A stretch of 64,000 nucleotides of DNA from Bacilli bacterium (GCA_022647725.1 JALCLG010000001.1:1069535-1133534), one strand, 5' to 3'; numbered from the stretch's first letter, positions 1 through 64,000 are shown. The notes: generated by a model from the letters alone, not told the origin. Numbers and translations: made by a program.

Positions 1-572
1 TCGCCTTTGCCCGGCTGGAATTCAAAGGCAAGAACTTCATCTTCACGCTCTTCTTAGCCACGATGATGATTCCGGGCGAGATGATGGTCGTCACCAACTA
101 CGTCTCCGTCTCCAACCTCGGCTGGACCAACGGCACCCGCAGCGGCGCCTACCTGGCCATGATCATTCCGTTCATGGTCTCCGTCTTCTACATCTACCTG
201 TTGCGGCAGAATTTCCTGCAGATCCCCAATGAACTCTATCTGGCCGCCAAGGTCGATGGCAAGTCCGACTGGCAGTACCTCTGGAAAGTCATGGTCCCCT
301 TAGCAATGCCTTCCCTCATCACCATCTTCATCCTCAAGCTGATGGGTGCCTGGAACTCCTACATCTGGCCGAACCTCATCTCCAACGGCGACAAATCCCT
401 GATGCTGGTCTCCAACGGCTTGCGTAACTCCTTCCAGACCGGTACGAACTTCGACGAATACGGCCGGCAGATGGCCGCGACGGTGTTAGTGACTCTCCCG
501 CTGCTCTTAGTCTTCATTCTGTTCAGGAAGTATATCATGCGCGGCGTCAGCCGTGCCGGTATAAAGGGTTAA
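1..572 (+). CDS. Carbohydrate ABC transporter permease (MalG/UgpE-like); the 5' end lies outside the window
   Basis: The frame is open from position 3 (AFARLEFKGKNFIFTLFLATMMIPGEMM...). The EAA-loop region (YLAAKVDGKSDWQYLWKVMVPLAMPSL) is typical of binding-protein-dependent permeases, and the protein is polytopic and hydrophobic. Confidence 0.85.
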   Translation, partial: AFARLEFKGKNFIFTLFLATMMIPGEMMVVTNYVSVSNLGWTNGTRSGAYLAMIIPFMVSVFYIYLLRQNFLQIPNELYLAAKVDGKSDWQYLWKVMVPLAMPSLITIFILKLMGAWNSYIWPNLISNGDKSLMLVSNGLRNSFQTGTNFDEYGRQMAATVLVTLPLLLVFILFRKYIMRGVSRAGIKG

Positions 573-597
573 ACCCATCAAAAAGGAGAAGAAACGT

Positions 598-2100
598 ATG
601 AAAAAGAATGCCTTAGCTATCTTAGCGCTTGTCGCCTGTGCCTTGGCCGGCTGCACCAAGCCGACCTCGACGGCCAGCTCGGATTCGACCAATCCGAGTT
701 CCAGCAGTTCGACCTCGACGTCCTTCAGCGGCGATGACGTGACGACTGCCGGTGCCAAGGAGATTCAGTTCTGGCACTGCATCGGTCATGAGAAGATGAC
801 CAATCTCAAGGTCATCATCGACAAATTCAATGATGCCCACAGCAAGACCGATGGCTATTATGTCAAAGCGTATCAGATTGCCGGCGAATACACCGCGCTT
901 CATGATGCCGTCAAAACCAAGCTTTCGGCTGGCTTTGTCCCTTCCATCACGATGGGTTATCCGGATTCCTTTGCCGAATACATCGGTACCAACGGTGCTG
1001 ACAAGTCTACCATTCTGAACTTGGAGAGCCAGATTGCTGCCGATACCACCTTCGATGCTGCCGGCATGGTGCCGCAGTTCTATACCGAAGGTCAGGACTA
1101 TCAGTACACCGGAACCTGGTCGGTTCCGCTCTACAAATCCACCGAAATCATGTATTACAACAAGACCATGTTCGAAGCCTCAGCGTTCTATAAGGCCCAT
1201 AAGGACGAGACGTATGGAACCTATGGTGCCAAGCTGGGCGATCCCAAGACCTGGGACTGGGATACCCTTGTTTATGTTGCCGGCCAGATTCAGAGTGAAA
1301 ACAGCGGTGTCTCTGATTTCCACGCCCTCGGCTATGATTCCGATGCCAACCTCTTCATCTCCCAGATGGATCAGCGCAGCATCCCTTATACCACCAAGGA
1401 TGGCAAGGGTGCCGGCCATTTCCTCTTCGTCGATACCGCGACCGGAAAGGCCAATCAGGCGCTGGTCGATTTCACGACCAACATCTACAACCTGACCAAG
1501 GCCGGAACGATGGTGACTCAGGGTTCTTACGGAACCTATGCCTCGACGCTTTTCAAGCAGAAGAAGGTCATGTTCACCGTCGGTTCCACCGCCGGTTCCA
1601 GCTACAACGAACCTAACGGTGCCTTCCAGTGCGGCTTAGCGCCGGTTCCGTGCTATCAGGCCAACAAGAAGCAGATCATGCAGGGACCTTCCCTTTGCTT
1701 CTTCAATACCAAGGATACGGCCAAGGAAAAGGCAGCCTGGGAATTCTATTCGAAATATGTCTCTGATGCGGAACTCAATGCCGGCTTATCCTTGGAGAAC
1801 TCCTATGATCCTGTCCGGACCGCTTCCTATGAAACCGACGGCTACAAGGAATATGTTTCCATGGGTCTCACTTCTGCGGGTGAGGATGATATCACCAAGG
1901 AGCTCATTTACCGGATTCCCAGTTACACCAAGAATCTGAAATCGACCTATATGACCTCGCCGGTCTTCATCGGTTCCTCCACCTCGCGTGTCGAGATCGG
2001 CAAGCTGATTTCCTATACCAAGGAAAACAGCGGCGACGTCTCTGCCGCCATCATCAAGGCCTATACCAACTGCGTCTTAGCTTCCAATGAGAATGCCTAA
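598..2100 (+). CDS. ABC transporter substrate-binding lipoprotein (extracellular solute-binding family 1, sugar type)
   Basis: There is a signal peptide with an LAGC lipobox, followed by an S/T-rich linker (TKPTSTASSDSTNPSSSSS). The protein is 500 aa, has a GGAGG RBS, and sits directly after the permease gene. Confidence 0.8.
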   Translation: MKKNALAILALVACALAGCTKPTSTASSDSTNPSSSSSTSTSFSGDDVTTAGAKEIQFWHCIGHEKMTNLKVIIDKFNDAHSKTDGYYVKAYQIAGEYTALHDAVKTKLSAGFVPSITMGYPDSFAEYIGTNGADKSTILNLESQIAADTTFDAAGMVPQFYTEGQDYQYTGTWSVPLYKSTEIMYYNKTMFEASAFYKAHKDETYGTYGAKLGDPKTWDWDTLVYVAGQIQSENSGVSDFHALGYDSDANLFISQMDQRSIPYTTKDGKGAGHFLFVDTATGKANQALVDFTTNIYNLTKAGTMVTQGSYGTYASTLFKQKKVMFTVGSTAGSSYNEPNGAFQCGLAPVPCYQANKKQIMQGPSLCFFNTKDTAKEKAAWEFYSKYVSDAELNAGLSLENSYDPVRTASYETDGYKEYVSMGLTSAGEDDITKELIYRIPSYTKNLKSTYMTSPVFIGSSTSRVEIGKLISYTKENSGDVSAAIIKAYTNCVLASNENA

Positions 2101-2115
2101 CGGAGGAAACGGAAA

Positions 2116-3933
2116 ATGAGGAAAACGAAGATTGTCTTATCCTTCCTTGCCTTAGCCTCTTTTACCCTCACGGGCTGCCAGAAGCCGACCTCGACGGCGA
2201 CCTCGGTCTCGACAAGTCCTGTTTCGACGTCGGCTACCCCCGTCAGCACGTCGACGATTGCCGACGAAGATGTGGTTGCTGAAACCAAGATCAAGTTAGC
2301 CGATGGCCTCTTCGATAAGATCATGGCCAACAAGTCCACGGCCAATTACGACACCAATAAACTGGATTTTCAGGACGATGGCGTCGAGCGGATGCTGACC
2401 AGTTCCGACTATGCTCCTAACAAAGACAGCGATGTCTTCGTCAACTATGTCGATGGCGATACGACCCACTTCACGACCTACAACGGCCTTTACACCGTCA
2501 AGGTCCGTTATCTGGGCGTGGATACCCCGGAATCGACGTCCGAGATTGAAGTCTGGGGCAAGTCTGCCTCCAACTTCAACAAGGGCATCCTCAAGGCAGC
2601 CAAGCATATCCTCGTTCAGTCGGCCGGCTGCGCCTTGACAGGCATTCCCACTCCGGCGGATGTCGATGGCTATCAGCGTTCGTTGGCCTATGTCTGGTAT
2701 ACGGACGTTGCTACGCCGACGGCGAATGATTTCCGCAATCTCAACCTGGAGCTGGTCTATCAGGGCTTCTCCCTGTTCAGCGGCCGTGAGAGTGAGATGG
2801 ATCCGGCTTTTTATGCGGCTTTCACCAAGGCCAACGATATTGCCAAGGGCCTGAAGCGGCATATGTTCTCCGATGAGGTCGATGCCAACTATTATTACGG
2901 CTCTCCCAAGGCTTTAGGCCTGGATAAGCTTTATGACACCACCTATTACACGACCGAGCATAAGCGCAATGTCGATGATAACGGCAAGAACTACTCCGTC
3001 TATTGTGACTATTACACCCGCTGGACGTTCGAGGGTGTGGTTTCCCGCCGGGTCGGCAATGCCTTCTACATCCAGGATACGATCGCCGGAAAGACGTACG
3101 GTCTTTATGTATTCACCTTGCGGAGCTATGCCCCAGTCAAGGTCGGCAACCGCATCAAGGTCACCGGCGTCCTTTCTTTCTATGGGGGTTCGTATGAGTT
3201 AGGCGGCATCTCTTACAATTTCTTCAACCATCAGGAAGGTGATATTGAATATGTGACCGATGCTAATGGCAATAAAGTCACTGAGACGGTCACACCGATT
3301 GACGCCACACCGGCAGAAATCGATGCCGGAAAGTATGATTGCGTCTTAGTCAATGTCGTCAAGGATACAGCCGATGCCTCGCAGAAAGAGAATGCCATCT
3401 ATTTCAATACCTATGAAAACAGCTATGGTTCCCTGCCTTATGGCGGTACCGAAGAAGTCAATGGCTACAATGATGCCCATCCGTTCTACAACACCGATAA
3501 CTCGCTGGTCCTCTTTGGCAAGTATGGTTCGGATATGACTGCCGTCACCTCCGGTGCCTCGGTCAATCCGTCCGCTCCGATGATGCGGGTCAAGGTCGCT
3601 CAGGATATCATCCTCAGCGGCGACTACACCACCAGCGACGGCACGACCTCCACGGATCAGAAGAATGCTGCCATCACTTCCTATAAGTTCTTTACCGGCG
3701 GCACTCACTATTACATCCCTGGCGATGCCGAAGCGGTCCATGCCGCCACGGCTGCCAAACCGGAACCGGTTCCCAAGACCGGTGAGACGCTGTATACCAC
3801 CGTCTTCAAGCGCAAGAAGGTGACGAAGATGGTTGGCATCGCTGCCAACTATATGTCCACCAGCGGCAAGACGATGTTCACCCTCAATGTCTGCGACATC
3901 AATGACTTCTCCGGCTTTACGGAGGTTGCCTAA
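2116..3933 (+). CDS. Secreted lipoprotein with a staphylococcal-nuclease (thermonuclease, SNase) domain plus a roughly 350-aa C-terminal extension of unknown function
   Basis: An LTGC lipobox is followed by an S/T linker. The SNase motifs are present: VDGDTTHF, VRYLGVDTPE, WGKSASNFNKGILK and GYQRSLAYVWY. Confidence 0.75.
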   Translation: MRKTKIVLSFLALASFTLTGCQKPTSTATSVSTSPVSTSATPVSTSTIADEDVVAETKIKLADGLFDKIMANKSTANYDTNKLDFQDDGVERMLTSSDYAPNKDSDVFVNYVDGDTTHFTTYNGLYTVKVRYLGVDTPESTSEIEVWGKSASNFNKGILKAAKHILVQSAGCALTGIPTPADVDGYQRSLAYVWYTDVATPTANDFRNLNLELVYQGFSLFSGRESEMDPAFYAAFTKANDIAKGLKRHMFSDEVDANYYYGSPKALGLDKLYDTTYYTTEHKRNVDDNGKNYSVYCDYYTRWTFEGVVSRRVGNAFYIQDTIAGKTYGLYVFTLRSYAPVKVGNRIKVTGVLSFYGGSYELGGISYNFFNHQEGDIEYVTDANGNKVTETVTPIDATPAEIDAGKYDCVLVNVVKDTADASQKENAIYFNTYENSYGSLPYGGTEEVNGYNDAHPFYNTDNSLVLFGKYGSDMTAVTSGASVNPSAPMMRVKVAQDIILSGDYTTSDGTTSTDQKNAAITSYKFFTGGTHYYIPGDAEAVHAATAAKPEPVPKTGETLYTTVFKRKKVTKMVGIAANYMSTSGKTMFTLNVCDINDFSGFTEVA

Positions 3934-3938
3934 CCCTT

Positions 3939-4262
3939 ATGGAAGAGAACGAAGACCCCACCCGGATCAAGAGCCAGCAGCTCCATCGGGAAAGCCAGCA
4001 GCAGTATGACAAGGAGCAGAATGCCCTTTGCTATGTTGTTATAGGTGGCATTTTCCTGATTATCGGCGTCCTCTTCATTTTCCTGGCTTTCCGGAGAGAG
4101 AACAACGTCATGACTCATATCGACGTGACCTCTCTGGCCTTCTATATCATGCTCTTAGGGTTGGTGCTGGGGAGTGCCGGCTTAGGCTATGGTCTTGTCC
4201 GTTTCTTCTTAGCCAAGAAGAAGCGCAAGGATATTCTGAAGCAGATACGGGACTTGAAATAA
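3939..4262 (+). CDS. Small membrane protein with two TM helices (hypothetical)
   Basis: This is a 107-aa ORF with a hydrophobic core (ALCYVVIGGIFLIIGVLFIFLAF ... FYIMLLGLVLGSAGLGYGLV). It is tightly spaced after the upstream gene. Confidence 0.4.
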   Translation: MEENEDPTRIKSQQLHRESQQQYDKEQNALCYVVIGGIFLIIGVLFIFLAFRRENNVMTHIDVTSLAFYIMLLGLVLGSAGLGYGLVRFFLAKKKRKDILKQIRDLK

Positions 4263-4276
4263 CGAGGTAACGTAAC

Positions 4277-5169
4277 ATGAAGAAACAGATTCTCTTAGCC
4301 GTCCTCTCCGTCCTTTCCCTCTCCCTTGTTGGCTGCAACAAGCCGACATCGACCAGCACTCCGGCCTCAGCCAGCGTTGCTCCGTCCGTCAGCGAATCCG
4401 CCTCTGTTTCCGTTCCGCAGGTCGGGGAACTGAGCTTCACTTGCAATGTCAAACCTTTGGTTGGCACAACCGGTTATTTGATTGCTTCCTATGAAGGCTC
4501 TCCACTAACAGACCAATCGTTGGTGAGCTACACGGCTGACCCCGCAACTGCCATTGCCTTATCGGGCAACCTTGTTCAGTTCAAAGAAGTCGGTAAGGTG
4601 ACCATTACAGGAAGCTATGTTCCTGAAGGATTCACAACGGCACCCTTGGTCTTGGTACTGGGCTGAAACTGACCTCAACAGTTGCTCCGGCAACTGCCAA
4701 TCCATACGTTTCCTGGACTTCCGACAATGATTCCGCCGTTTCTGTGGATAGCTTTGGCAATTGCACCGCTCTCGCCGTTGGAGAAGCTACTATTACTGCT
4801 ACCAGCAAGGCCGATGCCGCCAAATCCGGTTCGTTGAAACTGACGGTTACCGAAAGATCCGCTTTGCCATTAACTATGGTGTCAGTATCTTCACTGCCAA
4901 CGGGATGGACGTGGTTGGGTCAGAATTCTGCTGAATTCTATGGAACATCCAGCGGTGGCGGAGTCAAATGTTCGACTGTCGGAGATGGTGTCAAATCGCC
5001 TATCTTTACCGATTCCGCTGCAGTGTCCGTCAGCTTATCCATTGGTTCTCTTAATGCTAACAAGAAGACCGAAGCCGGCGGTGATCATGTCTTCACTCTC
5101 CAAGGCTTGGATTCGACTGGTGCGGATATTACTTCTGCCGTTTTCTTTTCCTTGACTATTCGCCTTTAA
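4277..5169 (+). pseudogene. Frameshifted lipoprotein with a Big_2 (bacterial Ig-like) domain
   Basis: ORF 4277..4666 has an LVGC lipobox and S/T linker and ends in ...VTITGSYVPEGFTTAPLVLVLG*. A different frame is open from 4627 and encodes a typical Big_2 segment (TLGLGTGLKLTSTVAPATANPYVSWTSDNDSAVSVDSFGNCTALAVGEATITA). The track continues that frame as ORF 4744..5169. A shift of one nucleotide between about 4627 and 4666 would join them. Confidence 0.6.
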
Positions 5170-5205
5170 AATACAATAATAATAAGGCTTGTTTGGCGCT
5201 ATCAT

Positions 5206-5296
5206 GGAGCAGTACTCAAGTGGTCCAAGAGGAGTCCCTGCTAAGGACTTAGTAGGAGTAATCCTAGCGCGAGTTCAAATCTCGCCTGCTCCGCCA
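5206..5296 (+). tRNA. tRNA-Ser (anticodon GCU), type II with a long variable arm and an encoded CCA
   Basis: The acceptor stem GGAGCAG pairs with CTGCTCC. The anticodon loop is CT-GCT-AA. There is a long variable arm, the T-arm is GCGAGTTCAAATCTCGC, and the 3' end is G-CCA. Confidence 0.85.
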
Positions 5297-5305
5297 GCAA
5301 AAAAG

Positions 5306-5335
5306 AATGCCTGAGAAATCAGGCATTTTTTGTTT
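5306..5335 (+). terminator. Rho-independent terminator after tRNA-Ser
   Basis: The stem AATGCCTGA, loop gaaa and stem TCAGGCATT are followed by a T-run. Confidence 0.6.
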
Positions 5336-5555
5336 AGTGGTGTAAAAATGGTGCGATTTATTAGATTTGTGCAAAAGATCTTATAGCCTGAGGGTGGTAC
5401 TCGCGTCTTTCGTGGGTTAGGAATACACCTGAAAAGAAATTGGTCTATCTTTTCCGAAACAATGGTTTAAGAGTACAAAACTATAAATACTATTAAAAAA
5501 TATCTCGTTAACTGCCATTTTCGAAGATATTAAGGAAACAGACGATGGGCAAATA

Positions 5556-5625
5556 GTTCGGATGAGCAGCCGACTGCTCTGCCAGCAAATAAGAATGCCT
5601 GAGAAATCAGGCCTTCTTTGTTTTT
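5556..5625 (+). repeat. Degenerate direct repeat of the tRNA-Ser 3' end (T-loop to acceptor) plus its terminator hairpin; att-like scar
   Basis: AGTTCGGAT...CTGCTCTGCCAGCAAATAAGAATGCCTGAGAAATCAGGCCTTCTTTGTTTTT aligns to CTGCTCCGCCAGCAAAAAAGAATGCCTGAGAAATCAGGCATTTTTTGTTT at 5286..5335. The match is about 90% over roughly 49 nt. Confidence 0.55.
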
Positions 5626-5885
5626 AACCCAATAGGGAAAGGACTTTTCCGAGCCTTTGTTTGGTCGGGACCTTGGTAAAAATAAAATCTTATATTATTG
5701 ACCATATGCTTATGAAAAGCAATTCTTTTCTTTCATAGGCACTTAAATTTTGGTATAATTATAAAGACCAAGTAAGACGGGGAGCAAAAACGAATTCCAG
5801 TCTAGCGCCGATTTGCTTAGGCTATTGCATTAAGCATTTTCAAGCCATTTGCTTGGTCGGGAGTCATTCCTTGGGAGGTGTTTCC

Positions 5886-6407
5886 ATGTGCCGTTATCAG
5901 ATCGGAGACAAAGCCATCGATAAAAGCGGACGCATTTTCAGTGTGGAAAGCATTCAGTCCAAGGATTTTGGCACGGGCGCATCCGATTATCTGGTAATGA
6001 AGCCCTGCTTCAGCTATGATTTCACCCCGGACTACCGCTTCTTCATCCCCAAAGACAAAGCCGATACCATTCTGCATCCGGTTCTCACCAAGGACGAAGC
6101 CCTGGCTCTCATCGACTCCTTGCCGACCCTAGAGCTTTATCCGGAACTGGGTCCCCGGGAGCGGAAGACACAGTTCCAGAACGTCATCACCTCCGGCGAA
6201 CGCAAGGATATCTGCCGGGTTATCAAGACCCTGACGGCCTATCGGGAGAAGCGGAAGAAGGAAAACAAGCCTTTCTCCGATTTCGACCATCGTTTGCTCG
6301 ACTCCTTGACGGCGATGCTGCAGAATGAAATGAGCATCGCCTTAAGCATTCCGGGCAAAGATCTCAATGCCTTCATCCACGACAGGACCGGAACCAACCT
6401 CTTCTAG
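5886..6407 (+). CDS. CarD/CdnL/TRCF-domain transcriptional regulator-like protein
   Basis: The N-terminus YQIGDKAIDKSGRIFSVESIQSKDFGTGASDYLVMKP resembles the CarD_CdnL_TRCF RNAP-interacting domain. A GGGAGGTG RBS sits 6 nt upstream of ATG 5886. The track ORF starts at an upstream TTG at 5853. Confidence 0.55.
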   Translation: MCRYQIGDKAIDKSGRIFSVESIQSKDFGTGASDYLVMKPCFSYDFTPDYRFFIPKDKADTILHPVLTKDEALALIDSLPTLELYPELGPRERKTQFQNVITSGERKDICRVIKTLTAYREKRKKENKPFSDFDHRLLDSLTAMLQNEMSIALSIPGKDLNAFIHDRTGTNLF

Positions 6408-6429
6408 GCAGTTTCCAAAAAAAGAAATA

Positions 6430-6462
6430 AAAAAATAGCGGTCAAACGGCCGCTATTTTTGT
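6430..6462. terminator. Bidirectional rho-independent terminator between convergent genes
   Basis: The hairpin ATAGCGGTCAAACGGCCGCTAT is flanked by an A-run upstream and a T-run downstream. Confidence 0.55.
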
Positions 6463-6481
6463 TGGTACTCTGACTTACGGA

Positions 6482-6856
6482 CTACTTCTTGTCGATGACG
6501 TTAGCGCAAAGGAAGTCAACGGAATCGGCAACCATCTGCTTCTTGTCCTGATCTAAACCCTTGATGTCATCGTAGATACGGATGAGGTACTTATCGATCT
6601 GCATTTCATCAATGTAGCCTTTTACCGAAGCTTCCACCGGTTCAGTATCGGCTTCCTTGGCTTTGCGGCCAACGAGGAAATCGATCGAAACGTGGAATAA
6701 ATCAGCAAAACGGTTCAGTGTGGCAATGCTCGGTTCAATACGGCCAATCTCGTAATCCGAGATGTTGTATTGGCGGAGACGCATCTTCTTAGCCAGCTCT
6801 TCCTGAGTCAGTCCCTCTTTACGGCGTAAAAATCTCAGATTGTCTTTTAGTTTCAT
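6482..6856 (-). CDS. XRE-family (Cro/C1-type HTH) transcriptional regulator
   Basis: The N-terminus LRFLRRKEGLTQEELAKKMRLRQYNISDYEIGRIEPSIATLNRFADLFHVSIDFL is a canonical XRE HTH. The protein is 124 aa. Confidence 0.8.
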   Translation of the reverse strand: MKLKDNLRFLRRKEGLTQEELAKKMRLRQYNISDYEIGRIEPSIATLNRFADLFHVSIDFLVGRKAKEADTEPVEASVKGYIDEMQIDKYLIRIYDDIKGLDQDKKQMVADSVDFLCANVIDKK

Positions 6857-7007
6857 ATAATGTGCCTCTTTTTGTCACCCAATAATAAACCACCCGAAAC
6901 ACAAAATCAAGTGTTTTTTATGAATTACAAACATAGAGTAACGTAAGAAGCACTCCTAACAAATGTTTTAGATGCCGAAAATATCGTTTTCGCCCTATCC
7001 CAAAGGA

Positions 7008-8660
7008 TTAGTTTGAATAATTAATTGTTCCATCCGTACAGGCAACAGTCAAATTTTCGTTGAGCCCAGGGGTGGTAGTAGTGACGATACTCTGCCATTG
7101 GGCCATCGTGCCATTGTAATGGAATGTCTCATTCCAGCCATGGCCAGCCAGGCCACCATTGGTAAGGGTTTCTGACTTAATCGTGGAGGGAAGATAGAGG
7201 TCAGCCGGCGAATTCAGAACCGCGCCGGAATTGACACCTAAAGTGGTGATGCCTTCATTCAAGGTCAGACTCTTCAGCTTGCCCATTGTGAAAAGGGTAG
7301 GATCGAAGGTGACCAGCGAACCCGGATAGGTAACGGTTGTCAAAGACTGACAGTTAATGAAGGCCGAAGCACCAATTGACGTCAGTCCTTCGTTTAAAGT
7401 AACGGTCGTAAGACTGCGGTTATCCTTGAAAGCATTGGCTCCGATACTCTTCAGGGTGGAAGGAGTGGTAATCGATGTCAGAGAGGCGCAGCCATAGAAG
7501 GCATTGTCTTCAATCGCCGTCAGTCCTTCGCTTAAAGTAACGGTCGTAAGAATGTTGGCTCCGCTGAAGGCGTTGGCGCTGATACTCTTCAGGGTGGAAG
7601 GGGTGGTAACTGTTGCCAGAGCAGGACAATCTTTGAAGGCATTGGCTCCAATCGATTCGACGCCTTCCTGCAGGATGACACTCTTGAGGGAATTGTTTCC
7701 TTTAAAGGCACTGTCGCCGATAGTTTTGATATTGCCAGTAATGGTAATCGAAGTGATTTCCCAGGTGGTGGAAACAAAGGCGTTGGCGGCGATGGAGGAG
7801 ATTGGAACATAGGTGGTCACGCCATCTTTGGTGAAGGTGGTAAACCGCGGTGTTGTATAAGCTCCCTGCGCCTGACTGCTCAGTCCGGTGATAGTCGCTG
7901 TTCCATCGCTTTGCAGAACGGTGTCATAGGTAAAGACACTGGAACCGGCCGTGCCGGTGCTGATCATGCCAAAGGAGAAACCGACATTCTTATCCTGAGC
8001 GGTTGCCTTCAGAACATTGTAGGCAGCCTCATCAGCAGGATTCATGCCATCCTTGTAAGCAAACGTAAGATTGTATTTATAAGTATAATCCGTACTTCCC
8101 GAGGTTGAAGCAAAGGATAACGGATAAGCACTGTAACTGGTTCCTAAACCTGTCACGGAGGCTACTTCAGGGTATTCCGTGAGGCTGACGGGCGTTAAGG
8201 CGGTGGTGTTGGATCCGACAAAGACATCGACATAATTTGTCATGGCTGTCGGAAGATAGAACACACCATAAGGGATGGCTGTGGTACTAGCCGTCGGTGT
8301 CCAGGTTACGGTGAAATCATTGGCCGGAACCGTCTGATAAGTATCACTGGTAAGCCGGGATAAGGAATCCACGATGTTGATGCCTTGACCGTCGGTCGTC
8401 GGGATGCCGCTTCCGGTACCTTGTCTTGCGGCCTGATCAATAGCAAAGTAGTAAGCCGAACTGGTCCGAGTGATGGCAAAGTTGCCTAAAGTATCCGAGC
8501 CTGTTTCCTGACTGAACGTGATGTGGGAGGTGACGACATCGGTTTTGACGGTCGACTGACCAGCTTTAAAATACCAGATGGCGAAGCCGCCAGAGGCAAC
8601 GAAGACACTCGCTAGAATGATTGAAGATGCAAGCAGAGTGATTTTCAGTGATCGGTTCAT
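7008..8660 (-). CDS. Secreted or cell-surface protein with C-terminal BspA-type leucine-rich repeats (LRR_5)
   Basis: The likely start is MNRSLKITLLASSIILASVFVASGG, a signal peptide or N-terminal anchor at internal Met 8660. Repeated modules follow, of the form SLxSVxLxEGVxxIGxxAFxxCxxLxxVxxPSTLKSI, which is the BspA-like LRR pattern. The track ORF extends to 8756 from an upstream in-frame start. Confidence 0.75.
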   Translation of the reverse strand: MNRSLKITLLASSIILASVFVASGGFAIWYFKAGQSTVKTDVVTSHITFSQETGSDTLGNFAITRTSSAYYFAIDQAARQGTGSGIPTTDGQGINIVDSLSRLTSDTYQTVPANDFTVTWTPTASTTAIPYGVFYLPTAMTNYVDVFVGSNTTALTPVSLTEYPEVASVTGLGTSYSAYPLSFASTSGSTDYTYKYNLTFAYKDGMNPADEAAYNVLKATAQDKNVGFSFGMISTGTAGSSVFTYDTVLQSDGTATITGLSSQAQGAYTTPRFTTFTKDGVTTYVPISSIAANAFVSTTWEITSITITGNIKTIGDSAFKGNNSLKSVILQEGVESIGANAFKDCPALATVTTPSTLKSISANAFSGANILTTVTLSEGLTAIEDNAFYGCASLTSITTPSTLKSIGANAFKDNRSLTTVTLNEGLTSIGASAFINCQSLTTVTYPGSLVTFDPTLFTMGKLKSLTLNEGITTLGVNSGAVLNSPADLYLPSTIKSETLTNGGLAGHGWNETFHYNGTMAQWQSIVTTTTPGLNENLTVACTDGTINYSN

Positions 8661-8892
8661 TTTTCGGAGTCCCCAAAGTTTACCCCGCATCTCTATTATA
8701 CAGAACCTACAAAAAAAGTCAAAAAAGCAGGGCCTTTTTATCAAAAGTTGTGACAATTGTCCTTAAAATACATTATTTATAAAGACACCTCTTTTAAACA
8801 AATAACACGTTAGTTAAGCCTAAATATGAAAAAAAGACTTCCTTTTAAGGAAGCCTCTTTCATTCATAAGATTACCAACAGAGAACGAAACG

Positions 8893-10537
8893 TTAACTGA
8901 CCTTGCCATTAGAATCGTAGGTGAGTTTGCCATTGGAGCAGGTAACGACCAGATTCTTGATGCTCGTTGTGGAGGATGGAATAAGTTTTGTCCACTGAGC
9001 TTTGGTTCCGCCGTAAGTCAGAGTCGTGATCTTCGAGTTGCGGTTAGCAATAGCGGCTGTGCTGAGGGAAGTCAATGTCGACGGAAGAGAGACTGTCGTC
9101 AACGCAGAACTGAAGCTTAAGGACTGATCGTAGCGGAGTGTTTTGACGCCTTCGCTTAAGGTCAGAGAGGCAATGCTCTTATCGCCATCAAAGGCAGAGT
9201 AATCGAATTCGCTGATGGTTCCCGGAATGGTCAGTGCTGCTAAGGACGTGCAGCCAGCAAATGCATTCTGGCCAATACTGGTGATGCCTTCCGACAACGT
9301 TAAGGATGTCAGGCTGGTGCAACTGTTGAAGGCCTGGGTCGGAATGGAGGTAATGGTTGAAGGAATCGTGACGGAAGTCAAAGACGTGCACTTCAGGAAT
9401 GCCGCTTCGCCTAAGGTCGTCAGTCCTTCCGGCAAGGTGATGGATTTCAAGGACGTGCAGCTATCAAAAGCATGCTGGCCGAGCGACGTGACGGTGGTCG
9501 GAATATTAACGGATTCAAGGCTGGAGCATCCACCAAAAGCCCAAAGCTGAATTTCAGTCAGTCCTTCAGGGAGCTTGACGGTCTTCAGCTTCGTATCACC
9601 TTGGAAAACTGCTTCACTGATCTTCTTGATATTGCTGGTGACAACCAGATTATCAATGATATTGTTGTTGCCGCCATTGAAAGCACGGACTGCAATGCCA
9701 GTGACAGGGACAATACTGCCCTCATTATTCACAGCAAACTGAGAGGTCGTATAGTCTCCTTCTGCCTGTGTTCCTTTAAAACCAGAAATTTCGGCTGAGG
9801 AACTGGTGAAATTATAGGTATAAATACTTGCCGTGGAGATTGTTCCGAAAGCAAAGCCCATCGTCTTGTCCTGGGCGGCATTCTTAAGGATATCGTAATC
9901 CTCTTCCGTGGTCGGAAGCATACCGGTCTTGTAACTGACGGTCACATTGAAATCATAAGAATAGGTCGGAGTGGATCCTGTCGTTTTTGTAAAACTCAAC
10001 GGATAAGCCACATAACCGCTGGCAACGCCCGCGGATGAGGCAGCACTTTGATAATCTGACATCGCTGTGACAACGCTGGCGGTTGTCGAGCCGATATAAA
10101 CATCAAAATAATCCGATAAATCTTCCGGAAAATAGAACACACCATACGGCGCATCCGTCGTGGTGGAAGTCGCGGCAGTCCACGTAACCGTGAAACCTTT
10201 GGCAGCCACGGTCGGATAGTCATCCGATGTGGTAACCCCGGCTGTTCCTTCGACGAAATTGACGCCTTTGCCAGCCGTGGTCGGAATACTGGTTCCATCC
10301 GCCGGACGGGCAATCTGATCGATCGCCAGATAGTACTTATTCGTATCCGGAGTCGAGAAAGTGCCGGTCGTCGTATCCGTCGGCTTATTGAACTTGATTC
10401 CTGAGGTGATGACATCGGTCCGGACAGTCTTTTTGTCAGTAGCAAAATACCAGACGGCGAAACCGCCGGTAATGAGGAAAATCCCCCCCTAAAATTGCTG
10501 TCGTACCTATAATTGTCGCCTTAAGAGACTTTGTCAT
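8893..10537 (-). CDS. Paralogous BspA-type LRR surface protein, phase-variable and currently frameshifted (OFF); the ATG and signal peptide are out of frame with the body at a poly-G tract
   Basis: The body ORF 8893..10209 has LRR modules TSLxSVxIPxTxTSIxxxAFxxCTSLxSxTLxEG. Its frame stays open upstream to a TAG at about 10489 and encodes GGFAVWYFATDKKTVRTDVITSG, homologous to the N-terminus of gene 7008..8660. ATG 10537 has a GGAA RBS and encodes MTKSLKATIIGTTAILGG in the +1 frame, stopping after 35 codons. The two frames meet at the C-run at 10483..10489. Confidence 0.7.
10483..10489 (-). repeat. Homopolymeric G tract (C on the + strand, about 7 nt) inside the signal-peptide coding region of the LRR gene; candidate slipped-strand phase-variation switch
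   Basis: This is the only homopolymer between ATG 10537 and the in-frame body. Removing one G would restore a continuous 547-aa ORF. Confidence 0.6.
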
Positions 10538-10762
10538 TATTTCCTATGCCTCAGAAACTTTCAGGAAGCCCTATTATAGGCGACTGATTCCAGATGTCAA
10601 ATATATCCTCTATTTTTCACCAAGGGAAATTCATTATTTGTTCATTTTAAACAGCAAAAAACATAATATCGAATTTCTTTCTCACTGAAAAACCTCATAG
10701 GAGCACTTCTGGGATTCGTCTTTGTTTGTATTTGTCCTCGTTTCACGTTATCTTATTAGGGT

Positions 10763-11611
10763 ATGTCAAGCTTGAATGAGATCAACTGGTTCCCTGGCCA
10801 TATGGCCAAAGCCAGAAACGCTATCGAAGAGAAGCTGAAGACCTGTGATGGGGTCATTGAAATCGGCGATGCCCGAGCTCCCATCAGCTCTTTTCCGGAC
10901 TATCTGGATAAGATCACCCAAGGCAAGACCAAGGTCTATGTCTTCTCCAAAGCCGATCTGGCCGATCCCGTGGTCTTAGAACGTCAGAAAGCCCGTTTCA
11001 AAGCAAAAGGAATCGAGCCATTTGTCCTTGATCTAAGAGATAAAGCCAGCGTCCGCCCTTTGTTAGATTATCTGGCCAAGGTGAAGACAAGCAAGGATAG
11101 CCGCTATCTGCGGCTAGGCTTCCCGCTTCCGGCCAAATATTACATTGTCTTAGGTATCCCCAATGTCGGTAAGTCTACCTTCATCAACTCTCTGGCCGGC
11201 AAGAAGAAAGCCGCGGTGGAAAACCGGCCTGGGAAAACCCGGGACGAACCCCTGATCAAAGTCGCTGACAAAGTCTATATTTTCGATGCCCCCGGTATCC
11301 TGGAACCCAACTACGGCAGCAAGGAAGTCAGTGCCAAGCTCGCCCTTTTAGGATCCATCCGCATCGACATCCTGCCCATCATCCCTTTAACCGATTACCT
11401 GTTAGATCTTCTGAAGAAACATTACCCTGCTTTGCTGACTGCCAAGTACGGCATCGATCTTGCCTTAGAGGACGATGCCTATTTCATCGCTTTCGCTCAG
11501 CTGAGGAAGATGCTCGTCTCTGGCTCCAAGCCCGATACCGACCGGGCGCGGATGACATTCCTGACGGAATTCCGTTCCGGTGCCATCGGAAGGATCTCCT
11601 TGGATGAGTGA
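10763..11611 (+). CDS. rbgA: Ribosome biogenesis GTPase A (YlqF/RbgA)
   Basis: The N-terminus INWFPGHMAKARNAIEEKL is the YlqF signature. The circularly permuted GTPase motifs are present (GIPNVGKSTFIN, FDAPGIL). The protein is 282 aa. Confidence 0.9.
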   Translation: MSSLNEINWFPGHMAKARNAIEEKLKTCDGVIEIGDARAPISSFPDYLDKITQGKTKVYVFSKADLADPVVLERQKARFKAKGIEPFVLDLRDKASVRPLLDYLAKVKTSKDSRYLRLGFPLPAKYYIVLGIPNVGKSTFINSLAGKKKAAVENRPGKTRDEPLIKVADKVYIFDAPGILEPNYGSKEVSAKLALLGSIRIDILPIIPLTDYLLDLLKKHYPALLTAKYGIDLALEDDAYFIAFAQLRKMLVSGSKPDTDRARMTFLTEFRSGAIGRISLDE

Positions 11612-12263
11612 AAAGAAAACTTCCAACCATCTTTTTCTCTTTGATACCCAGAAACGAAAAGAAATTCCTTGCGTGACCATCGCCGGCTTCGATGAAGCCG
11701 GCCGAGGTCCTTTAGCGGGGCCGGTCTCCTCAGCCGGCGTGGTGCTTCCTCCGGATTTCGAGGATGACCGGATCAATGACTCCAAACAGCTGACTGACCA
11801 TGAGCGGCGGGCCCTGGTTGAGGAAATCAAGGCCAAAGCCTTGGCCTACTATGTCTGTCTCATCGATGTTGCCACCATTGACCGAATCAACATCCTGGAA
11901 GCCGACCGCCTTGGCATGGAGACCTGTCTTCTGGAGATTCAGAAAAAGCTTACCGTCGACTATATCATCACGGATTACATGTCCTTGCATACGGACATAC
12001 CTTTGCTTTCCATCCCGAAAGGCGATGCCACCAGCGAAAGCGTTGCAGCGGCCTCCATCTTAGCCAAAGTCACCCGAGACGATTATATGATTGAGCTGGA
12101 TAAGAAATATCCGCAATACGGATTCAGAAAGAACAAAGGCTACGGGACGAAGGATCATCTTGAAGCCTTGAAGAAATACGGCTATGTCAAAGGCGTGCAC
12201 CGCCTGACTTTTGAACCGATCAAGTCGATGGTCTCCGGCGAGGAGCAATTGGAACTCTTCTAG
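11604..12263 (+). CDS. rnhB: Ribonuclease HII
   Basis: GFDEAGRGPLAGPV is the RNase HII active-site motif. The rbgA-rnhB order is conserved in Firmicutes. The start MSEKK at 11604 overlaps the end of rbgA. Confidence 0.9.
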   Translation: MSEKKTSNHLFLFDTQKRKEIPCVTIAGFDEAGRGPLAGPVSSAGVVLPPDFEDDRINDSKQLTDHERRALVEEIKAKALAYYVCLIDVATIDRINILEADRLGMETCLLEIQKKLTVDYIITDYMSLHTDIPLLSIPKGDATSESVAAASILAKVTRDDYMIELDKKYPQYGFRKNKGYGTKDHLEALKKYGYVKGVHRLTFEPIKSMVSGEEQLELF

Positions 12264-12315
12264 ACGGTTGGACAAAAGCACCTGTTTCTGCCAATAGATG
12301 GTAGGAGGGTGATTT

Positions 12316-13116
12316 ATGGACACCACAGTCAGAGACGTTCTGTTGATGCTGTCAAACCGTTTTCACGGCGACTGGAACAGCATCTACCAAGCCATCAAGG
12401 AGAAGACGCCGTTTACGCCGGATGAGATCAAGGCGGCCTATGCCAAGACAACGACCAACTTCTTTACCTTGACCGACCAGGAATATCCGGAAGCTTTCAA
12501 GAATCAGTGCAATCCGCCGTTTGTCCTTTATTATTACGGCAACATCGAGCTGCTGAAGGAACCCTATCTGCTAACTTCTATTGGGACGAGAAGCCCCACC
12601 CTTTATCAGTCCGATATGGTCTACAAGCTGATCCGGGAGACTGAGAAAGAGCTCGACAACAAAGTCGTGGTCATCTCCGGCATGGCCAAAGGCCTGGATG
12701 CCATCTCCATGAAGGCCGCCATGTCCACCCATGCCCCGGTCATCAGCATCATCGGCTCCGGCATCGATAACCCCTATCCCAGCGAGAACAAGGATATCTA
12801 CGAATACTGCAAGAACGACAACGGCCTGGTTCTCTCCGAGTATCCCGGCGGGGCGGAAGCCAAGCCGGACAACTTCATTTTCCGCAACCGGATGCTGGCT
12901 GCCCTCGGCAATGTCATCTTCATCGGCGGCGGCCGCAACAAGTCCGGCACCAGTGCCAGCGTCCGGTTGGCCCTGGACTGCAACAAAGAGATTCTGGCTT
13001 TGCCTTGCAATGTCACCGGCGATGATCTGACCAATGAGCTGATTCAGGATGGCGCCCGCTCGGTTCTAAGTGCCAAAGACCTCATCGATGTCCTCAGCGG
13101 TGAGAAGCCACGCTGA
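12316..13116 (+). CDS. dprA: DNA processing protein DprA/Smf (short form, Rossmann-like domain only)
   Basis: The DprA core pattern is present: IGTRSPTLYQ...VVISGMAKGLDAISMKAA...LSEYPGGAEAKPDNFIFRNRMLAALGN...GTSASVRLALDCNKEILALP. The gene lies upstream of topA, as is typical. Confidence 0.7.
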   Translation: MDTTVRDVLLMLSNRFHGDWNSIYQAIKEKTPFTPDEIKAAYAKTTTNFFTLTDQEYPEAFKNQCNPPFVLYYYGNIELLKEPYLLTSIGTRSPTLYQSDMVYKLIRETEKELDNKVVVISGMAKGLDAISMKAAMSTHAPVISIIGSGIDNPYPSENKDIYEYCKNDNGLVLSEYPGGAEAKPDNFIFRNRMLAALGNVIFIGGGRNKSGTSASVRLALDCNKEILALPCNVTGDDLTNELIQDGARSVLSAKDLIDVLSGEKPR

Positions 13117-13160
13117 GGGTCTTAAATTATTCTTAGCTTTAGCTAAGGAAGACTTTGGGC

Positions 13161-13190
13161 TTGACAAAAGCCGACCGAGTTCTAATAATA
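13161..13190 (+). promoter_or_regulatory. Putative sigma-A promoter of topA
   Basis: The -35 element is TTGACA, followed by about 17 nt and TAATAAT. A perfect palindrome TTAGCTTTAGCTAA lies just upstream at about 13130..13143. Confidence 0.45.
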
Positions 13191-13244
13191 GGTACGCTTT
13201 TTCTTAACCCTATAGATAAGGTTAGGCATCACCGAGGTTTGTAA

Positions 13245-15377
13245 ATGAAACTGATCATTGTTGAATCGCCGCATAAGAGTCAGACAATCGGAAAGTTCTT
13301 GGGTTCAGGCTATGTTGTCTTAGCTTCCAAGGGCCATGTCCGTGATTTGGCCAACAGCGGCAAAATGGGTTTAGGCGTTGATGTCAATCAGGATTTCAAA
13401 CCGACCTATGTGATTCCTAAAGATAAACAAGCCGTTGTCGCTCAGCTCAAGGAAGCCGTCAAAAAGGCGGATGAAGTCTATCTGGCAACCGATCCTGATC
13501 GTGAGGGAGAGGCTATTTCCTGGCATCTGGCTCAGGTGCTTGATTTGCCGGTGGCGACGACGAAGCGTCTCGAATTCCATGAAATCACCAAAGCGGCCAT
13601 CACCAAGGCTTTGGCGAATCCGCGGACCATCGATATGAAGCTGGTGGAATCCCAGGAGACCCGTCGTATCATCGACCGTCTGATGGGCTTCCGTCTTTCA
13701 TATCTGCTTCAGAAGAAGCTGAAGTCCCGTTCGGCCGGCCGTGTGCAGTCCGTCGTTCTGAAGCTGATCGTCGATAAGGAAAAAGAGATTCAGGCCTTCG
13801 TTCCGGTCGAATACTGGACGATTGCCGGTGATTTCCTAACCGCCAACTCGGCTAAGATCACGGCAGATCTGACGGCCTATCAGGGCACTCCGATCAAGCT
13901 GAACAATGATGCTGAAGCCACGAAGGCGTTAGCCAGCTTCCCCAAAGAATTCACCGTCAGTTCCTTAAAGAGCGAGGTCAAATACAAGGATGCCCAGCCG
14001 GCTTTCACGACCGCCACCTTGCAGCAGGCTGCCTTCAGTCAGTTCCACTTCTCCACCTCCAAGACCGCCATGGTCGCTCAGAAGCTTTATGAAGGCGAGG
14101 AAATCGATGGAACGTCCACCGGTCTCATCACGTATATGCGTACCGATTCCATCCGTCTGGCAGATGAATTCGTCGGCGCTGCCAAATCCTTCATTGCCGA
14201 CCGCTATGGTGCCAACTATATCGGCAAAGGCCATTTCCAGAAGTCGGACAAGAACGTTCAGGATGCCCATGAGGCCATCCGTCCGACCAACATCGACTAC
14301 ACTCCGAATTTCGTCAAGCCATATCTGACCAACGATGAATTCCAGCTGTATTCCCTCATCTATGACCGCGCTCTGGCTTCCTTGATGGCCAGCCGTCAGG
14401 ATGCTATCTCCACGGTTTCTTTCACTGGCAACGGCTATACTTTCCAGGCTTCTGCGACCAAGAGTCTCTTCGATGGTTATTACCGTGTCTACGGCCAGTT
14501 CGAGGATAAGAGCGAGGAGACCAAGCTGCCGGATCTGAAAGAGGGTGACCAGGTCACCCTGACCAATCCGACCAAGGCGCAGCACTTCACCAAGGCCCCC
14601 AACCGCTATAACGAAGGCCGTATCGTCAAACTGATGCAGGAAGACGGCATCGGCCGTCCGTCCACCTATGCGACCACCATCACCAACCTCTTAGCCAGTG
14701 AATACATTCAGAATCAGAAAGGCTCGATGGTTCCGACCAAGCAAGGCATCTTAACCAGCGATCAACTGGTGGAGTTCTTCCCCAAGTATATGGATGTCGG
14801 CTATACTGCCAATATGGAGTCCAACCTCGATCTTATCGCCGAAGGCAGCTATTCCAAGTCGACGCTTCTGGAAGGCTTCTGGAGCGAGTTCACCAAGTAC
14901 TTTGAAAGCGCCCAGGAACGGATGGAGAAGGTCAAGCCGGTCGAAGTTGGCCGCACCTGCCCGAAATGCGGATCGCCTTTGGTGGTGAGACATGGCAAAT
15001 ATGGTGATTTCGTCGGCTGTTCCAACTATCCGACCTGCGATTACATTGAAAAACAGCAGCAGACGGTGATTCCGGATCGGAAATGCCCGGTCTGCGGCTC
15101 CGACTTGATTGTCCGTCACTCCAAGCGGGGTGACTTCATCGGCTGCTCCCATTATCCGAGCTGCCATTACATGGAAGACATGAACGGCAAGCCGATTGTC
15201 CGGGAGAAGAAAGCCGTTGTCATTCCTGCGGATGCTCCGTTATGCCCGAAATGCCATGTCGGCCATCTGATTGAGAAGACCAGCCGTTTTGGTCAGAAGT
15301 TCATCGGCTGTTCCAACTATCCGCACTGCCATTACATCCAGAAGAAGGAAAAAGACAAGAAGGACGAGACGAAGTAA
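13245..15377 (+). CDS. topA: DNA topoisomerase I
   Basis: The TOPRIM N-terminus is MKLIIVESPHKSQTIGKFLG. The topoisomerase IA core is present (YQGTPIKL, GLITYMRTDS), and there are three C-terminal C4 zinc ribbons (CPKCGS...C..YPTC). The protein is 710 aa. Confidence 0.95.
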   Translation: MKLIIVESPHKSQTIGKFLGSGYVVLASKGHVRDLANSGKMGLGVDVNQDFKPTYVIPKDKQAVVAQLKEAVKKADEVYLATDPDREGEAISWHLAQVLDLPVATTKRLEFHEITKAAITKALANPRTIDMKLVESQETRRIIDRLMGFRLSYLLQKKLKSRSAGRVQSVVLKLIVDKEKEIQAFVPVEYWTIAGDFLTANSAKITADLTAYQGTPIKLNNDAEATKALASFPKEFTVSSLKSEVKYKDAQPAFTTATLQQAAFSQFHFSTSKTAMVAQKLYEGEEIDGTSTGLITYMRTDSIRLADEFVGAAKSFIADRYGANYIGKGHFQKSDKNVQDAHEAIRPTNIDYTPNFVKPYLTNDEFQLYSLIYDRALASLMASRQDAISTVSFTGNGYTFQASATKSLFDGYYRVYGQFEDKSEETKLPDLKEGDQVTLTNPTKAQHFTKAPNRYNEGRIVKLMQEDGIGRPSTYATTITNLLASEYIQNQKGSMVPTKQGILTSDQLVEFFPKYMDVGYTANMESNLDLIAEGSYSKSTLLEGFWSEFTKYFESAQERMEKVKPVEVGRTCPKCGSPLVVRHGKYGDFVGCSNYPTCDYIEKQQQTVIPDRKCPVCGSDLIVRHSKRGDFIGCSHYPSCHYMEDMNGKPIVREKKAVVIPADAPLCPKCHVGHLIEKTSRFGQKFIGCSNYPHCHYIQKKEKDKKDETK

Positions 15378-15383
15378 GCGCTG

Positions 15384-15413
15384 GGCGTCAGTCAGGCTGA
15401 CGCCCTTTTCTTT
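15384..15413 (+). terminator. Rho-independent terminator after topA
   Basis: The hairpin GGGCGTCAGtcaggCTGACGCCC is followed by TTTTCTTT. Confidence 0.6.
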
Positions 15414-15425
15414 CCTGAGGAAGAT

Positions 15426-15454
15426 TTGCACTGACCTAGGTTATTACGTATAAT
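15426..15454 (+). promoter_or_regulatory. Putative promoter of the pncB-nadD-nadE operon
   Basis: The -35 element is TTGCAC, followed by 17 nt and the -10 TATAAT. It sits 24 nt upstream of the pncB ATG region. Confidence 0.45.
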
Positions 15455-15477
15455 TCTACTGACGACAGAAAGGGAAA

Positions 15478-16998
15478 ATGACCATGAGCATCAGCGTTGA
15501 GCCTTACGTACCGGATGAAGACTATGACAACCCTGCGATGGTGACCGACTTCTATGAATTTACCATGGCCAATTGTCTCTTTCTTCATGGCTACAAGGAT
15601 GTGGTCATGGTTTTCGATATGTTCTTTAGGGACAACCCGGATCAGCTGGGCTATTCCATCAGCTGCGGACAGGACCGGCTGACGAAGTTCCTGTTAGGCT
15701 ATCACTTCAACGAGAAAGATCTGCAGTGGTTACGGACCAAAGGCATGAGTGAAACCTTCCTGGATTATCTAAGGACCTACCGCTGGAAGGGCGATATGTA
15801 TGCTCTCAAAGAGGGAACGGTCTGCTATCCTCAGGTTCCGATGGTTCGTATCGAATGCGATATGGTCGGAGCCATCCTAATTGAGACCTATTTGCTGCAA
15901 ACGATGAACTTTCATTCCCTGATTGCAACGAAGGCAACCCGTATTTCCGGCTTAGCAACTCATACCCATCGCAATGTCATGGAATTCGGCACCCGGCGTG
16001 CCCAAGGCGAAAGCGCCGGCAATGACGGCGCTTATGCGGCTGTCTTAGGTGGCTGCATCGGCACGGCCAACTGCTTGGCCGAGATGAAGTTCGGCTCCGA
16101 TGTCAAAGCTGTCGGCACCGTTGCCCATTCCTTCATCGAGTTCTTCCCCACGGAGCTAGAAGCCTTCCGTGCTTATGCCGAAACTTACCCGACGAACGTC
16201 TCTCTGTTGCTGGACACCTACAATACCTTCGAGTCGGGATTAGTCAATCTTTTGAAGATCGATGATGAGATGATTGCCAAGTATCCCAATGACGAAACCC
16301 GCCGAGTCAAGGCAGCCCGAGTCGATTCCGGAGATCTTGCTCGCGAGTATAAACGACTTCGGAAAGCCTTGGATCAAGCTGGCAAGCCCTATATCAAGCT
16401 GGTGGCATCCAATGCCCTGGATGAGACGAAGATGGAAAACATGGAAATCTATGAGGATGCCCATTTCGATTCCTATGGCGTGGGCGAGAACCTGATCACC
16501 TCGGCTACCGACCCTGTCTTCGGCGGCGTCTATAAGCTGGTCGCCGTCAAGAAGGCCGATGGCAGCTATGCGCCGAAGATGAAATGTTCGGAATCCTCCG
16601 TCAAAGCCATCATCCCCGGAAAGCTGATGGCTTACCGGGTCTTTGATGAGGAAGGCAAAGGGCAGTGCGACATCATTGCCATGGATGACGAGGTGATCGA
16701 GGCCGGCAAACCGATTCGGGTCTTCAATTTCGATCCGGAGGATTTCAAGCGCGACCGGATCATCGTTCCGCTGAAGGTTGAGAAGCTTCTTTATCCTTTC
16801 ATCATCCAAGGCAAATTGGTGATGGATCTTCCGGATATCAAGACGAAGAAGGCCTACATCAAAGATCAATTGGAGCATCGGGTCTGGGAGAGCGAACTCC
16901 GACCGGAACTGCCGCATCAGCACTATATCGATCTGACGGAGAAGGTCTATACCACCCGGGAAGAGATGTATCAGTCGCTGCATGGCGGTAACCTTTGA
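15478..16998 (+). CDS. pncB: Nicotinate phosphoribosyltransferase
   Basis: FYEFTMANCLFLHGY and the NAPRTase-family core are present. The protein is 506 aa. Confidence 0.9.
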   Translation: MTMSISVEPYVPDEDYDNPAMVTDFYEFTMANCLFLHGYKDVVMVFDMFFRDNPDQLGYSISCGQDRLTKFLLGYHFNEKDLQWLRTKGMSETFLDYLRTYRWKGDMYALKEGTVCYPQVPMVRIECDMVGAILIETYLLQTMNFHSLIATKATRISGLATHTHRNVMEFGTRRAQGESAGNDGAYAAVLGGCIGTANCLAEMKFGSDVKAVGTVAHSFIEFFPTELEAFRAYAETYPTNVSLLLDTYNTFESGLVNLLKIDDEMIAKYPNDETRRVKAARVDSGDLAREYKRLRKALDQAGKPYIKLVASNALDETKMENMEIYEDAHFDSYGVGENLITSATDPVFGGVYKLVAVKKADGSYAPKMKCSESSVKAIIPGKLMAYRVFDEEGKGQCDIIAMDDEVIEAGKPIRVFNFDPEDFKRDRIIVPLKVEKLLYPFIIQGKLVMDLPDIKTKKAYIKDQLEHRVWESELRPELPHQHYIDLTEKVYTTREEMYQSLHGGNL

Positions 16999-17001
16999 TC
17001 A

Positions 17002-17628
17002 ATGAGCAAAGCTCTTTTCTTTGGCGGAGCCTTCAATCCGCCGACCATCGCCCATCTGCTGGCCAGCAATGCTGCCCGCTTAGCCTGTCAGGCCGAAAAA
17101 GTCATCTTTGTTCCCAGTCAGTCTCATTATATTCTGTCGACTCAAGGAAAGGACTTCTCCTTCTCCGATGAGGCGCGGTTAAGCATGCTACGTCTCTTAG
17201 CCAAGACCCGTCCTTGGATGGCTGTCTCTGCTTACGAGCTGGAACAGCCCAGTCAGCCTAGAACGTATCACTCTTTACAGGCGTTAAGTCAGGAAGGGTA
17301 TGAGCTGAAGCTTCTGATCGGCAGTGACTGGCTAGTCAATCTGAAGACTTCCTGGAAGTTCGTGCCGGAGATCTGCAAGACCTATGGGATCGTGGTGATG
17401 TCCAGAAACAGCCAGGATTCCCAGGCGGTCGTTGCAGCCGATCCGTATCTGAAGACGCTGGAACGATATCTCACCTTTGTCCAGGCTCCGGCCTTGACCC
17501 AGCAAGTCTCTTCCAGTGCCATCCGCAAGGCGTTAGCATCCGGGACGATGACATCCGATATTCAGGCGATGATTCCCAAAGAACTCGGGGACCTTAGAGC
17601 ATATCTTCCTAAGAGGGAGGCTTTATGA
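17002..17628 (+). CDS. nadD: Nicotinate-nucleotide adenylyltransferase
   Basis: ALFFGGAFNPPTIAHL carries the (H/T)xGH nucleotidyltransferase motif. The protein is 208 aa. Confidence 0.85.
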   Translation: MSKALFFGGAFNPPTIAHLLASNAARLACQAEKVIFVPSQSHYILSTQGKDFSFSDEARLSMLRLLAKTRPWMAVSAYELEQPSQPRTYHSLQALSQEGYELKLLIGSDWLVNLKTSWKFVPEICKTYGIVVMSRNSQDSQAVVAADPYLKTLERYLTFVQAPALTQQVSSSAIRKALASGTMTSDIQAMIPKELGDLRAYLPKREAL

Positions 17629-19583
17629 AAAACTCATGGATCAAAGTCGGCTGTGCCGTTCCTAAGACAGTCGTCGGAAACGTTCCGGCCAATGTCCAAG
17701 CAATCAGTAAGCTTTGCCAGGCCAATCCCGATGTCGGCGTGCTGGTTTTCCCGGAGCTTTGTCTGACGGGGTATACCTGCGGAGATCTTTTCTTTGAGGA
17801 GGCACTCTTGGAGGAGGCCCAGCAAGGGCTATTGACGTTGGCTAAGCTTTCGGAAAAGAATCCGGGCCAGACCGTCATTGTCGGTCTTCCTTTACCTTTC
17901 CGAAATGCTCTTTACAATGTCGCCGCCTTTGTTTCCGAAGGCAAGATCGTCGGCTTGATTCCTAAGACGGAAATTCCGAACTATGGCGAATTCTATGAAC
18001 GGCGCTGGTTCTGTTCCGGTAAGGATATCCTCAGTCAGCAGGTCAGAATCGGCAGCAATGAGATACCGTTCGGCCGAGATTTCCTCTTTGCGGACGCGTC
18101 TTCGGGCGCGGTGCTCGGGGCGGAAATCTGTGAGGACCTCTGGGTACCGGATAAACCCTCCACCCATCAGGCCTTGGCCGGAGCCAACATCTTGGTCAAT
18201 CTCAGTGCCAGCGATGAGAATCTGCTTAAGAAGGAATACCGGAAGAATCTGGTGATGATGCAGTCCGCTAATCTCTATGCCGCTTATCTGTATTGTTCGG
18301 CGGGGATGGGCGAATCCTCTACGGATCTCGTCTTCTCCGGACATTGTCTTTTAGCGGAAAATGGGTCGCTTTTAGAAGAGAGCATCTATCCTTTGAAACC
18401 TCAAGTGACCACCGCTTTGATAGATCTCTCCAAGATTGCTTATAACCGGATTCACCAATCGACCTTTGGCAATCGGAATCCGGAAGGCTTTTTCAAGACC
18501 CTGACAACCTCCGTCAAGCCCTTAGGCGGCAAAGAAGAGGTCACGGTCGATGAGCTCGTTAGGCTGCTGAAAAAAGAAGCCTATCCGGTTAACCGGACAC
18601 CCTTTGTTCCTACCGATCTGAAACAGCGGCAGCAGCGCTGCCAGGATATTCTGGCCATTCAAGCCAACGGCCTGGCAACCCGGGTGAGAAATACCGGCAT
18701 TAAGACCCTCGTCATCGGTATTTCCGGCGGTCTGGACTCGACTTTGGCTCTCTTAGTTTCCTATGAAGCCCAAAAGCTGGTTCCCGAAATCCGTTTGATC
18801 GGTGTGACGATGCCCCAGGCGGGCAATACCTCGTCCTTGACGTATCAGAATTCCTTAGCCTTGATGGAGGCTCTGGGCATCACTCCGAAGATCATTCCCA
18901 TCGGGGATGAAGTAGCGGCTCACCTGAAAGCCATCGGCCATAGTGCGGACTATCAGGGGGCGGGGGATACGACCTATGAGAATGCTCAGGCCCGGATGCG
19001 GACCTATCTTCTGATGGATTTGGCTAATCAGGAGCGTGGCCTGGTGGTGGGAACCGGCGATCTTTCCGAATTGGCTTTAGGCTGGTGCACGTATAACGGC
19101 GACCATATGTCGATGTATGGCGTCAATGCTTCCGTCCCGAAGACGCTGGTCCGGTATCTCGTTTCCACTTATGCCGAGATGATGGCAGATAAAGCGTTAA
19201 GCAAGGTGCTAAGAAGTATTGTCGATACTCCCATCACGCCGGAGCTGACACCCACGAAGAAAGGGCAGATTGCTCAGAAGACGGAGGATACCATCGGTAA
19301 GTATGATCTCAATGACTTCTTCCTCTTCTACCATCTCCGCTATGGACTTTCGCCTCTCGCGATTCTTGCCTTAGCTGAGGTCGGTTATCCGGAGCAGACC
19401 AAGGAGAGCCTGAAGGAGGCCTTAAGCCGTTTCTATGCCCGTTTCTATTCTCAGGCCTTCAAACGGAGCTGTCTTCCGGATGGCCCGAAAGTCGGCAGTG
19501 TCTCGCTGTCGCCGCGGGGCGATTATCGGATGCCGAGCGATGCTGATGTCGGTATGATCTTGGAGCTTATCAAGAACGCCTAA
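17625..19583 (+). CDS. nadE: Glutamine-dependent NAD+ synthetase (N-terminal CN-hydrolase domain plus C-terminal NAD synthetase domain)
   Basis: The nitrilase-like N-terminus is VVFPELCLTGYTCGDLF. The C-terminal PP-loop is GISGGLDSTL. The protein is 652 aa, and its start overlaps the nadD stop. Confidence 0.9.
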   Translation: MKNSWIKVGCAVPKTVVGNVPANVQAISKLCQANPDVGVLVFPELCLTGYTCGDLFFEEALLEEAQQGLLTLAKLSEKNPGQTVIVGLPLPFRNALYNVAAFVSEGKIVGLIPKTEIPNYGEFYERRWFCSGKDILSQQVRIGSNEIPFGRDFLFADASSGAVLGAEICEDLWVPDKPSTHQALAGANILVNLSASDENLLKKEYRKNLVMMQSANLYAAYLYCSAGMGESSTDLVFSGHCLLAENGSLLEESIYPLKPQVTTALIDLSKIAYNRIHQSTFGNRNPEGFFKTLTTSVKPLGGKEEVTVDELVRLLKKEAYPVNRTPFVPTDLKQRQQRCQDILAIQANGLATRVRNTGIKTLVIGISGGLDSTLALLVSYEAQKLVPEIRLIGVTMPQAGNTSSLTYQNSLALMEALGITPKIIPIGDEVAAHLKAIGHSADYQGAGDTTYENAQARMRTYLLMDLANQERGLVVGTGDLSELALGWCTYNGDHMSMYGVNASVPKTLVRYLVSTYAEMMADKALSKVLRSIVDTPITPELTPTKKGQIAQKTEDTIGKYDLNDFFLFYHLRYGLSPLAILALAEVGYPEQTKESLKEALSRFYARFYSQAFKRSCLPDGPKVGSVSLSPRGDYRMPSDADVGMILELIKNA

Positions 19584-19584
19584 G

Positions 19585-21249
19585 ATGAGTGCAACTCAGG
19601 CCTCTCCCAATCGTATCGTCCGTCTTAACGATTCCGAACTGAACGATTTTTTCCTGTACCTTAAAGGTGTGCTAGGGTATTCGGAAAAGACGCAGGTCAG
19701 TTATGGGGAGGATATTGCTGATTTTCTCTTGTTTCTGAAAGCCAACCATCTGGCAAAGAATGCCGTAACCACTTCGGTGATTCGGGATTATCTGCTGGAC
19801 AAGCATGTTGCCGGACTCAATCCTTCCTCGATTCAGCGCAGTGTTTCCGCCTTACGTCATTTCTACCGGTATCTTTACCGGTACAAGGGATATAGCACAA
19901 ATCCGTTTGATGTCATCACCTCCCCGAAGAAGAGCAAATCCCTGCCGGCCTTTCTCAGCGAAGAGGAAGTCAATGATCTTTTGGACAACAACCGCACCCG
20001 GACCGATAAGCTCGCCTTGCGGGATCAGGCCATCCTTGAGCTTCTTTATGCCTCGGGCTTACGCTGCTCTGAGACCATCTCGCTGAAAATCAGCGACATC
20101 GACTTTCAGCAGCAGACATTGACCATCATCGGCAAGGGCGACAAGGAACGGATTGTTCCTTTCTCCGATGTTGCTGCGGAGGCGCTGAAGACATATCTGG
20201 AGAAGTCACGGAAGACTCTCATCAAAGATCCCCTCGCCGATACCGGCGTCTGTTTTGTCAACAGCCATGGTGGACCCCTAAGTGAGCGGGGACTGGAAAC
20301 CGTTGTCTCCAATAGTGCCAAGAAGGCCGGCTTTGAATTGGCCCTGCATCCCCATATGCTGCGACATACTTTTGCAACCGAGCTCCTCAATAACGGGGCT
20401 GACTTACGGACCATCCAGGAGTTATTAGGACATGCTTCCATCCAGACGACGGCAATCTATACCCATGTGACTTATGCCGACTTGAAGAAGACCTATGATT
20501 CCTGCTTTCCCAAGGCCACGAGTGACTATATAGACCCTGCCAGCAACCAGCCAGTGGTCATCTTTGATTTCAATGGCACAATGTTCTTCGATGAGGAAAA
20601 ACATGTGGTCTCCTGGAAGGCTTTCAGCAAGGAAGAATTCAATTACGACCTCAAAGATGAGGAATTCCCGGCCCATATCCACGGCCACAACAACAAAGAG
20701 ATTCTGGAATACCTTGCCCACCGCTCTTTTTCATCGGAAGAGGTTAGTGCCTATGCCACCAAAAAAGAGAAAGCCTATCAGTCGTTATGTGAAGCCGATC
20801 AGGCCAATCTTCATCTGGTGAAAGGACTGCCGGAATTTTTAGACGGCCTGAAGGCCCGCGGGATTCCTTTTGCCATTGCAACGGCCAGTATGGCTCCGAA
20901 TGTCGCCTGGTATGTGAAGACATTTTCTTTATCCCGTTGGTTCAATCATGCTAATATCATCTACGACGATGTCACCTTGACCCGCGGCAAGCCCGACCCG
21001 ATGATTTATCAAAGGGCGATGAGTCAGCTGAAGGCCAAGCCCGAAAAGACGCTGGTCTTCGAAGATGCCCCCAGCGGCATCGAGAGCGCCTATCGGGCTC
21101 ACGCCGGGATGGTGGTGGCGGTCGAAAAACCGGAACGTGTTGACGTTTTCCGCAAGAAGAAGGAGGTCTCCGAGGTGATTGAAGACTTCTCCTGTTTGCC
21201 TAAGGCGGTCTATGATTTTCTGGGATGGGACAAGACGAAGCAATCCTAG
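19585..21249 (+). CDS. Tyrosine recombinase XerC/XerD-family (about 318 aa N-terminal) fused in frame to a HAD-like hydrolase domain (about 235 aa C-terminal)
   Basis: The recombinase part has the catalytic R (GLRCSE), K (GKGDKER), HxxR (HMLRHTFAT) and LGHASIQTTAIYTHV (H and Y). The HAD part has motif I VIFDFNGTMF, a Lys region TRGKPDP, and motif IV LVFEDAPSGIE. The ORF is one continuous 554-aa frame with no internal start for the HAD domain. It starts 2 nt after the nadE stop. Confidence 0.7.
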   Translation: MSATQASPNRIVRLNDSELNDFFLYLKGVLGYSEKTQVSYGEDIADFLLFLKANHLAKNAVTTSVIRDYLLDKHVAGLNPSSIQRSVSALRHFYRYLYRYKGYSTNPFDVITSPKKSKSLPAFLSEEEVNDLLDNNRTRTDKLALRDQAILELLYASGLRCSETISLKISDIDFQQQTLTIIGKGDKERIVPFSDVAAEALKTYLEKSRKTLIKDPLADTGVCFVNSHGGPLSERGLETVVSNSAKKAGFELALHPHMLRHTFATELLNNGADLRTIQELLGHASIQTTAIYTHVTYADLKKTYDSCFPKATSDYIDPASNQPVVIFDFNGTMFFDEEKHVVSWKAFSKEEFNYDLKDEEFPAHIHGHNNKEILEYLAHRSFSSEEVSAYATKKEKAYQSLCEADQANLHLVKGLPEFLDGLKARGIPFAIATASMAPNVAWYVKTFSLSRWFNHANIIYDDVTLTRGKPDPMIYQRAMSQLKAKPEKTLVFEDAPSGIESAYRAHAGMVVAVEKPERVDVFRKKKEVSEVIEDFSCLPKAVYDFLGWDKTKQS

Positions 21250-21268
21250 CTAACGGAGGAAATGAATT

Positions 21269-22477
21269 ATGAATTGCGCAACGAAGATCTGGGATGACCT
21301 CTATTATGTCGGTGGCAGTGACCGTCGGATAAGGAAGTTCGAGAACATTCTTCCTATCCATCATGGTGTCTCCTACAACTCGTATCTCTTCTTGGATGAG
21401 AAAACCTGCCTGATGGATACGGCGGATCAGTCCATTTCCCGTCTCTTTTTAGAGAACGTCACCTCCGTCTTGGGAACGAGGAAGCTTGATTATCTGGTCA
21501 TCCATCATATGGAGCCGGATCATTGCTATAACATCACGGAAATCTTATTGCGCTATCCGGAGGTGCAGCTGGTTGGCAATGCCCAGACTTTTAAGATGCT
21601 GCATAATTTCTTCCCGGAGCTGGATACCCAGGGTAAGGAAATCGTTGTCAAGGACGGCGATACCCTGTCCTTAGGCAAACGGAAGCTGCACTTCTATCTC
21701 ACCCCAATGGTTCATTGGCCGGAGGTGATGATGACTTTTGAGGAGACCCAAGGTCTGCTCTTTACTGCTGATGCTTTCGGAACCTTCAATGCGCTTGACG
21801 GCAATCTTTATGCCGATGAGGTCCGCTATGACCGCAATTTCCTGGATATGGCCCGGATGTACTACACCAACATCGTCGGCAAGTACGGTCAGTCCGTTCA
21901 GCAGGCCTTTAGTAAGCTCCCCATCGATAAAGTGACGATGCTCTTATCTCTCCATGGACCGATCTGGAGAAAAGATTTAGGTTATATCATCGACAAATAT
22001 CAGAAGTGGTCGACCTATACGCCGGAAGAAAAAGGCGTCATCATCATCTATGCCACCATGTATGGCGATACGGAGAATGCTGCCGATATCTTGGCTCGGG
22101 ATCTCTCGAGTCAGGGCATTACCAACATCAAGGAGTATGATGCCAGCTACACGGACGAGGATTGGCTGGTCAGCGAATCCTTCCGGGTGTCGAATATCGT
22201 CATCATCTCTCCCACCTACAATATGACCATTCATCCGGATATCGACACTTACCTTTCCGGGATGATGCGGATGGCTTTGGCTAAGCGGACTTTCACCTTG
22301 ATTCAGGCCGGTAGCTGGTGCCCGTCCAGTCTTTGCCTGATGAAGGCCAAGATGGCCTGCCAGAAGACCTTTACTTACACGCCCAGTGAGTTAACCATCC
22401 TTTCGGGTGTGAAACCGTGTGACGTGACCAGTCTCGAGACCATCGCCGGAGAAATCAAAAAATCCTTAGGTGAATAA
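21269..22477 (+). CDS. Flavodiiron protein (FprA-type A-type flavoprotein: metallo-beta-lactamase-like domain plus flavodoxin domain)
   Basis: YYVGGSDRR...GVSYNSYLF is the FDP N-terminus. The di-iron ligand motif is HHMEPDH. The flavodoxin signature is VIIIYATMYGDTENAA. The protein is 402 aa. Confidence 0.85.
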   Translation: MNCATKIWDDLYYVGGSDRRIRKFENILPIHHGVSYNSYLFLDEKTCLMDTADQSISRLFLENVTSVLGTRKLDYLVIHHMEPDHCYNITEILLRYPEVQLVGNAQTFKMLHNFFPELDTQGKEIVVKDGDTLSLGKRKLHFYLTPMVHWPEVMMTFEETQGLLFTADAFGTFNALDGNLYADEVRYDRNFLDMARMYYTNIVGKYGQSVQQAFSKLPIDKVTMLLSLHGPIWRKDLGYIIDKYQKWSTYTPEEKGVIIIYATMYGDTENAADILARDLSSQGITNIKEYDASYTDEDWLVSESFRVSNIVIISPTYNMTIHPDIDTYLSGMMRMALAKRTFTLIQAGSWCPSSLCLMKAKMACQKTFTYTPSELTILSGVKPCDVTSLETIAGEIKKSLGE

Positions 22478-22524
22478 ATTTCGGGAAAAATAATTAAATA
22501 TTTCCTTTAATAATACTTTCGCCT

Positions 22525-23343
22525 ATGTCTATAATAATAGGCGAGGAATTCCGAAGAATGAATTTATTGATGCTTGCCTACGATAATAATCCCAGTACCA
22601 ACTTCCAGAACGTCTTTTTCGTTGTGGATTTCATCGCAACGACCATCCTGATTCTGCTGCTGACGTTCTTTGTTTCCTACAACCTGAAGAATAAGCTGGT
22701 GTTAGTCTTCTATTGCCTGATGGATATCATCTACATCATCTCGATGATCTGCGGGCTGGATAATCTGACGCTGATTTCTCTTTTCTTCCTGGTCGGCGGC
22801 ACCATTCTCTTCCTTTTCGTCAATGCCGGTATCATCCGCAAATATGTCGCTATTCCGCTGAAGTTCTCGAGTAATTCCAAGAAAGGCAAGGAAGATTTTG
22901 ACCGCGAGAAGCTGATCAACAACATCGTCACTGCCGTCCGCTGGATGAGTCAGAACAAAGTCGGTGGTCTGATCACCTTCGAACGCTCCACTCCCTTAGA
23001 TGACTATATGAAGAACGGCACCATCATCAATTGCCCTGTCACGCCGGAAATCATTGAAACCATCTTCTATGTCGGCACCCGTCTTCACGATGGCGCCATT
23101 GTCATCCGTGGCGATACCATTGTTGCAGCCGCTGTCTATTACACGCCGTCGACCAAGGCCTTGCCGGGCAAGGTCGGTTCCCGTCATCGGGCGGCCTTAG
23201 GCATCAGCGAAGTCACCGATTCGGTGACCATCGTCGTCAGCGAAGAGACCGGTCGGGTTGCTATCGCTCATGCCGGGATGCTTGATCCGGTCAAGAACGA
23301 TGAAGTCGAGAAGGTCTTCCGCAATCAGTTCTCAGCCAATTAA
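22525..23343 (+). CDS. cdaA: Diadenylate cyclase CdaA (DacA); the likely true start is an internal Met at about 22558
   Basis: There are three N-terminal TM helices. The DAC domain carries HDGAIVIRG (the DGA motif), GSRHRAALG (the RHR motif) and ISEVTDSVTIVVSEETGRVAIA. Confidence 0.85.
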   Translation: MSIIIGEEFRRMNLLMLAYDNNPSTNFQNVFFVVDFIATTILILLLTFFVSYNLKNKLVLVFYCLMDIIYIISMICGLDNLTLISLFFLVGGTILFLFVNAGIIRKYVAIPLKFSSNSKKGKEDFDREKLINNIVTAVRWMSQNKVGGLITFERSTPLDDYMKNGTIINCPVTPEIIETIFYVGTRLHDGAIVIRGDTIVAAAVYYTPSTKALPGKVGSRHRAALGISEVTDSVTIVVSEETGRVAIAHAGMLDPVKNDEVEKVFRNQFSAN

Positions 23344-23368
23344 CCTGAGGTTCCCCTCAGGTTTTTCT
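23344..23368 (+). terminator. Rho-independent terminator after cdaA
   Basis: The hairpin CCTGAGGttccCCTCAGG is followed by TTTTTCTTT. Confidence 0.6.
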
Positions 23369-23481
23369 TTCGCTGCCTGCTTTCTTTCCCTTTCCTGAAA
23401 TGTTTTGAAAAACTCGCCTTGCTGTATTTAAAAACACTCGCAAAGCAAGTATGATAATAGTAACTTTTAAGGAGGATCCTT

Positions 23482-24192
23482 ATGCCGACACCCCATAATG
23501 AAGCCAAAGACAATGAGATTGCCAAAACCGTCCTGATGCCGGGCGACCCGTTACGGGCCAAATTCATCGCCGAGCATTTCTTGACGGATGCCAAGCTCGT
23601 CAATACGGTCCGCAACATGTACTGCTATACCGGAACCTACCACGGCAAACGTGTTTCCGTGATGGGCTCAGGAATGGGCATCCCGTCCATTGGCATCTAT
23701 GCCTATGAACTCTACCATGTCTATCACGTGGAGCGCATCATCCGCATCGGCACGGCCGGTGCCACGGATCCGAGCCTGAAGCTGTTTGATCTGGTCATTG
23801 CCATGGGTGCTTCCACCAATTCCAACTGCGCCAGCCAGTATCAGTTGCCGCAGGGAACGATGTCGGCCATTGCCAATTATGAGACGCTCAATCAGGCGGT
23901 CACCAGTGCCAAGAACCATGGTTACCGTTATCAGGTGGGTCAGGTCTTTTCCAGCGATAACTTCTATAACGATCCCAAAGAGGTCTGGGAAGCCTGGGCC
24001 AAGATGGGCTGTCTGGCCGTGGAGATGGAAGCCTATGGACTTTATCTTACTGCCGCTCAGGCGCATCAGGAGGCTCTGGCCATCATGACCATCTCCGACA
24101 GCATGATCACGCATGAAGAGACGACCACCGAGCAGAGGGAAAAATCTTTCACTCATATGATGGAAGTTGCTTTAGATTGTATCAAGGACTGA
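23482..24192 (+). CDS. deoD: Purine nucleoside phosphorylase, DeoD type
   Basis: VLMPGDPLRAKFIAEHFL, GSGMGIPSIGIYAYEL and EMEAYGLY are PNP/UDP family-1 signatures. The protein is 236 aa and has an AGGAGG RBS. Confidence 0.9.
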   Translation: MPTPHNEAKDNEIAKTVLMPGDPLRAKFIAEHFLTDAKLVNTVRNMYCYTGTYHGKRVSVMGSGMGIPSIGIYAYELYHVYHVERIIRIGTAGATDPSLKLFDLVIAMGASTNSNCASQYQLPQGTMSAIANYETLNQAVTSAKNHGYRYQVGQVFSSDNFYNDPKEVWEAWAKMGCLAVEMEAYGLYLTAAQAHQEALAIMTISDSMITHEETTTEQREKSFTHMMEVALDCIKD

Positions 24193-24193
24193 C

Positions 24194-24880
24194 ATGATTA
24201 AACTGGTTGTCTTTCTTGTTGTTTTTTCTATCGTTGTGGTGCTCTTGGTGGTCGGCTTCTTTTATGATGACATCAAGGCTTTTGACGAGAAAAGACGTCA
24301 CCGCCATCATGTTTATCAGGTGCTGCATAACTATGCCGAAGACTACGATCAGCTCTTATTGAACAACGTTGTCCTCAACCTCGGCCAGCCGGGCGATCCG
24401 GCCACGACGTTCGACCATATCCTCATCGGGGACAAGTACGCCTATCTGATTCAGGATTTTGAGGCCCAGGGAGCCATCTATGGCAACCTCCGGGATCCCA
24501 AGCTTTTCCTGAAGAACTTTCAGAGCACCGTCATCACCATTCCCAATCCGATGATTGAGAATCTGGAAGCCATCCTGAAATTCGAGAAATCCCGGGGCAT
24601 CGATTCCGAGGAGAAAATCTGCGTTTCCGTCATCGTCGTCAATGATTCTTTGATTGTCCCGGCCGGCATCAAGACCAAGGGTCAGGTGGGCTGGTTCTTA
24701 CCGGTCAACGAACTCTATAAGACATTGCAGCAGGCTGAGCAGGATGATGTCGCAAAGATTTCCCATGAGACCTCTGAGAAGATCATCAAGAATCTCAAGT
24801 CGCAGAGTGACGCCAACAAGGCCGAAATGAAAAAGCACTCCCGCCCTCTGAAAAGCAATCCGGACGTTCCCGTTAAGTAA
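24194..24880 (+). CDS. NERD-domain membrane protein (hypothetical)
   Basis: An N-terminal TM helix is followed by a segment TFDHILIGDKYAYLIQDFEAQGAIYGN that resembles the NERD nuclease-related domain. The gene is translationally coupled to deoD. Confidence 0.45.
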   Translation: MIKLVVFLVVFSIVVVLLVVGFFYDDIKAFDEKRRHRHHVYQVLHNYAEDYDQLLLNNVVLNLGQPGDPATTFDHILIGDKYAYLIQDFEAQGAIYGNLRDPKLFLKNFQSTVITIPNPMIENLEAILKFEKSRGIDSEEKICVSVIVVNDSLIVPAGIKTKGQVGWFLPVNELYKTLQQAEQDDVAKISHETSEKIIKNLKSQSDANKAEMKKHSRPLKSNPDVPVK

Positions 24881-25031
24881 TCGCTTTCTTATCCTTGACG
24901 ATTTCTTAAACTTCTTTTAACTATCGTGCTTTTTACAAAAAGACCTTTTCATTACCCTCAAAAAATGATTGCCTTGTGTCAAGGGATTTGTATAATTGAG
25001 GTTAGTTTTTTCAAACAGGGGGGCTCGAGCT

Positions 25032-25220
25032 GTGGTTAACATCCGTATTGTCGGTTCACAGAAGACGGACGATTTTGCCAAAGTTGAAAAAGCACTCAAT
25101 AAGGCTGCTGTGGATGCCACAATCTCCTACCAAGATAAGACGGTTCGCTGTGAAGATTACGATGCCGAGGAAGCGATGGCAGCCATTCATGCGATAGGGC
25201 TGACGCCGTCTCTGATCTAA
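25032..25220 (+). CDS. Small ferredoxin-like-fold (HMA-like) protein without metal-binding cysteines; hypothetical
   Basis: The track ORF 24996..25220 uses a TTG that overlaps the predicted -10 element, so a GTG at about 25032 is more plausible. It lies after a G-rich RBS. A promoter (-35 TTGCCT and an extended -10 TGTATAAT) sits at 24968..24995. My block reading and the track differ by 1 nt around the G-run here, so I do not trust the exact homopolymer length. Confidence 0.3.
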   Translation: MVNIRIVGSQKTDDFAKVEKALNKAAVDATISYQDKTVRCEDYDAEEAMAAIHAIGLTPSLI

Positions 25221-25225
25221 GCAAA

Positions 25226-25257
25226 GAAGGCCTTCCCTGGACGGAAGGCTTTTTTTC
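25226..25257 (+). terminator. Rho-independent terminator
   Basis: The hairpin AAGGCCTTCCctggacGGAAGGCCTT is followed by a T-run. Confidence 0.6.
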
Positions 25258-25334
25258 TTCTTAGGTTAGAAGCTTTGTATGGATAATTGCTTTCCAAACC
25301 TGTTAAAATAGATGAAGTCGGGTGCTAACCAAAA

Positions 25335-26531
25335 ATGGAAAAGAAAGAGACGGAGAAAATTATCGTTGCACGGCGGAAAAGGATCCTGAACAAAGGCTTA
25401 GGCATGAACCTGCTTTTGCTTCTCCCTCCGCTGATTCTGGAGGGCGTCATTCTGATTGCCTCGCCGGTCCTTTTCTTTTTGCCTCTGTTTCTGACCTATT
25501 TTGTGCTGCCGATGTTCTATACCGTGGAACGCAGGATCCGCAACAACATCAGCGGCATCGGCAACCAGAACTTCACTTATGTCGATGGCTACAAAGCCTT
25601 CTTTGCTTCCGCTCAGGGCGGCATCTTCGGCGTCATCCTGGCTTTCTTCTCGGCCGTGATGCTGACCTTGTTCCTCTTTCTGATCTTAGGCTTTACCTTT
25701 CCTTATATCTGCACCAACTATGCCGGTGCCTATAACACCTACCAGGAACTGGTGAAGATGTATGGCGATACCTCCACGGATACGCAGACCGTCCTTAACT
25801 ATCTGCTGGCTAACGGTCCGGTGCTGATGCAGCCGATGACCATCTTCATGGGAGCCCTGCTTTTCTTGCCTTGCTTCTATCTGGTCTTCATCAGCATCAA
25901 CTTCCATCTGACTGACCATTACCTTTGCACGATCGTCTTGCCGGATATTGACCTCAATATCTCCGCCAGCCAGGCCAGAGCCTTGTCCCGGGGATCGTTC
26001 CGGAGACTGCTTTTCGGCGAACGGATTGGCTACGACATCCGTTATAATTGGCCTTTCTATCTCGGTTATGCCGTTCTCTATGGAATCTCCGTCTATCTCT
26101 TCTCCCTGGTGACGGTTTCTTCTGCCAATCTGATGGCCTTTGTTGCCTTGGCAACCCCGGTCATCTCCCTCTTCTATGGCCTTTTCTTCGATTATTTCTG
26201 CCTTAGCAATGATTATGCCATTCTGGAAGGCATTGCGCCGTTACTGTTAGAGAGAATCCCGCTGCCAATGCGGACCTCCATCCTACAGACCTACAACAAT
26301 CCCAACTATATCCATGGTCAGGAATCCGCCATCCGCGGTTCTTTCGTTCCGCAAAATTCATTCAGGGAAGAGCATCCTTTTGCTTCGCCCTTTGCTTCTA
26401 GCCCGACAGCAGCGCCGACGAGTGAAACAAAGCCGGAAGACGAGCCGACCGGAGCGGTCATTGATCTCTCCCAGTCGGCCGATGACACCAAGCCCTCTTC
26501 TGAGGATGGAAAGGATAAGGACAGCAAATGA
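25335..26531 (+). CDS. Polytopic membrane protein with an acidic, disordered C-terminus (hypothetical); first gene of the activase operon
   Basis: The protein is 398 aa with at least 8 predicted TM segments. Its stop overlaps the downstream start (ATGA at 26528). Confidence 0.5.
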   Translation: MEKKETEKIIVARRKRILNKGLGMNLLLLLPPLILEGVILIASPVLFFLPLFLTYFVLPMFYTVERRIRNNISGIGNQNFTYVDGYKAFFASAQGGIFGVILAFFSAVMLTLFLFLILGFTFPYICTNYAGAYNTYQELVKMYGDTSTDTQTVLNYLLANGPVLMQPMTIFMGALLFLPCFYLVFISINFHLTDHYLCTIVLPDIDLNISASQARALSRGSFRRLLFGERIGYDIRYNWPFYLGYAVLYGISVYLFSLVTVSSANLMAFVALATPVISLFYGLFFDYFCLSNDYAILEGIAPLLLERIPLPMRTSILQTYNNPNYIHGQESAIRGSFVPQNSFREEHPFASPFASSPTAAPTSETKPEDEPTGAVIDLSQSADDTKPSSEDGKDKDSK

Positions 26532-29479
26532 TCTCAGTTGGCATCGATATCGGTTCTACCACCATCAAAGCCGTTGTTTTGGATGACAACGACCAGGTAA
26601 TCTATAAGTCGTACGAGCGTCACTTCTCCCGCATCAGCGAAAAACTGGCTGCCGTACTAAGTGAACTGGAGCAGGGTCCCCTCAAGGGGATGAAAGAAGT
26701 CTCCCTTTCCTTTACCGGCTCGGCCGGTATGGGCATTGCCGAAGGCTGCGGATTTCCTTTCTATCAGGAAGTCTATGCTACCCGGGAAACGACCAAAAAG
26801 TATTTTCCCAAGACCGACGGCATCATCGAACTCGGCGGTGAGGATGCCAAGATTCTTTTCCTGACCGATGGCGTCGAAGTCCGGATGAACGGAACCTGTG
26901 CCGGCGGCACCGGAGCTTTCATCGATCAGATGGCCTCGTTGCTCAATGTGCCGATTGAACAGATGAATGACTTGGCCAGCAAGCATGAACGGATCTATAC
27001 GATTGCCAGCCGCTGCGGTGTCTTTGCCAAAAGCGACGTCCAGCCTTTGCTGAATCAGGGTGCCAAGAAGGAAGACATCGCTGAATCCATTTTCTATGCC
27101 GTCGTCAATCAGACGATTGCCGGCCTTTCCCAAGGCCGGGAAATCAGCGGTAACGTCATGTATCTGGGCGGCCCGCTGACCTTCATGCCGGAACTGAGAA
27201 AAGCGTTTGATGAGACCTTGGGCGTGACCGGCGTCTTACCGGATAATTCCCTTTATTTTGTCGCCATCGGTGCCGCCTTACTTGCAAAGAAAGACAAGAA
27301 AGTCGATATCTACTCCATTCTGGATAAGGTCAGCCAGTACCGGAACAACGAGAACTTCTCCTATATCGATCCGCTCTTCAAGGATGAGAAGGAATATCAG
27401 GACTTCCTAGACCGGCACAACAAGGATCATGTCGACATCCTGCCGTTAGCCGATTACGAAGGCCCGCTTTATTTAGGCGTCGACAGCGGCTCCACGACCC
27501 TGAAGTCGGTGCTCATCGATAAAGACAAAAACATCCGTTACACCGCCTATATGTCGAATAAAGGCGACCCGATTGCCCTCTTGCAGCAGATGCTTCTGGA
27601 TATCTATTCCAAGAAGAATCCCAAGGCAACGATTTGCGGTGCCTCCTCGACCGGCTATGGCGAGGATCTGGCCCGCAACGCTTTCAGCTTCGATCACGGC
27701 ATCGTGGAGACAATGGCCCATTTCGAAGCCGCCAAGCATTTCCTTCCGGATGTCGAGTTCGTCATCGATATCGGCGGTCAGGATATCAAGTGCTTCCGTA
27801 TCAAGAAGGGTTTCATTGAGGATATCTTCCTCAACGAGGCCTGTTCCTCCGGCTGCGGATCGTTCCTGCAGACGTTTGCCAATGCTCTTGGCTATTCCAT
27901 TGAGGATTTCGCCAAGCTGGCTCTCTTTGCCAAGCGCCCGGTGAACTTAGGCTCCCGCTGCACCGTCTTCATGAACTCCTCGGTCAAGCAGGCCCAGAAG
28001 GATGGCGCGACCGTCAACGATATCTCGGCCGGCCTTTCCATTTCCGTCGTCAAGAATGCTCTGTATAAGGTCATCCGCTGCGGCAGCAAGGATGAATTGG
28101 GCAAGAAGATCGTCGTCCAGGGAGGCACCTTCCTCAACGATGCCGTCCTGCGGGCGTTTGAAAAGGAGCTGGGCGTCAATGTCATCCGTTCCAACATCGC
28201 CGGCCTGATGGGCGCCTATGGGGCTGCGCTCGATGCGATGGGTCTGGATCTTCCGATTTCCGGCATGCTGAGTGAAGACAAGCTGAAGACCTTCAAACGC
28301 AAGGTCAGCTCCGTCCAATGCCAGGGCTGTCAGAACCACTGCCGGCTGACGATCTCCGTCTTTGACGACAAGCGTGTCTTCATCGGCGGCAACCGCTGCG
28401 AGAAGCCAGTCACCAAAAAAGCCACGAATCTTTATCTTGATCTTTATGATTTCAAGGACAAGCTTCTTCGCTCGTATAACCACGAACATGATAATAGCAA
28501 CCGCTATCCGATGGGTAAGATTGGTTTACCGATGGGCCTGAATTTCTATGAGCTGGCTCCCTTCTGGTCCGTTTTCTTCACCGAACTTGGCTTCCAGGTC
28601 GTCTATTCCGACCCCAGCAGTGCCAAGCTTTACCGTTCCGGTCAGATGACCATTCCTTCCGATACCGTCTGCTATCCGGCAAAGCTCTTGCACGGACACG
28701 TCGTCAACCTCATTCAGAAAGGGGTGAAGACCATCTTCTATCCCTGCATGTCCTATAACGTCGAAGAGAGCGGCACCGATAACCACTACAACTGTCCGGT
28801 CGTGGCCTATTACTCCGAAGTCATCAAGAACAACGTCAAGCTCATCAACAAAGAGAAGGTTCTCTATATCAACGACTACGTCAACCTTTCGGAACGTTCC
28901 CATTTTGCCAGCAAGATCTACGACCATCTTTCCCAGTACTTCCCGACTCTGAAGCCCAGCCAGGTTCATCATGCAGCCGAGAAGGCTTATCAGGAATACT
29001 ACAAGTATGAGAAGATCATCCTGCAGAAGGGCAATCATATCATCGAGGAGGCCAGAGCCGAAGGCAAGACCATCATCGTTCTTTCCGGCCGTCCTTACCA
29101 TGTCGATCCGCTGATCAATCATGATATCGATAAGCTGATCTTAGGCTATAACTGCGCCATCGTCAGCGAGGATGTCATCGCCCGTCAGGAGAAGGATCCG
29201 GAACCCAGCCGGGTTCTCAATCAGTGGACCTATCATTCCCGGCTTTACAAAGCCGCCAATTATGTCGTCGGCCAGAAGGATATGCAGCTGCTGCAGCTGG
29301 TGTCTTTCGGCTGCGGCGTCGATGCCGTCACGGCCGATGAGGTCCGGGACATTCTGGAGCGTCATAACAAGATCTATACCCAGGTCAAGATCGATGAGGT
29401 CACCAACCTCGGTACGGTGAAGATCCGTCTCCGCTCGCTTCTGGAAGCTCTCCGGAAGAAGGAGGCCAACGAACAATGA
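26528..29479 (+). CDS. CoA-substrate-specific enzyme activase-like protein (two BadF/BadG/BcrA/BcrD-type ATPase domains; 2-hydroxyglutaryl-CoA dehydratase activase HgdC-like)
   Basis: The N-terminus ISVGIDIGSTTIKAVVLDD is the ASKHA ATPase phosphate-1 motif. It repeats at about residue 310 (LYLGVDSGSTTLKSVLID). A C-x2-C...C cluster (CQGCQNHC) is present. The protein is 983 aa. Confidence 0.8.
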   Translation: MISVGIDIGSTTIKAVVLDDNDQVIYKSYERHFSRISEKLAAVLSELEQGPLKGMKEVSLSFTGSAGMGIAEGCGFPFYQEVYATRETTKKYFPKTDGIIELGGEDAKILFLTDGVEVRMNGTCAGGTGAFIDQMASLLNVPIEQMNDLASKHERIYTIASRCGVFAKSDVQPLLNQGAKKEDIAESIFYAVVNQTIAGLSQGREISGNVMYLGGPLTFMPELRKAFDETLGVTGVLPDNSLYFVAIGAALLAKKDKKVDIYSILDKVSQYRNNENFSYIDPLFKDEKEYQDFLDRHNKDHVDILPLADYEGPLYLGVDSGSTTLKSVLIDKDKNIRYTAYMSNKGDPIALLQQMLLDIYSKKNPKATICGASSTGYGEDLARNAFSFDHGIVETMAHFEAAKHFLPDVEFVIDIGGQDIKCFRIKKGFIEDIFLNEACSSGCGSFLQTFANALGYSIEDFAKLALFAKRPVNLGSRCTVFMNSSVKQAQKDGATVNDISAGLSISVVKNALYKVIRCGSKDELGKKIVVQGGTFLNDAVLRAFEKELGVNVIRSNIAGLMGAYGAALDAMGLDLPISGMLSEDKLKTFKRKVSSVQCQGCQNHCRLTISVFDDKRVFIGGNRCEKPVTKKATNLYLDLYDFKDKLLRSYNHEHDNSNRYPMGKIGLPMGLNFYELAPFWSVFFTELGFQVVYSDPSSAKLYRSGQMTIPSDTVCYPAKLLHGHVVNLIQKGVKTIFYPCMSYNVEESGTDNHYNCPVVAYYSEVIKNNVKLINKEKVLYINDYVNLSERSHFASKIYDHLSQYFPTLKPSQVHHAAEKAYQEYYKYEKIILQKGNHIIEEARAEGKTIIVLSGRPYHVDPLINHDIDKLILGYNCAIVSEDVIARQEKDPEPSRVLNQWTYHSRLYKAANYVVGQKDMQLLQLVSFGCGVDAVTADEVRDILERHNKIYTQVKIDEVTNLGTVKIRLRSLLEALRKKEANEQ

Positions 29480-30813
29480 TCTACCATTTCCATTACTATC
29501 CGAAAGACAAGGACGGCTTCTACCGGGATAAAAACGGCCGGATTCTCTTCACCAAGGCAATGAAGAGGACCCATACCCTCCTTTTCCCGATGATGGCACC
29601 GATTCATTTCAGCATGCTGCAGCGGGTGCTCGAGCATTACGGCTACCATGCCGAACTGCTGACCGACAATTCGCCGGATATTGCCCAGACCGGCCTCAAG
29701 TACATTCAGAACGATATGTGCTATCCTGCCATCCTTTCCTGCGGACAGATGATCCATGCCCTGCAGACCGGGAAATACGACCTCAACAAGGTCTGCGTAC
29801 TGATTTCCCAGACCGGCGGCGGCTGCCGTGCCTCCAACTACATCTCCTTGCTCCGCAAAGGCCTGAAACGGGCGGGACTGGGAAACATCCCTGCCGTCAG
29901 TCTGAACCTGTCGGGACTGGAACCTAACCCTGGTCTTGAGATCACGTTAGGCCTCATCCGCCGGATGCTGGCCGGTGTCGTCTATGGCGATATGCTGATG
30001 GTGCTGAAAAACCAGGTTGAGCCTTATGAAGTCACGAAAGGCGAGACTGCCGCTTTAGTCAAACATTGGCAGGATGTCATCTGTGATCAGCTTATGTATA
30101 AGAATGGTTATAAGTTCTCCATCCTGGCTAAGAATCTCAACCAGATCAGCGATGATTTTGCCAAGATCAAGCAAGACGGAATACGGCGGGTCAAGGTGGG
30201 CATCGTCGGTGAGATCTACGTGAAATATGCCTCTCTTGGCAACAACAACCTCGAAGGCTTCTTACGGGACCAGGACTGCGAAGTCAATCTTCCGGGCATG
30301 ATGAACTTCATTCTCTTCAAGATCGATAACCGGATCGAGGACTGCAAGCTGTATGGCGGACATCATCTGAAGAAGATGGTCTGCGAGTGGCTTTTCGATT
30401 ACTCCACCAAGATTCAGAATGCCTTCAACAAAGCCATCAGCCGCAACGCCTGTTTTGAGGTGCCTCTGCCTTACAGCAAGGTCAAGGAACTCGACAGCGG
30501 CATCAACGGCTACGGCAATAAGATGGGCGAAGGCTGGCTCTTGACCGGCGAGATGCTGGAGCTTTGCCATTCCGGCTATGAGAATATCGTCTGTACCCAG
30601 CCTTTCGGCTGTCTGCCGAACCATATTTCCGGCAAGGGCATGATCCGCAAGATCCGGGAAGTCTGCCCCAACAGCAATATCGTGGCAGTCGACTATGATG
30701 CCGGTGCGCCGAAGGTCAATCAGGAGAACCGTATCAAGCTGATGCTCTCCTTGGCCAAGGAAAAACTCGAAGCTGACGAAGCCCTGCATAAGGACGTCCG
30801 CGAGACGAAATAA
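29476..30813 (+). CDS. DUF2229 (CoA_E_activ)-family protein, 2-hydroxyacyl-CoA dehydratase-related; partner of the activase
   Basis: The protein is 445 aa. MIYHFHYYPKD...DMCYPAIL is typical of the activase-associated domain. The start overlaps the upstream stop (ATGA). Confidence 0.65.
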   Translation: MIYHFHYYPKDKDGFYRDKNGRILFTKAMKRTHTLLFPMMAPIHFSMLQRVLEHYGYHAELLTDNSPDIAQTGLKYIQNDMCYPAILSCGQMIHALQTGKYDLNKVCVLISQTGGGCRASNYISLLRKGLKRAGLGNIPAVSLNLSGLEPNPGLEITLGLIRRMLAGVVYGDMLMVLKNQVEPYEVTKGETAALVKHWQDVICDQLMYKNGYKFSILAKNLNQISDDFAKIKQDGIRRVKVGIVGEIYVKYASLGNNNLEGFLRDQDCEVNLPGMMNFILFKIDNRIEDCKLYGGHHLKKMVCEWLFDYSTKIQNAFNKAISRNACFEVPLPYSKVKELDSGINGYGNKMGEGWLLTGEMLELCHSGYENIVCTQPFGCLPNHISGKGMIRKIREVCPNSNIVAVDYDAGAPKVNQENRIKLMLSLAKEKLEADEALHKDVRETK

Positions 30814-30827
30814 AAAGAGCTGACGCT

Positions 30828-31640
30828 CTAGAGGGTCAGCTCTGCCAATAAGTCTTTGACAAGATAGATCACCGTCACCTCCGTGACATCGCTGAGGCCG
30901 AAGTTTTTGTTGGCTCTGTCAATGCCGTCTTTGACGACCAGCTTGTAGCCGTCCAGGGAGAAGGCGTTGCGGCCGGTGGGGATCATCAGGCTCGTGCCAT
31001 AGGTGAAGAGACCGTTGGTCGGATCCTCGCCATCCGTCTTGATCAGCATCGGATCCGTCGTCTCCAAGGCCAGGAAGGAATGGAAGAGGCTTCTTAGATA
31101 GAGTAACGTCAGATTGAAGATGACTTCCTTGTTTTTGTTCAGGGAGACCAGCAATCTGCGGTCAATATCGGTCTGATTCCGGGTGGTGCTGTCGATGACG
31201 ACAATCGGATAAAGCGAAGCAATCAGGGTCGCAACATCGACTTTTTGGAGGGAGAAAAGGAAATCTTCCAGCACCAAGGATGCCTTGGTGATCTCATTGG
31301 CCAGATCCGTCTGGATATCCTGGGGTGCCTTCTCTAAGACCTTCCAGAAATAGGCTTTCAGGATTTCTTCGCCGTCTTTGGCTTTTTCCTTGCCTTTGGC
31401 TTTGCTGATGATGGCATGGGCAATCACGGAATAGAGATAATACCCAAGGCGGGAATTCTCATCGAGGTCGGTTGTCTTGTAATCCCCGAGATCAAAACGG
31501 CTGGAGACCGGATTTCCGTTGACAAAAAAACGGACATCGTCCGGACTCTGATGGGATAGAACCTTTTGAATCAATTCCTCGCGATTCATAGCAGGAATAT
31601 TATAACATAAGAGCAAAACCGGCAAAGACCCGAACATCAA
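30828..31640 (-). CDS. Hypothetical protein
   Basis: This is a 270-aa ORF, convergent with the activase operon. The likely start is MNREELIQ at an internal Met. I recognise no family for it. Confidence 0.35.
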   Translation of the reverse strand: MMFGSLPVLLLCYNIPAMNREELIQKVLSHQSPDDVRFFVNGNPVSSRFDLGDYKTTDLDENSRLGYYLYSVIAHAIISKAKGKEKAKDGEEILKAYFWKVLEKAPQDIQTDLANEITKASLVLEDFLFSLQKVDVATLIASLYPIVVIDSTTRNQTDIDRRLLVSLNKNKEVIFNLTLLYLRSLFHSFLALETTDPMLIKTDGEDPTNGLFTYGTSLMIPTGRNAFSLDGYKLVVKDGIDRANKNFGLSDVTEVTVIYLVKDLLAELTL

Positions 31641-31754
31641 CTATTTTTCACTGTTTTGGGTTCGCCTTTCCTGGCTGTTCGGCTGAAAAGAGAAGCGCTA
31701 GCCAAAGAAGTGACCTTTCCACGCTTCAAGCTAGGAAAAGGGAGCCTTCTAAGG

Positions 31755-31760
31755 TATAAT
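31755..31760 (+). promoter_or_regulatory. -10 element (TATAAT) upstream of guaA
   Basis: AAGGTATAAT lies 18 nt upstream of ATG 31779, and a GAGG RBS is at 31766..31769. Confidence 0.35.
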
Positions 31761-31778
31761 TTTACCGAGGCTAACAAA

Positions 31779-33320
31779 ATGATCTCAGAGAAAATCGTCG
31801 TTCTCGATTTCGGCGGTCAGTACAATCAGCTCATTGCCAGACGGGTCAGACAGTGCCATGTCTATTCCGAAGTGCTGCCTTACACCACGTCCTTGGAGAC
31901 CCTGAAGGATCCTGCCATCAAAGGCATCATCTTCACCGGCGGTCCTAATTCCGTCTATCTTCCGGAATCCCCGCATATTGATAAGGCTGTTTTCTCCTTA
32001 GGCAAGCCGATACTGGGTATCTGCTACGGAGCACAGCTCATCGGTTATACGCTGGGCGGCAAGGTCGAACATTGCCCCGCCAGCGAATATGGCAATACCG
32101 ATGTCACCCTGGTCCGCGATTCGCCACTGTTAAGACGTGTTTGTCAGAAGACCAGTGTCTTTATGTCGCATACTGATAAGGTGACCGTCCTTCCGCAGGG
32201 CTTTGTGACGACCTCGTCGTCTCAAAGCTGCGAGAATGCCTCCTTCGAGAATGAATCCGGAACCATCTTTGCCACTCAGTATCATCCGGAAGTCGAGCAT
32301 ACCCTGGAAGGCCAGAAGATCTTAGAGAACTTCGTCTATGACATCTGCCGCTGCTCGGCCAGCTGGCAGAGTGCTTCCTTCATCGACGAAAAAGTGGCGG
32401 AGATCAAAGCTCAGGTCGGCGATAAGAAGGTCATCTTAGGTTTATCCGGCGGCGTGGATTCCTCCGTGACGGCAGCCCTGATCTCCAAGGCTATCGGCAA
32501 GAATCTCTACTGCGTCTTTGTCGATCACGGCTTATTACGGAAGAATGAAGCCCAGGAAGTCGAAGAGGTCTTCGGACCCCATGGCGGCTTCGATCTCAAC
32601 TTCATTCCGGTCGATGCCAGTCAGCTCTTCTATTCCAAGCTGGCCGGTGTCACGGATCCGGAAGCAAAACGGAAGATCATCGGAGCAACCTTCTTGGAAG
32701 TCTTTGAGAAGGAGCAGGCCAAGATCACGGATGCCGATTTCCTGGCTCAGGGAACCATCTATCCGGACCGGATTGAATCCGGCTTAGGCATCTCGGCCAA
32801 GATCAAGTCACATCATAATGTCGGCGGACTTCCCAAGGACAGAACCTTCAAGGGTCTGGTCGAGCCGCTCAAGGATCTCTTCAAGGATGAAGTCAGACAG
32901 GTCGGAACATTGCTAGGCCTTCCGGATACGCTGGTCTACCGTCAGCCGTTCCCGGGCCCGGGCTTAGGAATCCGCATCATCGGCGAAGTGACGCCGGAGA
33001 AGATCAAGATCGTTCAGGATGCGGATGCCATCTTCCGCGCCGAAATCTATCAGGCAGGACTTTCCCGGAAGATTTCCCAGTACTTTGCGGCCTTAAGCAA
33101 CATGAAGAGCGTCGGCGTGATGGGCGACAGCCGCACCTATGACTACACGGTCGTCTTACGAGCCGTCCAGACGGACGACTTTATGACGGCCAAAGCCTAT
33201 CCGCTCAGCTATGATCTGGTGACCAAGATTGCGGATCGGATTGTCAACGAAGTCAAGGGCGTTAACCGGGTTGTCTACGATTTCACCAGCAAGCCGCCGT
33301 CAACGATTGAACTCGAATAA
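31779..33320 (+). CDS. guaA: GMP synthase (glutamine-hydrolysing)
   Basis: MISEKIVVLDFGGQYNQLIARRVR is the class-I GATase domain. The ATP-PPase loop is SGGVDSSV. The C-terminal GMP synthase dimerisation domain is present. The true start is 31779, inside the longer track ORF. Confidence 0.95.
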   Translation: MISEKIVVLDFGGQYNQLIARRVRQCHVYSEVLPYTTSLETLKDPAIKGIIFTGGPNSVYLPESPHIDKAVFSLGKPILGICYGAQLIGYTLGGKVEHCPASEYGNTDVTLVRDSPLLRRVCQKTSVFMSHTDKVTVLPQGFVTTSSSQSCENASFENESGTIFATQYHPEVEHTLEGQKILENFVYDICRCSASWQSASFIDEKVAEIKAQVGDKKVILGLSGGVDSSVTAALISKAIGKNLYCVFVDHGLLRKNEAQEVEEVFGPHGGFDLNFIPVDASQLFYSKLAGVTDPEAKRKIIGATFLEVFEKEQAKITDADFLAQGTIYPDRIESGLGISAKIKSHHNVGGLPKDRTFKGLVEPLKDLFKDEVRQVGTLLGLPDTLVYRQPFPGPGLGIRIIGEVTPEKIKIVQDADAIFRAEIYQAGLSRKISQYFAALSNMKSVGVMGDSRTYDYTVVLRAVQTDDFMTAKAYPLSYDLVTKIADRIVNEVKGVNRVVYDFTSKPPSTIELE

Positions 33321-33333
33321 GGATAAATCCGTT

Positions 33334-33365
33334 ATGGCTTGGTGGAAACGCCAAGCCATTTTTTA
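33334..33365 (+). terminator. Rho-independent terminator after guaA
   Basis: The hairpin ATGGCTTGGtggaaacgCCAAGCCAT is followed by TTTTTT. Confidence 0.65.
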
Positions 33366-33521
33366 TATAAAGCAAAAGAATGTTTTAAAGAGAAGCTTAT
33401 TATAGGGAACAAATTGTAATATGTTTTATGACTTTGTACCCTATATTTCTTGCCTTATTGAATAACAATTACTATAATTAGGGTGCAATTAATAGCAAAT
33501 AAGATAGGAGATGTACCCTAA

Positions 33522-34457
33522 ATGAACAATCTTGAAACAATTCGAAGCTTACTTAACGAGAAAGCTGCCTATGAGGCTAGATTACGCTTGCTTCCTTATG
33601 ATGGTTCTCCTGAAAAGAAGGAAATAGAAGGCAAACAGTATCTTTATGTGCGTAAACGTGAATTGGGGCGGAACACTTCCAAATATGTCGGACTTTACTC
33701 CGACGATCTTTTCCAGTTGCTTCTCAAAAACAATGCGGATCGGCGTAGCTATGAGAAACAAATACGGATCATCGATAAAAAGCTAGCTGAACTGGGTTAT
33801 TCTGATTCTGAACTTTCTCCGCGGGTAAAACAGAATATTGATTTTGCCCGTGCAAATCTGAAACCTCTCATCTATGACCAGGCCATCTTAGAGGGAGTTA
33901 CCACCACTTTTGCTCTTACCGATGCCATTATTGAAGGGGGAAGGGTGAAAGATATGTCAGTCAGGGATATCCAAAAGATTCTGAATCTGAAGCATGCCTG
34001 GGAGTTTATCCTGGATGAAGGTGTTTTGTCGGCTCCCAGCGATTATTATCTTCTATGCAATATTGCTAAATCTGTCAACGAAAATTTCTTTTCTGACGGC
34101 GGAATGATCCGCTCGGTTCCGGTGACAATCGGGGGCTCTTCCTATGTTCCTCCTATTCCTATGGAATCGGATGTCAAAGACACCATTCATTCTATTCTGG
34201 GATCCCAAGAGGATGGGGTTTCCGTTGCTATAGATCTTTGCCTCTATTGCATGAAAACACAGGTGTTTCCTGACGGCAATAAACGGGCTGCTGTTATTTT
34301 GGCGAATCATTATCTCATTGCCCATGGTTTGGGGATTATGGCCGTCAAGGATTCGGATGTTGATGAATTTAAGAAGGATTTGGTTGCCTATTATGAAGGA
34401 ACGGATGTCCAGTCTGTCAAAAAACTGCTGCATGACCGTGCCTTTCGAACCTTTTAA
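33522..34457 (+). CDS. Fic/Doc-family protein with a degenerate active-site motif
   Basis: The Fic core segment is AILEGVTTTFALTDAIIEGGRVKDMSVRDIQKILNLKHAW. The motif region QVFPDGNKRAAVILANHY resembles Doc-type HxFx(D/N)GNKR, but Gln replaces the catalytic His. The gene lies in an AT-rich islet. Confidence 0.55.
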   Translation: MNNLETIRSLLNEKAAYEARLRLLPYDGSPEKKEIEGKQYLYVRKRELGRNTSKYVGLYSDDLFQLLLKNNADRRSYEKQIRIIDKKLAELGYSDSELSPRVKQNIDFARANLKPLIYDQAILEGVTTTFALTDAIIEGGRVKDMSVRDIQKILNLKHAWEFILDEGVLSAPSDYYLLCNIAKSVNENFFSDGGMIRSVPVTIGGSSYVPPIPMESDVKDTIHSILGSQEDGVSVAIDLCLYCMKTQVFPDGNKRAAVILANHYLIAHGLGIMAVKDSDVDEFKKDLVAYYEGTDVQSVKKLLHDRAFRTF

Positions 34458-34487
34458 AGCCGGAGAAGCTGACGCAAGGAATCGATG

Positions 34488-34715
34488 TCACTGTAGGGAA
34501 TGTTTTGAGCATATAAAATAATTCGTGCGATACTTTTCCCAATCACTCATTTGTTTCTTGCTATGAGATAGTTTTTCGATAATTTCAAGCCTGTTGGATA
34601 ACTGGAGGCTTTTGCGTAGTTTCTTATTCTTTCTTTGAGACTCATTGCCTTGGATGTCATAGTAAGACCTCAAAATACCTTGCAAGGATTGTTGAAACAT
34701 GGAATTTTTAGGCAA
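34488..34715 (-). pseudogene. Remnant of the N-terminus of an AbiEii-like nucleotidyltransferase (truncated after about 75 aa)
   Basis: LRKSLQLSNRLEIIEKLSHSKKQ resembles the conserved AbiEii N-terminal helix (LQL..ERFLERLS.S.YK). It overlaps the upstream abiEi remnant by 8 nt in the same way that the intact pair overlaps. There is a stop after 75 codons. Confidence 0.3.
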
Positions 34716-35214
34716 AATCAGAAAGTTTCGCCATATCCTTGTCTTTTCCGGAAATATAATTCTTCAGGGCTGAAGCAACCGCTTTGGTATCTAAGCGATT
34801 CCGGCTTCGCACCCTATCGCAGAGAGTTCTTTCAGGATCGTAACAGCGGACCTCATTTCCAAAAGTGTTCTTTCGTGTCGTTAAGCCAATGGCATAGAGA
34901 TCTGGCTGGATATAGTAGCACTGGCATTTCCTGGCAAGTCTTTTTGGCAGGGAAGCATTGCTAGGAATGGTTAAGAAATGGATAAAAGGTGTTCGATTGG
35001 ATAAGCCATTTAAAAACAAGGCGGTTTCGTGAGAGAAAACGATCTTTGAGGAGCTTAACATTAAGGTCAGCATATCGTCTTCTACTTTGTTTGGAAGAAC
35101 ATATACTCCTTGGTGAGACCGACACAGCAAACCCTCTTTAACATATTTTGAGAGAAGCATTCTCGAAAAGCCAAGAGAAATGGCCTCTTTTGTTGTAATA
35201 ACATTGTTATTTTT
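34708..35214 (-). pseudogene. N-terminally truncated AbiEi-like antitoxin or regulator (decayed second copy)
   Basis: The frame encodes NNVITTKEAISLGFSRMLLSKYVKEGLLCRSHQGVYVLPN (the AbiEi_4 HTH) and then ...VFSHETALFLNGLS...VRCYDPERTLCD, which is homologous to gene 35455..36075. An in-frame TAG about 18 codons before the first Met leaves no start for the HTH region. Confidence 0.5.
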
Positions 35215-35454
35215 CTAGATGGCAGCGTATAACCTGGAATTCAAAACCATTTTCTTTAACCCTTAGTTTACAAATGTATCGATATTATTGTCTAAATCAA
35301 TATGGATGTAAACTTAACCGTCTTTTCTTTTTGCCTCCCATTCGACCTCCTGATCACTGCCAATGACTTCGAAAAACAATCGAACATCAAAAATGCGAAG
35401 GGGGTGATTGCAATCCTTATACTTGCAAATGCACAGCACTTATTATAAAATGAA

Positions 35455-36075
35455 GTGCAAATGAAAGAAACGACCTATTACGATAAGATTAACAAAATCT
35501 TCAAAACCAGGGGACACTCCATTTCTCGGACCGAGATTGACCATGCCAACATTCCCTCTTGGTTCCTTTATGATTTCGTAAAAAGGAATAACCTGACCAA
35601 ACTAGCACCTGGTTTTTATACCTCCCCGCTTTATCAGGAAGATGACTGGTTTCTTCTTCAGCAGCGATATCCCAAGTTTGTCTTTTCAGGAATGTGTGCG
35701 TTATATCTGCTTCAACTCACAGACAAAATCCCTGACGTGATGACAGTCACCGCCCCACGGGGTTACCATCCTTCTCGGAAGAAGATTGATAATCTTTCAA
35801 TTCGCTATGAAACGAACTCTGAGATTTATTCTTTTGGCATAATTGAGAAAGAAACTCTTTTTGGGAACAAAGTCAGGGTGTACAGCCTAGAGAAGACTAT
35901 CTGCGATTTGATCAAGAACAGAGATGCTTATGATTCTGAGACTTTTATCAAAGCCCTTCGGATCTATGCGAAGAGACCTGATAAAGACGATGTTGCACTC
36001 TACCAATATGCTAGGCGCATAAAGATTGAGCTTCAGGTTTTTGAACTGATGGAAGTTATCCTCAATGAGAATTAA
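35455..36075 (+). CDS. AbiEi-family antitoxin or transcriptional regulator (type IV TA, abortive-infection AbiE system)
   Basis: The protein is 206 aa. It has an N-terminal winged HTH and a C-terminal segment VFSGMCALYLLQLTD...NKVRVYSLEKTICDLIKNRD typical of AbiEi. It overlaps the downstream gene by 11 nt. Confidence 0.7.
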   Translation: MQMKETTYYDKINKIFKTRGHSISRTEIDHANIPSWFLYDFVKRNNLTKLAPGFYTSPLYQEDDWFLLQQRYPKFVFSGMCALYLLQLTDKIPDVMTVTAPRGYHPSRKKIDNLSIRYETNSEIYSFGIIEKETLFGNKVRVYSLEKTICDLIKNRDAYDSETFIKALRIYAKRPDKDDVALYQYARRIKIELQVFELMEVILNEN

Positions 36076-36907
36076 TAAGGATTCCCTTGCTGCGAGAGCA
36101 AAGAACATCTCAGCGGAAAAAGGAGTATCTCCTACCGTCGTCTATGTACGGTTTTTCTTTGACGCGTTCCTTAAACGGCTTGCCTTATCTTCTTATCGAG
36201 ATACCTTTGTTTTGAAAGGCGGGCTTTATCTTTCTTCAGTCTTAGGAATCAGCAATCGATCTACTATCGATATTGATTTTCTGGCAACGAATTTTTCCTT
36301 AGAAGAAAGCGGCCTTCTAAAGGCTTTTCAGCAACTTTGCATGATGAATATTGGAGATAACGTCACCTTTGAATGTCTCCGAATGTCTCCTATCAGAATT
36401 GAAGATTCTTATGGCGGATTCCAGGTTGAGTTACTTGGCAGGCTGGAAAATATAAAGCAGCAATTTGGAATCGACATTGCAACAGGAGACCCAATAACTC
36501 CTTCGGAAATTATCTACGGATATCATTGCCTTGTTACCGGGGAAACAATTTCCCTACAAGCCTATAGTTTGGAAACGGTCATAGCAGAAAAACTCGAAAC
36601 CTTTCTTATCAGAGGAACGGCCAACAGCAGAAGCAAGGATTTTTACGACCTCTATATCCTTCATCAAATGCAAAGAGATTGTATTTCGCTGAATATACTG
36701 AAGAAAGCATTTGAGCAGACTTGCCACTACCGGCATTTCGCAATTAGCAAGAAAGAGGCAATCCGTTTGGCTGAATCTGTCAGGGATAACAGCCTTTGCC
36801 AAACACGATGGAAGGCATACCAGAAAAAAGCAAACTATTCTCAAGGCATTTCCTTTATTGATGTTATTGACGCTATCATCCAATGGATTGAGATTGCCTT
36901 GGATTAG
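36065..36907 (+). CDS. AbiEii/AbiGii-family nucleotidyltransferase toxin (DUF1814)
   Basis: FFDAFLKRLALSSYRDTFVLKGGLYLSSVLGISNRSTIDIDF is the hallmark N-terminus, with the GG/S and DxD nucleotidyltransferase fold. The protein is 280 aa. Confidence 0.8.
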   Translation: MRINKDSLAARAKNISAEKGVSPTVVYVRFFFDAFLKRLALSSYRDTFVLKGGLYLSSVLGISNRSTIDIDFLATNFSLEESGLLKAFQQLCMMNIGDNVTFECLRMSPIRIEDSYGGFQVELLGRLENIKQQFGIDIATGDPITPSEIIYGYHCLVTGETISLQAYSLETVIAEKLETFLIRGTANSRSKDFYDLYILHQMQRDCISLNILKKAFEQTCHYRHFAISKKEAIRLAESVRDNSLCQTRWKAYQKKANYSQGISFIDVIDAIIQWIEIALD

Positions 36908-37006
36908 TTTCCTTAAAGAAACCTGGAGTCACTCCACGTTGTTTCCTTTTCCGGCCTCCTTTATAATAGTGTCATATTTCTTTGTCCTTCAAAGGAGGGA
37001 TTCCTT

Positions 37007-38122
37007 ATGGATACAGATGTCCAGAAACTTGGCTTTGGCTTGATGCGTCTTCCCAAGCTCAGCGATGGCAAGACCATTGATGTCGAAGAAACCAAACGGA
37101 TGGTTGATCTCTTCCTGAAACGGGGCTTCAAGTATTTCGATACCGCTTATGTCTACGATAACGGCGGCAGCGAAAAAGCCATCAAAACAGCCCTGGTTGA
37201 CCGCTATCCGCGGTCTTCCTACTTCCTCACCACGAAACTCTGTGCCTGGACGGGCTGTCATGATGAAGTCAGTGCCAAGCAGGAGTTCTATACCTCACTG
37301 GAACGGACCGGAGCCGGCTATTTTGATTACTATCTGCTCCATGCCCTCCAGAGCAACAACTACACCAAGTACGACGAGTATCATCTTTGGGACTTCGTCA
37401 AAGAACTCAAAGCCAAAGGCCTGATCCGTCATTATGGCTTCTCTTTCCACGCCGATCCTGCTTTATTGGATAAGCTTCTAACCCTGCATCCGGATGTCGA
37501 TTTTGTCCAGCTGCAGCTGAATTATGCCGACTGGGAAGACCAAGGCATTCAGTCACGGGCCAACTATGAAGTGGCCCGGAAACATAACAAGCCTGTCATC
37601 GTGATGGAACCGGTCAAAGGCGGACTTCTGGTCAATCTGCCGACCCAGGCTTCCACGTTGCTGAAGACGGCAGAACCGGACATGTCCATTCCTTCCTGGG
37701 CCATCCGTTATGTGGCCTCGCTTCCGGGTGTCTTCATGGTTTTAAGCGGCATGTCCAACCTGACCCAGATGGAAAACAACACCTCCTATATGGAACACTT
37801 CAAGCCGCTGGATGCCAAGGAAGAGGCTCTGATCAAGAAAGTTCAGACGCTGCTCAAGGAAGACAAGATTCCCTGCACCGCCTGCCATTACTGCTGTGCC
37901 GGCTGTCCGAAACAGATTCCGATTCCGGAGATCTTCGCTCTCCGCAACAAGGTCTATGAGGGCTGTTATCTGGAGGATGTCATTTCCGAGTACCGGAAGA
38001 TCACTAAGGGCAAAGGCAAAGCCAGCGACTGCATCAAGTGCGGCCAGTGTGAAAGAGCCTGCCCGCAGCATATCCATATCCGTGAAAAGCTTGCCGAAGC
38101 CAGCAAGATCCTGGAAAAGTAG
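37007..38122 (+). CDS. Aldo/keto reductase-family oxidoreductase with a C-terminal 4Fe-4S ferredoxin-type cysteine cluster
   Basis: The AKR N-terminus is LGFGLMRLP...FDTAYVYDNGGSE. The C-terminus CTACHYCCAGCP...CIKCGQCERACP carries two Cx2Cx2Cx3CP motifs. Confidence 0.85.
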   Translation: MDTDVQKLGFGLMRLPKLSDGKTIDVEETKRMVDLFLKRGFKYFDTAYVYDNGGSEKAIKTALVDRYPRSSYFLTTKLCAWTGCHDEVSAKQEFYTSLERTGAGYFDYYLLHALQSNNYTKYDEYHLWDFVKELKAKGLIRHYGFSFHADPALLDKLLTLHPDVDFVQLQLNYADWEDQGIQSRANYEVARKHNKPVIVMEPVKGGLLVNLPTQASTLLKTAEPDMSIPSWAIRYVASLPGVFMVLSGMSNLTQMENNTSYMEHFKPLDAKEEALIKKVQTLLKEDKIPCTACHYCCAGCPKQIPIPEIFALRNKVYEGCYLEDVISEYRKITKGKGKASDCIKCGQCERACPQHIHIREKLAEASKILEK

Positions 38123-38127
38123 TCGGC

Positions 38128-39576
38128 ATGGAAATCAACGTACCAACCGATTTAGGAACCATCATCGGGAAGACCAAGAAAGGCGTCTCCTCCTTTTTAG
38201 GGATTCCTTATGCCAAGGCACCCTTCGGGAAGAACCGCTTTCTCCCGCCCGTGAAGGCCGAGCCGTTTGCCTCTCCTTTCAAGGCATTTCATTATCCTAA
38301 GGATCCGATTCAGTATCCGTTTGACGGCTCGACTCAGAACGAAGACTGCCTGGCACTGAATATCTTCCGGAAAGAAAACGGAACGGACAGAAAACCGGTC
38401 CTCTTCTTCATTTACGGCGGCAGCTATGCCACCGGCGGAAGCAAGCAGGTCGGTTTCAAGCATTCCCACCCTTTCTATGACGGCTCCACCTTTGTAAGGG
38501 AGCAGGATGTTCTAGTCGTCACCTTCAATTACCGCCTGAATGTCTTAGGCTTTCTGGATTTAAGGAAGGTCATTCCGGAAGCCACGCTGAATAACGGCTT
38601 ACGGGATACTGTGATGGCCTTAACCTGGGTGCACGACCATATCGTCGCTTTCGGCGGAGACCCTACGAACATCACCGTCTACGGCCAGTCGGCCGGAGCC
38701 TCCCTGTCGTTAGCCTTGCTTTCCGTCAAAGCCGCCAACCCGCTGTTTCAGAGAGTGATCCTGGAAAGCCCCTGTGTCGATGCGTTCTATACTCCGGAAC
38801 AGGCCCAGAGGATGAGCGAGGAGTGGCTGACGCTTGCCGGCCATCCGGATTCGCAGCAGCTGGAGACAATGACCAGCAAAGAGCTCGTCATCCACAATCA
38901 TCAGCTGGAAACCAACCTGATTAAGAATGAAAGAGTCGACTGCACGATCTGTCCCGTCGTGGATGGCGATATGCTCACCGCCAAACCCCGCGATACCTTG
39001 TCTTGCAACAAGAAGCCTCTTTTGATCGGCTTCAATCATGACGAAGCCAATGTCTTTACCTTCCTCTTGCACGGGAAAGTCAAACTCAACAATCCGGATT
39101 TCCTGCCGCAGACCCTTTTCAATCTCACCCCGGAAGAACAGCAGAAGGCAATCTCCTCCTTGTCCGGATTCCCCAGCGAAAGAACCTATGCTCAGCTGAT
39201 GACGGAACGGATGTTCATGTCGCCGATTGTTCATCTGGCCGACAGCTTTGCAACCGATGTTCCGGTCTACTTCTACCGCTATGATTATGTTTCGCCGTTG
39301 CTGAAAGGGCTCAAGCTGGATACCTGTCATTTCATTGAGATTCCGCTGGTCTGGAACAACCCCATCACCATCGGGCCTTTGTCCTTTGTCTCCTTTGACC
39401 GCAAACGGGCCAAGAGCTTAGGAAAACGGATCCGTCAGGCCTGGTGCTCGTTTAGCAAAGGCTCCGCTCCGGAAGCGGATTGGCCCCCTTATGACAACAC
39501 CCGTCCGGTCCGTCTCTTCAATAAGACGGATTCCCTGGTCCAGGATCCTTTCAGCCGCTTAGGTCTTTATCATTGA
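38128..39576 (+). CDS. Type-B carboxylesterase/lipase (para-nitrobenzyl-esterase-like)
   Basis: The nucleophile elbow is GQSAGASLS. The oxyanion region FIYGGSYATGG and the esterase_lipase family layout are present. The protein is 482 aa. Confidence 0.85.
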   Translation: MEINVPTDLGTIIGKTKKGVSSFLGIPYAKAPFGKNRFLPPVKAEPFASPFKAFHYPKDPIQYPFDGSTQNEDCLALNIFRKENGTDRKPVLFFIYGGSYATGGSKQVGFKHSHPFYDGSTFVREQDVLVVTFNYRLNVLGFLDLRKVIPEATLNNGLRDTVMALTWVHDHIVAFGGDPTNITVYGQSAGASLSLALLSVKAANPLFQRVILESPCVDAFYTPEQAQRMSEEWLTLAGHPDSQQLETMTSKELVIHNHQLETNLIKNERVDCTICPVVDGDMLTAKPRDTLSCNKKPLLIGFNHDEANVFTFLLHGKVKLNNPDFLPQTLFNLTPEEQQKAISSLSGFPSERTYAQLMTERMFMSPIVHLADSFATDVPVYFYRYDYVSPLLKGLKLDTCHFIEIPLVWNNPITIGPLSFVSFDRKRAKSLGKRIRQAWCSFSKGSAPEADWPPYDNTRPVRLFNKTDSLVQDPFSRLGLYH

Positions 39577-40376
39577 TGGACGACAACGAGGTCTTGAAGG
39601 CAAGGATCAACGAACTCAGTCAGCGGACCCTCAGCCAGTCCTATCTTTGCCATACCCCGTTTCTTTCCCTGTCGGAGCAGAATCTCTTCTTTCAGCTGGT
39701 ACAGACTAACGGCTCGCGTCAGGCGGCAACCTATTCCGGTGTCCGGTATGTCCTTTTCGGAGGCAACGACGACACGGAGCGGAAGATCCTCTATTTTCTT
39801 CCCGACTATCAGAAGGCCAGTGACCTGCTGAGCGACGAAAGCCAGGGCAAAGGGGTGCTGACCTGCCTGAAGATTGCGGCTAAGAATCCGAAGTTCAGCG
39901 ATACCCTGACCCATCGGGACTATCTCGGTGCCCTGATGTCGCTTGGCTATGACCGGTCGCTGTTTGGAGACATCCTCACCGATGGGACGACCGGGTATCT
40001 TTTCCTCGTTGCTTCCATCGTTGAGGACGTCTCGTCAAACCTCACCAAGATCCGGCATACGACCGTCACCTGTGAGACTTTGGCTCCCTCACTTTGTCCG
40101 TTCCATCCTCAGTTTGAGGAGCTTTCGGTGACGGCGGCCTCGGCCCGGGTCGACAGTCTGATCGGAGAGGTCTTCCATCTTTCCCGGCGTTCCGCTCAGG
40201 AAGTGATTGCCCAGGAAGGCGTCTTCGTCGACGGACTGACGGCCAAAAACAACGCCCTGCTTTTAAAAGACGGCCAAAGGGTGTCGGTCAAAGGATACGG
40301 AAAATTCATCTTTGTCGGAGGCGAGCATCCGACCCGGCGGGGAAGATTCGCCTATGCGATCAAGGTGTACCGATAA
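39576..40376 (+). CDS. YlmH-like RNA-binding protein with a C-terminal S4 domain
   Basis: The N-terminus FLSLSEQNLF...YVLFGGNDDTERKILYF and the C-terminal S4-like RVDSLIGEVFHLSRRSAQEVIAQEGVFVDG match the YlmH family. The ATG is at 39576, overlapping the upstream stop. Confidence 0.55.
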   Translation: MDDNEVLKARINELSQRTLSQSYLCHTPFLSLSEQNLFFQLVQTNGSRQAATYSGVRYVLFGGNDDTERKILYFLPDYQKASDLLSDESQGKGVLTCLKIAAKNPKFSDTLTHRDYLGALMSLGYDRSLFGDILTDGTTGYLFLVASIVEDVSSNLTKIRHTTVTCETLAPSLCPFHPQFEELSVTAASARVDSLIGEVFHLSRRSAQEVIAQEGVFVDGLTAKNNALLLKDGQRVSVKGYGKFIFVGGEHPTRRGRFAYAIKVYR

Positions 40377-40403
40377 GGTGCTAATCCTTTAGCGTTTCAA
40401 AAG

Positions 40404-40462
40404 AAAACTCCCTAATTTTCCGGAACAAAACTCCCTAATTTTCCGGAAACGAGGTTCCGGAA
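40404..40462. repeat. Tandem 23-bp direct repeat (AAAACTCCCTAATTTTCCGGAAC, two copies) carrying three TTCCGGAA palindromes
   Basis: I saw this directly in the sequence. It lies between convergent genes. Confidence 0.5.
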
Positions 40463-40525
40463 TCCACTCTAAAAGCCATCAAAAAATCTTATAAAACATC
40501 GATATCTTAGGAAATTTATTTAAAT

Positions 40526-41236
40526 CTAGTCAGCAAACGTCGCGGAAATCTCAAAGACGTCTTTGCCGTCTTTGGTTCCGATGAGATAGGCTTTGCTGTT
40601 TTCGTGTCCCATCCCTAAGGTCAGCACCTCATCGGCTTTGGCTTCCTGATGGAAAGCCAACGTGAAGGAGGTCAGTTTCTTCGTGACCATCCGCGAGCCG
40701 AAAGCATCCATGAACCAATCCGCATAGCGGGTGTTGGTGAGATGGCCGTTCAGGTCCAGTTCAGAGGTCAGGACTTTCCGGGTCGTGCTTTCTAAGACGG
40801 GGAGGGTATGGATCACCGGAAGGATTTCGCTTTCCTTATGGAAAGGGAAAGCCCGGATCAGGATGCCGTTCTCTTTGGGATCAATGGGTTTGCGGGTGTT
40901 CTTATCGATCAGCGTCCAGAGGGACTCGGCTTCGAGATAGGTTTTGCCTAAGGCACTCTTTAGAATATAGTATCGCGGGAAGATCACATGCACCCGTTTC
41001 TCAGGGTAGGTGATGAGTTTAACATGGTCGTCGTATTCGGGAAGAGAAGTGATCTTCAGGGATATTCGGGAAATGACCCACAGGAAACCCTGATCCAGGG
41101 TCTTCTCTCTCCCCATATGCAGCCTAGTCGTATCCTCAATGGAGATTTCTTCGATGGCACGGAGCAAGGAAGAAAGCTTCAGCTTCTGCTGATAGTCGCA
41201 GTCGGAGGCTAAGATCTTCCAAGGTAGGACAAACAT
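40526..41236 (-). CDS. Acyl-ACP thioesterase-family protein (hotdog fold)
   Basis: The protein is 236 aa. Its double hotdog organisation, with an N-terminal ...DCDYQQKLKLSSLLRAIEEISIEDT... and a second half ending NGHLTNTRYADWFMDAF, is consistent with the Acyl-ACP_TE family. Confidence 0.65.
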   Translation of the reverse strand: MFVLPWKILASDCDYQQKLKLSSLLRAIEEISIEDTTRLHMGREKTLDQGFLWVISRISLKITSLPEYDDHVKLITYPEKRVHVIFPRYYILKSALGKTYLEAESLWTLIDKNTRKPIDPKENGILIRAFPFHKESEILPVIHTLPVLESTTRKVLTSELDLNGHLTNTRYADWFMDAFGSRMVTKKLTSFTLAFHQEAKADEVLTLGMGHENSKAYLIGTKDGKDVFEISATFAD

Positions 41237-41238
41237 AG

Positions 41239-41499
41239 TCAGGCCGTGGCCTTAGCGTCAACTTTGCCCTTCACAAAACGGACAACATCGGCAATGGTAA
41301 TGAATTTCCGCATTTGCCGATCAGAGATCTTGATGTCATAGATTCCTTCCAGCTTGGAGATGATGAGGACAAAGCCCATGGAGTCAATGTTGGTTTCGGT
41401 ATTGATGACGGTCTCCATAGCCAGCGGTTTGTCCGTCAGTTCAGGAACATAGTCATGAATCAGCTTAATCAATGTGTCGTAGATATCCTTTTCTTCCAT
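41239..41499 (-). CDS. Acyl or peptidyl carrier protein (phosphopantetheine attachment site)
   Basis: The protein is 86 aa. NIDSMGFVLIISKLE carries the DSx Ser motif, as in DltC and ACP carriers. It sits between the ligase and the thioesterase. Confidence 0.7.
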   Translation of the reverse strand: MEEKDIYDTLIKLIHDYVPELTDKPLAMETVINTETNIDSMGFVLIISKLEGIYDIKISDRQMRKFITIADVVRFVKGKVDAKATA

Positions 41500-41501
41500 A
41501 C

Positions 41502-42887
41502 TTATTCTCCTTTTTGGGCTAATTGATAACGGATGATCTTTCCCGTTTTGGTCCGAGGAAGCGGGGTTTCGGAATATTCCACTCGGCTGATCTTGCTATA
41601 GAGGTCGCTGTCGGCGTTGAAACCTTGGACAGCTTTCTCGACGATAGGCTTGGCCTCAGGTCTCGGAAGATGGACAATCATGGCTAATTTTCCTTCGCGG
41701 ACGGTCAAAGCCAGATCATAAAGACCGCCAATATAACTGACCAGCTTCTGTTCGCCGATGTTGCAGTCGAATTTGGTGCCGTTAGCAAGAACGGCGATGT
41801 CGTCGACCCGCCCTAAGATATGAAGATTCCCATCGGCATCCAGATAGCCTCTGTCACTGGTCTTCAGCCAGCCGTCATGAACGGCCTCTTCGGTGGCTTT
41901 CGGGTTGTTGTAGTAGCCTTTCATAAGACAGGAGGAGTGAATCGAAATGGTGCCGTCCGCCTCCTGGCGGAAGGTATCTTCGGGGCAGGGGGTCATGGCA
42001 AAGGGATCCTTTGCTCCGACCGATATGGCGACCCCGGATGACGTTTCTGTCAAGCCGTAGCCGAAGGCAACTCGTTTGCCGAGAGCCTGGAAAGCCTGGA
42101 TCATTGAAAGGCTCAGCGGTCCGGCTCCGACTAGGATGGTCGTGAGTTCCGGGTTGATGGCTTTGTTCATCAAAAGGAAGCCCGCCAGCGAAGGGATGAC
42201 AGGCAGAATCGTGGGTTTGAAGAAGATAACATCCTGAGCCATCGTTTTCATTCCGCTTCCGAAGGCGATGCTGGCATGGTAACAAAGCGGCCAAAGGAAG
42301 GTGCAGACAAAACCGAAGACATGGCTTAATGGGATCAAGGAAAGGATGATATCTTGTTCGCCGCAAGGAAGACAGGACTGGCCATTGAAACTGGAGGATA
42401 GCAAAGAGGCTGAGGTTAAGACACAGGCTTTGGGTATTCCCGAAGTACCGGAGGTAAAGAAAAGAATATCTCCCTCACCTTTCTCATCACAAGATAATGA
42501 GGGTTTCAGGACATTCTTTAAAAAAGCAATTTCTTCTTCCTCAAAGGAAGCATCAATGATGACTTCTTCAATATTGCAATGGGAGATCATCACGGCCATC
42601 TTATCGATGCTTTCCATAGGATCAATCAGCAGAACACGTTTTCCTGCTAAGACCGCAGCCATGAAATTGGCAGCCATTTCCGGTGATTTAGCTTGAATGA
42701 TTGCTACTGAAGAATAGCCTTGCCTGGCAAATTCCTTTTCCTTTTCCCAAATCCGGTCGGCCCATTCTTTGCCGCTCATCAGAACCATTTTTCCATCTTT
42801 TGAAAAACGGAAAAGGTCTGGCCTGTTTTCCTTGGAGACGGTTAGGATAAGCTCGCGGAAGCTGTGGAACTTTTTAACATTGCTCAT
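41502..42887 (-). CDS. AMP-dependent ligase (ANL superfamily; DltA-like or acyl-carrier-protein ligase)
   Basis: The adenylation motifs are FFTSGTSGIPKACVL, GYGLTETSSG, YNNPKAT...WLKTSDRGYLD, GRVDDIAV and PRTKTGKIIR. At 461 aa the protein is compact like DltA. Confidence 0.85.
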   Translation of the reverse strand: MSNVKKFHSFRELILTVSKENRPDLFRFSKDGKMVLMSGKEWADRIWEKEKEFARQGYSSVAIIQAKSPEMAANFMAAVLAGKRVLLIDPMESIDKMAVMISHCNIEEVIIDASFEEEEIAFLKNVLKPSLSCDEKGEGDILFFTSGTSGIPKACVLTSASLLSSSFNGQSCLPCGEQDIILSLIPLSHVFGFVCTFLWPLCYHASIAFGSGMKTMAQDVIFFKPTILPVIPSLAGFLLMNKAINPELTTILVGAGPLSLSMIQAFQALGKRVAFGYGLTETSSGVAISVGAKDPFAMTPCPEDTFRQEADGTISIHSSCLMKGYYNNPKATEEAVHDGWLKTSDRGYLDADGNLHILGRVDDIAVLANGTKFDCNIGEQKLVSYIGGLYDLALTVREGKLAMIVHLPRPEAKPIVEKAVQGFNADSDLYSKISRVEYSETPLPRTKTGKIIRYQLAQKGE

Positions 42888-42915
42888 GGCATTAGTATAC
42901 GTAAAACAGAAACTC

Positions 42916-42937
42916 TTAGCAAGGCTTGGAATGCTAA
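42916..42937. promoter_or_regulatory. Inverted repeat TTAGCA-N10-TGCTAA in the divergent promoter region of the ligase operon and the oxidoreductase operon; a -10 TATAAT lies at about 42973
   Basis: The half-sites are perfect 6-bp inverted repeats. The -10 TTATAAT lies upstream of ATG 43017, which has a GGGAGG RBS. Confidence 0.35.
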
Positions 42938-43016
42938 ACGTGAAAGCTCTTTTATGTTTTGGCTTTTCATGTTATAATAACCGAGTCAGTTGCGAACAAA
43001 AAGGGAGGCCTTAACT

Positions 43017-44402
43017 ATGGCTGAAAACGAGACGAAGACTGTCGAGCCTTCAAAGGATGCCAGAATCTGCATCATCGGCGGAGGTCCTGCTGGTTTATCG
43101 GCCGCAATGTATCTCGAAAAGAAGGGATACAAGAACTATGTTATTTATGAAAAGAGTGACCATGTCGGCGGCAAGTGCCATTCCCCGGTCTATAAAGGCA
43201 AACGTTTTGAGGAAGGCGCCATTATGGGTGTCCCGTCCTACTACGCTGTTCACGATATTGAATTGTTTGCCGGCGTCAGCCATGACGACGGACCGAAGCT
43301 CAACCGTGACTTCAAGAACCTCAAGGGCGAGGTCATCCATCCTTTTGATCCGAAGAAGTTCTGGAGACTTCCGCATCTTCTCAAACTGAAGAAGCAGATG
43401 AAGCGCTTAGGTGAGCTCCTTGAGACCAAATACAAAGGTTATGATGTCAATGGTCACCGTGGCGTTGCCCAGGGCAAGTACATCGGTGATGATTGCACTC
43501 CGGATCGGAAGCATATCGAAGGCGAGAATCCGAATCTGAAGGATCTCAGCATGCCGTTCAAGGATTTCTGCGAGATGAACAAGGTTCCGCTTGTTCAGGA
43601 AGTCTGGTCGGGTCCGTTCACGGCTTTCGGTTATGGCTTCTTCGATGAGATTCCGGCTGCCTATGCTCTCAAGTATTTGGATTTCCAGACCTGCATGAAC
43701 TTCGTCAAGTGCAACCTTTGGACTTGGAAGGATGGCACGCAGTCAATCTATGAAGCTCTTAACAGCAAGCTGATCCATCAGGCCACCTTAAACAGCAATA
43801 TCACCAAGGTTGTCCGTACCGACACGAACGTCACTGTTACCGTCAACGGCAAGGATGAAGTCTTCGATAAGCTGATTGTCACCGCTCCGCTCCAGTACTT
43901 CCCGGAGTATGCCGATGCCACCGCCGAAGAAAAGGAACTCTTCTCCAAGATCGACTTCGAACGTTACGATGTCCTGGCTTTGACGATGAAGGAAGGCCAG
44001 TATCCGGTCGATTCCTATTACATCCTGGCCAACATGGTTCCGGAACGTCTCGGCCATCTGATGATTTACTATCGTCGCTGGAAGGATGAGCCGGATCAGG
44101 CCATCACGACCTATGCCTTACGCAATCACAAGGGCTCCAAAGAAGTTCCTTATGAAGAATGCAAGAAGACCGTCCTGGAAGACATCGTTACCTATAAGAA
44201 CGAATACGACAAAGTCTTTGATGAGCATTCCTGGTATTACTTCCCGCATGTCTTCTCGGAGGATTATGCGGCTGGCTGGTACGATAAGGTCGAAGGAATG
44301 CAGGGACAGAGATGCACTTACTACGCTGGCGAAATCATGTCGTTCGGCGATATGGATGAAACCTGCGAATATTCTCGTGAATTAGTTGGCCGTTTCTTCT
44401 AA
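43017..44402 (+). CDS. FAD-dependent oxidoreductase, amine-oxidase/protoporphyrinogen-oxidase-like fold
   Basis: The N-terminal Rossmann fold ICIIGGGPAGLSAAMYLEKKGY...YEKSDHVGGK is present. The protein is about 460 aa. The true start is ATG 43017 with a GGGAGG RBS. The track ORF starts at an upstream TTG at 42990. Confidence 0.6.
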   Translation: MAENETKTVEPSKDARICIIGGGPAGLSAAMYLEKKGYKNYVIYEKSDHVGGKCHSPVYKGKRFEEGAIMGVPSYYAVHDIELFAGVSHDDGPKLNRDFKNLKGEVIHPFDPKKFWRLPHLLKLKKQMKRLGELLETKYKGYDVNGHRGVAQGKYIGDDCTPDRKHIEGENPNLKDLSMPFKDFCEMNKVPLVQEVWSGPFTAFGYGFFDEIPAAYALKYLDFQTCMNFVKCNLWTWKDGTQSIYEALNSKLIHQATLNSNITKVVRTDTNVTVTVNGKDEVFDKLIVTAPLQYFPEYADATAEEKELFSKIDFERYDVLALTMKEGQYPVDSYYILANMVPERLGHLMIYYRRWKDEPDQAITTYALRNHKGSKEVPYEECKKTVLEDIVTYKNEYDKVFDEHSWYYFPHVFSEDYAAGWYDKVEGMQGQRCTYYAGEIMSFGDMDETCEYSRELVGRFF

Positions 44403-44406
44403 AATT

Positions 44407-45942
44407 ATGGGATTTTACAAAGATCATTACGATGCCATCGTCATTGGCGGAGCCCTCTCCGGAATGGCGTGCGCTTTGACCTTAGCCAATAAGGGCAAGA
44501 GCGTTCTCATCCTGGAACGGCATAACCTTCCCGGCGGCATTGCGACGTCCTTTGTCCGTGGCGGCGTTGAAATGGAGGCCACTCTTCATGAGATGATGTC
44601 CATCGGACCCGAGAATCAGCCGCTGAAGATCCGTACATTCTTCGACGAGATGGGTGTCAAGATCAACTGGCTCCGTGTCCCGGAAGCCTATCGGATTTCG
44701 GTGCCGGATGAGAAAATCGATATCACTCTTCATGCCGGGTTGGAGACAATGGCCAAGGAGATTGATGCCCAGTATCCGGGAACCTATAGTGAAGTCAAAC
44801 GGCTGATGGATCTCTGCGCCACGGTCTACAATTCCGTCAATGTCCTTTCCGTCCATCCGATGAGCAAGCCGATGATGCTAGTGAAGCACAATGCTTTTGT
44901 AAGGACCTGCGGTTATTCCGCCAAGGAAGTCATGGATACCTTTAAGCTTCCTCAGGAAGTCAAAGACATTCTCTCCGCTTATTGGATCTATGTCGGCAAT
45001 AAGATCTCAGACTTGCCCTTTACCGTCTATGCCGTATTGATGGCGGATTACTTCATCGGCGGCAGCTATGTCTGCGCTGATTTCTCCTTTGAGATGGCCG
45101 TCAAGATGGCCAAGCGCTGCGAAGAGCTGGGTGTCCAGATCGAGTACCGTCAGGAAGTCTCCAAGATTCTTGTCAAGAACGGCCACGTCTATGGCGTCAT
45201 CACCCAACGCGGTGATGAAATCCATGCCAATTACGTTTCCTGCTCCGCCTATCCCAATACCTGCTATGCCAAGATGATTGAGCCCCAAAGCGAAGTCCCC
45301 GCCAAGGCCATCCAGTCGGTCAATGCCCGACGGATGTCCGTCAGCTGCTTCTCCGTCGTCCTGCTTTTGGATAAGAAGCCGGAAGAACTCAACATCAAGG
45401 ATTATTCCGTCTTTACCTGCGACGGCAAGATGGATCTTGAGAAGATCTATCAGCAGCTGAAGACGAAAGGCCCGTATGACTATCTCACCACCATCTGCCT
45501 CAACTATGCCAATCCGAAGTCCGTTCCGGAAGGCATGACTTCTCTTTCCATCACGACCCTGCCGCTTCCGGATGGCTTCATGGATGTCAAAGCCGATGAC
45601 TACTTTGCCCTGAAACGCCAGATTGCCCGGACCATGATCGAATCCATCTCCCAGAAGCTGGGCGTCAACCTCTTTGACCACATCCTTGAAGTCGAAGTCG
45701 AGACCCCGATGACGATTGCTCACTACACCTCGGATTACCGGGGCGGCATCTATGGCTATTCGCATTCGATGGATGACCATATCGTGGCCCGTCTGCAGAT
45801 GAGCGAAGATGAAAACTATATCGGCGGCTTAGCCTTCTCCGGAGCGCATGCGATCTCCGGCGATGGCATGGCCCCGGTCATCACCAACGGCCGCAAGGCT
45901 GCCAAGACGCTTTTGGATATGATGGCGAAGGAGGGCTGCTAA
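44407..45942 (+). CDS. FAD-dependent oxidoreductase of the phytoene-desaturase (CrtI)/NAD(P)-binding family
   Basis: The N-terminus is YDAIVIGGALSGMACALTLANKGKSVLILERHNLPGGIATSF. The length of about 512 aa and the C-terminal pattern are typical of CrtI-like enzymes. Confidence 0.6.
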   Translation: MGFYKDHYDAIVIGGALSGMACALTLANKGKSVLILERHNLPGGIATSFVRGGVEMEATLHEMMSIGPENQPLKIRTFFDEMGVKINWLRVPEAYRISVPDEKIDITLHAGLETMAKEIDAQYPGTYSEVKRLMDLCATVYNSVNVLSVHPMSKPMMLVKHNAFVRTCGYSAKEVMDTFKLPQEVKDILSAYWIYVGNKISDLPFTVYAVLMADYFIGGSYVCADFSFEMAVKMAKRCEELGVQIEYRQEVSKILVKNGHVYGVITQRGDEIHANYVSCSAYPNTCYAKMIEPQSEVPAKAIQSVNARRMSVSCFSVVLLLDKKPEELNIKDYSVFTCDGKMDLEKIYQQLKTKGPYDYLTTICLNYANPKSVPEGMTSLSITTLPLPDGFMDVKADDYFALKRQIARTMIESISQKLGVNLFDHILEVEVETPMTIAHYTSDYRGGIYGYSHSMDDHIVARLQMSEDENYIGGLAFSGAHAISGDGMAPVITNGRKAAKTLLDMMAKEGC

Positions 45943-45943
45943 C

Positions 45944-47122
45944 ATGAAAGTCAAATCGTTCTTCACGGATGTCGGCGGCGCTGACCGCGTCACCAAGCGA
46001 CGTGAGCAGCTGTTTGATTCGGCCAGCCCGAAAGAGGATTTCTCCGATCCTATCAATAAGGTCGCCAAAGAGCTGCATCCGGATCCGCTGGATGTCAAAG
46101 TCACGAAGGTCGAAGATGTCTCTCCGACCGCCCGCAAATACACGTTTGTCGCAGTCAATGGAGTTTTGCCGCCGTTCCAGGCGGGACAGTTTGTTTCCCT
46201 GCAGTTCAAGATCGGAAACACCCTGACCTGCCGTCCGTATTCGATCTGCTCCGCGCCGTATCAGGCCCGCGGGAAGGATCCCTTCTTTGAGATCACTGTC
46301 CGTAACGGCAAGGCCGATGGCTTTGTCGCCAACTGGATCTATTCATCCTTAAAGGAAGGGATGATCCTGAAAGCCTGTCTGCCGTTAGGCCATTTCTTCA
46401 TCGAAGAGCTCCGTGACAGCAAGAACGTCGTCGCTTTGGCAGGCGGTTCTGGCATCACGCCGTTCTATTCGATGGCTCAGGAGATTGCCCATGGCACCTT
46501 GGATGCCGACTTGACCATCCTCTACGGTTCCAACACCACGGACGACATCATCCTCAACAAGGAGATCTCAGCCATCCATTCCGACCGGGTCCATTTCGTC
46601 AATGTCATTGCCAAGGATCCCAATTATCCGGGAGAGAAGGGCTTCATCAACCGTGATCTGATCAAGAAATATTCCAAGGGCGATACCAGTTACTTCGTCT
46701 GCGGACCGTTACCGATGTATCAGTTCATCGCCAAAGAGCTAGCTGCTCTTGAGATTCCGTTACGTCGGATCCGGATGGAAGTCTTCGGTGCGCCGAAGGA
46801 TGTCTCCAAAGCGGAAGGCTATCCGATTGAAATGCTGGATAAGACCTTCAAGCTGACGGTTGTCCGGGGCGTGCAGAAGGATGTCATCGACTGCTTTGCC
46901 AAGGAGCCTCTGGCCGTGGCCATCGAGCGGACGGGCATTCCGTTCCTGACCGATTGCCGGAGCGGCGAATGCGGCTTCTGCCGCAGCGAGCTTCTCAGCG
47001 GCAACGTCTTCGTCCCGCAAGTCGGCGACGGCAGACGGGCGGCCGATAAGGAAGCCGGCTACTGCCATCCGTGTGCGACTTACCCCTTAAGCGACATCAC
47101 CCTGAAGATTCCGATCATCTAG
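45944..47122 (+). CDS. Ferredoxin-NAD(P)+ reductase-like flavoprotein with a C-terminal 2Fe-2S ferredoxin domain
   Basis: The FAD-binding motif is RPYSICS. The NAD-binding motif is ALAGGSGITPF. The C-terminus DCRSGECGFCRS...C supplies the plant-type 2Fe-2S Cys ligands. Confidence 0.75.
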   Translation: MKVKSFFTDVGGADRVTKRREQLFDSASPKEDFSDPINKVAKELHPDPLDVKVTKVEDVSPTARKYTFVAVNGVLPPFQAGQFVSLQFKIGNTLTCRPYSICSAPYQARGKDPFFEITVRNGKADGFVANWIYSSLKEGMILKACLPLGHFFIEELRDSKNVVALAGGSGITPFYSMAQEIAHGTLDADLTILYGSNTTDDIILNKEISAIHSDRVHFVNVIAKDPNYPGEKGFINRDLIKKYSKGDTSYFVCGPLPMYQFIAKELAALEIPLRRIRMEVFGAPKDVSKAEGYPIEMLDKTFKLTVVRGVQKDVIDCFAKEPLAVAIERTGIPFLTDCRSGECGFCRSELLSGNVFVPQVGDGRRAADKEAGYCHPCATYPLSDITLKIPII

Positions 47123-47308
47123 ACTCTTGGCCTGCCTGTCCTTTGGGGACGGGCAGGCTTTTTGATTGGAGCAAAGCTTTCGGGCCTTCTGGCAGGGACC
47201 GTTTCTGTCCTCCTATGCTTCTTTCTTGCATAGATGGTCATAAAAGAAAGGAAACGAGCAAGGCAATCGCTTACATTTGCTTCAAAACTTTCTGAAAGCC
47301 CTACAAAC

Positions 47309-47362
47309 GTGATTATTTGTGATTGTTTGTGATTGCTATTTCTTGGATAACGATTGCTTATC
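47309..47362 (+). promoter_or_regulatory. Candidate operator region upstream of rhaB: three direct 10-bp repeats GTGATT(A/G)(T/C)T(T/A) followed by the inverted repeat GATAAcgattgcTTATC
   Basis: I saw these about 70-120 nt upstream of the rhaB ATG. Confidence 0.4.
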
Positions 47363-47429
47363 AATCTTCTAATCAAACGCCTGTTTTCGGTTTCGTCTTT
47401 GCTATAGTAGTAGGTATCCAAAGCAAATT

Positions 47430-48890
47430 ATGAAAGTCATAGCGATTGATCTCGGTGCAACCAGCGGCAGAGTGATGACGGTGTCCTACCAGGACGGCCG
47501 TTTCTCTTATGAAGAGAATCTCCGCTTCCCCAATCGGATTCGGAAAGTCCAGGGACGTCTGGTCTGGGACTTCTCCTTCCTGATGGACAACATCCGGAAC
47601 GGTCTGACCGTGGCTTTACTGAAATCCAAGGATATCCGTGCCATCGGCATCGATACCTGGGGCGTCGATTACGGTCTTATTGATGCTTTCGGAGAACTGG
47701 TCAAGGCACCCGGCTGCTATCGGGATCCCTTAAGCTATGATTTCCAGAAGACCTGCTTAGCCAAGATTCCCTTCAAGGATATCTATGCCATCACCGGCAT
47801 CCAGAACCTTCACTTCAATACGATCTATCAGCTGGCCGGCGAAAGCGAGGATTTATCTGATAAGAAGCTGTTATTGATTCCGGATCTGATTGCCTATGAA
47901 CTGACCGGACAGAAGCGGATGGAGCTGACCAATGCCTCCACGACCTCGCTCTTTGACCGGACCACGATGATGATGTCGACTCTCCTCTGCCAGGCTCTGA
48001 ATTTACCGAAGAGTCTTTTTGCTCCTTTGATTCAGCCGGGCGAAAGCTATGGTCCTTTGCAAGAAGGCTTCCTTCCCATTGATACGCCTCATAACCTGCC
48101 GGTGATTGCCGTCGGCACCCATGATACCGCCAGCGCGGTCTTAGGCGCTTCGGGAGAAGGCGACTTTGCCTATCTTTCCAGCGGAACCTGGTCTTTGTTA
48201 GGGACGGAGCTAGCGGCTCCGATCCTGTCGGTGGCTTCCCGGAAAGAGAACTTCACCAACGAGATCGGCTATGGCAATACCATCCGTTACCTGAAGAACA
48301 CCATGGGCATGTTTTTAGCCAACGAAGTCCGGGAGGACTTCGAGAAGCAGGGAAAGGATGTTCCGGTATCGCAGATTGCGAAAACCGTCTTATCCAGCAA
48401 GGATCTTCCTATTTATTTGGATACCAATGATCCGGCCTTCGAGACTCCGGGCGAGATGGTCAGCAAAGTCAATGCTTATCTTCAGAAGACAGGCCAACCC
48501 ACTCTTACCGATCCCGGCGAGATGCTGAGAGTCATCTATCAGTCGATGGCCCTAAGCTACCGCAAGCTCCTGCTCTCCTTGGAGAAACTGACCGGCAAAG
48601 CCATCTCCTCGCTGCTGGTGGTCGGTGGCGGCAATCAGGCAACGGTGCTGAATCAGTTCACTGCCAATAGCTTAGGTCTCAAGGTTGTGACCGGTGCCAG
48701 CGAGGCAACCGTCTATGGCAATGCCTTAGCTCAGTTCATTGCTCTGGGCGCCATTGAAAACGTCAAGGAAGGTAGACACGCCATTCAGCAATCCATCCCA
48801 TCGACAACTTATGAACCGACGGACAAAGAGATATGGAATGCGAAGTATAAAGAATTCATTCAAAAGACCAACTTAAAGGAGGAAAACTGA
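47430..48890 (+). CDS. rhaB: Rhamnulokinase
   Basis: The FGGY kinase N-terminus is MKVIAIDLGATSGRV. The protein is 486 aa and sits immediately upstream of rhaA. Confidence 0.9.
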   Translation: MKVIAIDLGATSGRVMTVSYQDGRFSYEENLRFPNRIRKVQGRLVWDFSFLMDNIRNGLTVALLKSKDIRAIGIDTWGVDYGLIDAFGELVKAPGCYRDPLSYDFQKTCLAKIPFKDIYAITGIQNLHFNTIYQLAGESEDLSDKKLLLIPDLIAYELTGQKRMELTNASTTSLFDRTTMMMSTLLCQALNLPKSLFAPLIQPGESYGPLQEGFLPIDTPHNLPVIAVGTHDTASAVLGASGEGDFAYLSSGTWSLLGTELAAPILSVASRKENFTNEIGYGNTIRYLKNTMGMFLANEVREDFEKQGKDVPVSQIAKTVLSSKDLPIYLDTNDPAFETPGEMVSKVNAYLQKTGQPTLTDPGEMLRVIYQSMALSYRKLLLSLEKLTGKAISSLLVVGGGNQATVLNQFTANSLGLKVVTGASEATVYGNALAQFIALGAIENVKEGRHAIQQSIPSTTYEPTDKEIWNAKYKEFIQKTNLKEEN

Positions 48891-48891
48891 A

Positions 48892-50151
48892 ATGGATAAA
48901 GCAGTCAAAGAACGTTATGAATTAGCCAAAGCCAAGTATGCCGCTCTCGGCGTCGATACCGAAAAGGCACTTAAGGCTTTAGACAAGGTCAAGATTTCCC
49001 TGCATTGCTGGCAGGGGGATGATATCCAGGGATTCATCTCCTCGGCTTCCCTTTCCGGCGGCATCCAGGTGACCGGCAACTATCCGGGCAAAGCCCGCAA
49101 CATCCTTGAACTTCAGCAGGACCTCGAGAAAGTGATGAGTCTTCTTCCGGGTCAGCAGAAGGTCAATCTCCATGCCATCTATGTTTCCCGCCCGTTAGGC
49201 AAGCGCGACATCGATGGCCTGGTGCCGGAAGATTTTGCCGGCTGGGTTGATTGGGCCAAGAAGAACAAGGTCGGCCTGGATTTCAACCCGACCTGCTTCT
49301 CCCATAAGATGTATCAGAATAACTTCACCTTGGCTTCGCCGGATGAAGAGGTCCGTTCCTTCTGGATCCGCCATTGCCAGGCCTGCGTCAAGATCGGCGA
49401 CTACTTCGGCAAAGAGCTGGGTGAGAAGTGTGTCACCAACATCTGGATTCCTGATGGCATGAAGGACAATCCGTATTCACGTCTGGAGCCGAGAAAACGT
49501 CTGGAGGATTCTTTGGATCAGATTCTGAAGACGCCTTACGACAAGAAGAACGAACTGCTGGCCGTCGAATCCAAGTTCTTCGGCATCGGTGCCGAATCCT
49601 ACACCGTCGGCAGTGCCGAATTCTACGAAGGCTACGCCATCCGTCATCAGATTGCCGATAACTTGGATGCCGGACACTACCATCCGAATGAATTCATCTC
49701 CGATAAGATCTCGTCCTTGCTGATGGTTACCCCGGAACTCTTGCTTCATGTCTCCCGTCCGGTCAACTGGGATAGCGACCATGTCGTCATCTTCGACGAT
49801 GAGCTGAACCGGATCTCTCAGGCTTTGGTCCGCGATGACCTGATTGAGAGAACCCATATCGGTCTCGACTTCTTCGATGCCACCATCAACCGCATTGCGG
49901 CTTGGGTCATCGGCACGAGAGCCATGCAGAAAGCCTTGCTGAAAGCTTATCTGGAGCCGACTGCTGTCTTAAAGAAAGAAGAACTTAGCTTTGATTACAC
50001 CGACCGTCTGGCGTTGACAGAAGAGCTGAAGTCGTATCCGTTCGGCGATGTCTATGATTACTACTGTCAGAGCCAGGGTGTGCCGGTCGGGACGGATTGG
50101 ATCCGGGAAGTCAAAGACTATGAAGCCAACGTTTTGGCCAAGAGAGGATAA
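48892..50151 (+). CDS. rhaA: L-rhamnose isomerase
   Basis: The protein is 419 aa. HCWQGDD and the RhaA-family layout are present. Confidence 0.93.
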   Translation: MDKAVKERYELAKAKYAALGVDTEKALKALDKVKISLHCWQGDDIQGFISSASLSGGIQVTGNYPGKARNILELQQDLEKVMSLLPGQQKVNLHAIYVSRPLGKRDIDGLVPEDFAGWVDWAKKNKVGLDFNPTCFSHKMYQNNFTLASPDEEVRSFWIRHCQACVKIGDYFGKELGEKCVTNIWIPDGMKDNPYSRLEPRKRLEDSLDQILKTPYDKKNELLAVESKFFGIGAESYTVGSAEFYEGYAIRHQIADNLDAGHYHPNEFISDKISSLLMVTPELLLHVSRPVNWDSDHVVIFDDELNRISQALVRDDLIERTHIGLDFFDATINRIAAWVIGTRAMQKALLKAYLEPTAVLKKEELSFDYTDRLALTEELKSYPFGDVYDYYCQSQGVPVGTDWIREVKDYEANVLAKRG

Positions 50152-50159
50152 ATCCAGCT

Positions 50160-50963
50160 ATGGAAAAGAGAGCGGTTGAATTACCGACAGTCCGGGAAGT
50201 CATCCGGTTAGCTTCGAACATGTACCGCCAGGGATGGGATGAAAGAAATGGCGGCAACATCTCCGTCATCATCGATCCGGAAGAGTATCAGGGCTATCTC
50301 CCCGAAGAACCCAAGAAGGTCTTCCCGTTAGCCTTTGATGCCACGCCCCTGATCGGCAAGGTCTTTGTCGTCACCGGCACCGGCAAGTATCTGAAGAACA
50401 TCGAATATTCTCCGGAGACGAACTTAGGCATTGTCCGCATCGGCAAAGATGGCCACAGCGCGGAGCTCCTTTGGGGCTTTGAGGATGGCGGCCGTCCGAC
50501 CAGTGAGTTCCCGACGCATATGATGAGCCATATCGTGAGACTGAAGAAGGATCCGAAGCATCATGTCGTGATCCACTGCCATGCCACGCATGCCTTGGCG
50601 CTGACCTATGTCATGCCGGAGGATGAGGATGAGATCACCCGCACCTTATGGCGGATGTCGACGGAATGCATCGTCGTCTTCCCGGAGGGTGTCGGCTATC
50701 TTCCGTGGATGCTCTGCGGCGGCAATGCTATCGGCGAAGCAACGGCCAAGAAGGCTGAGAATTACCGCATTGTCCTTTGGGGCATGCATGGGATCTTTGG
50801 TATGGGCGAGACCATCGATGAGGCCTTCGGCCTGATCGAGACGGTCGAGAAGGCTTCCACCATCTACTTCCTGACTCAGGGCCATGTCCGGCAGAACATC
50901 ACCAACGACGATCTGATCTGCTTAGCGAACGCCTTCCACGTCAACTATAAGAAGATTCTCTGA
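50160..50963 (+). CDS. rhaD: Rhamnulose-1-phosphate aldolase (class II aldolase)
   Basis: WDERNGGNISV, VVTGTGKYLKN and VIHCHATHALALTYVM align with E. coli RhaD. The protein is 267 aa. Confidence 0.9.
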   Translation: MEKRAVELPTVREVIRLASNMYRQGWDERNGGNISVIIDPEEYQGYLPEEPKKVFPLAFDATPLIGKVFVVTGTGKYLKNIEYSPETNLGIVRIGKDGHSAELLWGFEDGGRPTSEFPTHMMSHIVRLKKDPKHHVVIHCHATHALALTYVMPEDEDEITRTLWRMSTECIVVFPEGVGYLPWMLCGGNAIGEATAKKAENYRIVLWGMHGIFGMGETIDEAFGLIETVEKASTIYFLTQGHVRQNITNDDLICLANAFHVNYKKIL

Positions 50964-50972
50964 TTGCCTGAA

Positions 50973-51006
50973 AAGCCTCCGCTAAGGTCATTGCGGAGGC
51001 TTTTTT
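50973..51006 (+). terminator. Rho-independent terminator after rhaD
   Basis: The hairpin AAGCCTCCGCtaaggtcattGCGGAGGCTT is followed by TTTTT. Confidence 0.65.
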
Positions 51007-51100
51007 GGTGGTTAGATACGTAGTAGATAATCATCCTATCTTTCATCAAATAAGAAATGCCCATAATAAGGCGATATTTCGAAGGATTGTATCTTGCTTA

Positions 51101-51170
51101 TCAAATGACGTCAAATGAAATCAAATAAGAAATTAAGCCCAAAATGGACGATAGCGTCGATACCGATTGG
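51101..51170. repeat. Direct repeat A (GTCAAATGAAATCAA motifs plus the 3'-terminal coding region of the AlbA_2 gene)
   Basis: This copy is about 84% identical over roughly 62 nt to the copy at 52682..52743. Confidence 0.6.
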
Positions 51171-52593
51171 AATTTTGGGTACCGGCATATTTCAGCAGTC
51201 CTTTCTCTACGCAGCGAATTAAAAGCCGAGAAATGGTTGCTGCCTCTTTGCTACTGAAATTTAATCTTGTACGGACATCCTCATTGGAGGTGAGTTTGTC
51301 ATTGACTTCGTTATAACAGGAAAGAACATAGCAGGTATTGATACGGTCTTCTTCAGACCAATCCTTACGATTTTCATAATGACGGATGATGGTTCTTGAA
51401 TAATCGTTCTCAGCCACAAATACGGGTGATGGTTCTTTTATCTCGGCCATAGCTTCTTCAATCCGATCAAAGCCTGAGCTACGTTGCTCACAAATGGTGA
51501 CGCTGCGGAGAAAAGCAGCCATTTTTTCGTTTCGGCAGTGAGTGACGGTATCAATGAAACGAGCCGGATCAATCAAAGGCTTCCCTGGGGTTGTCATTTC
51601 AATGCGGAAAGGAAATACTTCAATAAGTGACTGGATACCCAAATGACTATAATCTTGATGGATAATGAGATTGCCAAGCATTTCACGTAAAGCTTCTTCG
51701 GGGAATAAGGGAAAAGTCTTTCTTAATCCGCCTTCTATTTTTTCTACCTGCGGGATTACTCCTCTAAGGAAACGGAGAATGTCTTCAAAAGATGCTGCAT
51801 ACCCCTTGGAAAAAGTTTCGTCTCCGATCGTGGACGTCCTTGAGTTACTGGAATACTTTAATATTCTCACTCCTTTTTCCTGAAGCCCTGGGAAGGATGA
51901 AAAATCATTAGCAAAAAGCAAGGCTCCCATATTTGTTATTGAAAAGGAGCCGGCATCATCTTTAACGATAAATCCTTCATCAAGAAAACTTTCAATAATA
52001 CGATCCATGCTGGTGGGTAAAGAAATTTTCTTTAAACGGAAATAGGCATTGAAGTCAAGCAAGGCTGCGACCTCTTCGGGTTTTAGGTGTGATTTGGAAA
52101 GACTGGTTTCAAAACTTTTTCCTCGAATTGCGGAAAATAGTTCTACTTCTCTGGCGGGAACGTCTTGCTTCTTTTTGAGGCTCGAACCGACACGGTAGTA
52201 ACTCATATTCTCAAAGCAAGTTGGTTCATAGAAGGCAGCAGGAATTTCTAAAAGTGATACTGGTTTTCCTTCTGAATAAAAGAAACGATAAGGGCGTAGA
52301 GCAAGGTTTGGTGAAAGCAAACGATTGATCCAATTTAATAGAAGCTCGCCGCTTTTCCTGGCTTCAAGGATGTTAAAAGAGGTTCCGATGACGTCGTGCT
52401 TTTCTCCGTCCTGTATTCCCCAAACAAGATAACCGCATTCCTTTCCAGCAATGGCGGCTTCGTTACTTAAAGCCGAAATATACTGGCCGAGGAGTTCTGG
52501 TGAAGCGTTGCTATCTTTGAATTCGACCCATTCACATTCACCTTTCTTACTTCTTAGCTCATCCACGAGTTCTTTATAATAGGAATCTTCCAT
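51133..52593 (-). CDS. AlbA_2 (Schlafen-like) DNA-binding domain plus divergent-AAA/HATPase-like protein (often annotated as RecG-related transcriptional regulator)
   Basis: The N-terminus E...WVEFKDSNASPELLGQYISALSNEAAIAGKECGYLVWGIQDG matches the AlbA_2 domain. The protein is 486 aa. Confidence 0.6.
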   Translation of the reverse strand: MEDSYYKELVDELRSKKGECEWVEFKDSNASPELLGQYISALSNEAAIAGKECGYLVWGIQDGEKHDVIGTSFNILEARKSGELLLNWINRLLSPNLALRPYRFFYSEGKPVSLLEIPAAFYEPTCFENMSYYRVGSSLKKKQDVPAREVELFSAIRGKSFETSLSKSHLKPEEVAALLDFNAYFRLKKISLPTSMDRIIESFLDEGFIVKDDAGSFSITNMGALLFANDFSSFPGLQEKGVRILKYSSNSRTSTIGDETFSKGYAASFEDILRFLRGVIPQVEKIEGGLRKTFPLFPEEALREMLGNLIIHQDYSHLGIQSLIEVFPFRIEMTTPGKPLIDPARFIDTVTHCRNEKMAAFLRSVTICEQRSSGFDRIEEAMAEIKEPSPVFVAENDYSRTIIRHYENRKDWSEEDRINTCYVLSCYNEVNDKLTSNEDVRTRLNFSSKEAATISRLLIRCVEKGLLKYAGTQNSNRYRRYRPFWA

Positions 52594-52660
52594 TTTGATT
52601 ACCTCTCTGTCAAATGAAAAGCATCGATAATTACCTTATATTATAAAGGTTTTATTAATT

Positions 52661-52745
52661 GTGTCAAATGAAATCAAATAACGTCAAATGAAATCAAGTA
52701 AGAAATGAAGCTCAAAGTGGTCGATAGCATCGAGATCAATTCGAC
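52661..52745. repeat. Direct repeat B: two GTCAAATGAAATCAA motifs plus a degenerate remnant of a homologous gene 3' end
   Basis: It aligns to 51109..51170. The reverse-strand reading contains ...RCYRPL*, a degenerate version of the intact gene's C-terminal NRYRRYRPFWA. Confidence 0.55.
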
Positions 52746-52919
52746 CCGGGAACAATGACTTATTCAAGAAAAACTGCTTTTGATCGCAGCCGGATATAAA
52801 GCAAGCCACAGTCACCAGAAAGTTTTGACATGAAATATATATGTCACGTTGAAAATTGGCGAAGGAACGAACTCCTTTTGCCTTTTTATACGCCTATAAA
52901 AACGATATAATATTTCTAT

Positions 52920-54701
52920 ATGAAACGAAGAATCTTCCGGTCGCTTTCAGTCGGCGTCCTGTCGGTGACGATGGGACTCCTTTGCGGTTGCAAAAAGACT
53001 GAGACAAGCACTGCGAAAGATACCATTTCGGTCATGATAGAAGAGGGTGCTAACTATGCTGTCCCTACTCCTGTTCAGGAAATAACCCGTGGCAGCGATG
53101 TCACCTTCGAGGTCATGCTGCTGAATGGCTGCTCCCTAACCGGGGTCAGCTATTCTGAGTCGAAGATTGAGGAACATCCGGGCTATTCTCTTCTGACCCT
53201 GATGTCGGTTCTCTATCCGACGGTCGTCAGCCTTACCGCCAGCGTCCGTGAGTTTGTCACCTATGATGCCAATGGTGGTCAAGCCAAGGACAGCGACGGG
53301 AAGACGGCTGTCAGCCTTGCCAAGAGCACCTCTCACCTCCGGGCAAACAGTGCTTTGGGAAACTCGCTTTTCAAACGGGACGGTTACCTTCAGGATGGCT
53401 GGAACACGAAGGCGGATGGCAGCGGCGAAGCGATTCTTCAGGGCTCGCGGATGCCTAACGGAATTTCTACTCTTTATGCCCACTGGGTCAAGGAGACGGA
53501 TTCCAGTTGCTTTGAATATGAAATCCTTTCCGACAATACCGCCCGGATTAACTCTCTGAAAACCCCTACTGACCCGTTGGTTATTCCTCATACCTTAGCG
53601 GGACACACCGTATCTTCGCTTGGAAGCGGCAGTCTTGCCCATCAGACCCTTTCGGATCTTTATCTTCCGGAGACGCTTGAACGTATCGAAAACGGCGCCT
53701 TTCAGTCTTGCACGATAAAGACTCTGACCCTCTTTGATAACCTTGCCTATCTGGATGATGCTTCCTTTGTCTCCTCGCCGGTCACGATGCTGCGGATTCA
53801 GGCCTATACCAAACCCTGTTACAGCGGCACCTACTTCGATGCCTTCCAGGATAAGCTCGATTATCTGGATTCCATCAAGGACCAGAAGAAGATTGTTCTC
53901 TTCTCCGGTTCCTCTGCCCGGTATGGCTATTATTCTCCGCAATTAGCGAAGGACTATCCATCCTACAAGGTCGTCAATATGGGTGTTTTTGCCTACTTCC
54001 CAGCCTTAGTGCAACTGGATATCATTCGCACCTATCTTCTTCCGGGAGATGTCGTCATTGATTCTCCGGAGTTTGATGCCTACGACAACCAGTTTTGCTA
54101 TAACCACGCCTTCGAGGACCGGCTCTTTGCCATGATGGAATCCGGCTATCAGGTTCTGACCCTTGTGGATTTGACCCGCTATACGGAGGTCTTCTCCTCT
54201 TTCTATCGGTATATCTCCAACAAAAAGACCTTGCCTGTCTCCTCCTATGAGGTCTCAGCCAAGCACTTCGATGATGATATGAATACCTATAACTTGGATA
54301 CGTACAACGTCGAAGGCGACTTCATCCTGCCCCGGAATGGAACCCAGACCGAAGGCCGGATCTTCCAGCCTTATCTGGATCTGACTCTGGATTCGTATCA
54401 GGACACTCATCTGACCGCGTTGAATCTGGCTGCCAAGGAGTTCACCGATCAGGGGATTTCTTTCTACTTTACGTTCTCGCCTCGGAACAAAGATTCCCTG
54501 ACGGAAAACAGCACCTCTGACAAGAGAGCTCTGCTGGAGAGTCACCTCCGTGAAATCCTCACCATGCCGATTCTCGGCACGTTGGAAGACCTGCTTCTGC
54601 CGGCCGGTGATTTCTATCTCATCGATAACCATCTCACGACGGCGGGCGCCAGCTGGCGGACTGATTATGTCAGCAAAGCCCTGAAAGCTTATTTAGCTTA
54701 A
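52920..54701 (+). CDS. Lipoprotein with a List_Bact-type repeat, BspA-type LRR modules and a C-terminal DltD/AlgJ-like (SGNH-like) domain
   Basis: The lipobox is LCGC. The Listeria-Bacteroides repeat signature is FVTYDANGG...RDGYLQDGWNTKADGSG. LRR modules follow (LYLPETLERIENGAFQSCTIKTLTLFDN). The C-terminal region KKIVLFSGSSARYGYYSP...GDVVIDSPEF resembles DltD-family proteins and is paralogous to the adjacent gene. Confidence 0.55.
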   Translation: MKRRIFRSLSVGVLSVTMGLLCGCKKTETSTAKDTISVMIEEGANYAVPTPVQEITRGSDVTFEVMLLNGCSLTGVSYSESKIEEHPGYSLLTLMSVLYPTVVSLTASVREFVTYDANGGQAKDSDGKTAVSLAKSTSHLRANSALGNSLFKRDGYLQDGWNTKADGSGEAILQGSRMPNGISTLYAHWVKETDSSCFEYEILSDNTARINSLKTPTDPLVIPHTLAGHTVSSLGSGSLAHQTLSDLYLPETLERIENGAFQSCTIKTLTLFDNLAYLDDASFVSSPVTMLRIQAYTKPCYSGTYFDAFQDKLDYLDSIKDQKKIVLFSGSSARYGYYSPQLAKDYPSYKVVNMGVFAYFPALVQLDIIRTYLLPGDVVIDSPEFDAYDNQFCYNHAFEDRLFAMMESGYQVLTLVDLTRYTEVFSSFYRYISNKKTLPVSSYEVSAKHFDDDMNTYNLDTYNVEGDFILPRNGTQTEGRIFQPYLDLTLDSYQDTHLTALNLAAKEFTDQGISFYFTFSPRNKDSLTENSTSDKRALLESHLREILTMPILGTLEDLLLPAGDFYLIDNHLTTAGASWRTDYVSKALKAYLA

Positions 54702-56111
54702 CGGATAAAGCCTATCGGCATAGGCCGACCAGGTGTAGTTCATTTTGTAATCCGTGAGAGCATCGCTAGGAACATAAAGGTTGGCATTCGTCCCTTTTAA
54801 GAGACCTTGGCCGACTGCCAAGGTGCTCGGCTTCGGATTGAGGATCCGGATCTCTTTTAAGGCAGGAAGCTTACTGAAAGAGTCATCCTCGATGAAGCGG
54901 AGGCTGGACTGCAGCATCAGACTTGTCAAGGTATCGGAAACAAGAGCCCCAGACGTAAAGGAAGTCACCCTCTTTCCGTGATAGCTGAACGGGACAATCA
55001 GGCTCTTTTTGGTCTGACCCTCGCTGGAAAGACCCGTCACCGTTGCTTCCGTGTCCGTTTCGGAATAAGTAAAGCCACTGGCATCCGTGACATCGCCGGT
55101 GGTCTGACTTTCCGGCGGAATGACCGGCAGGCTGGGATCCGGGATGGACGTTTGCGACGTATCCTTTAAGACCAGCTTCAGATCCTGAATCAGAGCTTTG
55201 GTGAAAAGGATGGCTCCGCTGTTGTTGAGGTGGAAGTTGGTGTCGTAGAACCAACCGCTGTCCAAAAGAGAGCTGTGCGGATTCCCCAGGATCGGGAAGG
55301 TGAGCTGACTGGCTAAATAGTCGTAATACGAATCGAGGTTTCCGCTGACGACAGCCTTCGCATTCATCGGAGCAAACCGGTAATAGACTTTAGTCCCTCT
55401 TCCCGTGACATCCTTAGCATAATTATTGAGGTAACTTACGAAATCCTTGGCAATGACATTCTGCGCCAAATAAATCGGAGTGGTTCTGTCGTAGCCTCCG
55501 GAAAGGAGGTTATACTGACAGTCCTCATACTGGATATCGCCATAGGCATCAAAAGAGTCCCGGTTATAGATGCCGCCGGGGTCAATCACCTTTCCGGAGG
55601 CGACATAGGACAGCTTCTCTCCGGCAAAGGACGGCAGATCTCCGATCATCCGTTTGCGGTCTTCCCACGACACCTTGTTGACTAAACCGAAGTCACCGTC
55701 ACAGGCTTCCCACATGCTCTTGCCGTTGAAGTAGAGGGAAAGAGTCTGAGCATTCTGCTCCGGCGAGATGACGACCAGGTCATCCTTGGTCAGATACGGC
55801 TTAGCAAGATCCAGCATCACCTTGGTTCCTAAGGAGGCATACATGCCAAAGTCGATCGTCGTATAGGACGGGAGCTGTTCTTCGACTAACGGACACCTTA
55901 GACTGAAAGGAACCGAGCTTCCCCCGATGACGACGATCTTCTTGCCGGTCGTCTCCTGAAGACGCTTTACTTTGTATTTGAGCTCTCCGGTGAAGGCTTT
56001 GTCAAACTGCGTCGGCAATCCGAAAGCCGTGACGGACACAAACAAAGGTCCTGCTAAGAGAGCACAGGCCAGCGTCACGCTAAGGATCACCGCTTTGGTT
56101 TTGTTTTTCAT
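54693..56111 (-). CDS. DltD/AlgJ-like extracytoplasmic protein (membrane-anchored) with a C-terminal BspA-type LRR extension
   Basis: An N-terminal TM anchor is present. KKIVVIGGSSVPFSL and DLVVISPEQN resemble the DltD GSSE region. The C-terminus SLIVPFSYHGKRVTSFTSGALVSDTLTSLMLQSSLRFIEDDSFSKLPALKEIRI has LRR character. The gene lies immediately downstream of the MBOAT gene. Confidence 0.6.
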   Translation of the reverse strand: MKNKTKAVILSVTLACALLAGPLFVSVTAFGLPTQFDKAFTGELKYKVKRLQETTGKKIVVIGGSSVPFSLRCPLVEEQLPSYTTIDFGMYASLGTKVMLDLAKPYLTKDDLVVISPEQNAQTLSLYFNGKSMWEACDGDFGLVNKVSWEDRKRMIGDLPSFAGEKLSYVASGKVIDPGGIYNRDSFDAYGDIQYEDCQYNLLSGGYDRTTPIYLAQNVIAKDFVSYLNNYAKDVTGRGTKVYYRFAPMNAKAVVSGNLDSYYDYLASQLTFPILGNPHSSLLDSGWFYDTNFHLNNSGAILFTKALIQDLKLVLKDTSQTSIPDPSLPVIPPESQTTGDVTDASGFTYSETDTEATVTGLSSEGQTKKSLIVPFSYHGKRVTSFTSGALVSDTLTSLMLQSSLRFIEDDSFSKLPALKEIRILNPKPSTLAVGQGLLKGTNANLYVPSDALTDYKMNYTWSAYADRLYPLS

Positions 56112-56114
56112 GGG

Positions 56115-57575
56115 TCAGAACTGGAAATAGATAAATCCGCTTTCTCCTTTCGTCGACAACAGATACAGCCAGGAGACCGTAACCGTCACGATCAATGTGA
56201 CATAGATGAGGGAGACCTTGGAAAGCTTGGAAAAGTCAATCTTCCCCTGATCATCCTTAACCATCGCAAGTCTGGGAAGATAAGGAAGAATCAGGACTAA
56301 GACAATCGCTCCTAAGGTCGCCGGAATCATCATCCGGTTATCGAAGAAAGCAAAGCCGTCGCCGGTTAAGAACGACGTAAAGATCTTCTCAAAGCAGAGG
56401 AAGGCCTCCTCCACGCTTTGGCTGCGGAAGAAGATCCAGGTCAAGGTCACGAAGACAAAGGTCGTCAGGATGCGGAAAAGATGGTAGCCTTTCTCGTTCC
56501 AGTGATGCTTGGCACGGAAATCAGCAAAAGGCTTACCCACCAAATCCTCGAATCCGACGGCTAAGCCATGACAGACTCCCCAGAGGACGAAGGTCCAGTT
56601 GGCACCATGCCAGAGTCCGCTTAAGGTAAAGACGATCAGCACATTGAGAAGCTGTCTTGGCTTGCCTTTCCGATTGCCGCCTAAGGGAATATAAAGATAA
56701 TCGGTCAGCCACCGGCTCAAGGTGATATGCCAGCGTTTCCAAAAGTCCCGGACGGAACAGGCAAGGTAGGGCTTATCGAAGTTATCCGTGAGCTTGATTC
56801 CCATCAGCCGGGCGGAGCCGATGGCGATATCGCTGTAACCGGAGAAGTCGGCATAGATCTGGAAGAAGAATAAGAGAGTCGCTACCAAAATGCTGGCACC
56901 GGAGGCCGTGTCCAAGGACCCGTAGACCGGGTCAACGGCCAAGGCCAGAAAGTCGGCAACCACGACCTTTTTGACGAATCCGGAAATCAGATACTGTAAG
57001 CCGATGCTGCCGTTTTCAAAGGAGAGCGTCTGCTTTGTCTTCAATTGCGGAAGCAGCTCTTCCGGACGCTCAATCGGACCCGCCACCAATTGAGGAAAGT
57101 AGCTGACATAAAGGGCGTAGTAGAAAATGTTTCTTTCGGCGGCAAACTTGCCATGGTAGACATCGATGACATAGCTTAAGGTCTGGAACGTATAGAAGGA
57201 GATGCCGATGGGAAGGATAATCGCAAGCGCCGGGTCACTCCAGTTGGCATGGAAGAGATTGGCTAGGGACACGACGCTGGTGATGGCAAAGTCAAGATAC
57301 TTGAAGACAAAAAGCAACAACAGACAGGCCGTGACGGTAAGGACCATCCACGCCTTCTTCTTTTTCGGATTTTCAGTCTTCTCAATCCCGAGGCTTCCCC
57401 CATAGGTCATGAGGGTGGTTGCCAGAATCAGGAAGATCAGCCACGGATTCAGGAAGGCGTAAAAGAAATAGGAGGCAACCAACAGGAAATAGACCCGGAA
57501 ACGGAACGGCAAAAGCCAGTAGATCAGAAGAACAACCGGCAGATAAATCAGAAAAGCCAGGGAGTTAAAGCTCAT
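56115..57575 (-). CDS. MBOAT-family membrane-bound O-acyltransferase (AlgI/DltB/PatA-like)
   Basis: The protein is 486 aa and polytopic. The MBOAT motifs include LPIGISFYTFQTLSYVIDVY and the conserved His region WHGANWTF...LWGVCHG. Confidence 0.9.
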   Translation of the reverse strand: MSFNSLAFLIYLPVVLLIYWLLPFRFRVYFLLVASYFFYAFLNPWLIFLILATTLMTYGGSLGIEKTENPKKKKAWMVLTVTACLLLLFVFKYLDFAITSVVSLANLFHANWSDPALAIILPIGISFYTFQTLSYVIDVYHGKFAAERNIFYYALYVSYFPQLVAGPIERPEELLPQLKTKQTLSFENGSIGLQYLISGFVKKVVVADFLALAVDPVYGSLDTASGASILVATLLFFFQIYADFSGYSDIAIGSARLMGIKLTDNFDKPYLACSVRDFWKRWHITLSRWLTDYLYIPLGGNRKGKPRQLLNVLIVFTLSGLWHGANWTFVLWGVCHGLAVGFEDLVGKPFADFRAKHHWNEKGYHLFRILTTFVFVTLTWIFFRSQSVEEAFLCFEKIFTSFLTGDGFAFFDNRMMIPATLGAIVLVLILPYLPRLAMVKDDQGKIDFSKLSKVSLIYVTLIVTVTVSWLYLLSTKGESGFIYFQF

Positions 57576-57819
57576 GGGCTTTCTCCCTGGCTAAAAATCC
57601 ACTTAACGACCCGACGGAGAGAATCAGAAAGGAGACGACGATCTCAACGGCACTGACCTGATCGACCCACAGCAGAATGAGATAACCGGCGACGGCCAGG
57701 ATTCCTAACAGGGGAATCCACCAGCCCTTCTTGACGAAGAAGCCGCTGGCTAGCAGAACAAGAAAGACCAGGATAAAGAGAGAAAGCAGAAGTGGTGACG
57801 ACAGAATCTGGCTGTTCAT
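57565..57819 (-). CDS. Small membrane protein (2-3 TM helices) translationally coupled to the MBOAT gene; DltX-like position
   Basis: The protein is 84 aa and hydrophobic. It overlaps the MBOAT start by 11 nt. Confidence 0.4.
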   Translation of the reverse strand: MNSQILSSPLLLSLFILVFLVLLASGFFVKKGWWIPLLGILAVAGYLILLWVDQVSAVEIVVSFLILSVGSLSGFLAREKAHEL

Positions 57820-57875
57820 TGCTCTGAAACCTTGCTTCTATTCTAGAAGAAACCGGCAGGCGAGGCAAGGAAAGA

Positions 57876-59840
57876 CTAAGCAGCGAAACGCTGAGCGTCC
57901 TTGGCTTTGGCCTGGCTTCTCAGCTGAGCGTATTCGGCGCTGAGGCTGGCATCATAGGCGGCTTTCTTCTCCGCCGCTTCCTTTGCCTTAGCCTCTTTGG
58001 CAGCCTTTTCTTCCGGCGTCAGCTTATTTTCTTCTTCGGTCTTCTTGGCTTCGGCTTCCTTAGCCTTGGCTTCCTTCTTCGACTCCGCTAAGGCCTTCTT
58101 TTCGGCCGCCTGCTTGTCCTTGATGGCTTTCTGATCTTCGTACTTCTTCTCTTCGGCCTCAAAGTTGAGACCCTTCTTCTCACAGGTTGCCTTCAGCTCG
58201 GCTTTGCGGGCTTCCTCGGCCTTCTCGTCCAGCTCTTTCTGCTCATTGGCTAAACGGACAGCCGGCTCGACATAACTGACGCCGTTAGCCAGACATTTGG
58301 CTTTCTGGTCTTCGGTGATAGCCGCCTGATCGAGCTTGGAGAACTTCTCGACGTTCATGAAGAGGAACATGATGCCGATCGCTAAGTAGGCAATGGCTTC
58401 GCCGCCGAAGAAGATCCAGCTTAAGGCAGTCTTGGCAGCATCAGGCTGACCGGAGACTGCTAAGGTCGCATCATAGCCGGTCTGCGAAAGGACACCGTTG
58501 ATGATGCCGTTGGCCAGACCGTTCATACCGATCATGATGGCACCGTAGATTGACATCGTGAAGCCATCGGTCCGGAAGCCATGAAGAGCTTCCTGATGAT
58601 CAAGCACATCCGAGAGCAAGGCCAGCGAGACATACATCGCCGGCACACTGCCGAGGGCTTTGATGACAAAGGCTGCTACGGCAACCGGGACGTTGTTGGC
58701 ACCCCAGAAGATGCCGATGACGCCGCCGATGACGGATAAGAGGGCACCATAGAGGATGGACTTGCCCTTGCCGAACTTGTTGGCTAACGGCCAGACAATC
58801 AGCATGCCGACACCGGTCGGAATGGCACCGATGGTATTGATCAGAGAATTGACGATGCCGCCGTAGGTGGTGTTGTAGGTGGCTCCGTTAAGACTGGCGA
58901 CACGGCTTGAATCCGGATCAGCAAAGAGCCACTGCGAGTAATACGTGCAGGAGCAATTCTTCAGCTGACCGCCAAGCTGGTAAAGGAGGAAGAAGAGGAT
59001 AATAAACCACCAATACTTATCACTGACGCAGACTTTCATCTGCTTGGTCATCGAGATGGTGTTGGCTTTCGTCTCCGGGATGCCTAAGGCCAGATTCTCC
59101 TCAGTGATCCGCTCTCTTGTGAAGTAATATTCAATCAGCATGCCGATGGCGGAGACGACAATGAGGATGATCATGAAGACACGCCAGGCATTGTAGGAAG
59201 CCAACGGATCGCCATCCTTGAACAAGAAGCTCTGGAAGAGCGGGAAGACCATGTTGCAGGCCAGACCCACCGCGGCCAGACCGGAAGCATTGGAAGCCGT
59301 GGCTAACAGGCCACGGTGATTGGAGTTACGGGTCGAAAGGTTGACCAGAGCGGAGTGAGCGACATAGTAGAACGGATAGGAGATGGCATAGTAGAGGTTA
59401 TAGCCGATGGCGACCCAGATCAGGGTTGCCATCGAATTCTCAGCGGTCGGATTATCGGCCGGATACGGTGCGAAGAACAAGAGGAAGATAGCCACGGCAA
59501 TAAGCGGAATGGCTAATAAAAGAAGCGGTCTTGCCTTGCCGGCATGCGTCTTGTTCTTGTTCATCAGCCGGCCGACCAGAAGATTGCCTAAGACGACGGT
59601 GATGACCGAGATGATCGGTAACCAGATTGAGAAAGCCTTGGCCCAGCTCGTCAGGCCTAAGACATCGGTGTAATACTTGTTGAGATAGCCGTTCAGCAAG
59701 GCATTCGAGAATAATGCCAGTGCCGGACCGACCAGATAACCTAAGGCGGCCTCCGGGAAGAGCTTCACATTGGCGCTCTTGACCTTGGTCGACAGAACCG
59801 GATTGTCGAAGAAACTCTTCTTTGTTTTGGCTTCTGCCAT
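57876..59840 (-). CDS. MFS transporter of the glycoside-pentoside-hexuronide (GPH):cation symporter family with a roughly 175-aa Lys/Glu/Ala-rich C-terminal tail
   Basis: There are 12 predicted TM segments in a GPH-like arrangement. The C-terminus KAEEARKAELKATCEKK...KEAEAKKTEEENKLTPEEKAAKEAKAKEAAEKKAAY is low-complexity and probably helical. The gene is adjacent to a GH78 rhamnosidase gene. Confidence 0.8.
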   Translation of the reverse strand: MAEAKTKKSFFDNPVLSTKVKSANVKLFPEAALGYLVGPALALFSNALLNGYLNKYYTDVLGLTSWAKAFSIWLPIISVITVVLGNLLVGRLMNKNKTHAGKARPLLLLAIPLIAVAIFLLFFAPYPADNPTAENSMATLIWVAIGYNLYYAISYPFYYVAHSALVNLSTRNSNHRGLLATASNASGLAAVGLACNMVFPLFQSFLFKDGDPLASYNAWRVFMIILIVVSAIGMLIEYYFTRERITEENLALGIPETKANTISMTKQMKVCVSDKYWWFIILFFLLYQLGGQLKNCSCTYYSQWLFADPDSSRVASLNGATYNTTYGGIVNSLINTIGAIPTGVGMLIVWPLANKFGKGKSILYGALLSVIGGVIGIFWGANNVPVAVAAFVIKALGSVPAMYVSLALLSDVLDHQEALHGFRTDGFTMSIYGAIMIGMNGLANGIINGVLSQTGYDATLAVSGQPDAAKTALSWIFFGGEAIAYLAIGIMFLFMNVEKFSKLDQAAITEDQKAKCLANGVSYVEPAVRLANEQKELDEKAEEARKAELKATCEKKGLNFEAEEKKYEDQKAIKDKQAAEKKALAESKKEAKAKEAEAKKTEEENKLTPEEKAAKEAKAKEAAEKKAAYDASLSAEYAQLRSQAKAKDAQRFAA

Positions 59841-59860
59841 AAAGGATATTCCCCTTTCTC

Positions 59861-62425
59861 CTAAGCCAGCGACACCGTTTCGGTGACATCGCCGCTAGGA
59901 TAGACTTTTTCTTTGCCATTGGGTAGGCCGATGACACTTTCGGTTCCCATTGGGACGTGAACGGTTAACGTAAACGTCTTGCCTTCGACTTTCCAGGCCA
60001 CATGGATGGGACCGTTGGGAGTCAAGGTCGTTGTCTCACAGGAGGTGATGCCTCCGCCTAAGACCGGCTTGACTAAGAAGCGGCGATAGCCCGGTTCCAG
60101 GATACGGACACCGGCCAGCCGGGTATAGAGGAAGTTGCCGACGCTGCCTAAGGCATAGTGGTTGAAGGAGATCATGTTGCCGGTACCATCGGTGGAGGGT
60201 CTGGCCGTGCCGTCAGCTAACTGACCATCGAACTTCTCCCAGATGGTCGTCCCGCCGACTTTGACGTTGTAAAGCCAGCTCGGCGCTTCGGTATTCAAGA
60301 GCATCTTGTAGGCGACATCGCTATGGCCGTTATCGGCCAGGGCATAGAGGATATACGGCGTTCCCGGGAAGCCGGTGCCGATCTTGTAGTTGTTCTTCTC
60401 AATCAAGCTAACCAGATTGTCGATGGCCTTGGTCCGCATCTCCGGCGTCAGCATTTCGAAGTGGATCGGTAAGACATAGCCTGTCTGGAACTCCTGCTTC
60501 TTCAGCTTGCCCGTCTCTTTGTCTAAGAAGATATCGCTGTAGGCTTTGGCTACCTTGTCGGAATACTTGATCAGCCGGTCGGCATCCTCGTTCTTGCCGA
60601 GATACGAGGCAATCTTGGATAGGAGCATGGTGGTTCGCCGCAAGCTGGCCGTGGCGGTATACATGGACCGCTTCTGCCAGGCACTCATCTTATCGATGTC
60701 CGGTGCGACCCAGTCCCCGAAGTGAAGCATGCTCGGCGTATGCCAGATATACCGGTATTCGCCGACTCCCCAGATCCGGGCCCAGAACTTGCAGGCATTG
60801 ACATACTTCATCATGGCCGGATACATCCGTTCCAGCATGCCCTTGTCGGCATAGCTGAGATAGAGGCAATACGGCACCGTCACAATGGCATCGCCCCAGA
60901 AGTCCACGGCCATCTTCGGCATCGTGGCCGGGAACTTATAGCCATGGCAGGGAACCGTATTCGGAACACCGCCGGTGGGAAGCTGCTCTGAGCGGACATC
61001 CTTGAGCCATTTGATGAGGAAACGTTTCATCTGGAAGTCGTAGCAGGCGGTCGGTCCGAAGATTGACACATCGCCGGTCCAGCCCATCCGTTCATCCCGC
61101 TGTGGACAATCGGTCGGAATATCCATGAAGTTGCTTCTCGCTGACCAACGGATATTATGGTCGAGCTGATTGAGCATCTCGTTGGAGCAATGGAACGAAC
61201 CCGTCTCCGGCAAGTCACTGGTAAGGTGATAGCCGATGACTTCGACATCCTCCGGAGCAATGCCCTCCACTGAAATATAACGGAAGCCCATATAGGTGAA
61301 CTCCGGCGCATATTCCTGTTCACCATCCTTGCAGTGAATTGTCAAGGTCGCTTTGGCTGAACGGAGCAAGGAAAGGTTTAGCTCCCCTTCCTTGGTCAGG
61401 ACTTCGGCGTGATGGACCACAATCGTCTGACCCTTCTTGGCATGATGAATCTTCAGGCTGACAATACCTGAAAAGTTCTGCTTGAAATCATAAAGTGTTT
61501 TGCCTGCCTCTTTCCGTAAGATAACAGGAATCATTTCACGGTTACGGACAATCGGACAGGAATAATCAGCGACAATCTCCGGATGGATGGACACCTTCTC
61601 CAGCCCTGCCTTATGGTAAGGAAGAGCCAGGATATCCTGGGTAAGATCAACGGTTTCGCCATCATAGATGTCGGCCATCTGATACGGGCCCTTTGTGGTG
61701 ACATCAAAGGAGGTATCCGACGGAATCACCACTTGGCTGCCATCGTCATACTGAACCCTCAGCTCCATCAGAAGACACTGACGCTTGGCATACTGGCGGT
61801 TGACTCGTGTGAAGACAAAGCTACCCACTGCCCAGCCGCCGGCCACATGGATGACAAGGTCGTTATGGGCCTGAAGCAGGTCTTTGACATCATAGGTCTG
61901 ATACATCAGATGATAGCGGTAGGACGTAAAGCCCGGTGCCAGATAGGCAGTGCCTACCTTTTTGCCGTTAAGATTGATCCAGTAGGTGCCTAAGGCCGTG
62001 GCATAAAGCTTGGCGGAGACAATCTTCTTTGCAAAATCCAGGCTCTTATGGAACGTCATGACCTGCGGAGAAACCTTCTTCTCCGTGAAGGAATACGTGG
62101 TATCCGTAATCGGCTTTCCGACCCACGGTGTCGTTAACCGTCCCGTCTCAAAAGAGACCGTCGCTGTGGCCGTTTCACCCTGAGCATCCTTGACAGTCAA
62201 GGTTGCCTTATAGGTGGTAAAAGGCTCTAAGGCTTTGCCGGAGTAGACAAAGTCTGACTTCTCCGTCATCTCCTGATGGGAGCCGTTATCGAGGTCAAGG
62301 CTGGCATAGACAACCTTGTTGTTGGGCTTGTCGCTTTCGCAGTAATAGCCGAAAACCGGCGCCGGGTTGTCTGTGACAACAGGACGCAGGGTTCCTTCGA
62401 CCGTCAGATCATGAATACTCAGCAT
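59861..62425 (-). CDS. Alpha-L-rhamnosidase (glycoside hydrolase family 78)
   Basis: The protein is 854 aa. The N-terminal domain, the Bac_rhamnosid six-hairpin catalytic region (DCPQRDERMGWTGD) and the C-terminal beta-sandwich are present. Confidence 0.9.
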   Translation of the reverse strand: MLSIHDLTVEGTLRPVVTDNPAPVFGYYCESDKPNNKVVYASLDLDNGSHQEMTEKSDFVYSGKALEPFTTYKATLTVKDAQGETATATVSFETGRLTTPWVGKPITDTTYSFTEKKVSPQVMTFHKSLDFAKKIVSAKLYATALGTYWINLNGKKVGTAYLAPGFTSYRYHLMYQTYDVKDLLQAHNDLVIHVAGGWAVGSFVFTRVNRQYAKRQCLLMELRVQYDDGSQVVIPSDTSFDVTTKGPYQMADIYDGETVDLTQDILALPYHKAGLEKVSIHPEIVADYSCPIVRNREMIPVILRKEAGKTLYDFKQNFSGIVSLKIHHAKKGQTIVVHHAEVLTKEGELNLSLLRSAKATLTIHCKDGEQEYAPEFTYMGFRYISVEGIAPEDVEVIGYHLTSDLPETGSFHCSNEMLNQLDHNIRWSARSNFMDIPTDCPQRDERMGWTGDVSIFGPTACYDFQMKRFLIKWLKDVRSEQLPTGGVPNTVPCHGYKFPATMPKMAVDFWGDAIVTVPYCLYLSYADKGMLERMYPAMMKYVNACKFWARIWGVGEYRYIWHTPSMLHFGDWVAPDIDKMSAWQKRSMYTATASLRRTTMLLSKIASYLGKNEDADRLIKYSDKVAKAYSDIFLDKETGKLKKQEFQTGYVLPIHFEMLTPEMRTKAIDNLVSLIEKNNYKIGTGFPGTPYILYALADNGHSDVAYKMLLNTEAPSWLYNVKVGGTTIWEKFDGQLADGTARPSTDGTGNMISFNHYALGSVGNFLYTRLAGVRILEPGYRRFLVKPVLGGGITSCETTTLTPNGPIHVAWKVEGKTFTLTVHVPMGTESVIGLPNGKEKVYPSGDVTETVSLA

Positions 62426-62483
62426 AAGCTGCTCCCTTCATCTCTCTCATCTATTTTAATAAACAACGGCTCGGAAAGGATAG

Positions 62484-62522
62484 AAAGAAAAGGGCAGGCG
62501 AGAGATCACCTGCCCTTTTCTC
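62484..62522. terminator. Bidirectional rho-independent terminator
   Basis: The hairpin GGGCAGGcgagagatcaCCTGCCC is flanked by an A-run and a T-run. Confidence 0.55.
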
Positions 62523-62536
62523 GAGTTTCAGATAGG

Positions 62537-63049
62537 CTAGGCGTTAACCTTATCGGCGGCAGCCGGAGCAACGGCCTTCTTCGCAGCGAAGAAAGCAGCG
62601 ACCACGGTGATGATCTGAGCAATCAGGTCGATGACGAGCGTAATGATGCTGGTCTTCAGAGAAGCCATATTGCTGGCCGTCTGGACTTCAGCCTTGACAT
62701 CGGCGTTGGAGCCAAGAATGTAGGCAAAGCCCTCAATACGAGGCGATAAGAAGAGAAGGAAGGCAGCCATCAACAGGACCGGAACACCAATGGCTAAGAC
62801 ATCATCGACGATTTCGACGATCTTGCCGACAATGCCGGCAAATTCGAACTGACGGAGAACAACAATGCCGCAGATGGCAAGCAGGGCAAGGATGAAGAAG
62901 ACGATGACGGTTCCGGAAGTCATACCCTGGAAGTAACCGGCAGCGCCGTTATTGACTAAGGCGAAGATGAAGGCTAAGAGAGTGAAGACAAATCCGACAG
63001 CGTACAGGAAGAAAGCAGGCGTCTGCTTCTTAATGAAATCTTTCGACAT
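62537..63049 (-). CDS. Small polytopic membrane protein (4 TM, hypothetical) downstream of the GH3 gene
   Basis: The protein is 170 aa and hydrophobic. Its start is 3 nt after the GH3 stop. Confidence 0.4.
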   Translation of the reverse strand: MSKDFIKKQTPAFFLYAVGFVFTLLAFIFALVNNGAAGYFQGMTSGTVIVFFILALLAICGIVVLRQFEFAGIVGKIVEIVDDVLAIGVPVLLMAAFLLFLSPRIEGFAYILGSNADVKAEVQTASNMASLKTSIITLVIDLIAQIITVVAAFFAAKKAVAPAAADKVNA

Positions 63050-63051
63050 GA

Positions 63052-64000
63052 TTAGTTCTCCTCCTTTTTGGCAAGAGCAACCGTCAGGGCATAGAGGACG
63101 ATAGAGGCAGCGGAGAGAACAGAGAAGATGACGATGGCAGCTTTCAGTCCGGCTTCCCAGCTCGGAGTGACACGCGTCGTGGTGACGTTCATGATGGCAG
63201 AATTGGAGAAGGCATAGAGCTGATACTTGAGATCCTGACGGGCCTGATTGACTAAGGTCGCATCATTCTTGACGGCAGCAACGGAGATGTAAGACCACGT
63301 GGCATCATTGCCAGTCTTGCCACCGCTGATGGTGGAATTCTCACCGGCGAAATCAGCCATCTGTGTGATACCCGCCATGATGCAGGACTCCGGATTGAAG
63401 TAATAACTGTTAGACATCATATCCGTGGAAGAAAGGCCAGTGAAGCCCCATTCATCACGGATCAGCTTCATCTGTAAGCCCGTATCTGCGGAAGCGTTGG
63501 TGGCACCAATACGGTTGAAGGCAACCATCAGGCCTAAGGCACCCTGATCTTCAATGGCACCCTGGAAGCCACGGATATCGGTCTCACGGAACTTCTGCTC
63601 ATTGAGATAGACAGAGATACCCGAACGGTTATGTTCCTGATCGTTGAAGCCGATGTGCTTCGGACCAACGATGATACCGAACTTCTTGCTGCCTTCGATG
63701 ATGCCTGCGCCGAGGATGTTGGAAAGCATCGGATCTTCGCTCGGATATTCGGTGTTACGGCCGTTGTAGGGATCACGATGATAGTTGACGGCAGCACCCC
63801 AGATCTGGTAATTGCCGATCCAAAGACCGGTATTGCCTAAGATCTCGCCCCAATCTTCAGCCAGCTTCGGCGAGAAGCAAGTTCCTAAGAGGGACTGCGA
63901 ATTGATGTTGGCTAAGAATTTGCCTTCGGTCGTATCCTTGTCGACATAGTAAGGATCGGTTCCCTGGGTTCCGTTGTTGGTGGAAAGCGACTTGCTGTTG
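63052..64000 (-). CDS. Glycoside hydrolase family 3 protein, C-terminal part (the 5' end lies outside the window), with a C-terminal TM segment
   Basis: The frame is open to the window edge. The translation ...AAVNYHRDPYNGRNTEYPSEDPMLSNILGAG...KHIGFNDQE...GALGLMVAFNRIG contains the GH3 GRN(F/T)EY..EDP signature. The track ORF begins at internal Met 63729. Confidence 0.75.
   Translation of the reverse strand, partial: NSKSLSTNNGTQGTDPYYVDKDTTEGKFLANINSQSLLGTCFSPKLAEDWGEILGNTGLWIGNYQIWGAAVNYHRDPYNGRNTEYPSEDPMLSNILGAGIIEGSKKFGIIVGPKHIGFNDQEHNRSGISVYLNEQKFRETDIRGFQGAIEDQGALGLMVAFNRIGATNASADTGLQMKLIRDEWGFTGLSSTDMMSNSYYFNPESCIMAGITQMADFAGENSTISGGKTGNDATWSYISVAAVKNDATLVNQARQDLKYQLYAFSNSAIMNVTTTRVTPSWEAGLKAAIVIFSVLSAASIVLYALTVALAKKEEN

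Follow-up and report, generated by a model that had tools for sequence, protein, structure and literature searches.

MBOAT-SGNH systems decorate peptidoglycan, teichoic acids, alginate, cellulose and secondary wall polysaccharides, and such decorations control lysozyme resistance, resistance to antimicrobial peptides and immune recognition. In the alginate system (AlgI/AlgJ/AlgF/AlgX), as in that of cellulose (WssH/I/G/F), a single MBOAT serves two paralogous SGNH-like proteins; in the case of alginate AlgJ carries an N-terminal TM anchor and AlgX is soluble or peripheral with an extra binding module (CBM), while AlgF is a non-catalytic element that joins the two. The acetyl group has been proposed to travel from the MBOAT to the first SGNH protein, on to the second and then to the polymer, in a relay that involves a protein-protein mediator (PMC10641220). 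AlgJ and AlgX are circularly permuted, with the order H-S-G-N and a Tyr in block III (PMC9487903). The Dlt system (DltB/DltX/DltD), which D-alanylates teichoic acid, has one SGNH protein and carries its FXYXXF motif on a microprotein, whereas MBOATs of the PatA/AlgI type bear this acyl shuttle themselves and have it charged from acyl-CoA; for PatA, auto-acetylation of the motif from acetyl-CoA has been shown (PMC12148441). The PatA/PatB system of Gram-negative peptidoglycan O-acetylation consists of two proteins, with no LRR, second SGNH protein or microprotein.

The window (i.e. the complete stretch of 64,000 nucleotides that was analysed) contains a locus that shares features with each of these systems. 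An ORF check of 52920..57819 returned the four ORFs that had been proposed, with unchanged coordinates: protein A on the plus strand and, convergent to it on the minus strand, protein X, the MBOAT and protein B. X overlaps the start of the MBOAT gene by 11 nt, a Shine-Dalgarno sequence for the latter is visible, and only 3 nt separate the MBOAT stop from the start of B; the X/MBOAT overlap is consistent with translational coupling. The original prediction had read the MBOAT, a membrane-anchored SGNH protein with a DltD-like fold and a small membrane protein as a cassette, and had described two partners that carry BspA-type LRRs in inverse arrangement and a paralogous catalytic domain; Pfam, BLASTP and HHalign agree with both descriptions. 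The module is set apart by its architecture, in which LRR modules are built into two putatively catalytic SGNH paralogues and a microprotein is added. We consider it a conserved machine of gut Clostridia, very probably serving to translocate acyl (probably acetyl) groups across the membrane. The clade is large; no publication that describes it turned up in the literature searched, and it falls outside the family models of Pfam and NCBIfam.

The MBOAT and its microprotein

The MBOAT (486 aa; 56115..57575, minus strand) scores 111.9 bits against PF03062 (cutoff 27; E 5e-32) and DltB (6bug) aligns to it with an E-value of 1e-27, the predicted catalytic His323 (codon 56607..56609) lying in SGLWHGANW, the counterpart of the conserved WHG. 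At its C-terminus it carries the candidate acyl-shuttle motif FIYFQF (56118..56135, with Tyr483 at 56127..56129), which recurs as F[IL]YFxF in 77 of 78 orthologous loci. The protein is some 60 residues longer than DltB, which has neither its two additional helices nor its fused FXYXXF. By this motif, fused onto extra C-terminal helices, the enzyme is predicted to be of the PatA/AlgI type. Although the DltB equivalog TIGR04091 is its best NCBIfam match, the score of 161.4 bits stays far under the cutoff of 375, and neither dltA nor dltC nor dltX adjoins the gene.

Protein X (84 aa; 57565..57819, minus strand) is a hydrophobic microprotein with about three TM segments, as judged by eye, and Glu59 opens its last helix. 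It has no match in Pfam or NCBIfam; in 74 of 76 loci a profile built from clear examples finds a match in the 600 nt that precede the MBOAT gene. X can be described as a conserved membrane subunit. Equivalence to DltX was considered and rejected: X ends in FLAREKAHEL, and the family consensus has no FXYXXF Tyr motif.

Two paralogous SGNH proteins with LRR modules

Protein B (472 aa; 54693..56111, minus strand) consists of an N-terminal TM helix, as in AlgJ, an SGNH domain, a Pro/Ser/Thr linker and a C-terminal BspA-type LRR module (residues 342-472; 54696..55088). The anchor (residues 2-31; 56019..56108) is a helix in the structure model and hydrophobic in sequence, and the SGNH-fold domain that follows (residues 32-319; 55155..56018) has a large helical insert between blocks II and III where PatB has beta-hairpin 'wings'. 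With this anchor and insert B is structurally similar to DltD, which is also the closest solved SGNH protein by aligned length.

Protein A (593 aa; 52920..54701, plus strand), for which 523 homologues were found, combines a signal peptide, a lipobox, an N-terminal beta-rich region, a Flg_new repeat, an LRR and a C-terminal SGNH-fold domain (residues 297-593; 53808..54698), and with its additional modules resembles AlgX. It is a predicted lipoprotein by its signal peptide and by the lipobox Cys24 (MGLLCGC24K; codon 52989..52991), a residue that is invariant in the A-family alignment; at least 47 of 55 A orthologues have a lipobox. The Listeria-Bacteroides repeat (Flg_new; residues 113-188; 53256..53483) scores 27.0 bits against PF09479, exactly at the cutoff of 27.0, and 14.1 bits against TIGR02543 (versus 20.95), and many A orthologues have the same precomputed match. 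The short BspA-type LRR (PF13306; residues ~193-315; 53496..53864), which begins with TDSSCFEYEI, reaches 28.5 bits for LRR_5 (cutoff 27.7) and matches PDB 4gt6 with an E-value of 4e-5; BLASTP aligns it with the LRR of B (E 4e-6), the starts of the two modules being paralogous. The fold check called for at the outset returned the SGNH fold for the catalytic domains of A and B, and Pfam LRR_5 and the LRR solenoid fold for the repeat segments.

The paralogy of the catalytic domains is apparent from BLASTP (residues 323-592 of A versus 57-315 of B, E 4e-18) and from HHalign of the two families (99.9% probability, E 7.5e-33). The segments KKIVLFSGSS and KKIVVIGGSS, which had been compared in the original prediction, represent SGNH block I with the nucleophiles Ser331 of A and Ser65 of B. 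In canonical order the Ser of block I, the Asn of block III and the His of block V are present and invariant per family, as is an Asp in block V, i.e. Ser65 (55917..55919), Asn250 (55362..55364), Asp290 (55242..55244) and His294 (55230..55232) in B on the minus strand, and Ser331 (53910..53912), Asn523 (54486..54488), Asp569 (54624..54626) and His571 (54630..54632) in A on the plus strand, so that both SGNH domains look catalytic. The canonical DxxH of block V is absent: A has D569-N-H571 (DxH) and B has D290-T-N-F-H294 (DxxxH), which places the acid at His-2 and His-4, respectively, versus the canonical His-3.

Among the window proteins and 30 relatives of B there was no match at E<=1 to the DltD family (PF04914) and no Pfam match to the AlgX family (PF16822). 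Membership of the AlgX family was rejected, given the order S...N...H with an Asn in block III instead of the permuted arrangement with Tyr, and so was membership of the DHHW family (PatB1, PF14286), given that both the DHHW motif and a Pfam match are missing.

The fusion of LRRs to an SGNH domain had been considered unusual. This view is not supported, as nearly all members of a very large family carry the LRR: LRR_5 is found in 27 of 30 relatives of B, also in longer variants, and a search with the SGNH domain of B alone yields about 2,600 clusters at 50% identity. In some genomes, from many independent sources, B and A are moreover joined in one protein of ~975 aa without a lipobox, and since both then reside in a single chain, A and B work together. 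Indirectly, these fusions lend some support to the proposal of the LRRs as scaffolds for a protein partner. In the structure model of a fusion (pTM 0.68) the A-like half is confident, the linker (472-482) is disordered and the two halves are without confident packing. Natural B-A fusions offer a ready single-chain system for the debated SGNH-to-SGNH acyl relay of AlgJ/AlgX.

Distribution and genomic neighbourhood

The module is present in 133 species genomes. Among its hosts are major gut commensals, including Lachnospiraceae, Oscillospiraceae (Faecalibacterium, Gemmiger, Pseudoflavonifractor) and Erysipelotrichaceae. Among 83 loci the order A>X>MBOAT>B prevails (53), eight have an MBOAT followed by a B-A fusion, two are convergent as here, and 20 have no A, these mostly on truncated contigs. 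B is found without the MBOAT in five loci, all of which are truncated on the upstream side. In a few loci whose flanks exceed 5 kb (L008, L009 and L072) there is no A nearby, and therefore B alone may suffice in some genomes.

Upstream of X the window continues, on the same strand, with genes for sugar utilisation. A GPH/MFS_2 glycoside:cation symporter (57876..59840; PF13347 E 1.5e-51, TIGR00792) lies 56 nt upstream of X and is shared by 14-16 related loci. It is followed by a GH78 alpha-L-rhamnosidase (59861..62425, minus strand), identified by Pfam, with no obvious signal peptide and present in 9-10 related loci, and by a 170-aa multi-TM (4-TM) protein, 'p150/p170' (62537..63049, minus strand), which has no Pfam or NCBIfam match, recurs in 16-18 related loci and always adjoins a GH3 gene. 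The GH3 beta-glucosidase-type enzyme itself is represented by its C-terminal part (63052..64000, minus strand) as it is cut by the window end; in full it is a domain-permuted protein of ~1060 aa with a C-terminal TM anchor (complete in L084/L085), identified from the Pfam and PDB matches of the orthologue in L052. GH3 is linked to the module in 35 of 80 loci, from 21 lineages and in three placements, often with gaps below 100 nt, and about 40% of the loci have none of the GH3, GH78 and GPH neighbours. The module is, in short, recurrently operonic with a surface-anchored GH3, the 4-TM protein, a GPH transporter and GH78/rhamnose genes. The original prediction had overlooked this conserved linkage to a surface GH3/rhamnoside-utilisation locus. 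As a rule the module adjoins sugar-harvesting genes rather than genes of cell-wall synthesis. At the related loci neither polysaccharide synthases nor teichoic-acid genes are co-conserved, and for a system that modifies the envelope such a catabolic setting is unusual. The linkage raises the possibility that surface acylation in these hosts is coupled to the use of diet-derived glycans.

Further away, the window encodes an AMP-ligase and a carrier (41239..42887) and two free LRR proteins (LRR_5 at 182 bits for 7008..8756 and 176 bits for 8893..10209), all of which exist as had been indicated. By score, the ligase is MenE/FadD-like and the carrier resembles a fatty-acid ACP. An acyl-ACP thioesterase gene adjoins the pair. 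Of the 83 related loci, one has the ligase and none has the carrier or the thioesterase.

A proposed acyl relay and the alternatives

We judge it somewhat better than even that the four proteins make up a bacterial system of the MBOAT-SGNH type for the extracytoplasmic transfer of O-acyl groups, most likely O-acetyl, and that it probably works as a relay. By its motif and the precedent of PatA, the MBOAT would use His323 to take the acyl group from cytoplasmic acyl-CoA and load it onto Tyr483 of its own FIYFQF at the external side of the membrane. The shuttle would then pass the group to Ser65 of B, as the fold, anchor and invariant residues of B suggest, B being kept at the MBOAT by its N-terminal TM helix like DltD, AlgJ and PatB. 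From there it may move to Ser331 of A and on to a surface or extracellular glycan acceptor, parallel to AlgI>AlgJ>AlgX; this last step is proposed because A and B are paralogous, strictly co-occur and are fused in some genomes, and the order B then A would follow by analogy. The LRR and Flg_new modules, as permanent parts of both SGNH proteins, most likely tie A to B and/or bind the acceptor, a role that can be likened to that of the separate AlgF together with the carbohydrate-binding module of AlgX. The counterpart of AlgF would then be these modules or the covalent fusion. In contrast to the alginate system, the module lacks an AlgF homologue, includes an extra 3-TM microprotein, and resides in Gram-positive-type (monoderm) gut Clostridia, outside polysaccharide synthase operons. 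With respect to the acceptor, the linkage to GH3, the 4-TM protein, GPH and GH78/rhamnose genes suggests a glycan or glycoside that contains glucose or rhamnose, rather than D-alanylation of teichoic acid.

Less probably, and on balance unlikely, B and A form two parallel branches that are each charged directly by Tyr483 and serve two acceptors or two positions of one, in which case the LRR and Flg_new modules would fix acceptor specificity. Such branching would accord with the full invariant catalytic set kept in both domains, with the flexible linker of the fusions, with the loci that appear to have B and no A nearby, and with the differing positions of the block V acid (DxH versus DxxxH), which suggest diverged active sites in A and B. 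Yet A has no membrane helix for docking on the MBOAT, a hand-over would account equally well or better for the recurrent fusion and the strict adjacency, and the alginate system speaks for a relay (PMC10641220).

The neighbouring surface GH3, GH78 and GPH genes also allow for an improbable reading in which A and B act on the exogenous dietary substrates of these proteins, either acylating released oligosaccharides or aglycones, or stripping acyl groups from plant glycosides, possibly back through the MBOAT. If true, no earlier MBOAT-SGNH system would match it in acting on non-self substrates, and it might also be a reverse acyl-salvage route; however, literature searches gave no precedent for action on exogenous substrates or in reverse, and we know of no MBOAT-SGNH pair that does either. 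Transfer from an O-ester to a thioester is furthermore energetically uphill, the neighbours are missing from the said ~40% of loci, and both SGNH proteins are tethered to the membrane, as is typical of systems that modify the envelope.

It is very unlikely that the LRRs recruit a protein substrate (such as a surface protein or the GH3) for acylation by the SGNH domains, even though LRR_5 and Flg_new are typical protein-binding or surface-protein modules and HHAT is a weak PDB match of the MBOAT (E 1e-4), eukaryotic MBOATs such as HHAT being enzymes that acylate proteins. No protein acylation by a bacterial MBOAT-SGNH system turned up in the literature searches, nor is one known to us, and the B-A fusions account for the LRRs without an external protein target. 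The free LRR proteins, which had been put forward as targets, lie 45 kb away and co-occur with the module in 0 and 2 of 83 loci.

A Dlt-like D-alanylation or carrier pathway, for which one could cite the best NCBIfam match of the MBOAT (DltB, 161 bits), the closest solved SGNH protein (DltD) and the AMP-ligase and carrier 12 kb off that had been proposed as acyl donor, is already effectively refuted: the DltB and DltD models are not matched at their cutoffs, the MBOAT has its own shuttle on two helices that are foreign to DltB, X lacks the Tyr motif of DltX, there are two SGNH proteins with LRR modules instead of one, DltA and DltC are not associated, and the MenE/FadD-like ligase, the ACP-like carrier and the thioesterase beside them are not co-conserved.

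The BspA/TpLRR-type surface proteins with LRR_5 are stand-alone adhesins, whereas the LRRs of the module are short (~4-5 repeats) and permanently joined to an SGNH domain. Also close to the module is PDB 2lz0, an orphan structural-genomics entry that had been deposited as a fragment without characterisation or functional context; the module now provides such a context.

The four genes and their protein families

The observation behind the original prediction is confirmed and its interpretation is partly supported. All four of its open reading frames were recovered where it had placed them, namely a lipoprotein with Flg_new, leucine-rich repeat (LRR) and C-terminal SGNH modules on the plus strand (A, 52920..54701, 593 aa) and, on the minus strand, a hydrophobic microprotein (X, 57565..57819, 84 aa), an MBOAT protein (56115..57575, 486 aa) and a protein with a transmembrane (TM) anchor, an SGNH domain and BspA-type LRRs (B, 54693..56111, 472 aa). 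The start of the MBOAT gene overlaps X by 11 nt, with its GGGAGA Shine-Dalgarno sequence inside X, only 3 nt separate the MBOAT stop from the start of B, and A and B are convergent with a 9-nt overlap. Pfam identified the MBOAT (PF03062, E 5e-32) and, within A, LRR_5 at 28.5 bits against a threshold of 27.7 as well as Flg_new, which at 27.0 bits lies exactly on its threshold of 27.0; LRR_5 was also matched in 27 of 30 B relatives that were scanned singly.

In the case of the domain shared by A and B, for which an HMM assignment had been proposed, no DltD, ALGX, DHHW or GDSL/SGNH model (Pfam, NCBIfam) matched either protein even at E<=1, and the same holds for the 30 B relatives scanned singly. 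The domain is recognised by fold search alone and not by sequence models. The claim that A and B carry paralogous DltD-like domains was borne out by BLASTP (A 323-592 versus B 57-315, 26% identity, E 4e-18), which also pairs the LRR starts of both proteins (E 4e-6), and by HHalign of the A family against the B family (99.9% probability, E 7.5e-33, 286 columns). The AlphaFold model of B (30 homologues) is confident (pLDDT 93, pTM 0.88), and the predicted SGNH fold of A in the window rests on its paralogy with B and on a fusion homologue (45% identical to A) whose A-like half is modelled with confidence.

Invariant residues are G63-G64-S65, N250 and D290...H294 in B, and G330-S331, N523 and D569-N570-H571 in A. 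Because these fall at the expected SGNH blocks of predicted secondary structure, both proteins look catalytically competent. The putative block V acid is located at His-2 in A (DxH; 54624..54632) and at His-4 in B (55230..55244), neither of which is the canonical DxxH, and the invariant Asn292 of B occupies the position matching the Asp of A. The DxH of A is shared with AlgX-type enzymes. The AlgX and DHHW families are defined as circularly permuted (PMC9487903), and the canonical S...N...H order of A and B therefore excludes both. A weak phmmer match of B to the alginate-binding protein PDB 6jbo (E 4e-4), which spans the TM segment and early SGNH domain, was taken as chance because no other analysis backs it. 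At the sequence level the module belongs to no curated SGNH family.

The MBOAT aligns with DltB structures (E 1e-27), with His323 within a conserved WHG; it is ~60 residues longer than DltB, scores 161 against the DltB equivalog model (cutoff 375), and ends in FIYFQF. A C-terminal F[IL]YFxF is found in 77 of 78 orthologous loci. FXYXXF is the 'acyl-shuttle' motif, which resides on the microprotein DltX in the Dlt pathway and is fused to the MBOAT in other MBOAT-SGNH systems; in PatA the motif Tyr takes up an acetyl group from acetyl-CoA by auto-acetylation and passes it to the SGNH partner (PMC12148441). Judged by its primary structure, the MBOAT is of the PatA/AlgI type and not of the DltB type. 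X has no such Tyr motif and is for that reason not a DltX. As X is too short and divergent for direct tblastn, a positional profile search was used, and in 74 of 76 loci the profile of X-like microproteins matches within 600 nt upstream of the MBOAT, with the consensus G-x-x-L-x-E-h-L-L, the Glu of which is Glu59 in the window.

Gene order, fusions and distribution

We surveyed 83 related loci (designated L plus a number), 80 from a peptide-pattern scan and 3 on metagenome contigs. The co-directional order A>X>MBOAT>B occurs in 53 of these, in 8 the gene downstream of the MBOAT encodes B and A as one fusion (~975-1000 aa), and 2 are convergent like the window; 20 loci, mostly on truncated contigs, have no A. 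The fusions come from many independent sources; their residues 14-466 match B (E 4e-100) and their residues 476-968 match A (E 6e-136). At least 47 of 55 orthologues of A are lipoproteins, but the lipoprotein leader is missing from the fusions. Gene order, fusions and the co-occurrence of X therefore imply that the unit comprises four genes and that A and B are functionally coupled; probably they are coupled physically as well. In the model of one natural fusion (P0126, 36 homologues) confident domains (pLDDT 89) flank a disordered linker (472-482), and the pTM is 0.68. The halves are tethered, yet the model predicts neither a fixed packing between them nor one solenoid built from both LRR pieces. 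Foldseek on this model returned BspA-type LRRs and, as best SGNH match, DltD.

The original prediction regarded the LRR-SGNH combination as unusual, whereas it is no isolated oddity: the family is large, has gone unstudied, and is carried by important gut commensals. The SGNH domain of B as query retrieved 2,634 clusters (50% identity) at E<=1e-3 and 284 at E<=1e-30, mostly of ~470 aa, with variants of ~705-750 aa that also carry LRR_5. Among the top 8,000 word-sharing candidates scored there are 364 relatives of B and 523 of A, named, where at all, only 'hypothetical protein' or 'leucine-rich repeat protein'. One peptide pattern led to 133 species-representative genomes, the carriers being Lachnospiraceae, Oscillospiraceae (Pseudoflavonifractor, Gemmiger, Faecalibacterium, Lawsonibacter), Erysipelotrichaceae, Schaedlerella and E. 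plexicaudatum ASF492. Literature searches yielded no paper on an LRR-SGNH/MBOAT system, nor any on an MBOAT located within a rhamnoside or beta-glucoside locus. PDB 2lz0, which was solved by NMR and deposited as an 'uncharacterized protein' of Bacteroides (now Pseudoflavonifractor) capillosus, matches with 100% identity the LRR tail of the B orthologue in this organism (8039..8326 of L035, the locus of strain ATCC 29799); a fragment of the B family has thus been solved without functional context.

Among the genome loci the convergent B><A order is found only in L066 and L083, both also with GH78, RhaD and RhaB; these are labelled as Paludibacteraceae and Prevotellaceae MAGs and represent either mis-binned Firmicutes contigs or horizontal transfer into Bacteroidota. 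In the window, a gene for a Schlafen AlbA_2 plus HATPase_c_4 protein (51133..52593, minus strand, 486 aa), preceded by a perfect TTGACA-16-TATAAT promoter-like site (52667..52640), lies between the rhamnose genes and A. It is found in 0 of the 83 related loci and may mark a rearrangement that inverted A.

A putative acyl relay

The best-supported reading of the module is an acyl relay, which we consider reasonably likely and which builds on observed domain identities, invariant residues, motif, co-occurrence and fusions. An acyl group would be loaded from acyl-CoA, the donor we infer, onto Tyr483 of the MBOAT in a step catalysed by His323, and would then pass to Ser65 of the TM-anchored B, from B to Ser331 of the lipoprotein A (a direction that we infer as well), and from there to the acceptor. 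The alginate machinery is the nearest working analogue: an acetyl relay has been proposed for AlgI, the TM-anchored AlgJ and AlgX (SGNH plus binding module), with AlgF as the non-catalytic mediator that keeps them together (PMC10641220). By analogy, the LRR and Flg_new modules, or a covalent link in some genomes, would fill the roles of AlgF and the CBM. The system differs from other MBOAT-SGNH systems in its two putatively catalytic SGNH paralogues with integral LRRs, its extra microprotein and its catabolic-locus context.

A DltA-like ligase and a carrier protein, originally put forward as the source of the acyl donor, have to be dropped. The AMP-ligase (41502..42887) scores as MenE/FadD-like, the nearby 86-aa carrier scores as a fatty-acid ACP, and the two are flanked by FAD oxidoreductases and an acyl-ACP thioesterase. 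Of the 83 related loci, 1, 0 and 0 have homologues of the ligase, the carrier and the thioesterase; a DltA/DltC link is rejected on these family scores and this lack of co-conservation. On the minus strand of 40526..47122, the acyl-ACP thioesterase, ACP-like carrier and MenE/FadD-like AMP-ligase are followed by a FAD/NAD/2Fe-2S reductase and two FAD proteins resembling amine oxidases or phytoene desaturases. This separate cluster has no relation to the MBOAT module and may serve to modify lipids or fatty acids. The free BspA-type LRR_5 proteins that had been suggested as targets (7008..8756, 182 bits, and 8893..10209, 176 bits, both minus strand) are genuine, yet they occur in 0 and 2 of the 83 loci; as they are not co-conserved with the module, they are rejected as its partners.

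Sugar-utilisation genes around the module

Neighbours were scored by grouping every ORF in the loci into clusters; 'c10_756' and a cluster of 38 loci on the strand opposite to the module were spurious antisense ORFs of high-GC genomes and were discarded. Of 80 loci, 35 encode a domain-permuted GH3 protein of ~1000 aa that is of the beta-glucosidase type (PDB 5k6l, E 6e-58) and is anchored by a C-terminal TM segment. The other recurrent neighbours are a 4-TM protein that matches no family (16 loci), a GPH/MFS_2 symporter (14), RhaB (10), GH78 rhamnosidase (9), RhaD (7), GH43 (7) and an Agr-like LytTR/GHKL two-component pair (12-14). The GH3-linked loci fall into 21 lineages (60% B identity or more; the median identity of B is 44%) and show GH3 in three placements relative to the module, with intergenic gaps that are often <100 nt. 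Among the ORF clusters of the loci, co-conservation with the module extends to no glycosyltransferase, synthase or teichoic-acid gene. This neighbourhood suggests that the relay acceptor is a glycan containing glucose or rhamnose. The recurrent GH3, GH78 and rhamnose neighbours would also suit a module that acts on exogenous glycans or glycosides, which we consider improbable.

The GH3, 4-TM, GPH/MFS_2, GH78, GH43 and rhamnose-catabolism neighbours are recurrently co-directional with the module and often operonic (L003, L005, L027, L034, L036, L038, L052, L064 and others, and 57876..64000 on the minus strand of the window). The minus-strand order in the window is GH3, p170 (a multi-TM protein without family match), a strong terminator-like hairpin (62522..62485, minus strand, 17-bp stem), GH78, MFS_2, X, MBOAT and B, and the hairpin would place GH3-p170 and GH78-MFS_2-X-MBOAT-B in different transcription units in this strain. 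The last ~150 aa of the MFS_2 protein (57876..58325) form a long cytoplasmic tail rich in Lys (30 of 149 residues), Glu (27) and Ala (36), probably coiled or disordered, which is missing in the one orthologue checked (L036, 493 aa). The Agr-like pair, a LytTR response regulator and a multi-TM GHKL HATPase_c_5 kinase, lies downstream of B (e.g. in L005, L013, L027, L034, L036, L069, L071 and L078) and may regulate the module.

Elsewhere in the window, two adjacent plus-strand genes (598..2100 and 2116..3933) encode lipoproteins with Ser/Thr-rich linkers, the second of which carries a staphylococcal-nuclease (SNase) domain and may be a surface nuclease.
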